Assembly (NCBI RefSeq): GCF_037042905.1
Contig: NC_087261.1
Location: 10,478,001-10,542,000 of the forward strand
Source of the DNA: Lytechinus pictus
Lineage: Eukaryota
DNA length: 64,000 nt
Direction of reading: 5' to 3'
Shown here: positions 1 to 64,000 of the stretch, one piece after another
Position numbering within the stretch: position 1 is the stretch's first letter
How the letters are laid out: the number at the start of each line of letters is the position of its first letter
The notes under the pieces: generated by a model
Told to the model about the DNA's origin: nothing
Seen by the model: only the letters and a program-made list of their open reading frames with translations
Databases searched by the model: none
Position numbers and translations under genes: made by a program

Positions 1-2630
1 TTTGTGATCTTTCCTTTTTTCTCTCTTTTTTGTACGCCACGGTGAACAGGATTTTTGTTATGATTGTGAGCATCAGGGCGAGACTCCATATGCTCGAGGG
101 GGCCGAGTATGGCGCTTCTGGCAAGAAGTAGCTTAATATAATTCCCGAGCGAGCGAAGCGAGCCAGAAAAAAAAGGCCTGTTAAAATGAAATTCTAATTA
201 TGTGATAGATTTTTACATCATTATAGCAAATATCATGTCATATATTTTTTTTTCATTCATCTCATTTCGCTGCCTCCTTTATTTTTCTTTTATTTCCCCT
301 TGGCTGTGGAACCACCCCCGGTACGCCAGTGCTTCAACGTAAAGCTTAATGTAGGAAGGGACCATATAGGGGCCCGTTATAGAACCCATTAAAGGCTACA
401 GATGAAGAGCCCCCACTGCACGGGGTCTTGACTCTTGGACAGAGCCTTTGGAGATTTAGCAAGTTTATGATAGACTTTCATATACGACATTATGCTATAT
501 ACCATCCATTTTTCTTTCCGCTCGTTATCTCAATCCTCGGCAGCCCGGTAGTGTACGTTATCTTGTCCTTATTCTTTATTTTCCAATTTAGATTTTGGCT
601 AATTCCATTCTGCCTTTATTTCCCGCTTTTGTTTGCCTTTTTGTCATATTTAATTTATTTCCCTGTCTTACTAATCATGCTAATGTATTTGTATATCGGG
701 CCGAATTGTTCTTTCTCACTTGTTCTTTTTTCCTTCCTTTTCCCGTTATCTTTCCGTTTTCCCTTTTTTATGTCTTTTCTTAGTTTTCTTTTCCCTTTTC
801 CTTTCCCCTTCCCTTTTTCCTTACCTTTCCCTTTCTCTTTCTTCCCCCTTTTTTTCTTTTTCCCGTTTTTTTAATTTTCCCGGTGAGCTCCGCCAGGGGG
901 GCAGCTTGCCCCCCTGCCCCCCGCCTGTTACGCCACTGCTACCATCCCTCTACCCCCCACCCTCTCTCTCTACACATCGCATTGCGTACAGACACAGACG
1001 TTATTTTACTTCTCTATCACGTCTATTCTACCACCACCTACCCCCCCCCCACACACGCACACCCCCTAGAACATTGTCATTCTTTTCCAGGGGGTGTTTT
1101 CGTTATGGTTATCTTTCATTTTCTCACCATGTCACAAATTGATGCACTGTATTATACGTTTTGTTTAGTGTCCTTGTGCCCTCGAGCCACTAATGTTCTT
1201 CAAAGTTATTAGGATTTTTGTTGTTGTATTCCTGTGGATTAATACGTGCGGAAAGAAGCATCAGATTAAGGGGTGAGTTCATCCTGATGACAAAAAATTG
1301 CAGAAAAATAATAAAGATATTGGTGAAGGTTTGAGGAAAATCCATCAAAGATTGAAGAAAGATATTATAATTTTATTAATTTCCTCACTTATGCTATATA
1401 GTACCGAAAAATCCATTAAATTGTATTTTCTCATATTTCAATATTCAAACATTGTCATGCAGTTTGAATGATTTTGGTGGACAGGTATGGCATGGCTACG
1501 GCTACAATATAAGCATATTGAGGTTTGTTGGCCTATGGACCTTTGTAATAGGTCCATGGTTGGCCTAGCCAGCAATGATTCTGCGTCCATTTTGATTGTC
1601 ATGGTCGCAGTTCCATATTATTGGCTAATTGGGAGGGGTCATCTAAAGTGTAGCCTATTGACCATCGCTTGCTGACCATTGGAATAAAACTATCAAATAC
1701 GATCTATGCCCAAAAGGCGGGGTCCGATGAGTTATAGTTCCAATTTTCCATTCTAATTTTTAAAGAATGAAACATGACTTTTAGCAAACGCCTACCCTGT
1801 GTCGTCGCGATGTATTTCTAAAAACCCCATTCGTCAATACGAGGTGGAATAAGTAAATACAATGATCCATGGCTTCTGTATCAAACCTTGTGGAGTTGTC
1901 TGTCCCTTCTATTCAAATCGCCCAAGGAGATACGAGAATGATACAAAGGAAAACGATTTAGGAGCTATTAAGGGTATATTCAAAGATCCCAGGTATTGTT
2001 TGTGCAGATATCGAATCAATCCTAGCTTTTGAGTGTATTTGATTTGATCAAAATAAAAGATTAGGGTAGGTTTCAGGGGTTCTAATTATAGCCATGTTAG
2101 TGTTCTTCCGCCCATTTCTTTTTCTTTCCCTTTTTAATAGACCCTCTCAATTGCACCTCCATGCCAATCTCGCCCCCTCCTCCCCTCTCTATCTCTAAAC
2201 CCTTCCTCAGTCGCCCTCTCCAAATTAATATATTCTTTTCTATCCATCTCTCGCACCCCATCATCTCCTAACTCTATAGTTATATTCTCCTTTTATTATT
2301 ATTTTTTTGTATTGTAAATCGCATGGAGAAACATCATGATAAGCATGAGCTATAAAATGATGTATTATCAGTATAATCATCATTTTATTATTTTGTTATT
2401 GATTAGCAATATTTAGTTTGACGCTTTTTCCTTTTAGACGAGGCTATGAGGATGAGCTTTTGAACAAGAAAATGCAAGAGAGTACAAAAATAATATCAAG
2501 ACCCACAAATGGGATAAGTTACGGAAAATGTGAGTGATTAGGCGTCAGAAAAGTAACTTTTTTTCGCCTCCCTTATATTATTAACACTAATTTTTTTTCT
2601 TCAAATTTTTAGGGTTTTGACACCTTGAAC

Positions 2631-2899
2631 CACTGGCAGATCGGAGGGGGGGGGGGGAAAGCCGGCCCGTGCCCCCCCCCCCCTTGAGAGGCACAATTAA
2701 GATTTGTAATGAAAAAATGCCGTTGAAACAGAAGTGTGCCCCCCCCCCCCTTTGAAAGTGAAGTCCCTTTTTTGGTCAAATTTTTTGGTGGACGAAATGT
2801 CATTTTTGGTTGAAAACTTTTTTTTTTTTGGGGGGGGGGGCTTGTCAATTTTTCTTCGGGAAAATGTGCCCCCCTTGGAAAATCCTGGATTCACCCCTG
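2631..2899. mobile_element. hAT-type MITE
   Basis: CA..TG termini (CACTGGCAGATC / GATTCACCCCTG); near-perfect 8-bp TSD CCTTGAAC/CCCTGAAC; G/C-run interior shared with other copies in the window. Confidence 0.6.
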
Positions 2900-3332
2900 C
2901 CCTGAACACGCAACGCATGTATCGCTTCATAGACATAAAATACACCCCAAACCCTGGGACTTTTTACGCGTTTTTTTTTCAATGGCCTTAACACGAGCGC
3001 ACACCAATAATAGTTGAGTGCCCGCCCCTCGCGTTGGCATACTTCATCAAAATTCCATCGCCAAACACCCATCTTCAATTATTCAAGATCATCCTTCTCT
3101 GGAATGTATATGATTATGTCAGTGATTGAATGGAGAAAGAAAAAAATAGATTAGATACCATTTACAGAATAACAACACCACAACAATAAAACCCTTCCAT
3201 TTATTAACATTGACAGGCTGGCTGGTGAAATCAAGTGTGTGCAGGTTCATTAATAGTATTCTGAACTTTTCTTTGTCGATGAACTATACACGTGCGGATC
3301 GGATAATAACAAGCCACCTTGCCTGCTTTGAA

Positions 3333-4004
3333 TGATTTTGATTCGGGATTTAGTTAGCACTTGATATTGATTTTGATTCGGGATTTGGTTAGCACTTATT
3401 ATTATTGATTTTGATTCGGGATTTAGTTAGCACTTAATATTGTTGACTTTGATTCGGGATTTAGTTAGTAATTGATATTGTTGATTTTGATTCGGGATTT
3501 AGTTAGCACTTGATATTATTGATTCTGATTCGGGATTTAGTTAGCACTTAATATTATTGATTTTGATTCGGGATTAAGTTAGCACTTAATATCATTGATT
3601 TTGATTCGGGATTAGGTTAGCACTTGATATTATTGATTTTGATTCGGGGTTTGGTTAGTAATTAATATTATTGATTTTGATTCGGGATTTAGTTAGCACT
3701 TAATATTATTGATTTTGATTCGGGATTTAGTTAGCACTTAATATTATTGATTTTGATTCGGGATTTGGTTAGCACTTAATATTATTGATTTTGATTCGGG
3801 ATTTAGTTAGTACTTAATATTGTTGATTTTGATTCGGGATTTGGTTAGCACTTGATATTATTGATTTTGATTCGGGATTTAGTTAGCACTTAATATTGTT
3901 GATTTTGATTCGGGATTTGGTTAGTAATTTACATTATTGATTTTGATTCGGGATTTAGTTAGTACTTAATATTGATTTTGATTCGGGATTTGGTTAGTAC
4001 TTAA
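3333..4004. repeat. ~41-bp minisatellite, ~16 copies
   Basis: Tandem units of consensus TTGATTTTGATTCGGGATTTAGTTAGCACTTAATATTA with few substitutions. Confidence 0.95.
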
Positions 4005-4594
4005 AGGACAAGTTCACCCCAACAAAAAATTGATTTGATTAAAAAGAGAAAAATTCAACAAGCATAACACTAAAAATTTCATCAAAATCAGATGTAAAAT
4101 AAGAAAGTTATGACATTTTAAAGTTTTGCTTAATTTCACAAAATAGTTATATGCACATCCTGGTGGGTATGCAAATGAAGAGACTGATGATGTCATCCAC
4201 TCACTATTTCTTTTGTATTTTATTATATGAAATAGGGAATATCCTATTTTTTTCCTTGTCAAGTGAAACAACGATTAATTCCTCCCTCAACATGTGGCAT
4301 GAGCATTGTTTAATGCTATATGATTCAGTCAAGTTGGGCCTTATTTTCAAATCTATAAAAAATGAAATATTGTATAATTCAAACAATAAAAAACAAAAGA
4401 AATAGTGAGTGAGGGACATCATCAACTTTCTCATTTGAGTTGTGCATATCACTGTTTTGTGAAAAATAAGCAAAACTTTTAAGTGTCATAACTTTCTTAT
4501 TTTACATCCAATTTTGATGAAATTTTCAGCATTTTGCTAGTTTGATTTTTTTCTATTTATTCAACTCAACATTTTTCTGGAGTGGACTTGACCT
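4005..4594. mobile_element. Kolobok-type MITE, copy 1
   Basis: TTAA target duplication (4001-4004, 4595-4598); AGG..CCT termini; long imperfect TIRs; second copy at 17206-17815. Confidence 0.8.
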
Positions 4595-4770
4595 TTAAGA
4601 AAAGACGAGAGGGCATTGCCATGGTGTACTGAAACACTAATTGTTTTTTTTTCAAGCGTATATAAATACAGGCTTTGCCTCAATTATAAGTTAATCATTT
4701 TAGTGGTGATATCGTGATCAAGTTATCATGGTGTGAATGGATTGCAAAGTGAATAAGAATCGTGTTCTAT

Positions 4771-5074
4771 CAGAAGCGGATCTAGAGGGGGGGTTGGGGG
4801 GTTGCAACCCCCCCCAAAAAAAAAAATCCGGGGAACATTTTTTTAAATCTTATCTTTTTTTTTAAACTTGTAATTTTATTTTATTCTATTTTATGCAAGA
4901 AAACGCCATTTTCACACACAGATTTTCAAAAATTTTCCCTACTGTGGGAGGGGGGACACCCCCCTCCCACACCCTCCCCCCCTCGCTCGCTCCGCTCGCT
5001 TGGACTCGGTCGCTACGCTCCCTCGCATACCACCCCAACCCCCCCCCCTTTATAAAAAGCTGGATCCGCCCCTG
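4771..5074. mobile_element. hAT-like MITE
   Basis: CAGAAGCGGATC / GGATCCGCCCCTG termini like the other CAGGGGCGGATCC elements here; no clear TSD. Confidence 0.5.
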
Positions 5075-5358
5075 TCTATGATATAAATAAGAGATAATGA
5101 TGCTCAGGTATTTCGAAATTATTGTTCGTTGGAATAACAACTATTTGGATTCATGCTGTTGCAAAAAATATCAACATTTATAGCATTCATAAATTATTAT
5201 GAAACAAGGTTCACTGCCCTACCTGAATACATTTTGTAAATTCTCTCCACAGTTCTTTCAACTAGGCCGATTCTATTCATATTTTTAAATGACATCCAAC
5301 ACAAAGTTCGGAAATGTGCTCGTTCCTCTTTCCACATGTTTCTATCGGTTAAATGATA

Positions 5359-5927
5359 CTGTGTGAGAAAAAAAACCAACAACAAACAAACAAACTTGAC
5401 ACCTAAAAATCCAAAATTTTAGGAAAAATCTTTTTATAATGTCATGGACACATAATTACTATATATGGCGCCTGAAAGAGTATGTTCTCCCAGTATTTAT
5501 GTGGAATGTGTTAACGCTTGGATGATAAGAAGTTATTTTTGCAGTAATGTAAATTTTGACTTGCGCCAAAGCAAGGCATAACTGCAATGAAAGAATCCAA
5601 ATGTCAATAACGTCATAATCCTACACGGGTTGCATTAAAATCCATTCCAAAACACCTTTTCAATAATTTTCAATATGCGGTTGACCACTTTTTTAGTATC
5701 AATTCTCAAGTTAATTTATTTGAAAAGAGATTTGCAAATATGTTTACTAACTATAACGTCAGCCCCTGTGACTGCGACTGATTATCCAAGCATGGAGACA
5801 TACAACATAAATATGGTATCAAATTATTTGGGAGAAGATACTCTTTCCAGCCACGATTTTGCGTTTTCCTTAAATTAGGTATTTGTGAGGTGTCAACATG
5901 GTCAAGTTTTTGTTGGGACTCACACGG
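5359..5927. mobile_element. Tc1/mariner-type MITE, copy 1
   Basis: TA-flanked TIR CTGTGTGAG / CTCACACGG; interior clearly homologous to 57727-58304. Confidence 0.6.
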
Positions 5928-6582
5928 TATAGAGATTACCGTTTCACAAGAACTTGAATTTATCTATGCCAGGATGACTCTATACGAAGTAGACTTGATC
6001 GTTACATCTAAATACATACCCAATAAAAGGCTGTATGTAGGTCGCTGCATGGAGTATGATGATCATAATATTGACATGGTATAAAGCATCAATAACCTTG
6101 ATAACACATTCATCTCGACACATATTCCCAAAATATTTTTAGAATATGAGTAGAAAGATAGGAATGTTATTGAAACAAAGCTTAATTGTTTAGAGCAATC
6201 ATGTCCCTTACATGACCATCTTAGCGGAAAACGGAATAAAACTGGTCTCATAATAATTAGGAGCATTCCCAGCACATCGTAGCACAGTATGATAATAGTA
6301 GAACACCATGCATTAATCATTCATGTATTCTTCAAGGTTAGCTGAGGACATCTTCTGTTTTTCGCGCATTTAGTTGAGGTTTTCCAGTATTCTTACGTGA
6401 CATTTAACATTCATTGTGATTTTCGGATCATTCTCTGAGAGTGTGCCACATGAAAACACTAAGTAGCTTACAATCATTCATCATGATTTGTGGAAATACT
6501 TGTAAGTATATTAGTCTCAGTTATCTTCCTCAGGGAAGAAAAAACATCCAGCTTACCATGCTTACACTTACAGTGCCCTGTC

Positions 6583-6862
6583 CACTGGCGTACCTAGGAT
6601 TTTCCAGAAGGGGGGCAAATTTTTGGAGGATATTTCGTCCGCGAAAAAAGTTAGACAAGCAAAAAAAAAAAGGTCTTCAACCACCCAAAAAGGATTTCTT
6701 ACCACACAAAAAAAATGACAAGGAAAAAAAAAAAAAAAAAGGTCATCAGATTCAAAAGAGGATCAGTTGTGACTCGTCAGGTGGGCAGGGATACGTCCCC
6801 TGCATGAGTTGTGACTCGTCAGGGGGGCAGTCTGCCCCCTGCCCCCCTTAGGTACGCTAGTG
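6583..6862. mobile_element. hAT-type MITE
   Basis: TIR CACTGGCGTACCTA / TAGGTACGCTAGTG; 8-bp TSD GCCCTGTC/ACCCTGTC. Confidence 0.7.
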
Positions 6863-8100
6863 ACCCTGTCCCATAATAATGAAGCAGCATTTTAGCTTAT
6901 ATTCCTTTGATCCCAAACTCAAGGGGCCTTGTGAGAGAGAGAAAGAGAGAAAAAAAGTGGATTGTGCTATTTCAACGGTTTCATTTGACTGTTTTCATTT
7001 TCGCGCCTCGGACAAAAAGTGTCAACATAGAAGTCTTTTCTGAATGAAATTTGCGGATAATTCTCCTTCCGAAAATACATTTAGTTGAAAAGAGTTTGAC
7101 AGCATCGAGGGGCACTTGTGCGACATCGTTCAGAAAGGAGCCGCCGTTAATGGGTAATATTGTTCAGATTTGAAACGGTCTTCATTCTTTACATGCTTTG
7201 ATGATCGATAAATAGAAGTATTCTAATGTTTGAAAGAGCAGTGAGGCTTATGTTTGCAGCGACTATGTTTTTTAAGGTGAGAAAGGTGGGTGGGGGGGGG
7301 GTAGAACCGAACGAACGGGAGAAGGGTGACTGGGGAGAGTGATAAGGATGGAGAGAGCGGGGGAGACAGAGAGACAAATGGACAAAAAGATCAAGAGAAT
7401 TTGAAGAATAGAGAGAAAGACAGAGATGGAAAGAGAGACTTGGAGAGAGAGAGAGAGAGAAACGCAGAGAAAGGGGGGGGGGGCGGGGGTCGAAGAACGG
7501 TAGAGGTAAATGAAGGCAAGATATCATTAGAGGGAGAGAGGAGAGAGAGGGGGCGGGGTAGAGCGAGAAGGAGAGAAAAGGGTGGGGGAGGAAGCAGCAA
7601 GATGACCAGAAAGGCTTTATCTCCATTCTTGGTAATATATTTCAGAAATGTATAATATTTAAATAAATATATATATCTTGTTTTTATTTTCATAAAGTAA
7701 ATGCATGTGAAATTACAGAATAAGGGATAATCCGCGTGATCGGAGAACAACATAATCATAAACATGACATATTTTTATATTATTAAATTCGTCATTTGGG
7801 TACAACATATCCCTGATAAGGTCTTTACAATGAGAACGTTTATCTCGCAAAATTAGAGTGATGTGAGTGTGATCCCCAACATGTTACCCAACTTTACATC
7901 AATTGATCAACCACAATAATAACTTAATAATAACACATTGCCCTTGGCGAAATGATTGTATACAAACTGCTATCGATTTATTTCACTTGTCGAGTAATCC
8001 CTCTCTTCTTAATTCTCCCTTTGTCCAGGTATATGAGTGTTGTCCGCACCCGCCACTTCTAATCTAAAAACAGTGTTGGGGAAATAGGGAAACAAACAAC

Positions 8101-11100
8101 ATGGCTTCCTCGACGATGACCACCGTATCTTCAGTACTCTTCATCGTAACCTTCGCTGTCCTCATCGCCGGCGTCCCCGGTGACCACCACACCGGCCGAT
8201 ACTGCGCAGTCCGCGGATGCTGTAACGTAACCGGCGCCACCGTCATCAGCGATGCAGTGGCTAAGACTGGGGTTTTTAGAAACGACAAGTGCCACGCACC
8301 TTTTCCAACCAGCAGCCCGACGACGCTCTGCTACTGCGACGGGTTCTGTCAGAGAAACGACCCCGACTGTTGTCCGGACTTCTACGAGGTGTGCCTTGGT
8401 CGAAAGCCTCCACCAGATGTACTTGAGTCTCGAAAGACAGGTATATCCACTCCAAAATTTGTTTGTATTGAAACTTGGCTACATTGCACTTGTCAGGGTA
8501 AAATTTAGATATATCTCCCAGACATACAAGTATGAAATCAGTTATCCAGCGCCTTGTTACATAAATGGTTCATTTAACTTTCCCATTTGTTTTAATTTAT
8601 ATGTTGGAAATCTTGATTCTGATGAAGTTGATTGACTGTAACTGGGTCAGAATGATGATAGTCCCTATTTATGGAATTGTGAATTTTTGCCACTTTGCGA
8701 AATTGATACCCCCCAAAAAAAAAATACACAACAGTAAATCGCACATCTACTATTTGGATTCACACCACCAACATACAACAATCAACACGTTCGAATATCC
8801 GTATATTATCGAAGATAATACTCTCTAAAACATATCTTCTTAAAGACATGCTTCCTTAGGAATTGTCTTTAACTCATACTTATATTTCGTAACCAAGAGT
8901 AAACATGCGAAGACTAATTTTTATCTGATCTGTGCATTTAAATATCGTAGACGAAGTTGAATTACTATGCTGCCACGAAGAAAGAGAATACCAAGTAGGA
9001 GAAGTTCTAAGGATAAACTGTAATACTTGGTGAGTATATTATCAAAAATACTTTTCCAGTTCTGTAAAAGTTCTAAAATATTGCTGTTACAACATCTTGA
9101 ACATGGTGAATGAAGAGTCAATAACTATAACCATCGACTGATCACGTAGAAAATGGTTAATAATATTCTCGCATTTGAAACATTATTAACATGTTCATTC
9201 ATATACCCTTGCTTCGTGAAGTAACTCTTCAACAATGGCACACTTTTGACATCATAATCTATTCGTATCCTGGTTATTGTTGAAGAGTTGATTAGAACTC
9301 TCGTCATCTTTTTGAAGAACGTCGAGTACAATTATACCTTTCCACTTCATATCACTAGTTTGTCCTCACGAGTAAACGCCCTTGTCATGCTCCGTCGATA
9401 TATCAATAGTAAACTGTTGGGATCCACAACTTGTGAAGACGGAGAAGACATTTGATGACGATTTATTTTGATCCTGCAACCACTTGCTAATGATTTATAC
9501 CCGTTTTCACAAATGTTTCAAAGATTATTGTATCGTACGAAGTATGGTGTATGACGTATGTATAACATGGTGGTTCTTTTTTGTCTCTGAATGTTTTAAA
9601 TCGCCGATTGATAGGTCGATATGTTTGTTCACCTATCGTTTAGTTAGTTGTTGATGCCTATGAAAACAATGGATAGGCGTTTTTTTTTCAACATGTTGAT
9701 ATTCGTTATATTTTACTTTCCGACACCTTTTCAAGTTTTTGAAATATGAACAATTAATTTTAAAAATGTATTATTAAGAAGCTGCCCTAAAATTATTCAT
9801 GTGTCCATTTAGTAAATTGCCCAATATGTTTATTCGGGTGACCAAAACATGGACCAGTATTCCGGCAGCGCATTGTAATCGCAAGGACGGGGGCGCTATT
9901 TATCAAAATAATTTTCATTTTAGAGTAGTTAGCAAACTTTTCATTGAATTGTCTTCTATTCAACAGTACATGTAAGCCTGTGCTCTATGAATTCGCTACA
10001 TTCGTCTGTGAAAAGAGGGATTGTGCCATCAACCAGGAGGCAGTAGATGAAATCAACGATGGTAACTTCGGGTAAGTAGACCAACACACCTGATACTACT
10101 GTCATCATGTTTTTGTAAATTTGAATACTTTAAGTTAATTTATTTCATTATTGATGATTTACGAACTGAGGCTCAGGACATCTTCACCGCTTTTATTACG
10201 AGAGTTTTTGATGTAAGAAAGAAAATTGCATTTCGGTTACAAGTGACAACAGGTTGTTAGGACTTTTGGTGGCAGGAGTGGGATGATAATGTACGGTTTT
10301 AAAGATGGAGGCCTACGGGAGCAACATCTATATCGCTGAACAAAATGCTGCTACTAATACTGGCTGTAATGTAATACATAAAGACTCAAGATTGTAGGAT
10401 AGTACGATGGTAAGCCTTTCTTTGGTAAAGCATTGGTTCCCTTGCAATGACTAATGATATTGTCTTCGATGTCCAGGTGGTCAGCGGGTAACCAGACCGA
10501 GTTCTGGGGCTCCTCCAAGGACGACGCGATGCACTATAGGTTGGGCACCATGAAACCAACCGCTGCCGTCCTGAACATGCACCAGATACAGAATGACATG
10601 CCACCCGAAGACATCCCCGATGAGTTTGACGCAAGGCTCCACTGGCCAGGGCTCATCGAAGACGTACAGAACCAGGGCAACTGCGCCAGCTCCTGGGCAA
10701 TGTCAACAGCAGGTAAATCCAAATTTCTTATTCCGCTCACGATGGACGATGCAGCAAACTTCCCAGGTCGGGCAGGATGGGGGTAAACACAGACTTGTAT
10801 GCAAGTAATTTTCTTGCAAGTCCAACATTTGTCCAGGTTTAAAATCTCCACTGGCACCTTCACTCTCTATTTCTTTTACATCGTGGTTTCGTGACTACAA
10901 ACCTTTTAGGAGAATGAAATAAGAGGCTTATTTTGTGATTTAGTGATGGTTAATTACTTTTTTTTTAATTCTAGTTTATAGTCTTATCAGCAAATGTAAC
11001 ACTGTGTTCTCAATGTGAATATTATTTCACATGGTGAAATGAATAATAAACAAATGATGTGGATGATTGCGATTCAATTGTTTTGTATCCTGCTTCCAAC

Positions 11101-14100
11101 AGCTACTGCTTCGGATCGCTTAGCCATCCAGTCCAATGGCACATTCAAATACATGCACCTGTCACCTCAACATCTACTATCGTGTAATGTTAAGAGACAG
11201 CAGGGATGCACGGGAGGGCATCTAGACAGGGCCTGGTGGTATATGAGGAAAAGGGGGTAAGTACTGGACGTTGGTGCAATATGATGACGATGGTGATGAT
11301 GATGATGGTGGTGATGGTGGTGATGATGAAGATAATGAGGATGAAAATGATGACGATGGAGATGATGGTGGTGATAATGATTGATGATGATGATGTTGTT
11401 GTTGTTGATGATGATGATGATGTTGATGATGATGACTATGACGACGAACGAGAGTGTTCTTGGTGGGATAAGGATAATTGCCATGAAGTGCGACTTGATG
11501 GTGGTAAAACGGTTGCTGATGCCTGATGGTGACGATCAGTGATGATGATGAAAACACTGGTGATGATGATGATGATGCTAATTGTTTTTGTGATGATAAT
11601 GATGACGATGATTTTAGTGATGCTGGTGGTTGTGATAGTGATGATGGAGCTGATGGTGATGGTGATGATGGTCATAGTGGTGTTTATTAGGGTGTTGCTG
11701 ATGATGATGGCGATGGTAAGGATAACTGATGAGAATAGGTGTGGAAATGTCCTAGATTGGCCAACCTCAAGACGAGGATACTGATGACACTTTTAATAGG
11801 TGTTACTGGAGATAAATTATGCTAATGAAAATGACGAAGATTCGACTCGTTTTAATTCACTTCGCGTGAACATATTACTATCGTCAAATTGTGCAACCTG
11901 TTTGTTGTAATATCATTTCAGTATTATCAACCACATCATCGTTTGTATATATATGTTTTCTAAAACCTAAAGGTTAGCTCAATTCGAATTTAACAATTAT
12001 AACTTGCAACATATTTTCATACTTATTCAAATATTTATCTTTCTTCTCCAGTGATTTTTGAACTGCACTGTAATTTTCAACCACGAATTTTTTTTTCGTT
12101 GTAGACTGCATTCGTAGTGACAACTGACCAGTCTCGTATCGCTGTCACGTTATTAACCTCAATTTCATTCCCTTATTTTCCGATTGAAACATTTCCCCCT
12201 TTTCTTTGCAGAATTGTAACGGAGGACTGTTACCCGTACCTTAGCGGGATGACGTCAGATATGCAAATGAGGAAGGGTAACTGTTACATCAAAGGTCGCG
12301 ATCGTGTGCCTCCGTATTGTCCGAATCCAACAGTTAGAAGTCAAAGATATATGTCGACACCGCCATACAGGATAGCACAAGATGTGAGTTGTGGATTTTT
12401 TCAAAATTCATATTCAAATACATTTGGACATGAAAAAATATGGTACCAGTATTCAGGAGCGAGGTATTGCGCATGCGTCAGACGTATACATTCTTTTGAA
12501 TTGATTTGCGTATGGCATATCGGTATGGCAGATGACAAGAGTCTAGTTTTGTTGTGATTTGTATAAAGTGAAGATTTATACAAATCATAGTGACTTGTAG
12601 CATATCTAGGGAGGGTAAGGAGTGACCGAGTGCATAGGATTTCATTTTTATTGATTATTTATTTCTTAAATTTATTTCATTTTCAAAATCGATCTTGGCG
12701 GGGTAGGGACAAAAGCTAATTTAAAACAAATCTTTACTGAATTTGATGGAAGACCAATAAAGAAACACGCAGATAGCGTTTCTCCAGGCGTCAGAATGGA
12801 TGACAATTTCATCATTTCTTCAAAACTTTTTCCCAAGATACGCCACTTGCGTCAATATGATTGACGCATCTTGCACAAGGGAAGAAATGTCAGTACCAAT
12901 ATATCATTTTCCATCTGTGCAAAAAAAACTTTACAATAATATTTTTGTTATTATTATGCTCCCTGCTTCAACACGTTCACCACGCCAGTAATCGCATCCA
13001 CGCCTTAATTTTGATAAAAACAATACCAAAATCAGACTCTTGTCTTTTGATATATCGTGAAATCCGATATCGTAGTAAACAAATTAATTCATAAGTATGC
13101 CAGTGTATAGATTTTAATAGATGTCACACACGATTCCCATCATCGTGTTTAGTTAGATTTTTAATCGTTTTGACAGGAAACTTTGCAGTTTTTACCCTAA
13201 TGTCATCTTAAATTGTTCCTCGCCTTTGTCAGTTATTTCAAATATTTGTTACTCGTATTTCCTAGTTTCAATGAACACCAAAAATTCTTGATTTCCTGAT
13301 TGCTTGAATTGACCTCTGACTGAAAAAGTTTTGTTCGTAGTCCCACAAGTAGGGAAGCGTGTCATATTGAACATGGCCTTGTGTCAAATCACGATTTCAC
13401 CCCCAGTGAAGAGTACGCTATAACACATCTTTGTCATTTTTTGAAACACCTTTCTCTTTTGAATATATAGAGTTGATTTTTGAATTTTGCTATTTTTCCA
13501 ACTCTTGGCTTCAGATGAAAATAAAGTAAATATTAAAGGCCTACCTCTCCTCGAGCTATGCTTAAACACGACACAATAAATGCAAACGTAGACTAAGACT
13601 ATTTGATATTTCTAAAGTGACAAGATCGACATGGTAGGAGCTAACACCTCGCCACTACAACCAGAAAATACCCCGTATACCAAATACCACTGGCGTAATG
13701 AGCCCCCTAAAACTGAGGGGCCCAAGTGTAGCGGATGGAGTAATGATTGTTAAACGATGCGTTCGATCGAATCGAGTGGGCAAATGAAGAATGATATTTT
13801 TTATATAAAGGTATAATTTTTGGTTAGATTTGGACATAATATAATGCTTTATTCTTTTCCCTTTCATTTCCTGTCTTTTTCTCCCTTTTTCTTAATCGTG
13901 AAACATTTTTTAAGGGCGCATGCCCCCAAGCCCCGCTCCTGTCCCTTTTGTACACCATCGCAATGAACCAATCATCATCGGCACTTTCTCGCTTCCTGGA
14001 TAAGCATAAGTCACGTTCAAAAGCGATAAAAGTGGAGAAAGATTTCCTTTTGGAAATGCGAGAGCGAAGGCCTTGTCGGGATACATGAACACGTGGAACA

Positions 14101-17100
14101 CATTTACGGGGTCCGAAGTTCAAGAGCACCATTGTTTTCTTTGAAATTAAATAATTTAGATATAACTTTCAAGGTGCAGAACTGTGTTTTGTGGAAGTGT
14201 TCTAGCATCAATTGAGCATCTCGGATGATAATTGGATTTTCAAGTTTGAATTAGAGCTTGGTTTTAGATCCTGTACTTGTCCTACAAAACCAAATCAATT
14301 ACAGGCCGGTTCAGGGAAAGTATCTTCAATCCGGTCTACTGGTGTGAGCTGCACAGCATCAAAACTTTTACAAAAGGCGTTAACAAAATTAATTCATTTA
14401 CTTTTCAACATCAAAATGTTTATCGATATACTTCCATATCTGCATGGACGAATGAACCTCTTTTTTATTCTTATTTAGTGTTATCATCTTTTTATCGGAA
14501 TATGATAAATTGCGTACGAATCTAACAAAACAGGCCTATAAGTGGATTTTTGCTCGATCATTTCGGTCACTCGAAAATTTCCAGAAATTACATAGTGTAT
14601 ATCCAAAACTTCAACACTCTCGCAAGTTGTTTTTTCGCTCTGCTCTTGTTCATGGGGGGGGGGGGGTTTGGAGGGTGACAAATTTGTCAATGTAATTGAA
14701 AGTTACCATATTCACTGCTGTCATATTTTATTAACAAAGTTAAATGTTCAATGATACAAACCATGAAAACTAAAAAAAAAAAAAAAGTACTGGTAAACAT
14801 CATGTGTCCATGTTTGTTGTTTCTATACTTCGACCACAACCATACCCCACTTGATGCATATATCAAAGTCATGCTTTGTGATGATAGTAATTCTACTGGA
14901 CACACAACACCGCAGGTGTCCAAATAGTTTCGATCATAGACCCGTATAATGACGTCATCGCGTAGCATAGTCGTCTCTGTCACTTGCTTTAAACTATTAT
15001 TATATTTATAATATATTTATTTCTCGCATTCAGCGGGGATTCCCTGTAGTAAATAATACACAAATCACATCAAGATATATGTCAATTTCAATGCAATGAT
15101 TTTACGAAAAGAATCGCGAAAGCGAAAGCCCTCCAACTTCCCCCATCCTGTCCAAAGTCGTGTCTGAATTTGACTAATTATGGCGTGAATAAATTAGAAA
15201 TGTTATAAAAATTTAAATTTCTATGGGAGCAAGGTAGATATTGATATTAATACATCGATGAATTTTCAACAATTTAATATTTGGAACACTTCAGAAAAAA
15301 CCTACAACATGACCTGAGTGCCAAATAGGGACTGCTTCACCTCGACTTGTAGTCATGATAAAAAGAAAATTGCTTCAAAAGTTCTTAAAAGTTGAAACAT
15401 CTAGGAAACTCCATCTTGAAAGGCTCAAGATTAATTGCATCAACGCATTCAGGGGCATTTCGAGCAGAATATTTTGAAAAATTAAGAGTGAAAATGATTT
15501 TGACTTGGTTTAAATTCGCCGCATGACGCCCCTCCTTCGTTGCTTTTACACTGATTGCAATTTACACTCGTGTCAATTTCTAGGGTGGAGTTAGTTTCGA
15601 GGAATTACATTCCAGCATGTTTTAATGATATTGTTGTATTCGAAGATGTTGTGTTGGATAAATTTAGTAAATGTTCCAACTGAGCTTGTTTGATGAATAT
15701 TTGGGTGCTAAGTATCGCTTGTGATTAGATGAAAGCGGAGTGAATACTCACTTTGAACATGCCTCACTATCATGGCTATCAGGAATATACACTCTAAAAA
15801 TAAATCAGTCAAAAATGACTAATTAATAGGGTCAGCTGCACAGCAAAAACTGCGGTGTTAACCGGTGTACATAGATGACCACACCAGTGATTTTACACCG
15901 GTGTTAAATTGACAGTGTTAGTTTAGCACCTATAGGTGTTATTGCAACACCTTTGGTTGTTACATGTACACTCTTTGGTGTTATATTCAATCTCTAGGGT
16001 GTAATTTTAACACCAGAGGGTGTGGTCCTCTATTAACACCCACTGGTGTCAGTTCTAACACCACAGTTTTTACAGTGTGGGTGCAACTATTATTCTACTC
16101 ATATTTTACTATTTTCTAGTCGTATTTTACTAGAACAGAGTTATTTCTAACTAGAATATGTCAGAAATGTGACTAGTATCAGTTGCCCCCAGCTGACTAC
16201 TTGTCCAGTCAAACGATGTTACAGGGTGCTTCAAACAAAAGTCCGATGTGATCGTGAGTGGATATCAAACAGATTATGAGTGACCATGTTTTAAGCACTT
16301 ATTTTCATATCATATGTTCCTTCGTTTCATATTAAATTATTTGCAATCAATCAGAAAACATTTCTTAGAAACAAAACTTCAATGCACGTCGTTTTCTGCG
16401 GGCACGGCCGTTTTTATTCCTTACTTCTGCTTTTATACACAGTGTATTTTTTTCCAAACCAGAAATAAATTCGTATCTTTGTTTTTTGTTTTTTCGTTCT
16501 ACAGGAGCAGCAGATTAAGGCAGAAATATTCACAAACGGGCCTGTACAAGGTATAGTTGCAATCTTTGATAAATTTATTAATGAGAAACAACATTAACAT
16601 GATTAATAAACATTGAATAGCCCCACTCTTGCAAGATATGCTCATGATAATGATAATACACGTATAAATTTTCTACAGTACGATTCAAAGAAGTCGCTCA
16701 GTGCGGATGTTTTCTGCCAGTTAATCATACTTAGTCATTATCATGATAATAATTTTGCTATTTTTCGTTTGATATTAAGCAACAAAATACATAAAAAGAT
16801 GAAAAAGCGATTACAATGTAACGAAACTAAAATTATTTGAATCTCATGTTTTCCCTCCAGCCGTTTTCAACGTCAAAAGCGACTTCTTCATGTACAAGGG
16901 CGGCGTGTATCGCCACATTCCGATGAAGTCGACTGCGTCTAATGTAGTCTTCACCGGAGACCAGACTGATGTCCAAGGTGACGGAGTGTTTGAGGAAGAG
17001 CAGGGCGGTTGGCACTCGGTTCGCATCCTAGGATGGGGTGTCGATAGGTCGTACCCAAATAGACCACTCAAATATTGGGTAAGAAATCACGGTTTGAGTA

Positions 17101-18727
17101 ACAAGCTTGACCGAAATATATATACATTTTCTATCATGTCTATTATAGGTCTTGGCGTTGTGTAGGTTATGATATACAGACGACCACGTTACCATGGTTA
17201 CTTAAAGGACAAGTCCACTCTAATAAAAAGTTAATTTGAAACAAAAGAGAAAATCCAACAAGCATAACACTGAAAATTTCATCAAAATCGGATGTAAAAT
17301 AAGAAAGTTATGACATTTTATAGTTTCGCTTAATTTCACAAAACAGTTATCATTTCTAATAGGTCTATGGTTATAGGCACATCTTGGTCGGTATGCAAAT
17401 GAGGAGACTGATGACGCCATCCACTCACTATTTCTTTTGTATTTTATTATATGAATTATGAAATATTCTAATTTTCTCCTCATAGTCAAGTGAAACAACG
17501 ATAATTCCTCCCTGAACATATGGAATTAGCATTGTTTAATTCTATATGGTTCAGTCAAGTTGGTCCACATTGTCAAATTTGTAAAAAAAATGAAATATTG
17601 TTTAATTCAAACAATAAAAAACAAAAGAAATAGTGAGTGAGGGACATCATCGACTGTCTCATTTGCATGTCACTGAATTGTGAAAAATAAGCGAAACTTT
17701 AAAATGTCATAACGCTCTTATTTTACATCCGATATTGATGAAATTTTCAGTGTTATGCTAGTTTGATTTTTCTCTATTTATTCAAATCAACATTTTCTTG
17801 TGGTGGACTTGACCTTTAAGACTGAGAATCATTGTCACTTTGCAATTAATGGTAATGACCATGGTAACAATGCTGGGCAACCCATTAAAATTAAGATTCC
17901 GTTGATTACAAATATTGATATTATAATAAGTTGTATTCAACCTAATTTGGTTTCGGGTGAATATGCCCCGTTGTCAGAAAGACATTTCATCGAAATAAAA
18001 ACAGGAATTCCGAATAAACTGCAATTATGCCTATAGTTTATTATTAGGTCACTATATATCCTGGATATTACATGAAAAAAAAAAACATTCGACATACGTT
18101 GACATCCATCTCAAAACTATTTGAAATATTCTTGAAAAAAAAAGTGATATTTATATGAAGATTAGGGGTGGTTATAATGTTCTAGTATACAAATAATACA
18201 CGATATCGAGGGCATTAGAAGAATTACACCATGAAATGCCTTCAGAAAAGTTTAATTGGATATGATCAATATCATCACTTTATGATATGTTATACAGTAT
18301 TATGGTTATCTATTTAGCTGTACTTTCGATATCAAATAAATGGTATTTCTCGTCAGCTTGAATATCGACTGCTAAGATTATTATTTTTTTTTTTTGGGGG
18401 GGGGGTATTAAGAGGCTGTTATTTGATAATTACTTCAATTCTTTACATATACAATAGAAAATAATATAGCAAATGAATATTATCTCTTTACAAATTAAGA
18501 GATACATTGAAAACTCCTAAACTTAACACTATACATTATTTGTTTTATTTATCGATTGCCCCTTCTAGATATGTGCCAACTCTTGGGGTACCGGATGGGG
18601 TGAAGATGGTCTCTTCCGGGTCATCCGAGGTGAAAACGAATGCAGTATCGAGAAGTTCGTCGTGGGAGTCTGGGCGAATATTGACACTGATATGATGAAC
18701 CCCATGAAAACGAACAACGTCATATAG
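8101..18727 (+). CDS. TINAGL1: Tubulointerstitial nephritis antigen-like protein (TINAG/TINAGL1 family; signal peptide + somatomedin-B + Cys-rich + non-catalytic papain C1A domain), 502 aa
   Basis: Coding exons 8101-8440, 8951-9029, 9967-10071, 10477-10712, 11103-11256, 12212-12383, 16505-16550, 16861-17078, 18569-18727. All introns GT-AG with consistent phases (1,2,2,1,2,0,1,0); total 1509 nt. Motifs: CYCDGFC..DCCPDF (SMB), [41 protein letters not shown] (catalytic Cys replaced by Ser), [65 protein letters not shown]. An acceptor at 8027-8028 implies an upstream 5'UTR exon. Confidence 0.93.
11280..11730. repeat. degenerate (GAT/GGT)n microsatellite in TINAG intron 5
   Basis: Visible trinucleotide run; produces the poly-M/D/H ORFs in the track. 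Confidence 0.9.
15790..16228. mobile_element. CMC/EnSpm-like MITE with nested CAC..GTG MITE (15839-16077)
   Basis: Outer CACTCTAAAA..AGGGTG; inner CACAGCAAAAACTG / CAGTTTTTACAGTG flanked by a 2-bp TG duplication. Confidence 0.55.
17206..17815. mobile_element. Kolobok-type MITE, copy 2 (TINAG intron 8)
   Basis: TTAA TSD; TIR AGGACAAGTCCAC / GTGGACTTGACCT; collinear with 4005-4594. Confidence 0.8.
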
Positions 18728-20825
18728 ACGTCGCATAAACGTTATACAAACGTTGTGATCCAGGATTCTTCGAAAATGTGATAAACCTTTTATATCGTTG
18801 TTCAGACTGAGAGGCTGAAAGAGATTATGGTAAACTACAGATTTCAGGCCAAATTTTCGACGTTATCCACCTAAGACTGATCATTGCTTAGCATCGATCG
18901 ATAACTGGCTTTAAAAAGATGAATTTGGGGGAAATGTTGGAGTCATGCGGATTTATGACGTTTTCTTCGCTTGGACCCTATATTTTGTTGGACAATGGGT
19001 GCTCGATTTTTGCAAAAAAAAAGTCTAAGTAAAACAATATCTATGGATTGGTGCAGGTCAATGCTGCCTCTGCCATGTTTATCACAAGTAATCCGAGAAT
19101 AGACGTACCGATGTGATGAAATGGGACTGATGAATCAGAGCCTATCCGAGGGATTTACAGGAAGAGTGAAGTGTAACAGTCTAACAGACTTCAAAAGAAG
19201 CAACAGCGCACCTTCTCCACATGATCCCCATTTTGTGACGAGGCATAATGCAAGGAGTGAAAAAAATGCTTCAAGTAAAGTCACTATATATTGTGTAACA
19301 TGGGTGTCGAAACACGGCATTTGCCGCCACGCCGGAGGTGCAACCTTAGTCCTATTATCAGAATGATAGTAATAAACAAAGGACAAAACACGGTTTTCTC
19401 GACGTATATATGTGTGATTTAACGACGATAGCTGCATTTATAAGCAATCAAAAAGTTTCATTTATTTCATGAAACTTCACGTGCTAAATCAGAGTTATAT
19501 ATATATCATACAGACCAATTTTCATATTGAAAAATAAACAGGATGAAGACGATATTTCATCATAAAATGAAACAATGATTCAATAACTTTATGACATTTT
19601 AGTTCTCATGTGACTTGCATAAGGTAATGGTTTAACCAAATATTGAGTTGTTATAACGATTATAACGTTACATACATACATATCATTCTGTTTACGACAC
19701 TTTCCTTCTGTGATAGTCTCCGTATACGTAATTATTGTGTTCTGACCTTTATATGATTCGTATAATTCTAATACATTTTGCAAAGAGTAATGGTTAAATT
19801 AAATATTGAGTTATAATTATCATATGAAGTTACTCTCACTGACGGTGCCATTAACTGATTATGTTAGGATCTAAATTTGGCATGTAAAACCGAAACCATT
19901 TATCGAGAGGGTCATAATGGTCTAAAGAACAAACGAATCGTGTAGGCGTCTTTTTCTTAAATAGAGTTTTCAAGCTCTTGAACTTAAGAAGTTGAACATT
20001 TGAAGAGATATTACGTGAGTCACAATGAAATGACTGATTGTTAATTATATTATTTAATTGATACGAGGCTTCCCAAACCCACCATCCCCTATCATTATCT
20101 ATAGGCCTACCACCCAAACCTTTGACCCATTTTCATACCTGTCTTTCTACCAAGGTGACTAGGAATGTTATTTCTCAAATTAAACTGTAAATAATTTCTG
20201 AAAAGTTTTATACAGTGGATTAAGTTACTCACTGCGGCATATTTTTGTCGATGGTATTTATAGATAGGTAAACGTTGTTTGAATGTATGTATTTTTTTTT
20301 CCATATTTATATGTGTTGATAAAATGAGTATTGTGTTTCAATAGGTATTTTAGCTCAATCACGACTTTTGAAACTTAAATGGAGTTCAGTATTTTGATTG
20401 TCAACATCATGTCAAAGCGAATATGGACTTTAGGCAGATTCTATATCGGCGACTTCAGGGGCCGCGGAACCGGGGGGGGGGGGCGTGTGCAAGAATGTAA
20501 AAATTACCATCTGATTGTGATTTTATGCATGGTCAACCCCATCCCCTTCAAATTCATTCCGCGGCTCTGGACTTAAAATCAGAGAGTAACGAATGGACTC
20601 AAAGAGTGTCGAACTCAAATCGGAGAGTATCGGCTTGAACACAGAGAATAATGACTTGAAACAAAAATTATCGAATTAAATTACTACAGAGTATCTCCTT
20701 AAGACAGAGCGTTACGACTTGACGCAGATGGTATCGACTTGACGTAGAGAGTGCCGACTTGAACGCAGAAAGTCTCAACGACTTCAAAATATAAATCAGA
20801 CAGTATCGACTTAAGGCAGAGAGTA

Positions 20826-21060
20826 CACTATAAATTCCAAGGATTCAAAGTAAATCCAGATCGGTTGTGAATAATAACCACCCGAATAATAGATTTAGAT
20901 TTAAACCTTGTTGATTTAAATATAAATCTAAAAAAAGATTTGAATTCAAATCTTTTGAGATTTAAAAGTTAATCCTTAAAATTTAAAATAAATTCAAAAT
21001 TCGGCTGGTCACTATTCACCGCCGATCTGGATTCATTTTAATTCCTTGGAATTTAGAGTG
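20826..21060. mobile_element. palindromic CAC..GTG MITE
   Basis: TIR CACTATAAATTCCAAGGA / TCCTTGGAATTTAGAGTG, TA flanks, almost entirely self-complementary. Confidence 0.75.
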
Positions 21061-21222
21061 TAAGCTAGCTACTTGAACAAGGAGACTTGGAAGTGTATCG
21101 ACGACTTGAATGCAAGGGAGTATCGACTTAAGGCAGAGAGTATCGACTTGACTTGACAGGGTATCGATGACTTGAAATTAGACAGTATCGACGACTTGAA
21201 ATCAGATAGTATCGATTTAAGT

Positions 21223-21500
21223 AGAGGTGTTGTGGCTCAGTGGATAAGTCTTCGGCCTTTAAACCATAAAAAGGTCCGAGGTTCAAATCCCACCGTAGCA
21301 CTAGCGTCCTTTGGCAAGGCGTTTATATACATTTGCCACTCTCGACCCAGGTATATTAAATGGGTACCCGGTAGGAAGGAATTCCTTGAATGCTCGATGC
21401 GCCCAATTAGGGTCGCCGTGCTAAAGCAGGGGTAATAGTATGCAGCGCTTAGAAACATTTGTATTGAGCGCTATATTAATGTTGCATATTATTATTATTA
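21223..21500 (+). mobile_element. tRNA-derived SINE
   Basis: Box A TGGCTCAGTGG, box B GGTTCAAATCC, body with AATGGGTACCCGGTAGG, (TAT)n tail, TTAAGT flanking duplication; related copy at 60884-61119. Confidence 0.85.
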
Positions 21501-22414
21501 AGTCAGAGCGAGAGAATATATCGACTTGTATCGACTTGGTGCAGAGTATTGACTTAAGGCTGAGTACGGACGACTTTAATGTCTACACATGTAGTAAAAA
21601 CGAGAAAGTGTATCGACGACTTGAATGCAAGGGAGTATCGACTTGATGCAGAGAGAACCGAGGGTATCGACTTAATGCAGACAGTATCGACGACTAGAAA
21701 TCAGATAGTATCGACTTAAGTCAGAGCGTATATAGACGACTTGAACGCGGAGAGAATATATCGACTTGAACGCAAGGGAGTGTCGACCTGATGCAGGGTG
21801 TTGACTTAAGGCTGAGTATGGACGACTTGACTGTCTATAGTAAAAACATAAATGATATTTAATGCTGTAATGGGAAAGTGCTTCCGAAAATGGAGATGAC
21901 CCGCCTCTTTTCAATTTTTGTTCGTTGTAAAGTTGATATAAACATGATGAAGATGGATCTGCTCTTGATAAAATGTCAAAAGCCTTTGCGATTGTGTTCA
22001 TATTCTTTACAGATTTTTGTCAAGTTTATCATTAGATAGGCCTACGTATCACCATGTTCGTTTTGTGTGGAAGTCTATATTGCTCTCGCTTGAATTTCAA
22101 ATTTCGATCTAGACCTACATACTATACATTTGAAACATAAAGCATAATTATTTGGACGTGTACAATTGTTGATCACCAAACTTCCGAAGTATGCCATTAT
22201 CATTCTAACCCATACTTTGGTTTCTCAGTGCTTACTTCAGGGAAGATTTTAGCTGCTCTGTCATTCATTCCTTTATAATCTTGCATCTGATTTCTCATGG
22301 AAATAGCTTTAAGTATTTATTTGAGGTAATGGTACTAGTTATTCATTCATGCTGAATTCAGTTACCATGGTTACTCTGACCAACGAAATTGGCTCCAAAT
22401 GACCAACCGCTGAA

Positions 22415-22757
22415 AATGGTTTATTATTAATTGGTCTAATGCCAATTTGTCTAATTACCAACTCGTCTACTATCATTTGGTCTACCATCAGTCGTCCAAT
22501 CACCATTTCGTGTAATAACAATTTAGGTCATATACCATTTGGTCTTATTGGAATAAGTGTTAATTGGACGAAATGAAAGAGAATTAAATGGATAATAGAA
22601 CATATGGTTATGAGACGAAATGGTCACAGACGAATTGGTGATTAGAAAAAGTGATGATTGGACCAGATGGTTGTTAGACGAAATGTTGATGGACGGAATG
22701 GCATTAGACTAAATGATGTTAGACCATGTAATGAGTGGACGAGTTGGCAATTACCAT
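22415..22757. mobile_element. MITE-like element with short internal repeats
   Basis: Inverted AATTACCAACTCGTC / GACGAGTTGGCAATT and repeated AGACGAAATGG-type motifs. Confidence 0.4.
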
Positions 22758-23449
22758 GATAATTATGTCATTCGAAATAACAGTATATAGTTTTGATCGG
22801 TCTGGAGTAGGTTGCTGTTACCATGGTTACTGTAAGATTATCATGCTTATTTTTTATATATTTTTAAATATAATATTGCCTTTTCTTCTCTAACTGCGGT
22901 ATCACTTGGTAATTACAGCAAAAGAAAATGTAAAACTATACAAAAAAATATGTACATTTCTACACATTTTGACCTGCATATACCTTATTTGATAATCACC
23001 TACATATCATATTTATTTATAAAAATCAATATTCTAATATATACCGGTAGATATGTATCTATTTGCTGAACTTCACGAAGCTGTTGTATAGGCCTACTTT
23101 TGACCTTTTTTTTTTGTATTCGTCATGCCATTTTTTTTTAAACTAAACAATTACCATGTTTTTTGTTTATTCCAGTAAAACACCAAATATTATTACTAAC
23201 GATCCTTGGAATTATCAAAAAGGTAACATAATCATATTTGAAAATGATAATGATACAAGACGAGTCTAGATGTTGCTCAACACCACTTTATTTATTACGA
23301 GCTTTTGTTGGCAAGCTATTCTCAGAGGTTATTTCCTCATACATGTTACGTGACCGACTTAGTAAATAACAGATCCTCACTCACATACTAACTTACAAAC
23401 CTAAACCAGCAGCAGCAGTCTATGGTACGAACAGGTAAGAATTGTTGCA

Positions 23450-24185
23450 TGTTATACACTCTTGAAAGGATAAGTCAACTTAAGGTTCGAGATTAATCGC
23501 TAATTTGAAAGAGCAATTCTGATTGGTTCCTAATCAGTCTACTGAGCGAAAAGCCCATGCAGCGATGATCCTGATAGGCCAATTCATTTCGCGATTGATC
23601 GCTAACCTTTGTTTTACGGGGCCCTATTGGTGAATATGTGTCCGTCCTATAAAAGTGGTCAAAATCAATTAAATTTTTTTCTGGTAGATTCTGAAAAAAA
23701 AATGGTTGATTTTGACAATTTTTATGGCAGTGACCATGGGCGGAAATCCCAGGGGGACAGGGGGACGTGTACACCCTACCAAAAATAGTAGGGGGACATA
23801 ATATCCAATGTCCCCCCTACTATTTTTGGTCTTTTATGATGGAAAGAAATACATCATTCAAAATCGAAATAAAACATGTGTTTTGGCAGTGACAGTGATA
23901 TCATAACCATAACGTGTTGCAGTGTACCTTGTCAATTTACTTCTTTTTCGATTTGTGTACGATTTTCGCCTCTATTTATCAATACATTGTACAATAACCC
24001 GATAAGGCAAGATTGTCGAAAGCTCGTAATAAACAGTGGTATTCAGCCAAGTCTATATTTAGTCTTGCAGTACTTTGATTTCTAAAATACAAGCATTTTC
24101 TTGCAAGACACATATTCGCCATGTAAGTTAGTATCTTTCTTTCGATTATGACTGTAATCACTCTTATGTGAAAGGTGTATATACA
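23450..24185 (+). other. candidate solo LTR / orphan promoter
   Basis: TGTTATACAC..GTGTATATACA inverted termini, clustered CCAAT/ATTGG boxes 23520-23630, TATAAAA at ~23648, AATAAA at ~24028; no matching TSD. Confidence 0.35.
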
Positions 24186-25103
24186 TTATGCTTAAAACCT
24201 GATCAGAAAGCTAGACATTTCTGATTAGTCTGCACGCACAGACTCATATTTAACACTTTCACCAGGCCTGACTTAAACCATGACCATGTCTAAAGTGGAG
24301 ACTAAACGCGAAACTCTCTGTCTGTGTGGTAGAGAGCTAGCCACGGCACATAGTGAATCTAGTCTCACTACTTCAGACTCTGCATCATGCCATTTTTTTT
24401 TCAATTCAATTCTTTATTCCATTTCCATTCAAAACATAATACAAAGTAATATAAAGTAATACAAATCAATTACAATTTTACAGACGAGCATTCTTACTTC
24501 GTAAAACAAAAAACAGTATAATATTGAGTATAAATGGAAATGAGGGGATCCACTAAAAAGAAAAGCTTGTAAAGTGTGGATCCCCCATATACATTATGCA
24601 TTATGTGAATTTCGAAAACCAAGGTCTATGACTTCAGACTAATTTCGAATCACGTTTTAAATATATACGTATGTCTGAACATTTTCTAACCGAAATTTGT
24701 GACGATTTTAACCATGTATGAACCGATTCTAGTGTGAAATACCGATATCATTGTAAAAAAGATGTCATTGTAAAGCTGAAACGAAAGTTATTATTTAAAA
24801 TAAGTTAATGTACCGACCCCTAAGTTCTCATGGTATGAATCACAGTTTGATATCTTTATTTCATTATAATGAAAAGGTCATGTAGCAAAGGTCGGCATAA
24901 TTATGATAACTCCATATTTATATGTTTCCTCAAATTACTTTTGCCATTTTAAAGCCCTTTCCCAAGAATGTTTTATACCGGTGTTTTGTAATAAAGTATT
25001 GAATAATATAATGAATATATTATTTACATTGACATATCGCTTTTTCGATTTTGAATATTCGTATAGCTAGAGGAAAGTGGATGTAAGAGGGATGGTGAGC
25101 AGG

Positions 25104-26173
25104 CAGGGGCGGCGGATCCGGGGGGCAGGGATACCTGCCCCCTCCCCCCAAAACCCCGTATGAAATAAAATGTCCTTTTTCAAAATGGAAAGTTCCCTTT
25201 TTCTTAATGTGCCCTTTTTTCAAAATGAAATACCCCTTTTGAAGTAAAACATAATACATTTGAAGTTAAAAAGTCACAAAAAATTGACTCGCGCTTCGCG
25301 CTTGAATCAATTATTGTTTAGTAAGATACTATTTGTGCTGCTGGTTACAAAAAAATGCTTAGAATGTCGAGTTTTCAGGATGGAATATCACAAATTTTTT
25401 TGCTGGCGCTCGCGTCAATTATTGCTTAGTAAGGTACTGGTTGTGTTCCTGCTTACAAAAATGCTTGGAGGTTGGCATATCACAATTTTTTTGCTCGCGC
25501 TTCGCGCTCGCATCAATTGTTTATTATATTAGTAAGGTACTCATTGTGTTCCTGTTTACAAAAACGATTAGAATGTCCAGTTTTTAGGTTGGAATGTCAC
25601 ACATTTTCAGCTCGCGCTTGCGCTCGCATTATTCAATTGGTGAGATATTATGTATCCTATTCATGAGTCACGAAATGCAGTCCTAAAGAGGTTCCTTTTC
25701 TGGTCAGTATATCAAAAAATCAGCTGGCTCTTCGCGCTCGCGTTAATTCTTTAGTTAGATACACACCTTTTTCATGATTACAAAAACTGAATAGGATTTT
25801 TTTATTTCATGTCTTATTACATAAATGTGCAAAAGTTTGAGCTTGTGATTCACGCTCGCAACAGCTTGCAATTGGCGCCATAATTGACCAAAAGCAAGTT
25901 TTACTACTTCAGATTTGAATTTTTCCAAACCGCTCACTCGCTACGATCTCTCGCGGGAAAAATAAAGCCTAAATATATATTTTACCAATCACTTCAAAAA
26001 GATTTTGCTCAAATTATACTACAAAACACCCAAACTGGTTCACGCAGATGATAATCTCATGGTGAAAATATCTGTTTGCACCAAAATGCCAAATTTGACA
26101 TATTTATATACAGTAGGCCTAAGTGCCCTTTTTTGGCTTTGCCCCCAAACGAGAATATGTTCCGCCGCCCCTG
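25104..26173. mobile_element. non-autonomous hAT element
   Basis: Perfect TIR CAGGGGCGGCGGA / TCCGCCGCCCCTG and perfect 8-bp TSD TGAGCAGG; internal GCTCGCGCTTCGCGCTCGC repeats. Confidence 0.85.
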
Positions 26174-26305
26174 TGAGCAGGGAAGCATTACATAGAATAA
26201 ATAGTGTTTTTCACAGACTATTTATATAGAAATCCTTGCATCTGAGTGGCTGATATGCAAAATATGAGTGAAAATCACGGAAAAGTTGCTTTATTAAACA
26301 CTATA

Positions 26306-27290
26306 CAGTGCGTATCAAAAAAAAGTTTACACTTAGAAAAAATCCTGTTAAATTATACATGGGTCATATCCTGGTGATTTTTCCACATTTTAACATTGGT
26401 AGAGATCCATTTAAGCAAATGACGTTATAACTGTCGAAAAATATTTCTGCTTGAGTGAGCACCACTTACTTTTGAAAAATTAGTGAAAAATGATTTGCGC
26501 AGAACTTCGAAATAGTTATGCGAAAAAAAGTAGACCTTAATCATGAAGAACACATGGAATTTAGCTAGTAAAATTGATTTGAAGATATCTTTTACCTTTT
26601 TAATTTGTTTCCTTGCTCAAAACACTTCGAAGAGTGCATTGCGCCCCACCCCGCTCCCCCACACACCGAGGCCATCGTGACGATATTTGCTTTACACTGA
26701 GCTGTGATTTACATGAAATGGCTTAGGCTTGATTTTAATTTTGTTAATCATTGTCAAGCTTGGGAAAAGTGTGGAGAAACAAGTATTAAATGAAAAATGA
26801 AATGTAAACCCACTTTAAATGATAAAAACTCAGTGAAAAAATGCTGGAGATGTCTGATATAAACTTTTGTTCAGATTCAGTTATGTCCTCAGATCCAGCT
26901 GGCACAAAAAGGGTAAAGGTTGTGCTTACTAAATGTTGAAATTTCAATTCGGGTGGCAAAATTTTTACAAATTGCTTGAATGTATCCGTTTTATTTCAAT
27001 TGAGTAAAAGTGCAAGGGATATGTATGAGAAATGTTTCGCAGTGTAAGTTTCATTTCGCCCTTTCCCCTTGACACAGCGTGAAAACGAGTATTTCTGCGC
27101 AAACAGATTTCTGCGAGCTTTACAAAAATGGACAGTGCTCACTCAAGTGTAACATTCTGTCAAAATTTTTACTTTCATTGGATAAATGAGACCCAAACCC
27201 AAGATTATGTGTGAAAAAATTACCCACCTGTTGTATACTTTTGAATTCCCAGGGCTTTTTCAAAGTGTAAACTTTTTTTGATACGCACTG
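26306..27290. mobile_element. non-autonomous Tc1/mariner element
   Basis: TA TSD; TIR CAGTGCGTATCAAAAAAA(A)GTTTACACTT at both ends; no transposase ORF. Confidence 0.85.
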
Positions 27291-27604
27291 TAGAGAGGTG
27301 AGAGAGAGAGGGGGAGTGATGAATACATTGAAAGGGAAAAATCTGAATATTTTTTATGATCCTGACATGGCAACACGGAGAAAAAATAAAGACATTTATA
27401 ATGCGCAAACACATATCCAATAATATCATGAATTATAGGCCTATGGTAGTATATTCTCATATTGGACTACCAAAAGCTTTTTTTTTGTGCCTGTTTAGCA
27501 ATTGTAATAAGGCCTACTAATTCATTCAAATTAATATTATTGCATTTAATTTTGTTAGAAACTATTGGATACGAATTCAACCCCGAATTCGAATCCATTT
27601 TTAT

Positions 27605-27966
27605 CAGGGGCGGATCCAGGAGTTTTCAAGGGAGGGGGCACTTTTTCCTAGGAAAATTTGACAAAAAAAAAAAAAGTTTTCACCTACAATAATTGAAGGT
27701 AATTTCGTGCACCTATAATTTGACAAGCAAAAAAAAAAAGAAAAAAGAAAAGGTCCTCACTTGTGTATGAACCATACTGTATATTCCCAATACAAATATA
27801 TGCTGTGACTTTTAAGGGGGGGGGGGTGCACGCTTGTGTAAGAACGGCATATTTACATTAACAATTTTGATAATGGCTCTCAAGGGGGGGGGGCACGGGC
27901 CGTCATGCAGTTTCACTTCATACATGTCAGCGCACCACATTTGCGAAACCCCCCGATCCGCCACTG
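27605..27966. mobile_element. hAT-type MITE
   Basis: CAGGGGCGGATC / GATCCGCCACTG termini; TSD ATTTTTAT/CTTTTTAT. Confidence 0.65.
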
Positions 27967-29364
27967 CTTTTTATGAATATCAACAAAACTAGGCTATTCT
28001 GATTTGCTCACAAATATGATTTACCATGCAGGAGGATATCGATGATTGTAATCAATGGTAATATGTCATGCAGTTTCACTTCAGCGCACCGTATTGTGAA
28101 ATCTCGGCACATACTTCGCAGCAATATCAATGAATTTGATAATGAATATGCATGGTAGTGTTAAGTTCCCCTGTGGTCTTTAATCATATAGCACATTGCT
28201 TATGACTAACTTTGCTGGTTCAATGGAATCAAAAAAGAAAGTATGCATTCCACGATTCCCCGCGTTGCATTGTGGTTTATTTGTCCAAAATAATATAAAT
28301 TTACCAGTTGAGTAACGGATTCAGTTGCCGTGATTAGCGGATCACATTAACGGGACTGGTTCAACGCATTTTCAGAATTCAATACTAACTGGTAGATGTT
28401 TACGCGTTTCCATTTAGACGAGTTTTGTGCCGTTTCAGATTTTGCCTTCTCTTCTCATAAATTCCAGCTCTTGCCTCGTGAGTATTATTTTCAATGTCCT
28501 TTAGATTCTAATCGTTTATGACAATTAATGTCGTATTAACGTACATAAAAAGTATATAAAAAAGTATATTAAACAAAGTAAGTTGCCGTTGGCGTAGGGA
28601 GTCGAGTTTGGGGCACGTTCCCCCAAATACCGCGTACGAATATTGGAATAGGCCTTTAACAAAAAAAAAAGAAGACAATTACTCATTAGCATCATGGTCC
28701 TCAGCGGATTATCTTTAATGTACGACCGGACTAACCGGACTATCTTTCTTACATACAAATCAATTTTAAGATTAAACTTTTTAAATTTTTGATTTTCTGG
28801 TTCGCTCGCTAGAAACGTGTCCGAAATAGTGTAGCCCTCTCATGATTTTTTTTTATTCATACATTTTCTCTTTTTGTGGGGAGGGGGCACATTTCGCCAC
28901 CAACCCTTTCTTTATACTAGTAGTTCGGTGGTATTTCATTTTCATATGTGATTATGTTTCATGTTATTTGGTTTGTTATGTTCGTTATTCATTTGAGTAA
29001 TGGTTAAACTGAGGTATATTGGGGTATAAACTCTAATGGGGCGTTGCAATTGATCGCAAATCAACTGTCAATTTGTGAGTTACGCTTGATTTGCGTTCGT
29101 TTCTTGCAACGCCCAATAAGAGACGCTATCGTGAATATGAATCGAAAAGTTAGTGTGCTGTACTGCTGTTCGCTATTCTAAAGTATCCCCCAATTATGTT
29201 GCCGAATATCATTACCCCAACTTTAACGAGTTGTGTAGGCAAGTATAGTATGTGTAATAAAGAAAATATGTAATTATACATATTAACAGAGGCGTCAACC
29301 TGGGGATAGGGGGCAGGGGCGATTGCCCCCCCCCCCCCATGAGAGGGCAAACATTTCGGCTTAA

Positions 29365-29758
29365 AGAGAAATTCCAGTATTTGCAGTAAACACTGATTTC
29401 ATGAGAAAGTCTGTAAAACAAGGCTTAATTGTCAGTATATCATCGAGGATCTAGATCTGGTACAGTTACATAAACTGAACTTTGTGAAATCTTGAAATCT
29501 ACGCTGAAAAATGTTCACACTGAAGATCACCAACACAGATAGGCACACGTGGGACAGTGTATTATTATTGCTAAAATAAAGACCCGACGGAAGTGACCGA
29601 ATCCGCGCTTATTTTGCTTATTTCTCAGCAATTACACAATTTCTTCCAGAATCCTTTGGCACATATTTTTTATTCATACAAACAGACACTTAGGTGGTCA
29701 TTATATTAGATTCTGTAAAAAGTCATTTTTAGATCGTTACCAAAACTGGAATTTATCT
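29365..29758. mobile_element. Kolobok-type MITE (second family) nested in hAT-like MITE sequence (~29287-30356)
   Basis: TTAA TSD; TIR AGAGAAATTCCAGT / ACTGGAATTTATCT. Confidence 0.7.
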
Positions 29759-30446
29759 TTAATTGTAATGATAGTCTGCTCTGCGAACGCAGGCTGTCAT
29801 CACATGCCAAAATATAAATTTGCCCCCCCTTAACTTTGACAAATTGACAGTCGCGTACAGATTGGGAAGGGAGCCCCCCCCCCCACACCAAATATTTCAC
29901 AACCAAGAAAAAAAAAGAGAAAAGGAAACAAGAGAAGAGAAAAGAGAGAAGGGTAAAATATATTATTTTTTTCTGAATGTTATGTCAAAGTCTATGTCAA
30001 AACTGCATGGATTTTTGTAATAGAAATGTCGAAATTTTTGCTCGCTCGCTTCGCTCTCTTGCAACGTTTTAAAAATTTTGCCCAAAACACCATATCTGCC
30101 CCATTGATTTTTTTTTCTCATTACACCACTGCAATTGATCAATAATATGCAATGCAAATCTAGTTTAAAAAGCATAGGAAAGCAATATAAAACAATAAAC
30201 TAGGCCAAAAAAACCCACATTAACCATACAAAACTGTCAATTTATTTCGGCTCACTTCGCGCGCAAAACTATTTAAGGCCTACTATAAGAAATTCTGGGA
30301 CTTTTTTCACTTTTAGCCCTTCTTCCATCCGAGACATGGATCGACGTACGCCACTGCTTACCAATGATTTCACAATAGGCCTGTTTATCAGGTTTTATTT
30401 TGCTTCATTGCTTGTTTCTTTACCTTTTTCAGCATCGAAACTTAGG

Positions 30447-31368
30447 ATGGCAGACATTTTGACTGACAAATTTATGATGAAGCTTTCGGGGAAAATCTGT
30501 CCAGTGAAAGCGACTCCAGACGATTTCAGCAGAAATGTCATCAATTTTAGCGTGAGCCTCGGATTCACCGAAGCCCAGGGCGCATGTGCAGTTGTAGGGG
30601 CAAACGTCATCCAGAATCAAAAGAGCGCGTACAGGAGGGCCCTCTCGATGTACTTGATGAAATACGGACGGAAGAAAGACAGTGCTCTGAAACTTGAGAA
30701 GATTCTTCTCAAAGGAAGTCTGAAGAAACATGCTCATCTTGTGAGGGAAGGTGTGTATATAAATATACATGCAGCTCCCCTTAATGTAGTGATGTCACCT
30801 CGAAAAAAAGAAAGATGTTCGAGGGAGCGTATAAAGAGAGAGAGGGGGATTTTATTATTTTTTTTGTTTGGCAATAAAACTTGTAATTATTATTTTTTCC
30901 CCAAAATTTGGTGTGAAATATAAAAATTTTACTTAGTGGCTAAATGGTATGCTGCAACGTAGGCCTAAATTAGGTCTATTTAGTTTTTAATGTATCCTTT
31001 AAGTACAGTATTAAAATGTTCGGGGGCGAACATTTACCGCCTAAGTGCCCCCCCCCCCCAAATTCTGTCAAACCAACAACGGAATTAGCCGTAACTTCAT
31101 TGACATTTGGCTTTCCCGCTTAGCACCCTCGCAGATTTTCTGAAGTAGTGTACCCCAACTTCCCTCACAAATTTTCATCCATTATGTGCGCGCACACGCG
31201 TGTTTGCATGAATGGATTTAACTCACAAAAAAAAGTCATTTATATAACTTGAAAAAATTAATATTACTGTAAAATTTTTCTCAATTTTTTTGTCTTTCTA
31301 ATTTATATCCAGAATTAATGAAGTTCAACGTTCCTGTCCAACAAGAGACAAAGATGTTGGTGAGATAG
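30447..31368 (+). CDS. small putative death-domain-fold protein, 119 aa
   Basis: Acceptor TTTTTCAG at 30432; ATG 30447; exon 30447-30750 (phase-1 GT donor) + exon 31313-31368 ending TAG. Higher GC than flanks. Helical pattern LTDKFMMKLSGKI..FSVSLGFTEAQ..AYRRALSMY..LKLEKILLKGSLKKHAHLV resembles death domains. Probable non-coding first exon with GTGAGT donor at 28478. Confidence 0.6.
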
Positions 31369-33029
31369 CAGATCTAACAAGGAATCTTGAGCAGGTTCAT
31401 AAAGCACGGAATACATTGGAAAAGTAAATTCAAATTTTGATTCATCAAACATTTGAAATTGTTTCAACTTAAAGGTATTGACGTGATTGGACATTAATCT
31501 GTGACGTATTTTAAATTGAGAACTGCTTTTCTGATCCAACGACGAAATTGATTCGTGTTATCAACAGGAATTGTAACGGGACGTGTGAAGGTCAATAGCA
31601 CTGAATATAACATAAGGCTAGCGAAATTACATTTTAATTGTTCGCGCTTTTGAGTTCATTTTATTGTAATGTATTGAATTTGATTCACTATTAATTATGA
31701 TTTTAGGCTACATGTCAATGACATTTCGCAGAAAATAAAATTGTCTATTATGTTTATGAACAATGAACAAATTCGGACAGCAAATCAGTGATAAATAGTT
31801 GCGGGGCATGATTATTAAAGATATGACGAATGATCAGAAAATTCAAAAGATTTTCATACAATCAACCAATATAAGCCCACGCACATACAACGATCGTGGG
31901 GGGGGGGGGGGGTTCATTCACACGAGGAAATTTGGGTCGTCAGCTAATTGCATGCAAGGTAAAGGTAACATGTGCATATCCCACGTGTTACTCTTTGAAA
32001 ATAATTTGTTAAAACACTTGTGGATTCAACATTGAATATTTGAGTTGTTGCAAAGGTTCTGATTTACCTTTATATTTACTACTGTCATATCAATAAGTTT
32101 GGATTCGGCATAGGCATTGGCCAATATCTTATTTAAAACGTAGAAAAGACATGGATATTTCGTACATTTTATATGACCTTATCCATACATACGTTGAACA
32201 GTAAAAGTTCATTAAATAGAAGCAATTACCCCGATTTATTCATATCACTTTTGGGCGGCCTCTTATAAACTAGTTTTTTTAAGTTATATCAGGTGATGTG
32301 TAGTTGTGAAAAAATATCTTGAGTACTCCGATCAAATTGTTTGAAGGTTTCAATAATTCTTGCCTTTATCTTATGGACTTAACCTTTCTAGTTTACATTT
32401 TATTTTTTCTAAAACGGTTCTCCTATCACTGTAGGGCATTTTTGTTACTCTTTGTTTAATTTGTCAAATTCATTATCTTTACTGGTTGTTTCATTTTGCC
32501 ATGTTTATAAAATTACTATTGAATAGATTTCAGCTTTGTATACAACATGTGCATTGCATCATTCTAGTTTTCTCTTTCTGTCACACATGATAATTATTCA
32601 TGGGTGAAAATTACTTGGAGCAGAACATTCATTTAGATGGAGGCAGAGAGAACGGTGTGACAGCGAAAAAGCAAGAAAGAGATCGAGGGGGTGGAGAGAG
32701 GAGTGGGGGAGGAGGGAGGGAAGAAGAGGGTGAGTCTGAAGAAGAAAATAAAGTAGAGAACAGAATGATGATAAAAGATGTACCTTTTTCTGATTAAAAA
32801 AGTTCCCCTGCTCATGACAAATATGCCGAGCCACACCTCGTCTTACGACACTCTCGTGTTCCTGCTCCTCATCTCATCCTTCTTTTTCAAAACTCTTTTT
32901 CTCGTCCTTCTTTTAAAAGATTTTTCACCGTCTCCCCTTTTTTCTTCTTATGCAACTATATCTCATTCCCTCATCGCATATATGGTTACTCTTTCTTCTT
33001 TGTCTCTATTTCCTCTTCTCGTAAATAAT

Positions 33030-33290
33030 TATTCTTGATCATCAACTTCATCATCTTCACTATCATCTTCTTCACAATCATCATTACCATCATCATCATC
33101 ATCACCATCATCTTCTTCTTCACCACCACCATCATCACCATCATCATCTTCACCATCATCATCATCTTCTTCTCCTTCACAATCATCATCACCATCATTA
33201 TGATCATCGTCATCTTCATCATCATCATCGTCACCATCACTATCATCATCTTCTTCATAATCATCTTCATCATCATCTTCTTCTTCTTGC
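33030..33290. repeat. degenerate (CAT/CTT)n microsatellite
   Basis: Visible trinucleotide run. Confidence 0.9.
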
Positions 33291-34388
33291 AAGACACAAA
33301 ATAAAGAATCGTATATAGGAAATTTAAAATGGCATTATTATAAAATATATATTTTTGCTGTATAGACAAGCAATGAATTTGCAATGAATCTGAGGGAAAC
33401 CCATCATTCTGAACATACAATAATATACTCGATATATTAAACAGAAAATCATCATGATCATTTGTGACATTATCCCCTAAATATGAATACTATTAGCTCA
33501 AATTTTAGGGAAGTAATAATTGGTAAAAGCACATCGACGCACTGAAACATGTTATGTGAAAGACTGTTTGGTATACGGGTGATTTGAAATAGGATACACA
33601 CAGTAAAAATGCTGTTTAAAATGTACATACAACGCGGATTACAAACCTTACATTAGTTGTTTAACCAAGTGTTTAAAAATCTTAAGCAAAAAAGTTTAAT
33701 TTTTTAATGTATGTAAATCTCCACGAATTCAGCCTGGTTGTTTAAACTGTTAAACAACTTATGTAAGGATCAAACAGCCTCTATTTAACCCTGTATACGG
33801 GTCACTGAATTGGACCGGGTTATTATTGTTCTAACTTTTCCCATTTTGGTGTTTTTCACAACGGAGTTTGCCATTTTAATCAACCTACATAATATAATTA
33901 ATACACAAATCAACATATTGACGAGGAGATAGATTTGAAGAAAAGAAAAAGAAAACACGATGTCTGGTTTCTCAAACTGATATATAATTTTCCATTCGTA
34001 TTGCTGAGACATATCGAACATACATATTGCTCAATGCATTGAGCTCAAATTACACGCATGTTAATTACTGTAGAATGGATAAATTGCATGTAAGAATTTA
34101 CTCATTTATAATGCTGACACTTTCATGACTTATTTTGAATAATTATCAGTGCCATACACTGATTTCTTGATGGCAATTGCATTCATCAAGACAAAGGATG
34201 ACAAAAAAAAATAATGCACAGGTACAGATTATTTCTGATTTATTTTTAAATCATCAATATTTCCATCAATCATCAATTAAACACTTTTTTACTGTGTCAA
34301 TTTTCAAAATTGTCACACTAGAAAAACAATGTTTTAAATATTGTAATTTGACTCTTTTTTCATAAATTCTGGATCATCATAACATCTA

Positions 34389-34665
34389 CACTGTTAGAAA
34401 ATTCATCCTTAAAATAAAAGAAGTTCCTGCAGCAGAGTCTCGAGAACACCTGTAATCTGACCAGATTGCGTAATCTTACAGGAAATTGGTATTTGGTGTA
34501 TGGAATCTTATAAATTTCCTTAAATAAAACAGCCTTTTCCTCTTTTTAAACAGACTTGTTAAATTGCAGAAAATTTCCTGTTATATGAATTTACAGAATG
34601 ATTCTGATATTGCTTTCTGCAAAATCTTCTGTTTTTTCTGTAAAATCAGTGTTTTTTTAACAGTG
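34389..34665. mobile_element. CAC..GTG MITE
   Basis: TA-flanked TIR CACTGTTAGAAAA / TTTTTTAACAGTG. Confidence 0.65.
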
Positions 34666-35559
34666 TATGTCTACAACTACAATGTATATAAAATGCTCAA
34701 TTAAAAGAAATCAATAATACCAGTTATAAATACGGTTGGTCTCCGGATCAAAATCTTTATTTTAATTCCATTTTTTGTTGTTATTCTTTTTTTTTTTTTT
34801 TTTTTTTTGGGGGGGGGGGTACACTAAATTGGTTCAAACTGGTACTTTCCAAGTCCCAGCACACCTATTAATATTCACTGACCTCTAATTATCACTGAGA
34901 GATAAGCTACTGATCCGTATACTAGTATACTGCACAGCCCTGTTACACTTTTTATTTATCTTTATTTGCGCCTTTTCCAATTGTAAGAGGTATAGTATAC
35001 AGAGTCAGTGAGGTAAGCCCATTTACGCCAGCTAAGGCACATCCGGGATACCATTGCTGCGCGTAAAAAAGGCACATCCGGGTGTATTGAGCAGCGACAG
35101 CGACGACGTACTCACGCATCAATTAAAACAGACGGCCGGATACTAAGACCATCTAATCACAGTGAACGTATCCGGGTAAAATAAGTGACAGCCATATGAC
35201 GCTTGAAAATCAATCCTAGCAAACTTTGGGAAGTTATATCGAAAGGGGAAAGCTATCATAATTGCGTTGACAATCGTGAAAGACGGACAACTTTGTTTCA
35301 TGATGCTGTACGCACATCCAGACTATGCAGAGCTTGAATCTCAGATCTTCAAATGGACTAGGATGAGATACCAACATCATGGGGTCTCGAGATCAATCTT
35401 GTGATATCAGAGAGGAATATTTTAATCTTGAATGAATCATATTTTTAGGAAACCCGACAAAGGAATCTTTAACAACGTTGCATTGTCAAGGAATTCCGAC
35501 CATTGCCATTTCTGGCATTCTTGTGGGATTCAAATGGATCTGTTGGACATGGTGAATAA

Positions 35560-37510
35560 AATTAAAGAACCAAACGTTGTTTTCTGACCAAGACATCGTA
35601 AGTAGTTTGTCATGCCCACGATTCAATAACACACTAAAGGAACATAAGGAAAGCGCTGCATAGTTTAGGAGGAAGAGGCATTCTACATTCGGCAAATGAA
35701 TATCATGATATATACGGTTACTCCGACGAATACGAATCTGAATAACTGGAAAATATATGGAAGAGTTGTTAAAGCAGGGGATACCGAAGGAAGTAATTTG
35801 GGGTGTCAATAACGACATGTTGGAAAGGTTTTAACAGGATTGCTGTCCGGGGATGGTGTCGTTCGAAAATCGTTGCGTAGCGATACCAGGGTGTATAGAT
35901 CAATATGAAAAAAATGTCCGACCAAGAAAAATTCAAACTCTTGCACAGACACGGTAGGCCTTTCGTGCTGAAAGAAAATTGGTCCAACGGGTCAACGCGC
36001 CTGTGATAACAAATCTTTCATTGATAGCTATCTCGTGTACATTTCTGCAGATTTCTGCAGCCTCCTCCTTTTATTAACATCCACGCTGGATCAAAAAAGG
36101 ATACATATCATGGAAAGTTCTATACAATGGACCCATAGACGGGGACTTACAGATAGACGAGGTGGATTAATTTTCCATAAAATCTGACTTGTATATATGT
36201 ATCATATTGCTGATGGGTATAACTTTTTCTTCATTGTAAGTATGTTTCACTATAGTAATGGACATGGGGAAATAGGTTTCGAAAACATGACAATGTAAAT
36301 ATGGACAATATTTAGGCCGATCTACAAGCTTAAGTGGAAATATTTAGAGGGTAAGTCAAACGTTGTCATTTTCCCCCAAACCCCTACCCCTCTTTTTTCA
36401 TTTTATTAAAAAATTTACAAGCATGTCAAAATTGCCTGAGAAGTCAAATTGGATAAGAAGCAACTTTTGAGAAGAAAACACAAAGTCGAAAAAAATTTCG
36501 ACGAAAATTTTTCTGACGAGAAAAGATCATACTATGATTGCCCTCGTTCCTGGAAGTACTAACTGTTCAAGAGGTTCATGAAAGCACTTTACAAAGGAGC
36601 TGCTTTTCAGAACTGGTCATAATGTCGATACTCAGTGGGAATGTGATTTCATGAAAGAAATGAATCAAAATGATGAATTACGAATGTTCACTAACAAAAT
36701 AAAACGCATCGAACCTCTAAATCCTAGGGATGCCTACTAAGGTGGTCGAACAAATGCTACCCAACTAGTCAGGGAAGTAGGAGACAATGATAAAATTAGT
36801 TATGTGGATGTTTGTATCCATGGGTATGTAAATATTAAGAATTTCCCATCGGACATCCACGAATCATTACTGAAAACTTTGAATCACCTGAGAATTATTT
36901 CGGGTTAATTAATTGCACCGTCTCCCCTCCTAGAGGACTTTACCATATCGTACAAACAATAAATTACCTTTTCCTTTGTGTCGTAGTTGTAGTGAGAACA
37001 AATTGAGACACTGTTCACATTAGGAAGAACGTTACCTGACGGCTACATCGGTAACAGAAGAACTAAAAAAGGCTATGACCCTGGGTTATCGTATTATCTC
37101 GACATTTGAAATATGGCTTTACGACGAATCGTCTCAATACGATGTATAACAAAACAAGGGTCTGATCGGTACAATCCCACGGTATTTGGGATAAGTTTGG
37201 AGTCCCTAGAATACTTGGAACTCACGCATGTCATCAACCTTTAATCGGATGAAGGAACGTCCTGGACAGGTCTCAGGAACAGACAACCTCTTACAATTGG
37301 AAAAGGTGTAAAGATAGCAGATAAGAAGTATGACAGGGGTCTATTCACAGAATATGGGAACACATTCCTAGAATGAAAGCAAGAGGCGAGTGGTTGGCCT
37401 TTAAATTGTATACCAAACAACGATCAATCTTTGGAATCTCCTGAAATAAAAGAAGCACGTAAGACTTACATCGAATCGTATCATGAACATGAAGGTGTAC
37501 TCCTCAATGG
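35560..37510 (+). pseudogene. heavily decayed Polinton/Maverick relic 1 (ORF-X fragment ~35760-35990 and pPolB fragment ~36520-37510)
   Basis: Hand translation across stops and frameshifts gives KEVIWG..DMLERF*..CVAIPGC..MSDQEKF, then LVPGS, WECDF, PLNPRDAY*GGRTNA, YVDVC, PIGHP, YFGLINC, FPLCRSC, TEELKKAMTLGY, KQEASGWP, YHEHEGVLL; all collinear with relic 2. Confidence 0.85.
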
Positions 37511-37749
37511 CAGTGTCCCATGTAAGGATATGAACCATCCAACTTTTACGATCTTATCATTGCAAAATGCGTTGTGTATCTTATTCAACCATGCAAGAAT
37601 TCCTGGATGCTTATCCAAAATGGGCAACGGAAAAGATGTATGACTAACAATTATGTTTGAACTTGGCGTCTATTACGCCACGTCTTGGAACTATCACCAA
37701 ACTAGAATTGGCGGAAGAAGGATGCACCTTAGAGATATGGGACAGCACT

Positions 37750-37950
37750 TGGGAATTCAATAGGTTCACTCAACCGTGACGGCTGAACAAAAGGAATATG
37801 ACGTAACATCATTAGCATAACAATGTGGAGAGTAGTCTGGAAAGATGGGAATTCAATGGGGTTGATTAGCATAAAAATGGGGAGAGTAGTCTGAGATGGG
37901 AATTCAATGGGGTTGATTAGCATAACAATGGGGAAAGTAGTCTGGAAGCG
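37750..37950. repeat. ~50-55-bp tandem repeat, ~3 copies
   Basis: ATTAGCATAACAATGGGGAGAGTAGTCTG..GGGAATTCAATGGGGTTG units at 37811, 37866, 37916. Confidence 0.8.
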
Positions 37951-38149
37951 TCTCCCTGGAAACGAATCAACAAACATAACGTTGAATAGAAGGATTAAAA
38001 GATTGTAATTGTTACAGAGCAGTTTGTGGGTAATATCAGAGCTATGAATTTTTTTAAATGGTTAGGAGTTTAAGGGGAAAAAATGCCAAAATTTGACCTA
38101 TCATTTCAATATTTCCATTCGAGCGTCGATCGTCCAAAATATTGTCCGT

Positions 38150-38570
38150 AATTATTTAGCTAAATAACCGATGGAAAGAAGATGCAGTGAATAGTTCTTG
38201 CATTCTTGGCTTTGTTTGACAAAACAAACGTTGTTTTTTACCAAGACATCGTCAGTAGTCTGTTTTCTAACATTTAGCAAAATAACCGATTGGCGCGAAG
38301 ATGCAAAGATTAGTTCTTGCATTCCTCGCTTTGTTAGAAAATCAAAGGTTGTTTTCGACCATGACATCTTGAATAGTTCGCTTTCTTTCATCTATTATAA
38401 TATATAAAAAAATGCAGTGATAAGTTCTTGCATTCTTTGCTTTCATTAAAAAAAATACCGATTGAAATAGATTGAAAAATCAAACGTTGTATTCGACCAA
38501 CAAGGTATATATGTATAGTTCACTTTCTACCATTTAGCAAAATAACCGATTGAAGCGAAGAGGGAAACAT
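38150..38570. repeat. ~120-140-bp degenerate tandem repeat at the left of Polinton relic 2
   Basis: ATTTAGC(A/T)AAATAACCGAT at 38154, 38272 and 38532; AA(C/G)GTTGT(T/A)TT..ACCA motif at 38227, 38345 and 38483. Confidence 0.7.
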
Positions 38571-38627
38571 ATCAATCTGTGGTATTTTTTTTTTACTTTC
38601 ATTTTCGAAAAATTTAATAGAGATAAA

Positions 38628-39690
38628 ATGGCTCGATCTTCAGAGGAATCATTTAGTTTCCGTAAATTCGAGGTAACCTCGCCTCTTAACAAAGATGTCC
38701 TTGATCTACGAGGATATTCTTCACATAAAGCGTTTTACAATAGCTGAAATTATTATCCTTACTTTATCGCGACTATATTAGAAAACTTGATAAAAGATGG
38801 AGAAGATTATCAAGAAATGGAGAAAGATCCAAAAATAAGAGGAAAATCGATGGAAGAGATGGAAAATCAGGGGGTTGCAAAGGAAGTAATTTGGGGAGAT
38901 CACAAAGACATGCTGGACAGGTTTGAGAAGGATTGTGTTCCGGGGATGGCGTCGATGGAAAAAAGTTGCGTTGCGATACCAGGGTGTATCATCTCCGATC
39001 ACTACGAAACAATGTCAGACCAAGAGAAATTCGAGCTCTTAGGTAGGCACGGCATGCCTTTCGAGTTGAAAGAAGATTGGTCAAAAGGGTGGAAGAGACG
39101 CGTTCTTCAACGGCCAGATCGTAAACATGATACATGTGAACAACCTCAGCAAACTAGACGAAAGCCTTCTAGAGTCGAAGTCTTGGAAAAGAGGCTTGCT
39201 GATGTTCATGGGGAATATGTCAACCTCCAAAAAGGGCATCGGCTCTGTACACACGAGCACACTGCACCTTTGGTCAGCGAAAGAGTTGCTGGAATAGTTG
39301 AAAATAGTGTGTTCAGTGACTCATATTGTCATCATCAATATCAGTTAGATGAAATTAACGTAATCAATACAGGGTTAAGTAGAAATGCTGAGAGTGAAAT
39401 GGAGCTGCATAAAATGAACGATAAGCTTGCTTATTATTACATTTCTCTACATGGTAAGAAAAATTGTTAAGAAGTACCTAAAGCAGGTAAATACGGCTGT
39501 CTTGGAATACAAAATACTAACTGTTAATGCAAATGTTCCGTATAATGTTAGGGCAGTTGGTGTACACTACGATTGGAACTATTATCATGGTAATCCAATG
39601 CTTGTCTGGATGTGGGTCATAGTTCCATTCCCAATCCTGCTAGCAATGGAGTTGCTCCATCTATCGTATCAAGCCGTATCTACTTTTTGA
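38628..39690 (+). pseudogene. Polinton accessory ORF-X, unknown function
   Basis: ATG 38628 is in frame with the 38787-39470 ORF across one TGA (38745-38747); a probable A-run frameshift at ~39460 continues into the 39427-39690 frame; homologue in relic 1. Confidence 0.6.
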
Positions 39691-39936
39691 CACTTGCAGT
39701 AAGTAGGAAATTTACTTTTCTATCTTAAATTACCGATTACTATTTGAAACAAACTATTTAGAGTCGATTTATTATATGACATAAAAATATTCTATGCATA
39801 ACATGATTTAACCCGAGAAGATGGAATTCTGTAAATGGATGTTACTTGTATCGATATGTTATTCATAAATGTTTAGGCCATGTCATCTGCATTTCTAAAT
39901 TCTAAAACAAAATATATATGTCTATTTCAGAAGACC

Positions 39937-42900
39937 ATGGCTAGTCAGTGGACATCTCAGGATGAACATCAATATATTCAAGCTAGGCAAGTACTTGCCA
40001 GCTTGGAGGAGCGACGCAAACGACACCAGGCAAGGAGGGCCAATGAAAGGGCGGAATTGCTAGATGCAACACGCGGATTTCATCCGTTCGGTCCTCGCCT
40101 TCTTTGACCACGGAGGAGTATCCCGTTATCCCTGAAACTCCCGATGACGAGGGGGAATATCCTGTTATTCCTGAAACCCCTTCTGAAATGGTAAGTTTAT
40201 CATCTTTTAATATTTGAGTCAGTGTATATATGAACAGAAAAAGATAAAGCTTGAACAATAAACACAAGTGTTGATGAAACCAGTCTGACTTGTATGTTGT
40301 TATTTTTTCTTTACTTCTACGTTACAGATGGTGTCTGAAAGCCCTACAAGGGATGAAGAGGAACGCATGGAATCCGAAATAGATCCCTCAGATTCTGAAA
40401 TGGTACGTCCCTATCCTTGCTATTGTATACCCGTTTTTTTAAACTATTTTGGGAAAAAATATTTTTAAAATGTATGCAATAGTTATGTAAGCTTTATCAT
40501 TATAATCTAATTGCGTTTTATTCTTTTTTCATTTATTCAATTTAGATTCTGCCAGATAGTAGTCGGGATCTGTTTGACTCTCAGAAAAGCAGCGCTCTCG
40601 ATTCGAATACTCTCGAAAGTGAAAACAGCAAAGCCCCTGAATCGGATAACGTGGCTTCCGAAGAAGTAAGTAATTTCAATCTTTAAATATGACGTTACCT
40701 AATGAAGCAATGCTGGAGAATATCAAATGACTTAAAATAAGAGTATCTAATATGCTTACTCTAATTCCGCTTTCTTCTTTTTTTTGTGTGTATGCATATC
40801 CACAGGTAAACATGGAACATTTTTACGATGTTGTTGAGGAGCAAGAAAGAGATGCACCCCGCTTCGGAGGACGCGTGACGGATTTTAACATCGTCGTGAG
40901 ACCGTTGCATCGGCTTGTTGAGGAGATGGGCTCCCTCGAAGTTATAGGTAGATTATTTTCTAGTATTATTTCACGCCTAACCGAGGGTTTCTTGAACGGT
41001 GATCTTGTAGGTTTCATTCTGTCAGGTTCCAATTTACGTCAGGATGTAGGCATTCCTCTGACTCGATATGATCAACTATCAGTCGATCGAATTTTAGCTT
41101 TGTTGGAGCAAATTTTACAATCCAACGAAGATTTTAACATCTCGGAAGGATTCAAAATACGTTTAGTCCATATTCGTATGCCGCGAGGAGGTAAGGGATC
41201 AGAAAATATGATTCCCCTTGACAAATTCATTCGCAAAAAGTGTAGATTTATCCAAATTACAAACAAAGATGAGCTTTGCCTTGGTAGAGCACTAGTAGTA
41301 GCCATGGCACATGCTCATAAAGAGGAGGATCCTGCTAACTTTCATCAAATCACTCACCCTAAAAAATACACGACCCAATTTGATGCGGCAAAACAACTCT
41401 TTATAGACTCTAATGTACCGGAGGGTGTTTGTGGAATCCAAGAAATAGAAACATTTCAAAATATCCTGACAGAGCGAGGGTACCAGATTACCGTCTATGT
41501 CAATGGTGGAGCCCACGGCAGGATATATGCCGGACCACCCAATAGGCATTTTCTTTCTTTATTCTATCACAACAATCACTTCGATGTCATCACTAAGATG
41601 CCAGCATTTCTTCGCAAATCATATTTTTGAAATACCTGTCTAAAGGGATACGATATGAAGGCCAAGCACAAGTGCAAAGATACATGCAGTGCCTGTAAGA
41701 GTGAGACAAATTGTGTATTGATTAAAAGAACAATGTGTGAACGATGTGGGCGTGTGTTCAAAAGTCAAGAATGTTTCGACAACCATCTTAAACAGGTAAG
41801 TGGTAATAAGAGTGTATGTCGGTTATTTTTCAAATGTAAACAGTGCAATGTAATGTTAGATAGCACCCGCGGCAGTGACAAGACCCATGATTGTAGGTTC
41901 GGGTATTGTGAACGATGTCGTACTACGGTATCAAAGGAGGGTCATCGCTGCTTTATGATTCCTCTGCCCAAGAAAAAGAAGAACAAAGCGAAAAATCAGG
42001 AAGAGAGGAAGAAAGGAGACGATACCCAAAAGTTTATTTTCTACGACTTTGAATGTCGTCAAGATGACAAAGTCGATGAAAATGATCATGGTTCAGTCTT
42101 TAAACATGTACCCAATCTTTGCGTAGCAATGAGAGTGTGCGGGCAGTGTTTTGACAAACAAGATGCATGCCCTGATTGTGGGGTACGTGAACATGTTTTT
42201 AGGGGGAAAGACACTTTGGACAAGTTTGGGGAATGGTTATTTGGCATAGAGGAAGATCACAGGAGGGTCATTGCCATTGCTCACAATGCTCGATCCTACG
42301 ATTCACAATTCATTCAGGAGTATTGTCTAAAGTCGGGGGTGGTACCTCAAGTCATCATGAGTGGTGCTAAAATTCTATCACTCACTTTAAATGATGTAAA
42401 ATGTATAGACTCACTTAGTTTTCTTGCCATGCCATTGTCTTCTTTTCCTTCAACCTTTCAACTGAAGGAATTGAAAAAAGGGTTCTTTCCGCACTTTTTC
42501 AATACCCTCGAAAACCAAGATCATGACGGACCGACCTTGCCACCTAAAAAATATTACGATCCAGATGGGATGTCAACAGAAAAACGCGACGAGTTTGATG
42601 TTTGGTATGCGCACCATCAAAACGACAATTTTAACCTTCAAAGAGAATTACTAGAGTATTGTCGTTCTGATGTCCAAATTCTGATGGAAGGTTGCATGGC
42701 TTTCAGACGTCTCTTTATGAGCGTCACGGATAACATCGACCCCTTCCATAACATAACGATTGCCTCAGCCTGCAATACTGTATTTCGGACGCAATTTTTG
42801 AAGGATACAGACATAAAGATCGACACTCAATCATTGCCTTGAAATGGCTCGAATGGGTTAGTCATAACGAGGGAATTCAAATAGAGCATGCGCGTAACGG

Positions 42901-44606
42901 TGGTGAACATCGAATCGGCAACTACAAAGTGGATGGTTACGATTCAGCAACGCGGACTTGTTATGAATTTTTAGGGGATATTTGGCATGGGTGTCCACAC
43001 TGCTACAAAAGGCGTGATTTGCTTGTTCCTGGTTCCAGTACCACCGTTCAGGAGGTATACGACCAGACAATGTATAGAATAAATGCATTGAAGAAACAGG
43101 GATATCGCGTCATCACGATGTGGGAGTGTGACTTTGCAAAATTAAGACGCGAAAACAAGACGCTACAGACGTTTTTGGAAAAACTACAGTTTCGGGATCC
43201 TCTCAATCCTCGGCATGCTTTTTACGGGGGGAGGACAAACGCGGTGAAATTGAGTCATAGAATTCAGGGTAATGAGAGAATCAAATATGTAGATGTTTGT
43301 AGTCTTTATCCTTGGGTTTGCAAGTACGGTAAATATCCCCTGGGTCATCCCGACATTATCACAAAGGATTTCGAGGATATTCAGCGCTATTTTGGATTGG
43401 TGAAATGTAAAGTCTACCCACCTCGACAACTATTTCACCCTGTTCTCCCATACAGGAATGAGGAGAATAAGCTTCTCTTTCCTTTGTGTCGCACATGCGC
43501 CAACGAAAAGCAATTAAACTTCAAAATGTACGCATAGCGATGAGGAAAGGGCCCTTGAATCTACGTGGGTTACGGAGGAAGTAAAGAAGGCAATAGAATT
43601 GGGGTACAAGGTTGTAGAACTGTTCGAAGTGTGGCATTATCCTCACTTTGACCAATACAATCCTCGAACCCAGGAAGGAGGACTCTTCAGGGATTACATA
43701 GATCTGTTTTTGAAAGTCAAACAGGAATCAAGCGGATGGCCCTCCGAATGTCATTCCAATGACGACGAGGTGTCCGCCGATATACAAAAAAAGCGCGCAA
43801 ATTATGTGAGACAATATCATGAAAGAGAAGGTGTGCTCTTAGACCCTTTAAAAATCAAAGCCAATAAAGGACTTAGGGCTGTGAGCAAGATTTGTCTTAA
43901 CAGCTTTTGGGGCAAGTTTGGGCAGCGGAATAATCTTCCAAAGACAGTCTTTACGGTGGAACCTGAAGAATTCTTCGCACTGGTGTCGGACCCCAAATTG
44001 ATCATTAAATATGTCGACTTCCCTACTTCGTATATGGCGCACGTACAATATGTTGAGGAGGATGACTTTTTAGAAGTCCTCCCCAACACAAATGTGGTAG
44101 TGGCTGCCTTCACCACGTGTTGGGCTCGTCTGAAGCTCTATTCGTACCTCGAAGAGCTTCAGAAGAATGTGCTGTATTTTGATACAGATTCTATCATACA
44201 CCTCAAGAATGATGAAGTAGAAGATGTCCCCACTGGGAATTTCTTGGGTGATATGACGGATGAATTAGAAAAAGATTTTGGGGTGGGTAGTTATATTACG
44301 GAACTTCAGGCCTTGGGACCAAAAAACTACAGCTACCAGGTTTTCTCAACCAAACATGGAAAAGAAATGCCCGGAGCTTGCAAAGTACGTGGTATCACGC
44401 TAAATTATAAAAATGCAAAGCTGGTCAATTTCGACACACTCAACGAGCTCGTGCACGGTGAACGCACTCACACCACCGTTACAAATGCGCATAGAATCGC
44501 GAGGATGCGTACCCACAATATTGTATCCCGCGTGGAAAATAAAATCCATCGTGTGGTATATGATAAGAGGGTATCCGATTTTAACACTGTTCCATATGGG
44601 TATTAA
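39937..44606 (+). pseudogene. polB: protein-primed family B DNA polymerase (pPolB) polyprotein of Polinton, spliced N-terminus
   Basis: Exons 39931-40190, 40328-40402, 40546-40665, 40806-44606. Motifs: DELCLGRA / NNHFDV (vOTU-like), Cys-rich Zn region, FIFYDFE, AHNARSYD, YCRSDV (exonuclease), KVDGYD..YEFLGDIWHGCP (VSR-like insert), YGGRT, DVCSLYP, KICLNSFWGKFG, YFDTDS, GPKNY, KVRG. Lesions: frameshift ~40072, TGA 41628, deletion/frameshift ~42805, frameshift ~43520. Confidence 0.92.
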
Positions 44607-45417
44607 GATACATATGTTGTATTTCTACCATTGATACTCTTTACCTTCTAACATTCTATATTTGCATTGTATCTCACCTCCAAATTTTCCTATGTTATAT
44701 TTAATTCACGCGCTACAAAGAATACTTTATAAATCAAATATTTTTATGCCAAATTTTGTGTCATATTATTGCAAGCACTCGGTGCTACCTGATGATTGGT
44801 GTAGTGTATGATTATTGCTCTTTGTTTACTTAGTTATGTAAAGGATTTCAGAATGGTGCAATATATATATACTAAGAAAATTCTTGCCATTTAATTTGTT
44901 CGTACTTCTGCGAGTGTGTGTGTGTTTGCATGTTTAGAACGAGAGAGAAAGAGGGTTTTTCAATCGTATCCCTTATTCGCCTTCGGTTAGACGTGAACTA
45001 TTGTAGGGAAAATAATCCACCACCCTCAATTTGAACGACGATGTATATGTATATTGTTATATGTAATCAAGATATATATTTTTTATACCCTGTGCTTATA
45101 CATTATATATTTGACTTTTCAAAATGTCTGAAAATAAAAACAAAACAAATCAAATTCATTGTTATCGATCGTCTCTTTTTATTGTAATGTGTGCATAAAA
45201 AGGAGTGTGTATGACACGATAAGCGAGAGAGCATGAGGGAGGTCTTTTCGCCGATGTTTGATAAGCAATAAGTATGTTATAGGTAAATGCTTAAAAAAAA
45301 ATATATATACAAAAAATAAAAAGTACGAGATGTATAAAAGAACCGCAAAAAATCAGAGAGACTGAATGTACATGTATAAAGGAGAGTGATTCTGACAAGT
45401 TGTAGGCATTTGGTGGG

Positions 45418-46060
45418 ATGGACGTTCGCCTGAAACATCCATTTACAGCTCTCATAGCAGGACCGACGGGGTGCGGTAAAACTCAATTTGTGAGGAAACT
45501 CCTCAAACATCATGAAAAATTGGTGGATAAACCTTTTGATAAAGTCATTTGGTGTTATGGGGAATATCAGGTGGGTTATGCTGATATGGCGAGGGATATG
45601 CCATTCATTGAATTTCAGGAAGGTATTCCCTCGGATTTGGAAGGGATATTTGACCGCAGGAACTCGATCTAATCTAATTGTTCTGGATGATTTAATGTCC
45701 CAGGCAAATCAGGATCAAAGGGTGTCGCACCTTTTCACTAAAGGTAGTCATCATCGCAACCTTTCCGTTATTTTAATAAGCCAGAACCTATTTCATCAGG
45801 GAAAAGAAAGTAGAACCATCAGTCTCAATGCCCACTACATGATCTTGTTCAAAAAACCACGCGACTCTTCTCAGATTGTCCACTTGGCAAAACAAATTTA
45901 CCCGCAAAATTGAAAATTTCTGCAAGAAGCCTATAAAGATGCAACGGGTCGACCTCATGGCTATCTCCTCGTAGACCTCAAACCAGACACGGATGAAAAA
46001 TTACGGTTAAGAAGTAATATTTTCCCTGGAGAAAGAAATGTGGTGTATGTCATGAAATAA
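45418..46060 (+). pseudogene. Polinton genome-packaging ATPase (A32/FtsK-HerA superfamily)
   Basis: HPFTALIAGPTGCGKT (Walker A), LIVLDDLM (Walker B), FTKGSHHRNLSVILISQNLF, SRTISLNAHY, RPHGYLLVDL..LRLRSNIFP; frameshift ~45660 and in-frame TGA 45911. Confidence 0.9.
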
Positions 46061-46072
46061 CTGTGTTTGCCC

Positions 46073-46110
46073 TATAAAGAGGTTGGGCAAAATGGAATGG
46101 TCATCAGTTG
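46073..46110 (+). promoter_or_regulatory. TATA + initiator upstream of the pX-like gene
   Basis: TATAAA at 46073 with TCAGTT ~30 nt downstream; similar TATAAA elements at ~45333 and ~45375 precede the ATPase. Confidence 0.4.
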
Positions 46111-46153
46111 ACATATAAATACCTTTGCGAAAGCAACAACAGACTCATTCGGC

Positions 46154-46474
46154 ATGTCTCGCCGTGTAAAGAGCAACATTCCATACCTGCACGTCTTGGC
46201 TAGGGGAACCCCGGCACAAAGAAAAGGTGTACTGCAAGGTGCTAAAAAGGATTTGATTGAAACAATTTGTGAATGCGCACTTAATATCCTTCACGGCACT
46301 GTTCCTTTGTCTGTTGTGGAAAAAAATAAACTTCGTCAGCATAAGCACAAGTTGAGAAGCCTTTGTAATAAAAAGATCTCTCTTCAAAAAAAGAAAAAGA
46401 AGCTGGTAAACCAGAGAGGTGGATTTTTACCATTTTTGATTGCTCCAATCCTGGCTAAAATATTCAGATCGTAG
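46154..46474 (+). CDS. small conserved Polinton virion-type protein with adenovirus pX-like C-terminus, 106 aa
   Basis: Intact ORF; ICECALNILHGTVPL core, basic stretch, QRGG|FLPFLIAPILAKIF hydrophobic tail. Confidence 0.8.
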   Translation: MSRRVKSNIPYLHVLARGTPAQRKGVLQGAKKDLIETICECALNILHGTVPLSVVEKNKLRQHKHKLRSLCNKKISLQKKKKKLVNQRGGFLPFLIAPILAKIFRS

Positions 46475-46494
46475 AAAAAAGGATAGCGACCACC

Positions 46495-47285
46495 ATGCAG
46501 TACGCCAAAAAAATGGTGCTGGTACCCCACGAAACCGTTCAGCATGTTAACGCTTCGCACGAGCATGGAGTAGCTCCTACCTTCAAAGGTCTTGCCGGAT
46601 TAGACGAGCAAATGCAGACTATTTTACGCAGGCAGGACATTCCAGAGGATGAAAGAGTGAAACTCTATCAGCAAGCCCTCATGGGGTACATCAACCTACA
46701 TCACAAACTCAATGAACCGATAGCCCTACAGGTGGAGAATGTACCGGGGAATAATCTTCCTGCGATCACGTCTGCAAAGTCAAACGAAAAGGCAACGCTT
46801 CATACCGCTCCTTCCACCCCCCCCCCTGGATGCAGCGTGTCAAAGAGAGTGTCCCTAAAACACTGGTCCAGAAAGCAGGGCAAATCATGCATCTCCTTCA
46901 ATCTGCACCTGATCATCGCATAGCTATCAATGACAAGGGAGAAATTTTGTTGGATGGCAAGGCGCTAGAAGGAACGCACATTGTCGACCTAGTCAATGAT
47001 GTGTTGAGAAAGAGGAAGAGTTTTTCTCCAAAAGGATGGCAAGAATTTGCACGGGTGATGGCTACTCTGCATCCCCCGAGGGAGCTCGTGGGAAACCAAG
47101 ATAGATGGAACTTCATGCAACGACAAATTTCTACCGATTCCTTACTTCCCCGAACTACAGAATTTCAAGATCACAAACCAGACAACTTGAATACCGTGGA
47201 GGTGTTTGCTAGAGCGGATCACCTTCCTGCAACGAAAAGAGGTCGACCCAAGAGACAGTCCTCCCCAGACTGGATCCAGTATTGA
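46495..47285 (+). pseudogene. conserved uncharacterised Polinton protein (~263 aa)
   Basis: MQYAKKMVLVP..LDEQMQTIL..LYQQAL and VPKTLVQKA..GTHIVDLVNDVLRKRK..PKGWQEF blocks typical of Polintons, split by a frameshift in the C-run at ~46820. Confidence 0.7.
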
Positions 47286-47439
47286 TAAACATCGGTATTC
47301 AACTTTCTTATTCATTTCATGACACTTCTGTTCTCGAGCAACATGGGATGTTGGCCTCCGTCACTGAGGCTACAGTTGGAACGTGTCCGATGTGCCTTGG
47401 CCTGCTGCAAAGGAAACATCAATATACACGAATCATCCG

Positions 47440-48328
47440 ATGGAGGACATCCTAAAAAAAGGTGTATTACGATCCGGAAAACCCTGCCGGTTTTGGTGTT
47501 GTAGATGCTGTTTACCACGAGCTAAGGAAACAAAACAAAAATATAAAGAGGTCGGACATAAAGGAATGGTTGACAGAACAATCGACTTACACACTTCACA
47601 AACCCCTACGGAGAAGGTTTAAACGAAACAGAGTCATCGTCTATGGCATAGATCATCAGTTGCAAGTGGACCTGGTTGATATGCAGGCTCTCTCGCGACA
47701 AAATAAAGGATTCAAATATCTCCTGACCTGTATTGACATATTCTCCAAATATGCTTGGGTTTTACCCCTCAAAGACAAGAAAGCGGCGACCCTTGTTGAG
47801 GGCTTTCAGAAAATCTTGAAAGAAGGCCGAAAGCCATACAAACTACAATCTGATAAAGGAGGGGAATTTATCAACAAACCCTCTCAGCGCATGTTGAAAG
47901 AAGAAGACATCGTATTCTTTACTACTCAGAACGAAACAAAAGCTAGCGTAGTAGAAAGATTCAACCGAACCCTCAAAGAGAAGATGTTCAAGTACTTCAC
48001 CAGTCACAACACACGCAAATACACGAATGTACTGCAAAAGTTTGTTTCAGCTTACAATCGTCGCAAGCACTCGAGTATCGGCCGCCCACCCTCGGAGGTT
48101 AAGGCAACGAATGAGAAGGATGTATGGATGACGTTGTACGCTGACCTACCTAAAAAGGGTTCCAAGGAGGCAAAGTTTCGAATGGGAGATCACGTGAGGC
48201 TTTCCATAGCAACGCAGGTTTTCAGGAAAGGGTATCTTCCAAAGTGGACGGAAGAGATATTCTCCATCAGCCGACTTATTGGAAGGACACCCATCGTCTA
48301 CAAAGTCAAGGACGCCGGTGGAGAAGTC
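47440..48328 (+). pseudogene. Polinton retroviral-like (c-integrase/rve) integrase, C-terminally truncated
   Basis: MEDILKK(frameshift)VYYDPENPAGFG, YTLHKPLRRRFKRNRV, DDE triad LQVDLVD / LQSDKGGEF / KASVVERFNRTLK, FRKGYLPKWTEEIF; homology stops at VYKVKDAGGEV. Confidence 0.92.
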
Positions 48329-49169
48329 AAAAAGAAAAAAATATGTGAATGGGGGCGAATTGTTTGATGGGAGACATGTTGATCTTAACATAAATACAAT
48401 CAGGTATACTGTAAACAATGTTGATCATCAGTGAAAAAAGAGAATTCAGCAATGTTTCATCATGAAACACTTGCTGGCCCCTAAAGAAAAGATTATCCAT
48501 TATAAATAATAGAAAAGATTTTTTTTTTTAGGGGGCCTTGTATTCAGAAGTTGGATTCCTTTACTCTTCGTCTCAATCCTAAGATGAAAGAAGTCTTGGT
48601 ACATGAGGACCAGATATTTTTACAGAATATGTAAACACATTTCTGAAACTAAAACAAGAATTAAGTGGTTGGTCTGCAAACTGCAAACCTCATGGTATTT
48701 GTTGGAATGTTGGGATGCAAATAGCTTACAGGATATGATCATTTTCTTTACAAATTGATTGCCTTTAATGTACAATAGAACTTTTTTAGTAATTATATAA
48801 TGCCAGTGTGTTATGTAACTTTTGTAAATCATGTGTTATCGACATTTGGATGTGATAGGCTCTTGGCCATGATGATCAATAAACACCACGTGTAACCTTA
48901 ACTCTATCTGAAAATTGCCTTTATTGCTATTATTGTCTTTGCACAAAACCTTTTCTCCTGTCAAAATAGGACACAAGAAGCCTCCAGACTTTCGACTCTT
49001 CTATAGGGTTTAAAAAAAACTGAAGGCATTCGTTATGATGAGTCAAATTGAGATGTTTTTCTTACGAGGAATGTGTCTACAGCTTTTTGGAACGAATACT
49101 GCTCTCTCCTGGGACACATGGCTGTATACATTCATCAAGCCGATACCATGCCCTGTCGTATCTTACTCA

Positions 49170-52100
49170 TTACTCCTTGATCTTGATGATGCAAAACTTG
49201 TTCCTGATGTCTTGGGCGGGGTCAATCTTTGAGAGGATGATGAACTGGAAGTTACATGTGACGTGAGGTAAGAACTTGTCCTTCTCGTAATCTGGTCCAT
49301 CCGCATCAGTGATAAGGTACTCGTACCTGCATAATAAATAGAGATTGATGTATGTTTAAAACATTAATAAATGAAAAGTAAATTCAAAATGATTGTTTTT
49401 TTTTTAGTTTATTTTATGCTGATAAATGACAACAAGAAAAAAACAATCATGCAAAAATCAGGAAAAGCATCCCTTTTTTGGCACCTGGGTATAATTATAA
49501 TCAATTAACGGGATTTCATTATATATCAATTGGGCAGTTTAAACACTTCCATTTATACTGGAAGTGAGAAACTTCAATTGTAAAGCTTACTTTTTAAATA
49601 AAAGCAGGGATACAAAAGAAGCAATATGATACAGTATTAAACATTTATAGTATTCTAGCACATGGTCAAACAGAAAGAGACTGGACCAAGACTAGCTCAT
49701 TACGATACAAACAGAATAATGCATCTAAATGGGTTTTTTACAAACTTGCTGTATAATTTAAATGAACGATGTTGGCATCAGGTTCACAACAGAACAAACA
49801 AACCCATAGGTAGCACTTTTTATTTAGAAAAATTTGAAAAAAAATATACTCACTTCTCAAGTATTGATTTGTCCAAGACATCATTCATGAGATCTTTGTG
49901 GATTTCTTCAAACCTATCTCTGCACGAGTTGAACATATCAGAGCCCCCAAAGTCGATGGTGAAATTATTGCCATATCTGTGGAGAATATATCGAGAAAAT
50001 AGACAATGAACCAATTTCAAACAATGATGAGAACAAGCCATGTGTGCCAAATGAACTATCTATACTAGGTCCTTATTCTTTCTTGCATGAGCCACCATAT
50101 GCATAATCAGGAGGGATGTAATTAAAAATATGAAAAAATTAAACCATTTACAATTCACATGACTGCAAAAGGTGGTAAAGTCAGTTTCCTGTATATAATC
50201 ATGCGACTTGAAAACACAATTTGCATCACTTGAAGTCCGCTCCAACTCTGTCTGTGTTCAGTCTATGCAACATACAACATAAACTAAAGAAATATGTTTA
50301 AAACTTTACATAGGATGCCTATTCAACAACAAGTGGAACGCCTCTGGCAGTCTCGCCTGCATTACGCAATGCGATATAGCAGCAGTGCTTCCTTTGAAAA
50401 TATCTAATGAATGTTATTCACAGAATAAAACACTAATATGATAATAAAATATTATGTCCATTGACCCAAAATGACCTTTGACCATGATCATGTGACCTAA
50501 GACATGTGCAAAACAATCATTCATACTTGATTATCCTTATGTCGATGTTTCATGAGCTAGATCCATAAACTTCCTTAGTTATGATGCCAATTGATTCAAC
50601 ACATACTCCCAACACGGCCAGAGTTCATTGACCTTTAAATGACCTTTGATCTTGGCCATGTTCCTGAAATGCACACAGGATATTCAGGGATACATTGCTG
50701 CTCTTATGTCCAAGTTTCATGAACTAGATCCATTGACTTTTAAAGTTATGATGACAATTCCACAAATACCCCCATCATTACCAAAGTTTGTTGACCCTAA
50801 ATGACCTTTGACCTTGGTCATGTGACCTGAAACTCGCACAGGATGTTCAAGGATACTTGATTGCTCTTATGTCCACATTTCATGAACTAGATCCATAAAA
50901 TTTCAAGGTTATGATGACAATTCCTCAAATAACCCAAACATGGCCAAAGTTTGTTGACCCTAAGTTACCTTTGACCTTGGTCATGTGACCTGAAACTCGC
51001 ACATGATATTCAGGGATACAGAGTTGCTCTTATGACCAAGTTTCATAAACTAGATCCATAAAATTTCAAAGTTATGATGACAATTCCTCAAATAACCCTA
51101 ATATGGCCAAAGTTCGTTGACCGTGAGTGACCTTTGACCTTAATCATGTGACCAGAAACTCAGGCAGGATCTTCAGTGATACACTATTAACCTTAGATCT
51201 ACGTTTTATGAACTAGGTCCATATACTTTTGAAGTTATGACAACATTTCAAAAACTTAACCTTGGTTAGGATTTCGATATTGATTCCCCCAACATGGTCC
51301 AAGTTCATTGACCCTAAATGACCTTTGACCTTAGTCATGTGACCTGAAACTCAGACAGGATGTTCAGTAATACTTGATTAGCCTTATGGCCAAGTTTCAT
51401 GAACTAGGTTCATATACTTTCTAAGTTATGATGACATTTCAAAAACTTAACCTTGGTTAAGATTTCAATGTTGACGACGCCGCCGCCGTCGCCAAAGCGG
51501 CGCCTATAGTCTCGCTCTGCTATGCAGGAGAGACAAAAATTACATTCACTTCATTGATGATCTTTTCATTTATTCATCAGCATATTAAAAATTGTAATTT
51601 TGAAGATAAATGAAAGTAGTTGCATTATAAACACTGACTTTAAGTTTAATGGCAAGAAAATTATGTAAAACCAAGGATTAATTGTCTGATGTCACTGGGA
51701 CCCACTGTATATAGTATTATGGTATAACTTCCCTGAAATCCTTGATTTTGATTGGCTGCTGCAGCTGCACATCGTTACTAATGATTAATTGTTACCATTG
51801 TAGCTAATACCATTGGAGTTCAAAGTTACCATAAATTAAAGTAACATTTATGCAATGGGAACCTGGTACAGAACTTTACATCAGGGCGCTGTGAACAATT
51901 GTTTTACACAGGGTTGATGATTTAAATTTGGCAAGCAAAAGACAGATAAATTTGACAAGCAAAAAAAATAAAAACTGTTTCACAACAAAATGCGGGAGGC
52001 TTCAGCCCCCCACTTTTTTCCAAAACCGTGTAAAAAACGTAAAAATGACCATGTGATTGTGATTTTTTGCATGGTCAGCCTCCCCCCACTTTTGGCTCAG

Positions 52101-53935
52101 CCCCCTATGAAAACGGTTCCGCCGCCCCGTATTTCAGAGCTGAGGTATATGTAGGCCTACTTCGGGGCCCCGATTTAGAGTTACGATTGATCCTCTTTGT
52201 AAGACGGGGCCCGGAAAACAAACAAACGGTTTCGGCAACCTCCCCGATGATTGTCTTTCCCATGACCCCCCCCCCCATGATATTCAAGAAGTGGTTTTAA
52301 AAAAGAGAGGAAGGGGGGAGAGAAAACGTGAAATGAGAGTGCAGGGGCCTGGAAACGATTTTTGAAGAGGTCGGGGTGCTTGTTTAGAAACATAAAAAAA
52401 GTTAAATGCATGCAATAAAAATCTTAAGCACACATCCGTCAAGCTTACCAGCTAATTGGTTTTTCGTTGTTGGTTTTTTTATTTTATCTATAGGTCTATG
52501 TTTTTGTTTTGTTTCATCGTAAATACTTTCCCCTCTCTATGCAACCCATTTGTACATTTTCTAAGAAAAGGCGCTCATTTTATTATTCAGCACCCCGCTT
52601 CCCAGGTCCGCGAAGGAGGGGAAATTTTAAGACCAGTCGTTGGTTGATTGTGCAGCTCCCTCACCCCAGTAATTTAATACTAAACGTCTTTCCCCCTGTC
52701 ATAAAAGGCCGCGCCCCTATACACCCACCTGACAGGTACCTTATACCGGTAACCCCATACCAACATGTATATTTTTTCGAAGAGAAACCAAGTTTCTGTT
52801 CCCTTCTGCATAAACACAACACCAAACAAACAGATAATAAAGATACACAAAGAGGGCTACCCCGGGGGGCTACAAACCTTATTGATCCAATAAGACGTTT
52901 CCTTATCGTTTCTGCTTGCATGTCCGACGGAGAGATGGCGTCCAAACAATTACCTCCTTGGTAACGAAGAAATACCGCTGCTCTCCCGCCGCTATCGACG
53001 ATCATCGGCCATTTCCCTGTCGACTTGATCTTCCCGTCATCATCCTTGAGTACGTCCGAGAGATCTTTGAGTTCGATCTCGATGATGACCGGCTTGGGCT
53101 GTTCGTCAGTGGTTGACATCTTGGCTAGCTTGTCAGTCACATCTACAAGACGACAACATATCAAAGGATGAATTTATTTCAGTTAATATTGTCCACTATA
53201 GTGTAAATAGTGAGAAAAGATATAGGGAAAAAATGTGAAATAAAAGATTTTTTTGTATTTTACTATACTAAAAGCCTGGATCTAGGCATTGACGTAAAAT
53301 ATAAGCCTGACGTCTGGATTGTCATGAAGAAGCGACACTAATTTTCTCAATTAAGGCACATTTTCAAATAATCACGAAAATTCCAGACATAACCAAGGAT
53401 ACAAATAAATTTGCAAATGTATCAACATTTTTCAAGAGGCCTAATTTAATATGATGAAAACAATATATGCTTATATATACTCAAAACTATTAATTACTTA
53501 TAGGCCTTTAGGGGACTTAAATATTGAGAACACTGAGAAATCAATAACATCGTCATATGGCGATGTGGGTTCAAACAAAAACAAATAAGGTTCCAAATTA
53601 AATAAAGCCGTCAGCCTTATAATATTACATTACTCAACAAAAATGACTTTTCCCAACTTTTCGCTATAGTATTAAGGAAACGCCCATGTCATGAGTAGCA
53701 TATTTCAATTAGCAAGAAAAATAGGAAAACAATCAGGAATATTCAGAATCAGATTATTTCCTCAACATGAAGAAAAGATCTAGTCTATACGATAAGTTTT
53801 ACCTTTTGCATCCTTGCTTGATGTGGCGCCTTTCTTTTGAGATGAAACTGGAGTTGTTTTTCTGCCGCCATTTGCACCGGTCTTCTTTGCGGGAGTTGCT
53901 TTCTTCGGGACCGCTGTTGGTTTCTTTGGAGGCAT
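49170..53935 (-). CDS. short IQANK1 paralogue (Lys-rich N-terminus + IQANK1 C-terminal domain; no IQ or ankyrin), 225 aa
   Basis: Exons 53935-53803, 53142-52878, 49976-49854, 49326-49170; GT-AG, phases 1,2,2; 678 nt open. MPPKKPTAVPKKATPAKK..; GKWPMIVDSGGRAAVFLRYQ..LIGSIRYG..; same intron positions as the neighbouring IQANK1-like exons; AATAAA on the minus strand at ~48920. Confidence 0.82.
50328..51538. mobile_element. non-autonomous Helentron/HINE-like element, copy 1 (~6 x 163-bp repeats)
   Basis: AACAAG start, subterminal inverted repeat GTCTCGCCTGCAT / ATGCAGGAGAGAC, terminal hairpin, internal tandem repeats, A-rich insertion site without TSD. Confidence 0.7.
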
Positions 53936-54513
53936 TTCGTCGAATGCAAGTGGGCGTTAATTGGTGGTTACAAATTAAAGAGTTGTTCTAGCTAACTTGT
54001 GTTTCATGATTTACACCAGTTGAACTTCATTTTCTCATGTTCTCTGAATTATGTGTTGGCCAAGTATTACCAGGTGGGTATATATATATACTTACGCGGG
54101 GTGGGTATATGTGTACTGTACAAATGCGGCAAAAACACTGTATCTGCATCGTTACTGCAAACAAACTCGTGCTACAGGTGGGTACGGTGCGCGCCAATCA
54201 TAATCCAAAAGATACCTTCTTTTATTGTTACGTCATCTTGGCCCGATCGATTGTTATCAAGCGGGTTTCAATAGAATGGAGCCCGACCTCAGAGTATGGG
54301 GAAGCTGTATTGTTACGTTGTAAATATACTTTTAAGCTCGTTTGAATATTTTTTTTGTTGTTCAACCTTTCCTTTCATTCCGCTTCTTATCTTTTCGGCG
54401 CAAGGGTCCCTAATAATCCTATTCTCTCCTTCTATATCTTTAATGTTTATTCGATCGTTTCAGTTGTCTCGTCTATCCATTGATGCCCACTGTCAAATTG
54501 ATGTTGATGGCAG

Positions 54514-56001
54514 CACTGGCGTAAATCCCGGGGGGGATAGGGGGGATATATCCCCCCCACTTTTCGAGGAGGGGGGGGATGGCCTGTACAAACATCCCCA
54601 CACTTTTTACGAAAGAAATGAAAAAAAAAATCATAAGAGACAATTGTTTTATTGGTGAAAATTCTTCCTAAAATACCGCTTAACAAATAAAACAATATTT
54701 TGATTGAATCATAAAATGCAAATAAAGAGCCATTTCACCATTTCCAAACGAATTAATTACTTATGTGCTTATTATAACATTGAAGAGAAACCCCCTTTTT
54801 CTTCCAATTCATCAATGTTGGGGTCTTTGGGAAGGGATTAAGATGGAATGTCAAAAAATTTTGAATGTAATCTCTAATAAAACCATCATGGGGTAAAAAA
54901 TATAATAATATTGGAGGGGTATTTGCCGTATGGACATACAGTGGCGTAACTATACGGGGGGCATGGGGGGGGCACATCCCCCCCATCGGCTGACAAAAAA
55001 AAACGGGGAAAGGGGGGAAAGGAGAAAAAAGGGAGAAAGGAAGAGAAACGTACGTAGTGGGAAAGAAGAAAATATTATTCATTATAATGTTATATTATAT
55101 TATAATTATGTTATGTTACATTACAACTTTATGAAACATAATTTGCCCAGGGCTTACGTCTTTTTTATTGTTCCTGGTGCTCGCATTGTCTGTTTAACGA
55201 GATATATATAATCCAGTTGTACTAAAACATCCCGTTTTCAAGTCAATATAAACCAAATATATTTCCTAGCACTTGAGTTATCATTTGTTTTATGTAGTGA
55301 CATATGCTTCTTTTTCATGACTCAAAAGTGATTGCCCCATGTTAAGGTCTTCGTATATATGAAACATTTCCTGTCCGTGATTACGTTCGCATTAGTGGAT
55401 TGGTGAGATATGTCTGCTCTTCATGAATTCCTAAAATCAGTCCTTAAAATTTCCCTTCTTCTGATCTGAATATCAAAAATTTTTAGCTCGCGCTTCGCGC
55501 TCGCATCATTTGGTTAATTAAATACGTATGGTCCTAATTAATTCCTACAAAGAAACCTTAGAATGCCCCACTTCAGGTCTGAATTATCTATGTTTTCAGC
55601 TCGCGCTTCGCGCTCGCATTGTTTAGCGAGACAGGTAGCTATCATGATTACACAAATTTGATTATAATTGTCCCTTTTTCGGTGTGAATATAAAAAAAAT
55701 TCAGCTCGCGCTTCGCGCTCGCATTATTTGATCAGTGACATACACCGTTTAATGACATTGTCCTTAAAATGTCTCTATTAGGTCAGTATAACTGGCAACT
55801 TCGCGCGCTCACTAGCGCACTCACTTATTGATTCAAAAATTTTGCTGGTGCCCCCCCCCCCCTCCCCAATGCCGTGACCCACGGTACGCCACTGTGGACA
55901 TATCAATGACAATTCGTTGCATATCTAAAAACATGATTGCAAAAAAATGCCAAAATATTTCAGTCATCCCCCCCACCCATCAACACGGATTTACGCCAGT
56001 G
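54514..56001. mobile_element. non-autonomous hAT element (outer)
   Basis: TIR CACTGGCGTAAATCC / GGATTTACGCCAGTG; perfect 8-bp TSD GATGGCAG. Confidence 0.85.
54939..55894. mobile_element. non-autonomous hAT element nested in the previous one
   Basis: TIR CAGTGGCGTA / TACGCCACTG; perfect 8-bp TSD TGGACATA. Confidence 0.85.
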
Positions 56002-56731
56002 GATGGCAGTCCCCAGTCGAGGACTAACTTGGTTTGTTTACATAAAGATCAAGGCCTACCGGGATCGATCTTTCCACGTATTTTTGCTTTAAATTCCTCT
56101 CCTTAAATAGGCCCAACATGTTTTTTCTCTCTCTCCCTCTCCCTAAAATTTAAAATTCCCTTTCAACTTACTTCTCTCTCTCTCTTTCTTCCCTCCTCTC
56201 ACTTCCATCGATTTCTTCTTGACATATTCCACTGCCTCAACTTTCTCTTTTTTATCAAAAATAGCAAAATATGTCTTCTCTGAGATTCAAATGCTTGCTT
56301 TATCACTATGACCAAACATTTGACCTCTTCTTTTCTGTAAACTTGGTACTCTCATCTTAAAAAAAAAAAACAAGACAATTAGAATTCTTTTCAAAATATT
56401 TAATTTAAAATCATAAAAAAACTTAAAAATCCAAAGATGTATAATATATATCAATATACACATTAATGGACGGAAGGACGATGTCTCAGTCCTGGATGGA
56501 AGAAAAACTTGCTCTGAAAAGAACATGGACGGAACGTATTAGGCCTAATGTGAACAAGCATTTTAATGCATTTCAGAAGTAAAATACAAAAAGAAGGCAC
56601 TATATATATTAGATCAAGGCTCATGCATTCAGCTTGAATTTCAGTAAAAACTACAAAATCAACATATACTTGCAAACTACTATAATTGCAAGTGGAAATC
56701 CATACAAAGATACCGACGTAATCTGGATCTA

Positions 56732-58304
56732 CCGTGTGAGTAACCCCCCCCCCCCAAAAAAAAAAAACAAGTGGAATGCCTCTGGCCGTCTCACCTGCAT
56801 CACGCGATTCAATATAGCAGCAGTGCTGATTTTGAAAACTACTATGACTCGCACAAGATGTTCAGTGATACTTGGTTACTCTTATTTCCACGTTTTATGA
56901 ACTAGACCAATACACTTAAAGAGATATGATGGCAATTCAACAAATACATGTACCAGCAACGTGGCCAAAGTTCTTTGACCTTACATGACCTTTGACCTTG
57001 ATCATGTGACCTGAAACTCGCACAGGATGTTCAGTGATACCTGATTACTCTTATGTCCAAGTTTTATGAACTAGACCAACACACTTTCAAATTTATGGCT
57101 GTAATTCGACAAATACCCCAATTTGGCCAAAGTTCATTGACCCTAAATGACCTTTGACCTTGATCATGTGACCTGAAACTTGCACAGGATGTTCAGTAAT
57201 ACTTGATTACTATTATGTCCAAGTTTCATGAATCAGATCCATAAACTTTCAAAGTTATGATGGTAATTCAACAGATACCCCCAATTTGGCCAAAGTTCAT
57301 TGACCCTAAATGACCTTTGACCTTGATCATGTGACGTGAAACTCATGCAGGATGTTCAGTGATACTTGATTAACCTTATGTATAAGTTTCATGAACTAGG
57401 TCCATATATTTTCTAAGTTATGATGACATTTCAAAAACTTAACCTTAGGTTAAGATTTTGATGTTGATTCCCCCAACACGGTCTAAGTTCATTGACCCTA
57501 AATGACCTTTGACCTTGGTCATGTGACATGAAACTCAGGCAGGATGTTCAGTAATACTTGATTAACCTTATGGCCAAGTTTCATGAACTAGGTCCATATA
57601 CTTTCTAAGTTATGCTGTCATTTCAAAAACTTAACCTCAGGTTAAGATTTGGTGTTGACGCCGCCGCCGTCGCCGTCGGAAAAGCGGCGCCTATAGTCTC
57701 ACTCTGCTATGCAGGTGAGACAAAAAATGACACGAGCACATAATCATTGTATAGCCGAAAGAAGATTTTCTCCCAAATAATTTGATACCATATTTATGTG
57801 GTATGTCTTCACACTTGGATAATTAGTATATAGGTATTCTTTGCAGTGGTGTAAATTTTGTCTTGCGTCAAAGTAAGGCACAACTCCAATTAATGAATCC
57901 AGATGTCAATGTCATAACTCATAAGCCTGGGTTGTTTTAAAATCCATTGCAAAACACTTTTCAATAATTAACATTAGAATTGTTTAATAAACACTTTTTA
58001 CTGAGTATCAATTCTCGAGTTAATTTTATTGAATAGAGGTTTGCAAACCGGCTTACTGACTCGTGTAGGATTAAGACATCATTGGCATCTGAATTCATTC
58101 ATTGCAGCCATGCCTTATCAAACTTTACATCACAATAAAAAAATACCTCCTGATTATCCAAGCGTCAACACATACCACATAAATATGGTAACAAATTATT
58201 TTGGAGAAGATACTCTTACAGGCCATGTAATATGTATGTGTTCATGAAGATTTTTCCCTTAAGCTGAAGATTTGTGAGGTGTCATTTTTTTTTACTCACA
58301 AGAA
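56732..58304. mobile_element. Tc1/mariner-type MITE, copy 2, split by Helentron-like insertion
   Basis: TA-CCGTGTGAGT at left, ACTCACAAG-AA-TA at right; 57727-58304 homologous to 5359-5927. Confidence 0.6.
56766..57724. mobile_element. non-autonomous Helentron/HINE-like element, copy 2 (~4 x 163-bp repeats)
   Basis: Same termini and repeat unit as copy 1; subTIR GTCTCACCTGCAT / ATGCAGGTGAGAC shows a compensatory change. Confidence 0.7.
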
Positions 58305-58392
58305 TAGAGTGTTTCATTAAGCTCTTTATCAATTACAAATGACTTAATGCAAGACTGGAATCCCTTTCTTGTGCTAAGTGATATATCCCTGT

Positions 58393-58575
58393 CAGGGGCG
58401 GATCCAGGATTTTCCAAAAGGGGGGGGGGCAGTTTTTCCTAAGAAAAAAGAAAAAGGTTTTCAACAGAGAATTAAGGATATTTCGTTCACGAGAAAGTTT
58501 GACCAAAAAAAAGGGTACGTCCTCAAAAGAGGGGGCACGGGCCGGCTGTGCCCCCCCCCCCCGGGTCCTCCAGTG
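58393..58575. mobile_element. hAT-type MITE
   Basis: CAGGGGCGGATCC start, CCAGTG end, TSD ATCCCTGT/ATTCCTGT. Confidence 0.6.
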
Positions 58576-60080
58576 ATTCCTGTGTACACGATTTAGCACT
58601 TAAGTACATGTTCCAGTTGTGCGTAAAAATGTGTGTAAATAAAACTGTTTGTAAGACACGAGCGACTTTAACGAACGTTTGGTGATCCTAATCAAAGGAT
58701 TCAATTACAGATAAATAATAAGTAGCTGTGTTACCCCTGTGGTGTTGTTAGAGAAACATGAAGAACTAATTATTTATTTGACTGGTGATCCTTTCTTGTA
58801 GTGAATGATACAGGGTCTACACCAAATTTTCATTCCAGTTGTCCATAAAGTTGCTCGTAACTTACGAACAGCTTTATGGCACACCCCCTGTTATGATAAC
58901 TGGCAACAAAAAGTAGCAGCTTGATTGATGAGGCTCATTGCAGACATTCATACAGAGGCATTAATCAGTTCATTCATTTCATTTGCCATTCCCTGGGGAA
59001 TATTTCTAGTATAATAATGGTCACAATGGCCGTGGCTACTGACTTTCTAAAGTGGTGATGCTCTGGAATGGAAATTTAGGCTGAAAATGAGGGTCTAGAC
59101 CGCGGCACATATTACATAACATACATTAATTTTTATAGTAAGTATCCCCTGGGTCTCATCCTATCACAGTAGCCTTGCCAGAGGATGCCAGTGCTATGTC
59201 AGAGATCAACCAGTGATCTTTCCTTATCAAGTTAAATGCTTAAATCCAAGAAAAAATACACAGTAATGGAAGCACTTCCACCAAGGATTGTTGTCTCTGA
59301 TAGGCTCATGCAATCATTTACACATAAAGTATATGGAATGAACTGAGGTCTATGGAATAGATAACAAAAGCGGTATAAATATAAGATCTGAGATTTAATA
59401 CAGTTTATATACGAACCAGCACACACAAAATTACAAGGAATTATTGAAAGACACACAATCAACAGTTAACACATTTAAATTTTGAATAAAAATTTTCAAT
59501 TGAAATATTGAAACATACTGCATTGTTGACTTTCGCACTTCAGTAGGGCAGACATCAATTTTGCTAGCGGATTATGTCGAAAGCAATGGTTGGAAATCGC
59601 AAACTTTCAGGAACCATTCTAGAGTGAATATCAGGCTGAGAGTTCTGGCACATAGTTTGACATTATATCCAATTACTTTTAGATCAAATAATATGTTGCT
59701 GCCATTACTTAATATGAGCTTTAGGGGCAACAAAAGATGAAAAGGGTCAATTGATCTATGACTATCTTCACCATTAAACCTCGCAACTGTCCATTTTCAC
59801 GAGGGGCCTAATTTTCCTTGCTGATGCCAACTTTATTTTCTCTTGATAGCATGCGTCACAAGAGAGAATGGAAAATTGACAGAAATACTGAACTGAATGA
59901 TGAATCTCAGGAGCAGGGAAGAATAAGGATTAATCAGTAACTGTTTATAACAGAGGTTGAAAAATCTCTTCAAAGAGAAGAGAAAAAAAGTGAGTATTGA
60001 GTACACTATTGTTGAACAATCTCTCAGGATTTAAATGTAGGAATGACATCACAATAAGGACGCGACTTGCATGAATTCGA

Positions 60081-63000
60081 TCAACCTAGTACTACCCTGA
60101 GTACATAGAACCTCTCCATTATCGCGTCATCCAGTTCATTCTTCGAGACTAGGAGCATCTTGAAGTTCTGGACCCTGTTCTGCATGAATTTGTTCTTGTT
60201 GTATTCCTCACCATCGCTGTCTCTCACAAGGTATAGATATCTGAAGAAAAAAATACAGATGAATATGTGGGACCTCTTGGGAACACTGATATCTGCTCTA
60301 TTTAGGGTGCAAACAGGCATAATATTCCCCTCTGAAAAATAGCCAAGGGTCGCTAAGTCACCACCGAGGTCCGAGGCGCCCCGGTTGGGGATACAAGCTC
60401 TTGCATAGTAAAGAAATCGAAAGTGATTTTTAAAGGTGAGTCTGCATGATAGGTTTACCATTTCACTTAAAAAAGCAGTAAAAAACAGCATGAGAATGTT
60501 CTTGGGCAAAGGATTTCACATTAAAAAAAAATCTGAAAAAAATTATTTTAAATATCGGAATTCTGTTTTTAGTGGGGAGAATATCATGCCTGGGTGCAAA
60601 TAAGACATGTTTTGCATCTATGGTATGGGAAAAATAATGCTTTGAGTTTGGCGATTATTACGAAGACTCCGCTGCATTAGTAAGGTTGGTCAAGATAATG
60701 GGGCAAACTATCACTAGCAAGGCATTGTAGATATTAATGAAATGATTACAATTAGTGAAAGTGATGTATCTAATTACCATTTCGTTTCTTTGGATCTGGC
60801 CATCTTTCCAAAGCTAATCTAGGGGGAAGCTGGCAATTCATATATTGCAAAGGAAGTGATAGTTTGTCTCATTAACACTGGTAAAAATAATAATTGTACA
60901 TTTATATTGCGCAATTACTACTCAACTGTACTGCCTACAGGCGCTCTGGCATTCAAGGAATTTTTTCCTACTGGGTACCCATTCACCTCACCTTGGTTGA
61001 GTGCAGAACAAAATTTGGGTAAATTTCTTGCTGAAGGAAAACATGCCATGGCTGGGAATCGAACACACATCCCTCAGATTGAAAGACAAGAGTCAAAACC
61101 ACTACACCACGATGTACCCATTCACTGAAACCAGTCCAAGGCTTCATATTCTTTTGATTCAAATTTAAAGTTTTTTTTCTGAAAAGCTTCCGTTTGAATA
61201 CTTGTTGGATAAAACGAGATTGGACTCTATGTGGAATAAAATACTCACTTTTCATTCTCTAGTATACTCTTATTAAGGATGTCTTCTAGCAGTCCTGGCT
61301 GAACTTCATCAAACCTTGAAACACACGTCTCAAACATGTCCACCTCCAGGAAATCAAGCACAAACGGTTTGCCATACCTGAGAAAGGATGCAAAAACATG
61401 TAAAGTGGAAATATGTCACCATGAAAAATGATTTATTTCTATTAAGTGGAGTGTTTAGACAAGAAGAATATACCAATGACAACAGGAGTTTGGATTGAGA
61501 ATAATGCTGGAAGTTATTCTAAATTTTGTGCAGTAGTTCAGTCAAATTATTTCAATGTTTTACTAAACAGTCCAGTTGTGGAAAGAATAAAACAAAAATT
61601 AATTCATAGTCTAACAGAATGACCACCCAGTCGATCAATTGTGGGCCAGAGTTCTGGGGGGAAAGAATATCTTTCTAGTATGTGACAAAATACCATGACA
61701 TTCTTTATGTAAAGATCTAATAAAGTAAGAGAGAGAGAATGAAAAAGGAAGAGAGAGGAAGAATGAGGGATAGAAAGAGAATTATGGCCAGAGTAAGAAA
61801 GGTAGAAATGGAAGGGGCAGGGGGGGGGGGAGAAAGAAAATACGGGCAACCCCTTCCCAAATATCAATACGTAATAACAAACAAGTGGAACGCCTCTGGC
61901 AGTCTCGCCTGCATTACGCAATTCGATATACATGTAGCAGCAGTGCTGACTTTGAAAACAGCTATTAAATAATCATTCACAAAAGAATACTATGTCCATT
62001 GACCCAAGATGACCTTTGACCATGATCATGTGACCTAAGACATGTGCAAAACAATCATTTATACTTGATTACCCTTATGTCTATGTTTCATGAACTACAT
62101 GTGTAGAGCCATACACTTTCTAAGTTATAAAGCAAATTCAACATATACCCCCAACACGGCCAAAGTTCATTGACCCTAAATGACCTTTGATATTGGTCAT
62201 GTGACCAAACAAGCACAATATATTCAGGGATACATGGGTACTCTAATGTCCCAAGTTTCATGAACTAGATCTATATACTTTAAAGTTATGATAATTCCAC
62301 CAATTTGGCAATACCCCCACATTATCAAAGTTCGTTGACCCTAAATGACATTTGACCTAGATCATGTGATATGAAACTTGCACAAGATGTTCAGGGATAC
62401 TTCATTGCTCTTACGTCTAAGTTTCATGAACTAGATCCATAAAATGTCAAAGTTATGATGACAATTCCTCAAATACCCCCAACATGGTCAAAGTTCATTG
62501 ACCCTAAGTGACCTTTGACCTTGGTCATGTGATCTGAAACTCAGGTAGGATCTTCAGTTATACACTATCACTCTTATGTCTAAGTTTCATGAACTAGGTC
62601 CATATACCTTAGAAGTTATGACGACATTTCAAAAACTTAACCTTGGTTAAGATTTCGATATTGATTCCCCCAACATGGTCTAAGTTCATTGACCCTAAAT
62701 GACCTTTGACCTTGGTCATGTGACCTGAAACTCAGACAGGATCTTCAGTAATACCTGATTACCCTTATGTCCAAGTTTCATGAACTAGGTCCATATACTT
62801 TCTAAGTTATGACATTTCAAAACTTTAACCTTGGTTAAGATTTCAATGTTGACGACGCCGCCGTCTATAGTCTCGCTCTGCTATGCAGGCGAGACAAAAA
62901 TAATAATGAAAAACAACCACTTAACATACCTTATGGCTCCTAACACAGCACACCTTATAACCTCTGGCTGCATATGATTTGGGTTGAGGGCGTTGATGAA

Positions 63001-63155
63001 GTTAGTGTCCTGATAACGGAGAAACGTTGATGCTCTCCCTGAGTTGTCAAGGAGCATCGGCCAGCGACCATCGGATTTGATCTTTCCTCCCACGTCTCTT
63101 AATAACACATCATTCAGCTCCTTGAAGTTCACCTTTACACCTACCTCATCTTCCC
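60081..63155 (-). CDS. IQANK1: IQ motif and ankyrin repeat domain-containing protein 1-like, last three coding exons (5' part beyond the window)
   Basis: Exons 63155-62930, 61377-61249, 60240-60081 (TGA); phases 1,2,2. ELNDVLLRDVGGKIKSDGRWPMLLDNSGRASTFLRYQDTNFINALNP..AVLGAIRYGKPFVLD..YLYLVRDSDGEEY..F matches the IQANK1 C-terminal domain as I recall it. Confidence 0.8.
60884..61119 (-). mobile_element. tRNA-derived SINE (intronic)
   Basis: Minus strand: box A TGGTGTAGTGG, box B GTTCGATTC, body AATGGGTACCCAGTAGG..TTCCTTGAATGC shared with the SINE at 21223. Confidence 0.75.
61880..62898. mobile_element. non-autonomous Helentron/HINE-like element, copy 3 (~5 x 163-bp repeats)
   Basis: Same termini, subTIR GTCTCGCCTGCAT / ATGCAGGCGAGAC, same repeat unit. 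Confidence 0.7.
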
Positions 63156-64000
63156 CTGAGAGAAAAAAATGATTTTGTGATTAGTTGATAATACAAATTT
63201 TCATGAACTTGTTTTTGAAAATAAAACATATAATTTTCAGATAAATCTCATTTATATCCTCTGGATGTCTATAGCGTGTCTTTATGCATCACTCAATTTT
63301 CCTGAGAGGCCTAATGCAATTGTGAATAATCTAAATTTGTACATTTGAAGGTTTCATTGGAAACTGTCTTCTTGAAGTTTGCCTAATTGAGACTTGTCTG
63401 ATCAAAGTTTGACTAATTGAAGAGTGACACATTCCAGAGATTTAATACCGGGTAATTAAAGATTGATTTATTTAAGAAATCATTATTTGATGGTAGGCGA
63501 ATCTGATATTGACTCATTAAATACTAATCAACACATTTTTGACTAATTAGAGATTTATCAACAGAAAATTTTGTAATTAATTGAAGGTATATATATTCAA
63601 AGGCATAGGCTAATATTATTGATGTCTAATTTTAAAGAAAATACTGAACTTTAATTCATGTTGATTTTAATACTGTGCATGCATGTGGATGAAAAAAAAA
63701 CACCCTGGAAGAAAACAAAAATCAAATTCGTGCAGACACTTTCAAGATATCCGCGCCTGAAAATCAATTACTAAATCTCCTCAGGAAATTAATATAATGC
63801 ATGTTAGTGTGTGGGACTAAATTAAGATGATGTTTCTGGACACTTTTTTCAAGCACTAAATAATGATTTTTGGGTGCGACTTTCTCTGGGCATCATTTTT
63901 ATATCATATCACAGACACAGGTGATAGGAGGGACCTTGCAGCTCAGACTTTCTGTAGAGTCAAATCAATGTTTGGCAATGCTGTTTAAGTTTAAAAGTGA

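Follow-up and report, generated by a model that had tools for sequence, protein, structure and literature searches.

We consider it highly probable that, in a lineage of sea-urchin Polintons, the 5' end of the polymerase gene (pPolB) is split by three GT-AG introns of phase 0, and that host splicing likely joins a leader of 150 residues to a predicted polyprotein made of a terminal protein (TP), a vOTU domain and the polymerase. Removal of intron 3 was seen in assembled reads, introns 1 and 2 are likely removed as well, and the leader introns are most likely inherited and constitutive features of the lineage. The copy analysed here lies in a stretch of 64,000 nucleotides of Lytechinus pictus DNA (the window), where it is a dead fragment, incapable of encoding the protein.

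The window fragment and its split leader

A longer element on C14 of the same genome includes a stretch with 98% identity to the fragment at 39654-48326. The fragment contains pPolB, an A32-like ATPase gene, two small genes and an rve integrase gene; TIRs, a capsid gene and a protease gene were not found in the fragment. The features of the window, with coordinates and strand, are as follows.

39654..48326, plus strand: Polinton fragment, truncated at both ends, several genes broken (from ORFs and Pfam)
39654..39698, plus strand: remnant of a putative non-coding 5' exon; its donor GTAAGT at 39699 is present also in the C14 copy
39699..39930, plus strand: putative 5'-UTR intron of 232 nt, from sequence; donor 39699 pairs with the exon-1 acceptor
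39931..40190, plus strand: exon 1; ATG at 39937 in ACCATGG; Arg-rich predicted helix, W-x-x-x-D-E lineage motif and acidic Pro-rich repeat
40191..40327, plus strand: intron 1, 137 nt, GT-AG, phase 0; modelled by RefSeq
40328..40402, plus strand: exon 2, 75 nt, 25 codons; acidic, predicted disordered
40403..40545, plus strand: intron 2, 143 nt, GT-AG, phase 0; modelled by RefSeq (P0003/P0004)
40546..40665, plus strand: exon 3, 120 nt, 40 codons; Ser-rich, acidic, predicted disordered
40666..40805, plus strand: intron 3, 140 nt, GT-AG, phase 0; joint in contigs of runs X5 and X6; position common to diverged relatives
40806..44606, plus strand: pPolB exon 4; TP-like domain at about 40812-41177, vOTU-like domain at about 41217-41612, then a Cys-rich region, exonuclease and polymerase
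45406..46060, plus strand: A32-like packaging ATPase gene, broken (ORFs, Pfam); the C14 counterpart passes the Pox_A32 cut-off
47440..48326, plus strand: retroviral-like integrase gene (PF00665), truncated where the fragment stops on the right and homology ends
about 52878-53142, 49854-49976 and 49167-49326, minus strand: the three final coding exons of a host gene, AG/GT-bounded, in one continuous frame

PF03175 scored above its cut-off in three ORFs of the window. The first-pass annotation had taken the polymerase for a single long ORF, a description contradicted by the stop at 41628-41630 and by frame breaks near 42800 and 43520. The stop of the host gene lies about 840 nt to the right of the fragment; since this gene is located 3' of the fragment and on the opposite strand, transcripts that run past its 3' end would be antisense to the element. 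Its product gave a weak AAA_9-like lead (score 0.88-0.89).

Re-reading of the sequence bore out the exon coordinates, the six splice sites, their phases and the start codon proposed for the leader, as well as the description of the introns as short and AT-rich. The GC content of the introns is 0.25-0.30 versus 0.45-0.51 in the exons, and each of the three introns has stops in all three frames. The acceptors end in TTTCAG, TTACAG, TTTAG and CACAG, the donors read GTAAGT, GTACGT and GTAAGT, and branch-point-like motifs (CTGAC, CTAAT and CTAAT) precede the three acceptors by 43, 39 and 45 nt. Thus the sequence features of U2-type introns are present: GT..AG ends, a GTRAGT-like donor, a pyrimidine tract and a branch-point-like motif. 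Exons 2 and 3 are multiples of three, open and in frame with VNMEHF at 40806. Exon 1 does need the frame repair that had been proposed, with 254 nt from the ATG to the donor and the break at about 40070-40080. An assembly error was ruled out as the source of this break, the window form being found in six of six raw reads and in the contigs of runs X1 and X11. The intact form of exon 1, sought as a check, is open over 255 nt from ATG to donor in the C14 copy, and exon 1 is likewise open in the RefSeq models P0001, P0002, P0005 and P0006.

The donor at 39699, missed by the earlier annotation, probably opens a 5'-UTR intron. The exon-1 acceptor is also used in RefSeq model P0001 of the C14 copy, from a donor further upstream, and read depth over 39699..39930 was 0.16-0.34 versus 1.3-5 on either side, counted on few reads of runs X15 and X16. 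No junction from this donor was found in the reads of the eight runs examined.

Under site rules set after the sites of the leader had been seen, none of the 979 acceptor-like sites on both strands of 158 kb of host DNA gave a chain of three phase-0 introns, nor did any of 2000 shuffles. The C14 copy and a further copy, C8, pass these rules, and the window copy fails them because of its exon-1 break. Pairwise comparison of the introns gave z values of -1.0 to 2.3 in 15 comparisons, so that an origin by introners or tandem duplication was not established. The modules of exon end plus intron 1 and 2 reached a z of 2.8 (6/300 shuffles), a weak hint only.

Conservation among copies, families and gene models

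The DNA search of the genome gave two matches, the window and C14. In the protein search 23 of 28 candidates matched, and 13 of these loci were inspected. The C14 copy keeps all leader splice sites. In addition to the genes of the window it carries a weak adenain match, a PC4 gene and a probable double-jelly-roll capsid gene. The last is an ORF of 444 aa with a feature score of 0.98-0.99 to clusters in which 14-30% of the members bear PF21738; no Pfam or PDB sequence match was found for it, nor any relative by tblastn against phage records. The protease candidate matches PF00770 at E 0.11, below the cut-off, the ATPase passes Pox_A32 with 29.8 bits versus a cut-off of 22.8, and the integrase combines PF00665 with a chromodomain. 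The inverted arms of the C14 element are only 75% identical, and the element has no clear termini. The C8 element has TIRs of 98.6% identity, AG ends and a 6-bp target duplication.

C8 represents a separate family, with 50-52% amino acid identity to the window/C14 family in the TP-vOTU region and no DNA match in the leader. Its leader nevertheless consists of exons of 210, 105 and 210 nt and three phase-0 introns, exon 1 is homologous, and the last leader acceptor falls at the same codon in both families. The intron sequences cannot be aligned between the two families and exons 2-3 hardly so. A third family (C6, C21 and C17b; 40% identity) has a homologous exon 1 and a single phase-1 intron of 856-874 nt. 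Across these three families exon 1 retains 10 invariant columns at 28-30% identity. Two other copies, C3 and C5, have a phase-1 intron of 240 nt behind an unrelated exon 1, and four more (C3b, C17c, C8a and C3c) encode leaders of 192-533 aa, each in one frame; spliced and unspliced leaders thus coexist in one genome.

The proposed check of exon over intron conservation gave a divided answer. Between the window and C14 no such difference is visible (5 substitutions over 455 bases of exon, 7 over 420 of intron); it shows only at distances beyond this pair. Within the C6 family all three pairs had no exon indels versus 4-10 intron indels, while substitutions numbered 13-17 in the 202 bases of exon 1 versus 20-31 in about 855 intron bases, a per-base rate not lower in exon 1. 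Conservation across families, together with the third junction, upholds the claim that spliceosomal introns precede the TP domain and that splicing adds about 150 aa.

The extension had been called hidden, and ORF callers indeed miss it; RefSeq models, however, already contain all three leader junctions, at the window locus and in relatives. Each of these models, which may be ab initio and whose read support is not visible, is named 'uncharacterized' and treated as a host gene, with no model identified as encoding a Polinton polymerase. They comprise LOC129254369, LOC135157333, LOC135155162 and LOC135157251 in Lytechinus pictus and LOC121430121, LOC121411962 and LOC121426824 in L. variegatus, and their exons coincide with those that we called in L. 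variegatus and in the window, C14, C8 and C17b copies. LOC135157333 is the window locus itself and covers exons 2-4 up to the stop (XP_063968601.1 and XP_063968602.1). The C14 gene is represented by XP_063965780.1 and XP_054748806.1, two versions that differ at the 5' end. The L. variegatus protein XP_041483336.1 has 1427 aa, that is 150 + 1277.

More distant relatives carry traces of the same architecture. In the Logan cluster P0008 (about 60% identical) the leader is joined to the TP in one frame in three of six members; the other three start at or just past the position of intron 3, two of them with a Gln directly before, which from the sequence is likely a CAG acceptor. A protein from ENA, on a 15.6-kb contig, starts at the intron-3 position like the short members of P0008. 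Leaders of at least 60 aa, with on average 20% Asp/Glu, were present in 64 of the 111 relatives that show the TP start among the best 150 relatives. Out of 80 metagenome loci gathered, 13 were selected for close study because they lacked a Met or had an acceptor close by, and full GT-AG readings were obtained at four (L089, L050, L063 and L076). In L063 and L076 the intron falls at one common phase-1 site within the TP domain, which L073 and L075 also fit. A second, internal intron is hinted at by the protein ends of 14 of 22 ENA proteins; when it was sought in the 80 metagenome loci, 51 were contiguous, 3 had non-intron breaks and 26 lacked the motif, so that the hint stays at the protein level.

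On a quick tree with 45 rows, one clade (SH-aLRT 98) unites the window, C8 and C6 copies with their relatives that have leader introns, and the loci with the intron in the TP domain form a separate one (SH-aLRT 96). Leader introns require four changes on this tree, at least two of them forced, with 11 of the 45 rows lacking a label and with the labels of L048, L105, L080, P0007, P0008 and P0173 assigned from gene models, acceptors or protein ends and not from a complete reading of exons and introns. Several intron gains, or gains and losses, are likely. Scans of IMG/VR with the TP-vOTU region of the window and with P0016 found no relative.

RNA evidence and competing explanations

The exact joint 40665^40806, with GT..AG ends, was found in contigs of X5 and X6, two of the eight runs examined; both are contig sets from one study, under a second species label and with a guessed RNA status, and one of the two contigs has only 30 letters on its short side. 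Of the junctions that had been proposed for checking in reads, this one was therefore recovered, while 40190^40328 and 40402^40546 were found in none of the eight runs. RNA over the window copy is mostly unspliced. The contigs of X1 and X11 (3.8 and 6.2 kb) keep all three introns and carry the flank of the window and the exon-1 break, and a contig of X7 is an intron-2/exon-3 piece that retains intron 2. The raw stranded RNA runs X15-X17, sampled at about 6% each and with at least three reads needed per listed joint, gave 85, 75 and 26 reads over the stretch and no listed joint. Their first mates are mostly on the plus strand (wholly so in X16), which means minus-strand RNA if the library type is the usual one. 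Because the minus-strand host gene ends about 840 nt to the right of the fragment, the unspliced X1 and X11 contigs are best taken as 3' read-through of that gene, and the RNA over the window copy likely comes for the most part from such opposite-strand transcription. The stop at 41628-41630 is absent from all five raw reads of X15 and X16 that cover it, hence alleles or other copies differ there.

Splicing of the leader could also act as a regulatory switch, in which skipping of exons 2-3, or intron retention in the soma or under piRNA control, sets the level of full-length pPolB. The P-element intron, with its tissue-specific splicing, offers an analogy. The uniform phase 0 of the introns, the divisibility of exons 2-3 by three, the existence of unspliced pieces, the listing of RefSeq isoforms X1/X2 at the window locus and of an X2 for a relative, and the differing 5' ends of the C14 gene versions all speak for such a switch. 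Yet the two isoforms at the window locus are only one Met apart, joints that skip an exon were found in none of the eight runs examined, the long unspliced contigs with the window's flank and break are better explained by host read-through, and sister families have one or three introns of differing phases. We regard the switch as unlikely, and the earlier suggestion of a modular, possibly alternatively spliced extension found no backing in these runs.

Another reading accepts the splicing of the upstream exons and holds them to be dispensable, the working pPolB starting at the exon-4 Met and the leader being a drifting 5' region or an upstream frame. Since the window/C14 family has a Met of its own at position 3 of exon 4 in good context, a leaderless protein is possible there, and the leader is mostly disordered and variable in length, with exons 2-3 that differ between families almost beyond alignment. 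This Met is, however, missing from position 3 in the C8 family, whose exon 4 has its first Met only 51 residues into the TP domain, so splicing would be obligatory in that family type. The invariant columns of exon 1, leader exons free of indels where the intron is not, and the frequency of long leaders among the relatives likewise count against dispensability, which we hold to be very unlikely. Still less credible, to the point of being extremely improbable, is that the exons are a captured piece of a host gene or that the introns were gained by the window copy after its death. The window copy is degraded, and Mavericks do carry intron-containing cargo genes near the left TIR according to the accessible text of 10.1101/2022.07.12.499685; the layout nonetheless recurs within elements at several loci, two species being represented, in frame with the core polymerase, and it follows the TP-vOTU tree. 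Searches with exon 1 gave only Polinton-linked proteins (1/221 and 3/4852 candidates), which is weak evidence against capture. The intron position common to independent insertions largely refutes both variants.

Inherited, constitutive leader introns remain our preferred explanation. The element would be transcribed by host Pol II in the nucleus, its transcript would be spliced constitutively to one mRNA, and translation would begin at the exon-1 ATG. A cut by the vOTU domain would then release the leader together with the TP, so that the leader would stay on the TP and hence on the 5' ends of the genome, with exons 2-3 serving as a length-tolerant spacer.

Structure of the leader and its place among related elements

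An AlphaFold2 model of the RefSeq spliced protein P0002 (20 sequences, mean pLDDT 54.6) predicts a helix at residues 8-45, pLDDT below 50 for residues 34-149 and a folded part from about residue 151, that is the exon-3/4 junction. A second model, which covers exons 2-4 and draws on more sequences (63; mean pLDDT 82.7), agrees, with the TP and OTU parts at about 90. The first 56 residues of the leader contain 11 Lys/Arg, and the other 94 contain 29 Asp/Glu and 5 Lys/Arg. From the models, the leader thus appears to be a basic helix followed by an acidic disordered linker, placed ahead of a TP domain that begins at exon 4. With one helix and coil, it does not have the four/five-stranded sheet, two helices and linking Ser/Tyr loop of a TP domain. 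The term terminal-protein extension, used in the first-pass annotation, is apt insofar as the leader precedes the TP domain, but the TP fold and the priming loop belong wholly to exon 4, and residues 34-149 are predicted to be disordered. The Arg-rich helix may tentatively be assigned to nuclear import or to contact with DNA or polymerase, on the strength of composition and model.

Neither the leader nor the TP-vOTU region gave a Pfam match above cut-off. The modelled topology is a TP-like D1 and then a vOTU domain, ahead of the exonuclease. The best viral fold matches were polymerases of adintoviruses, bidnavirus-like viruses and mavirus (E 1e-8 to 6e-6). OTU fold matches were weak (E 1.3e-3 to 8e-3), with the conserved C and H invariant, and no solved D1 structure matched the TP-like D1. 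P0005 matches PF03175 at E 9.6e-41, and the phi29 polymerase was the top PDB match. The model resembles the TP(D1)-vOTU(D2)-pPolB polyprotein of 10.1101/2024.03.18.585575 in having a predicted alpha/beta domain and then an OTU-like domain with conserved Cys/His before the exonuclease, and Ser residues of exon 4 fall in the loop in which the accessible part of that work puts the linking residue. The same part proposes cleavage of the polyprotein by the vOTU protease, describes D1 as lacking the N-terminal helical extension of the PRD1 and adenovirus TPs, and makes no mention of introns. The sea-urchin protein differs in having a predicted N-terminal helix that comes from a spliced exon and is separated from D1 by 100 disordered residues.

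The elements are animal Polintons/Mavericks (eupolintoviruses; 'adintoviruses' of the pfam03175 type in the accessible text of PMC8502044) by their pPolB, A32-like ATPase and rve integrase, by the double-jelly-roll-like capsid gene of C14 and by the TIRs, AG ends and 6-bp duplication of the C8 relative. What distinguishes the sea-urchin pPolB from these is the presence of three introns in its coding part and, probably, of another in the 5'-UTR. The text available from PMC8097293 states that genes of intact vertebrate elements have no introns, 'in agreement with' Kapitonov and Jurka 2006, and that of 10.1101/2022.07.12.499685 describes Maverick core genes as intronless and confines introns to the cargo genes that lie near the left TIR. 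Dinoflagellate eupolintoviruses do contain spliceosomal introns inside polinton-like elements, namely introners that the accessible text of PMC12166617 describes as recent, transposon-made and mostly outside coding regions; the sea-urchin introns are in contrast old, conserved in position, located in a core gene and without clear mutual similarity. The accessible portions of PMC10748475, PMC8502044, PMC11296320, PMC12220804, PMC11071296, PMC12721341, 10.64898/2026.10.13.758929 and 10.64898/2026.07.28.741278 contain nothing on a spliced pPolB. A full-text literature search gave no report of such introns in animal Polintons, while supplements, Repbase entries and earlier papers may mention them; the spliced leader, a lineage feature of invertebrate Polintons, is present in automatic annotation and was not found in print.

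In adenovirus, a related nuclear virus, the E2B mRNAs for pTP and polymerase acquire the start codon by splicing to a short exon further upstream. That exon adds few residues and the adenovirus TP is a separate protein, whereas in the sea-urchin Polinton three exons of a polyprotein gene contribute 150 residues. Acidic, disordered leaders are ordinary among these polymerases; what stands out here is that introns split a leader which in other Polintons occupies a single reading frame.

A far-reaching extension, which we think rather improbable, would be that many invertebrate lineages independently placed introns before or inside the TP domain and that leader splicing gates replication. Only the fully spliced mRNA would then give a TP with the basic helix, a part held to be missing from Polinton TPs, and host or element could turn self-synthesis on in the germ line and shut it off elsewhere through retained introns or skipped exons.

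The weight of the finding is tempered by the presence of the junctions in RefSeq models, by the leader being a common disordered appendage and by regulation being conjecture. It bears on a field in which Polinton core genes are described as intronless and in which screens for intact elements and pPolB models rest on ORF calls. If invertebrate pPolB genes are spliced, published N-termini would be truncated, some elements taken for broken may be misjudged and intron positions would mark lineages. Furthermore, junction reads would provide a clean assay to tell true Polinton expression from host read-through, a long-standing gap, for which sea urchin embryos are a tractable system. Splicing would also require transcription in the host nucleus and would thus argue for an adenovirus-like nuclear cycle of these elements and not for a cytoplasmic helper-virus factory.

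Host DNA and element remnants around the Polinton fragment

Features of the window
4000-4600 and 17200-17820: small element bounded by terminal inverted repeats (TIRs), present twice
about 36590-37510: older, heavily decayed fragment of a Polinton protein-primed family B polymerase (pPolB) gene, a short way to the left of the Polinton fragment
49167-53142, minus strand: the final three exons of a host gene; a weak lead points to AAA_9-like similarity
50440-51430, 56850-57610 and 61980-62830: members of a 163-nt repeat family, grouped in three clusters, host DNA
3251-4120: 38-nt tandem array, host DNA

Both small TIR elements resemble the ends of the C14 element, a longer Polinton copy, at 75-83%. 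Either they derive from it as non-autonomous forms, or they are repeats with no relation to it that obscure where C14 ends. Stretch 35741-35896, in the region 35700-37600 that also holds the decayed pPolB fragment, matches 38834-38989 at 79%. No Pfam match came up for the 240-aa ORF at 38748 (region 38748-39470). The host gene presumably resembles the C-terminus of the IQ/ankyrin-repeat protein IQANK1.

The C14 element and nested Polintons on C8

Features of the two loci
L028:3749-4816: C14 integrase gene with C-terminal chromodomain
L028:9270-9677, minus strand: C14 gene for PC4 (ssDNA-binding)
G000:C8:34657924-34675207 (L031-L033): Polinton inserted within another Polinton

In the left terminal region of the C14 copy, one RefSeq model joins a 21-nt coding exon (L002:595-615) to the acceptor of exon 1 of the pPolB leader; in an older RefSeq version the start of the gene model lies within intron 0, the putative 5'-UTR intron. 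On C8, the inner Polinton has TIRs of 98.6% identity and a 6-bp duplication, and the outer one, with inverted arms of about 91-94%, encodes its leader in one frame.

Introns within polymerase genes of other Polintons

Among 22 ENA pPolBs (P0009-P0023, P0032-P0038), family resemblance ends directly after a W-H-G-K stretch in 14, and one reads through about 22 additional residues before returning to C-x-x-C. This protein evidence suggests a short phase-1 GT-AG intron within the polymerase gene of another Polinton clade; an intron at this position was absent from the 80 metagenome loci checked. One metagenome clade shares a phase-1 intron within the terminal-protein-like (TP) domain.

Phase-1 introns of the TP domain
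L063:1697-1775
L076:642-726
L073: about 861-977
L075: about 1005-1106

In this clade the TP fold itself would require splicing.

Follow-up and report, generated by a model that had tools for sequence, protein, structure and literature searches.

Downstream of an IQANK1-like gene in the sea urchin Lytechinus pictus lies a second, much shorter gene which our data show to be real, transcribed and strongly conserved among sea urchins. We regard it as a separate protein-coding gene, the urchin orthologue of a short IQANK1-like family, whose product may serve as a non-catalytic adaptor associated with cilia or dynein (a reading to which, taken as a whole, we give a probability of about 60%). The gene is no peculiarity of this locus but belongs to a short branch of the IQANK1 family that is old, widespread and unstudied. 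The window analysed is a stretch of 64,000 nucleotides from contig NC_087261.1.

On the minus strand, four exons join into 678 nt, or 225 codons closed by a TAA at 49172-49170, and all three introns have GT-AG borders (phases 1, 2 and 2). Exon 1 opens with MPPKKPTAVPKK (MPPKK...), and the joined and translated exons give a protein with a disordered, strongly basic stretch of about 57 residues, to which an acidic alpha/beta domain (about 165 residues) is joined. The claim of the first-pass annotation that an intact four-exon, 225-residue gene sits some 6 kb downstream of the IQANK1-like gene holds true, with 6.1 kb between the long-gene stop (60081) and the short-gene ATG (53935), and so does its description of a 44-codon Lys/Pro/Ala-rich exon spliced in phase 1; both peptides it quoted were found when the product was searched against the window by tblastn.

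Table 1. Exons and untranslated regions of the short gene and the domain exons of its long IQANK1-like neighbour (window coordinates).
Feature	Coordinates	Strand	Remarks
Short gene, 5' UTR	53936..54138	-	RNA contig continuing past exon 1
Short gene, exon 1	53803..53935	-	133 nt = 44 codons + 1 nt; ATG; Lys/Pro/Ala-rich disordered tail; phase-1 donor
Short gene, exon 2	52878..53142	-	tail end and first half of domain; contains GKWPMIVDSGGRAAVFLRYQ; Pfam AAA_9 alignment over residues 83-140
Short gene, exon 3	49854..49976	-	middle of domain; RNA contig piece 49852-49976 joined to 52878
Short gene, exon 4	49170..49326	-	end of domain and TAA stop; RNA contig piece 49022-49324 joined to 49852
Short gene, 3' UTR	48900..49169	-	AATAAA at 48925-48920
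Long gene, third-last exon	62930..63155	-	first half of AAA5-like domain; phase-1 acceptor
Long gene, second-last exon	61249..61377	-	domain exon
Long gene, last exon	60081..60240	-	includes stop codon

Transcription of the short gene is documented by a 1069-nt RNA contig which aligns to 49022-49324, 49852-49976, 52878-53142 and 53803-54138 and reproduces all three junctions predicted earlier (53803^53142, 52878^49976 and 49854^49326). The first of these is also crossed by 10 and 11 reads in two stranded RNA runs, all in minus-strand orientation. Contiguous with exon 1, the contig includes some 200 nt of a 5' UTR that belongs to this gene, in which there are three short upstream ATGs and an in-frame stop seven codons ahead of the ATG; in the reads, examined as far as 54300, raw depth is zero above 54113, and transcription probably starts near 54140. 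At the 3' side, depth stays at 5-13 as far as about 48794 and is 0.5-1.9 beyond. The first-pass annotation had considered that the exons might instead serve the upstream IQANK1-like gene as alternative 3' ends rather than form a gene of their own, an option to which their position (same strand, 6 kb downstream) and their matching intron phases would lend themselves; moreover, the junction evidence consists of the best-supported joints, and rare chimeric junctions are possible. However, the contiguous 5' UTR with its in-frame stop and the lack of read depth upstream speak against it, as does the finding that, among the listed joints, the sole junction onto exon 2 starts at exon 1. The same is true of gene order elsewhere, since in amphioxus and the gastropod Gigantopelta no long gene lies within 10 kb of the orthologue, and in Glandiceps the orthologue is inverted, with short and long genes head-to-head. 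So to our minds, a mere 3' end of the upstream gene is very improbable.

Relatedness of the two neighbours is nonetheless plain. When the short product was searched against the window (tblastn), paralogous exons appeared at 63144-62926 (51% identity), 61382-61257 (50%) and 60242-60093 (32%), and the splice sites fall at equal codon positions and phases in both genes (phase-1 entry, AG|R-Y in phase 2 and AA|K-Y in phase 2). The short-gene domain and the long C-terminus share 44% identity over 162 positions, in keeping with the earlier description of three last exons with identical intron positions and phases and diverged sequence. Most of the long gene (first, IQ and ankyrin exons) lies past the window end at 64000 and was mapped on the adjoining 30 kb, where a canonical IQ exon (IQIQKWVRRFL) is found near extended coordinate 72204. 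The basic first exon, with its MPPK start and phase-1 donor, is common to both genes, so the short gene corresponds to the long gene reduced to its first exon and its final exons; the middle block that separates these in the long gene is flanked by phase-1 introns at each side, which means that its removal or insertion preserves the frame. Pfam detects neither an IQ motif nor ankyrin repeats in the 225-residue product, whereas long forms match Ank/Ank_2 at E 1e-10 to 1e-20. IQANK1 long forms share with the short gene the basic first exon, the C-terminal domain and the intron positions within it, yet differ by an IQ, ankyrin and coiled-coil middle (about 580 versus 225 residues). A profile built from the short-gene domain finds long IQANK1 of Mytilus (45% identity), a mammal and Volvox at E 1e-30 to 1e-49.

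Against the Strongylocentrotus purpuratus orthologue, dN/dS for the whole gene is 0.114, with 0.053 for the domain and 0.37 for the tail (dS 0.94), that is, well under 1. Orthologues were found in other urchins, with identities of 96% (L. variegatus), 80% (S. purpuratus) and 56% (Diadema). A decaying, functionless partial duplicate that is transcribed by accident would share with our gene an origin as a partial copy and nothing further; given a frame intact in four urchin species including Diadema, canonical splicing and the low dN/dS of the domain, we consider the likelihood of such a relic negligible. Rather, an independent gene under purifying selection indicates that the domain works without the IQ/ankyrin/coiled-coil middle. 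The notion of a stand-alone C-terminal domain, raised by the first-pass annotation, is therefore borne out by the intact gene, its RNA, its constraint and its separation from long genes in amphioxus and a gastropod. Its further idea, a calmodulin-independent variant or competitor, is conjectural.

A profile search with the domain gave 599 matches, which fall into two length classes. Short genes, in which the domain follows an MPPK basic tail (about 205-240 residues in all), are present in other urchins, in the hemichordate Glandiceps and in amphioxus (Branchiostoma), as well as in molluscs, a nemertean and a brachiopod (Gigantopelta, Plakobranchus, Lineus, Mizuhopecten, Solemya, Lingula, Haliotis and Mya). 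Similar proteins exist in protists, and there are clusters of short forms in which Oomycota, Ciliophora or Chordata is the most frequent known phylum. The window gene has the features of this family in a 24-protein alignment, in the gene structures of five species and in the modelled disorder of residues 1-60. A word-indexed protein search with the 24-sequence profile gave 16 matches and was saturated on low-complexity words, and it says little on vertebrates for that reason. Automatic RefSeq/nr models of about 205-230 residues named "IQANK1-like" already exist for L. variegatus, S. purpuratus, Diadema, Glandiceps, Branchiostoma, Haliotis and others; they are orthologues with the architecture of the short gene (56-96% identity among urchins) but are predicted only and named after domains absent from them. 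For L. pictus, the nr entry of 206 residues is a model that reads through intron 2, while the RNA-supported product has 225 residues.

When and how short and long forms parted is less clear-cut. A fast tree that set a short clade apart from a long clade was discarded because a constrained search gave a tree better by 84 log-likelihood units. The careful domain tree leaves metazoan short and long forms without clear separation, and a single clade of urchin short and long forms is compatible with the AU test (p 0.257). This would suit a scenario in which the short form was made or re-made recently in echinoderms or ambulacrarians from its long neighbour, the others being independent exon-loss derivatives, or in which gene conversion blurred an older split. 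Along the same lines, an intron before KWP is absent from both urchin paralogues and present in the Mytilus long gene as well as in three short genes (Glandiceps, amphioxus and Gigantopelta); the phase-1/phase-1 middle block would ease repeated in-frame loss, and an Amphiura protein of 224 residues lies closer to long forms in the tree. Such a recent or blurred origin is at odds, however, with an architecture and near-equal exon sizes (about 133, about 100, 135, 129 and about 160 nt) seen in three phyla, and with a free tree that groups the urchin short form with other short forms (three label changes versus 18 in shuffles). The urchin copies are only 44% identical, so any conversion must be ancient. 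In addition, S. purpuratus and a gastropod both have a Peptidase_C1 gene downstream of the short gene in tail-to-tail orientation, a microsynteny we regard as suggestive, the proteases being matched by family and not by orthology; papain-like proteases are numerous. On balance, we think a recent or conversion-blurred origin unlikely, albeit with an appreciable chance, and favour an old short branch. Of the earlier proposal of an old partial duplicate that lost its middle, the open frame and the absent middle stand, but the domain tree settles neither loss versus gain nor the date; and the short form, found across phyla, is no local duplicate.

The C-terminal domain had been taken for an orphan, a view we can no longer share. 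According to its modelled structure and family-level profile matches, it is a degenerate AAA+ large subdomain that most closely resembles dynein AAA5. The structure model (AF2) is that of the L. variegatus orthologue, 96% identical to the window protein, with pLDDT 97-98 over residues 61-225 and 54-76 in the tail. Foldseek, a search already suggested by the first-pass annotation, returned dynein heavy chains as nearly all top matches, and the match to human dynein-1 AAA5 (DYNC1H1 3519-3703; VIA, Z 9.5-9.7, rmsd 3.1-3.4 A, 17-18% identity over 117-120 residues) was obtained whether the search was led by Foldseek or exhaustive; other fold matches are AAA+ ATPases, and Atlas dynein fragments reach TM 0.42-0.44. 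At the sequence level, 105 of 125 family members match Pfam AAA_9 (PF12781) at E <= 1 (best E 3.3e-11). Scanned singly, ten relatives score 17-26 bits (E 6e-6 to 3e-3), below the gathering cut-off of 27.4 bits, which the window protein (11.8 bits, E 0.12) does not reach either. A sequence profile search of the PDB gave no significant match; we regard RNase III (E 0.05) as noise and dynein (E 0.3) as a lead, no more.

With AAA5 of dynein heavy chains, the domain shares the alpha/beta AAA+ fold and a W/Y-P-L-x-I-D-x-x-G-x-A signature on the first strand at a degenerate P-loop, a kinship that is significant at the level of the family. It differs in being free-standing, without lid or buttress, instead of one module in a ring of six. 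MoxR-type AAA+ proteins (CbbQ, NorQ) and midasin/Rea1 have the large-subdomain fold too (Z 7.7-9.0), but they are active ATPases with Walker A/B motifs and lids, and they show 8-15% identity and no sequence-level match. In the window protein, a Walker A motif (GxxxxGK[ST]) is absent, the loop after strand 89-93 reading D-S-G-G-R-A-A (family consensus IDxSGxAxTF) with no Lys-Ser/Thr; so is Walker B (hhhhDE), where a Phe in place of Glu comes after the conserved D141 that closes strand 137-141; and the model stops at residue 225 in a strand, with no helical lid subdomain. Lacking the Walker A lysine, the Walker B glutamate and the lid, the domain is expected to be a binding module, not an ATPase.

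The tail that precedes it has a pI of 10.3 and consists to 77-93% of K/P/A/G/S/T. Among 24 aligned short proteins, M1 and K4 are conserved in at least 90% and P2 and P3 in at least 70%, and the Met-Pro-Pro-Lys start is kept from animals to protists in short and long forms alike. Substrates of NTMT1/NRMT such as RCC1, RB and RPL12 start with M-(A/S/P)-P-K. The MPPK start fits this motif, a likeness of motif alone, and the tail may possibly be alpha-N-methylated. Its basic residues could grip an acidic surface, for instance tubulin tails or nucleic acid. The tail of one family member matches Pfam HC2, a histone H1-like nucleoprotein family. An H1-like basic tail with a methylatable N-terminus is equally consistent with a role at chromatin.

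As for function, the short protein would probably be an adaptor without catalytic activity, at work in cilia or with dynein-related machinery; at either end it might bind the partners of the long form, whose IQ and ankyrin parts it lacks. The long form occurs in flagella-building organisms (Volvox, Guillardia, Syssomonas, diplonemids, the chytrid Polychytrium and animals), and all named taxa, from which alone this ciliary profile is drawn, are flagellated or ciliated. The promoter shared by the two Glandiceps genes holds a perfect RFX X-box, and the urchin long gene has another at its 5' end, while none was matched in the urchin short-gene promoters scanned. Alternatively, the protein might be a nuclear or chromatin factor which binds DNA through its Lys/Ala/Pro tail and an alpha-N-methylated Pro-Pro-Lys start, much as the alpha-N-methylated proteins RCC1 and CENP-B bind DNA. 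The composition and pI of the tail, the HC2 match and the conserved start that fits the NTMT1 motif would all agree with this. Yet the folded domain is kin to dynein AAA5 and to no DNA-binding fold, and neither the ciliated taxa nor the X-boxes of Glandiceps and the urchin long gene point to the nucleus, so that we hold a chromatin factor to be unlikely and prefer the cilium- or dynein-associated adaptor. A bolder version of the latter, which we think quite doubtful, sees the IQANK1 family as the carrier of a free-standing copy of the dynein AAA5 large subdomain, kept since early eukaryotes and docking on dynein motors or their partners, e.g. by mimicry of or contact with the AAA5 surface used by the linker and neighbouring modules. 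The short form, a methylated basic anchor plus AAA5 mimic, would then be the minimal regulator to which the long form adds calcium/calmodulin and ankyrin inputs. If true, it would establish dynein or ciliary regulators of a new class.

Animals, humans among them, have in IQANK1 a gene family with a name but no assigned function; our literature searches for it, alone or with cilia terms, retrieved GWAS and expression lists only and no paper on function. Our analysis describes two conserved forms with a common basic N-terminal exon and C-terminal domain, and corrects the L. pictus database model (206 to 225 residues). That the form without IQ and ankyrin parts is under strong constraint implies that the domain can work alone, and its AAA5 kinship offers a testable lead toward cilia and dynein, and toward binding instead of an ATPase role, for which the small urchin protein provides a convenient experimental handle in sperm and embryonic cilia.

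The short gene, a minus-strand gene at 53935-49170 that the first-pass annotation had named mini-IQANK1, is an independent, expressed and constrained gene. As that annotation had claimed, it is intact: its four exons join to a coding sequence of 678 nt for 225 residues and a TAA, with GT-AG borders at all introns. A 1069-nt RNA contig (matching 49022-49324, 49852-49976, 52878-53142 and 53803-54138) crosses all three of its junctions and runs on without a break through some 200 nt of 5' UTR, and the first junction (53803^53142) recurs in raw reads (10 and 11 in two stranded RNA runs), where the first mate is on the plus strand in all, as expected of minus-strand RNA in usual stranded libraries. 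Read depth is 2-13 over the exons and 0 in introns outside repeats and above 54113; the 3' UTR reaches about 48900, with an AATAAA at 48925. The alternative that these are 3' exons of the upstream IQANK1-like (long) gene does not fit a transcript with its own 5' UTR, an in-frame stop 7 codons upstream of the ATG and an exon 2 that, among the junctions listed, is joined to nothing except exon 1, though rare chimeric transcripts may exist. Also rejected was the public L. pictus model P0003 (206 residues), a read-through of the exon 2 donor (52878-52600) whose odd C-terminus is translated intron 2 of the window; RNA supports the spliced 225-residue product.

Features of the short gene, the long gene and their surroundings (coordinates above 64000 extend the window numbering; the window itself is G000:C17:10478001-10542000)
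Feature	Coordinates	Strand	Remarks
Short gene, exon 1	53935-53803	minus	133 nt, Lys/Pro/Ala-rich, phase-1 exit
Short gene, exon 2	53142-52878	minus	
Short gene, exon 3	49976-49854	minus	
Short gene, exon 4	49326-49170	minus	TAA end
Short gene, upstream ATGs in 5' UTR	53950-54030		three short upstream ATGs, each stop-closed, ahead of main ATG
Short gene, intron 2 array	50461-51474		tandem units of 163-191 nt, about 5 copies, 79-83% alike
Paralogous exons (tblastn of short product against window)	63144-62926, 61382-61257, 60242-60093		
Long gene, ankyrin-region exons	about 70811-64020		match to Mytilus IQANK1 protein, adjoining 30 kb
Long gene, canonical IQ exon	near 72204		
Long gene, first exon	starts 74549		reads MPPKGKPVPK..., phase-1 donor
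Perfect RFX X-box GTAGCCAACGGCAAC	74363-74377		G000:C17:10552363-10552377, outside window; ~55 nt inside intron 1 of long gene
Peptidase_C1 (papain-like) gene, exons	13286-18729	plus	counterpart of S. purpuratus gene; about 30 kb from short gene

The intron 2 array is very abundant in RNA runs, mainly in one orientation; many reads continue into unlike sequence, so we ascribe this signal to copies of a dispersed repeat elsewhere in the genome. At 53894 in exon 1, an in-frame insertion of 24 nt that duplicates a PKK-type unit of the basic tail is present in one RNA contig with the same species label. It is shared by the L. pictus nr protein and absent from raw reads in two further runs (0/9 and 0/4), indicating that tail length is polymorphic.

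Urchin orthologues of 221-228 residues, with coding sequences recovered exactly from genomic loci, are present in L. variegatus (96% identity), S. purpuratus (80%) and Diadema setosum (56%). In the comparison with S. purpuratus (dS 0.94), dN/dS comes to 0.114 overall, 0.053 in the domain and 0.37 in the tail; in more distant pairs silent sites are saturated. RefSeq already holds the orthologues as automatic "IQANK1-like" models, and the gene is thus a member of a known, unstudied kind: we found no paper that treats IQANK1 function, the short form or the domain's kinship to dynein AAA5.

The genome has only two copies of the C-terminal domain, one in each gene, and they are 44% identical. Reading the exon borders confirmed identical splice positions and phases in the last three exons (phase-1 entry, then two phase-2 introns splitting an Arg and a Lys codon) despite the diverged sequence. 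Since the long gene also begins with an MPPK exon ending in a phase-1 donor, the short gene corresponds to exon 1 of the long gene joined to the final three, and the block it lacks has phase-1 introns at both edges. The Mytilus long gene (14 exons) has the same layout, with a first exon of 124 nt and phase 1, and a phase-1 intron ahead of its last four exons (103, 135, 129 and 172 nt).

The C-terminal domain had been taken for an orphan, which its fold does not bear out. Modelled with AlphaFold2 (125 aligned relatives), the L. variegatus orthologue reaches a pLDDT of 97-98 from residue 61 to 225, and its tail is disordered. Nearly all of its top 50 Foldseek matches in the PDB are dynein heavy chains (E from 8e-4), and an exhaustive structure search independent of Foldseek places dynein first, followed by Rea1/midasin, CbbQ, NorQ, Vps4 and many AAA+ ATPases. 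VIA-align superposes it on AAA5 of human dynein-1 (residues 3519-3703) with Z 9.5-9.7, rmsd 3.1-3.4 A and 17-18% identity, the identity to AAA1 and AAA6 being weaker. In sequence, 105 of the 125 family members match Pfam AAA_9 (PF12781, dynein heavy chain AAA5 region), with a best E of 3.3e-11; individual short and long proteins do so at E 6e-6 to 3e-3, the window protein alone reaching only 0.12. The loop at the P-loop position reads DSGGRAA, the strand at the Walker B position ends in a conserved Asp141 followed by Phe, and the model contains no lid subdomain, which together characterise a dynein-AAA5-like, nucleotide-blind AAA+ large subdomain. As modelled, the domain thus shows a degenerate AAA5-like fold.

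A profile search with the domain retrieved 599 proteins (E <= 0.001), which by length are either short (about 205-240 residues, domain from about residue 45-70) or long (about 550-620, domain at the end), with an MPPK start in many proteins of both classes. The short form is found in Glandiceps, Amphiura, Branchiostoma, Gigantopelta, Plakobranchus, Haliotis, Mizuhopecten, Solemya, Mya, Lineus and Lingula, and in Atlas clusters whose commonest known phylum is Mollusca, Oomycota, Ciliophora or Chordata; the long form in Mytilus, a mammal, Syssomonas, Volvox, Guillardia and a chytrid; both in the diplonemid Lacrimia. The arrangement in the window, with the long gene immediately upstream and co-oriented, recurs in S. 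purpuratus and Diadema. The hemichordate Glandiceps has the pair head-to-head with 1.8 kb between them, and no long gene lies nearer than 10 kb to the short one in amphioxus or the gastropod Gigantopelta. Such varied neighbourhoods argue that the short gene stands as a separate unit; the linkage between the two genes is as old as the ambulacrarian ancestor or older. S. purpuratus (at 4 kb) and Gigantopelta each carry a Peptidase_C1 gene downstream of the short gene, tail-to-tail with it; in the window, the gap between the short gene and its Peptidase_C1 counterpart includes the Polinton-like element annotated at first pass at about 40 kb.

These data bear on the earlier reading of the gene as an old partial duplicate that had lost the IQ/ankyrin/coiled-coil middle. 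The open frame stands, and the middle may have been lost from the short form or gained by the long one; a local duplication is unlikely, given a short form spread across many phyla. Architecture, distribution and the sizes of exons lead us to favour a single old origin. Five exons (133-139, 94-106, 135, 129 and 160-163 nt) make up the short genes of Glandiceps, amphioxus and Gigantopelta and, minus the first, mirror the last four of the Mytilus long gene. The short form may instead have arisen recurrently, or old gene conversion between copies may have occurred, and an AU test leaves standing (p 0.257) a clade that unites the urchin short genes with the urchin long genes. A careful tree of 55 rows puts metazoan short and long forms in one cluster without resolution, on which the "short" label needs 3 changes vs 18 by chance. 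A fast tree with apparent short/long separation was dropped once a far better tree emerged from a constrained search. The intron before the KWP motif is missing in both urchin paralogues (62930-63155; 52878-53142; loci L009, L010); the Mytilus long gene has it, as do the hemichordate, amphioxus and gastropod short genes. Its absence in urchins could reflect parallel loss or old gene conversion between tandem copies. In both trees the domain of P0007, a 224-residue protein of the brittle star Amphiura filiformis, is nearer long forms, and P0007 may be either an isoform model that skips exons or a short form derived independently.

The short product is a two-part protein, with a first 57 residues of pI 10.3 (77% K/P/A/G/S/T) and a domain of pI 5.0. 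Its Met-Pro-Pro-Lys start, which the family conserves, fits the motif M-(A/S/P)-P-K by which the alpha-N-methyltransferase NTMT1 recognises its substrates (Pro-Pro-Lys examples are RB and RPL12), and the tail start is predicted, from its sequence, to be alpha-N-methylated. The main functional rival to what we propose is a chromatin role for this H1-like tail. Domain kinship and taxa, with cilia or flagella at some stage in every named organism with a family member, suggest a cilium- or dynein-related setting, supported by perfect RFX X-boxes in the shared Glandiceps promoter and at the urchin long-gene 5' end; none lies within 800 nt upstream of the urchin short-gene ATG. The Glandiceps talaboti palindrome (GTTACCATGGTAAC, L011:9740-9753, in the 1.8-kb interval) is 261 nt before the short-gene ATG, with a chance expectation in that stretch of about 0.01. 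In this ciliary or dynein-related setting, the role of the short protein would be binding, not enzymatic, and each of its ends would share partners with the long form, whose IQ and ankyrin inputs it lacks.
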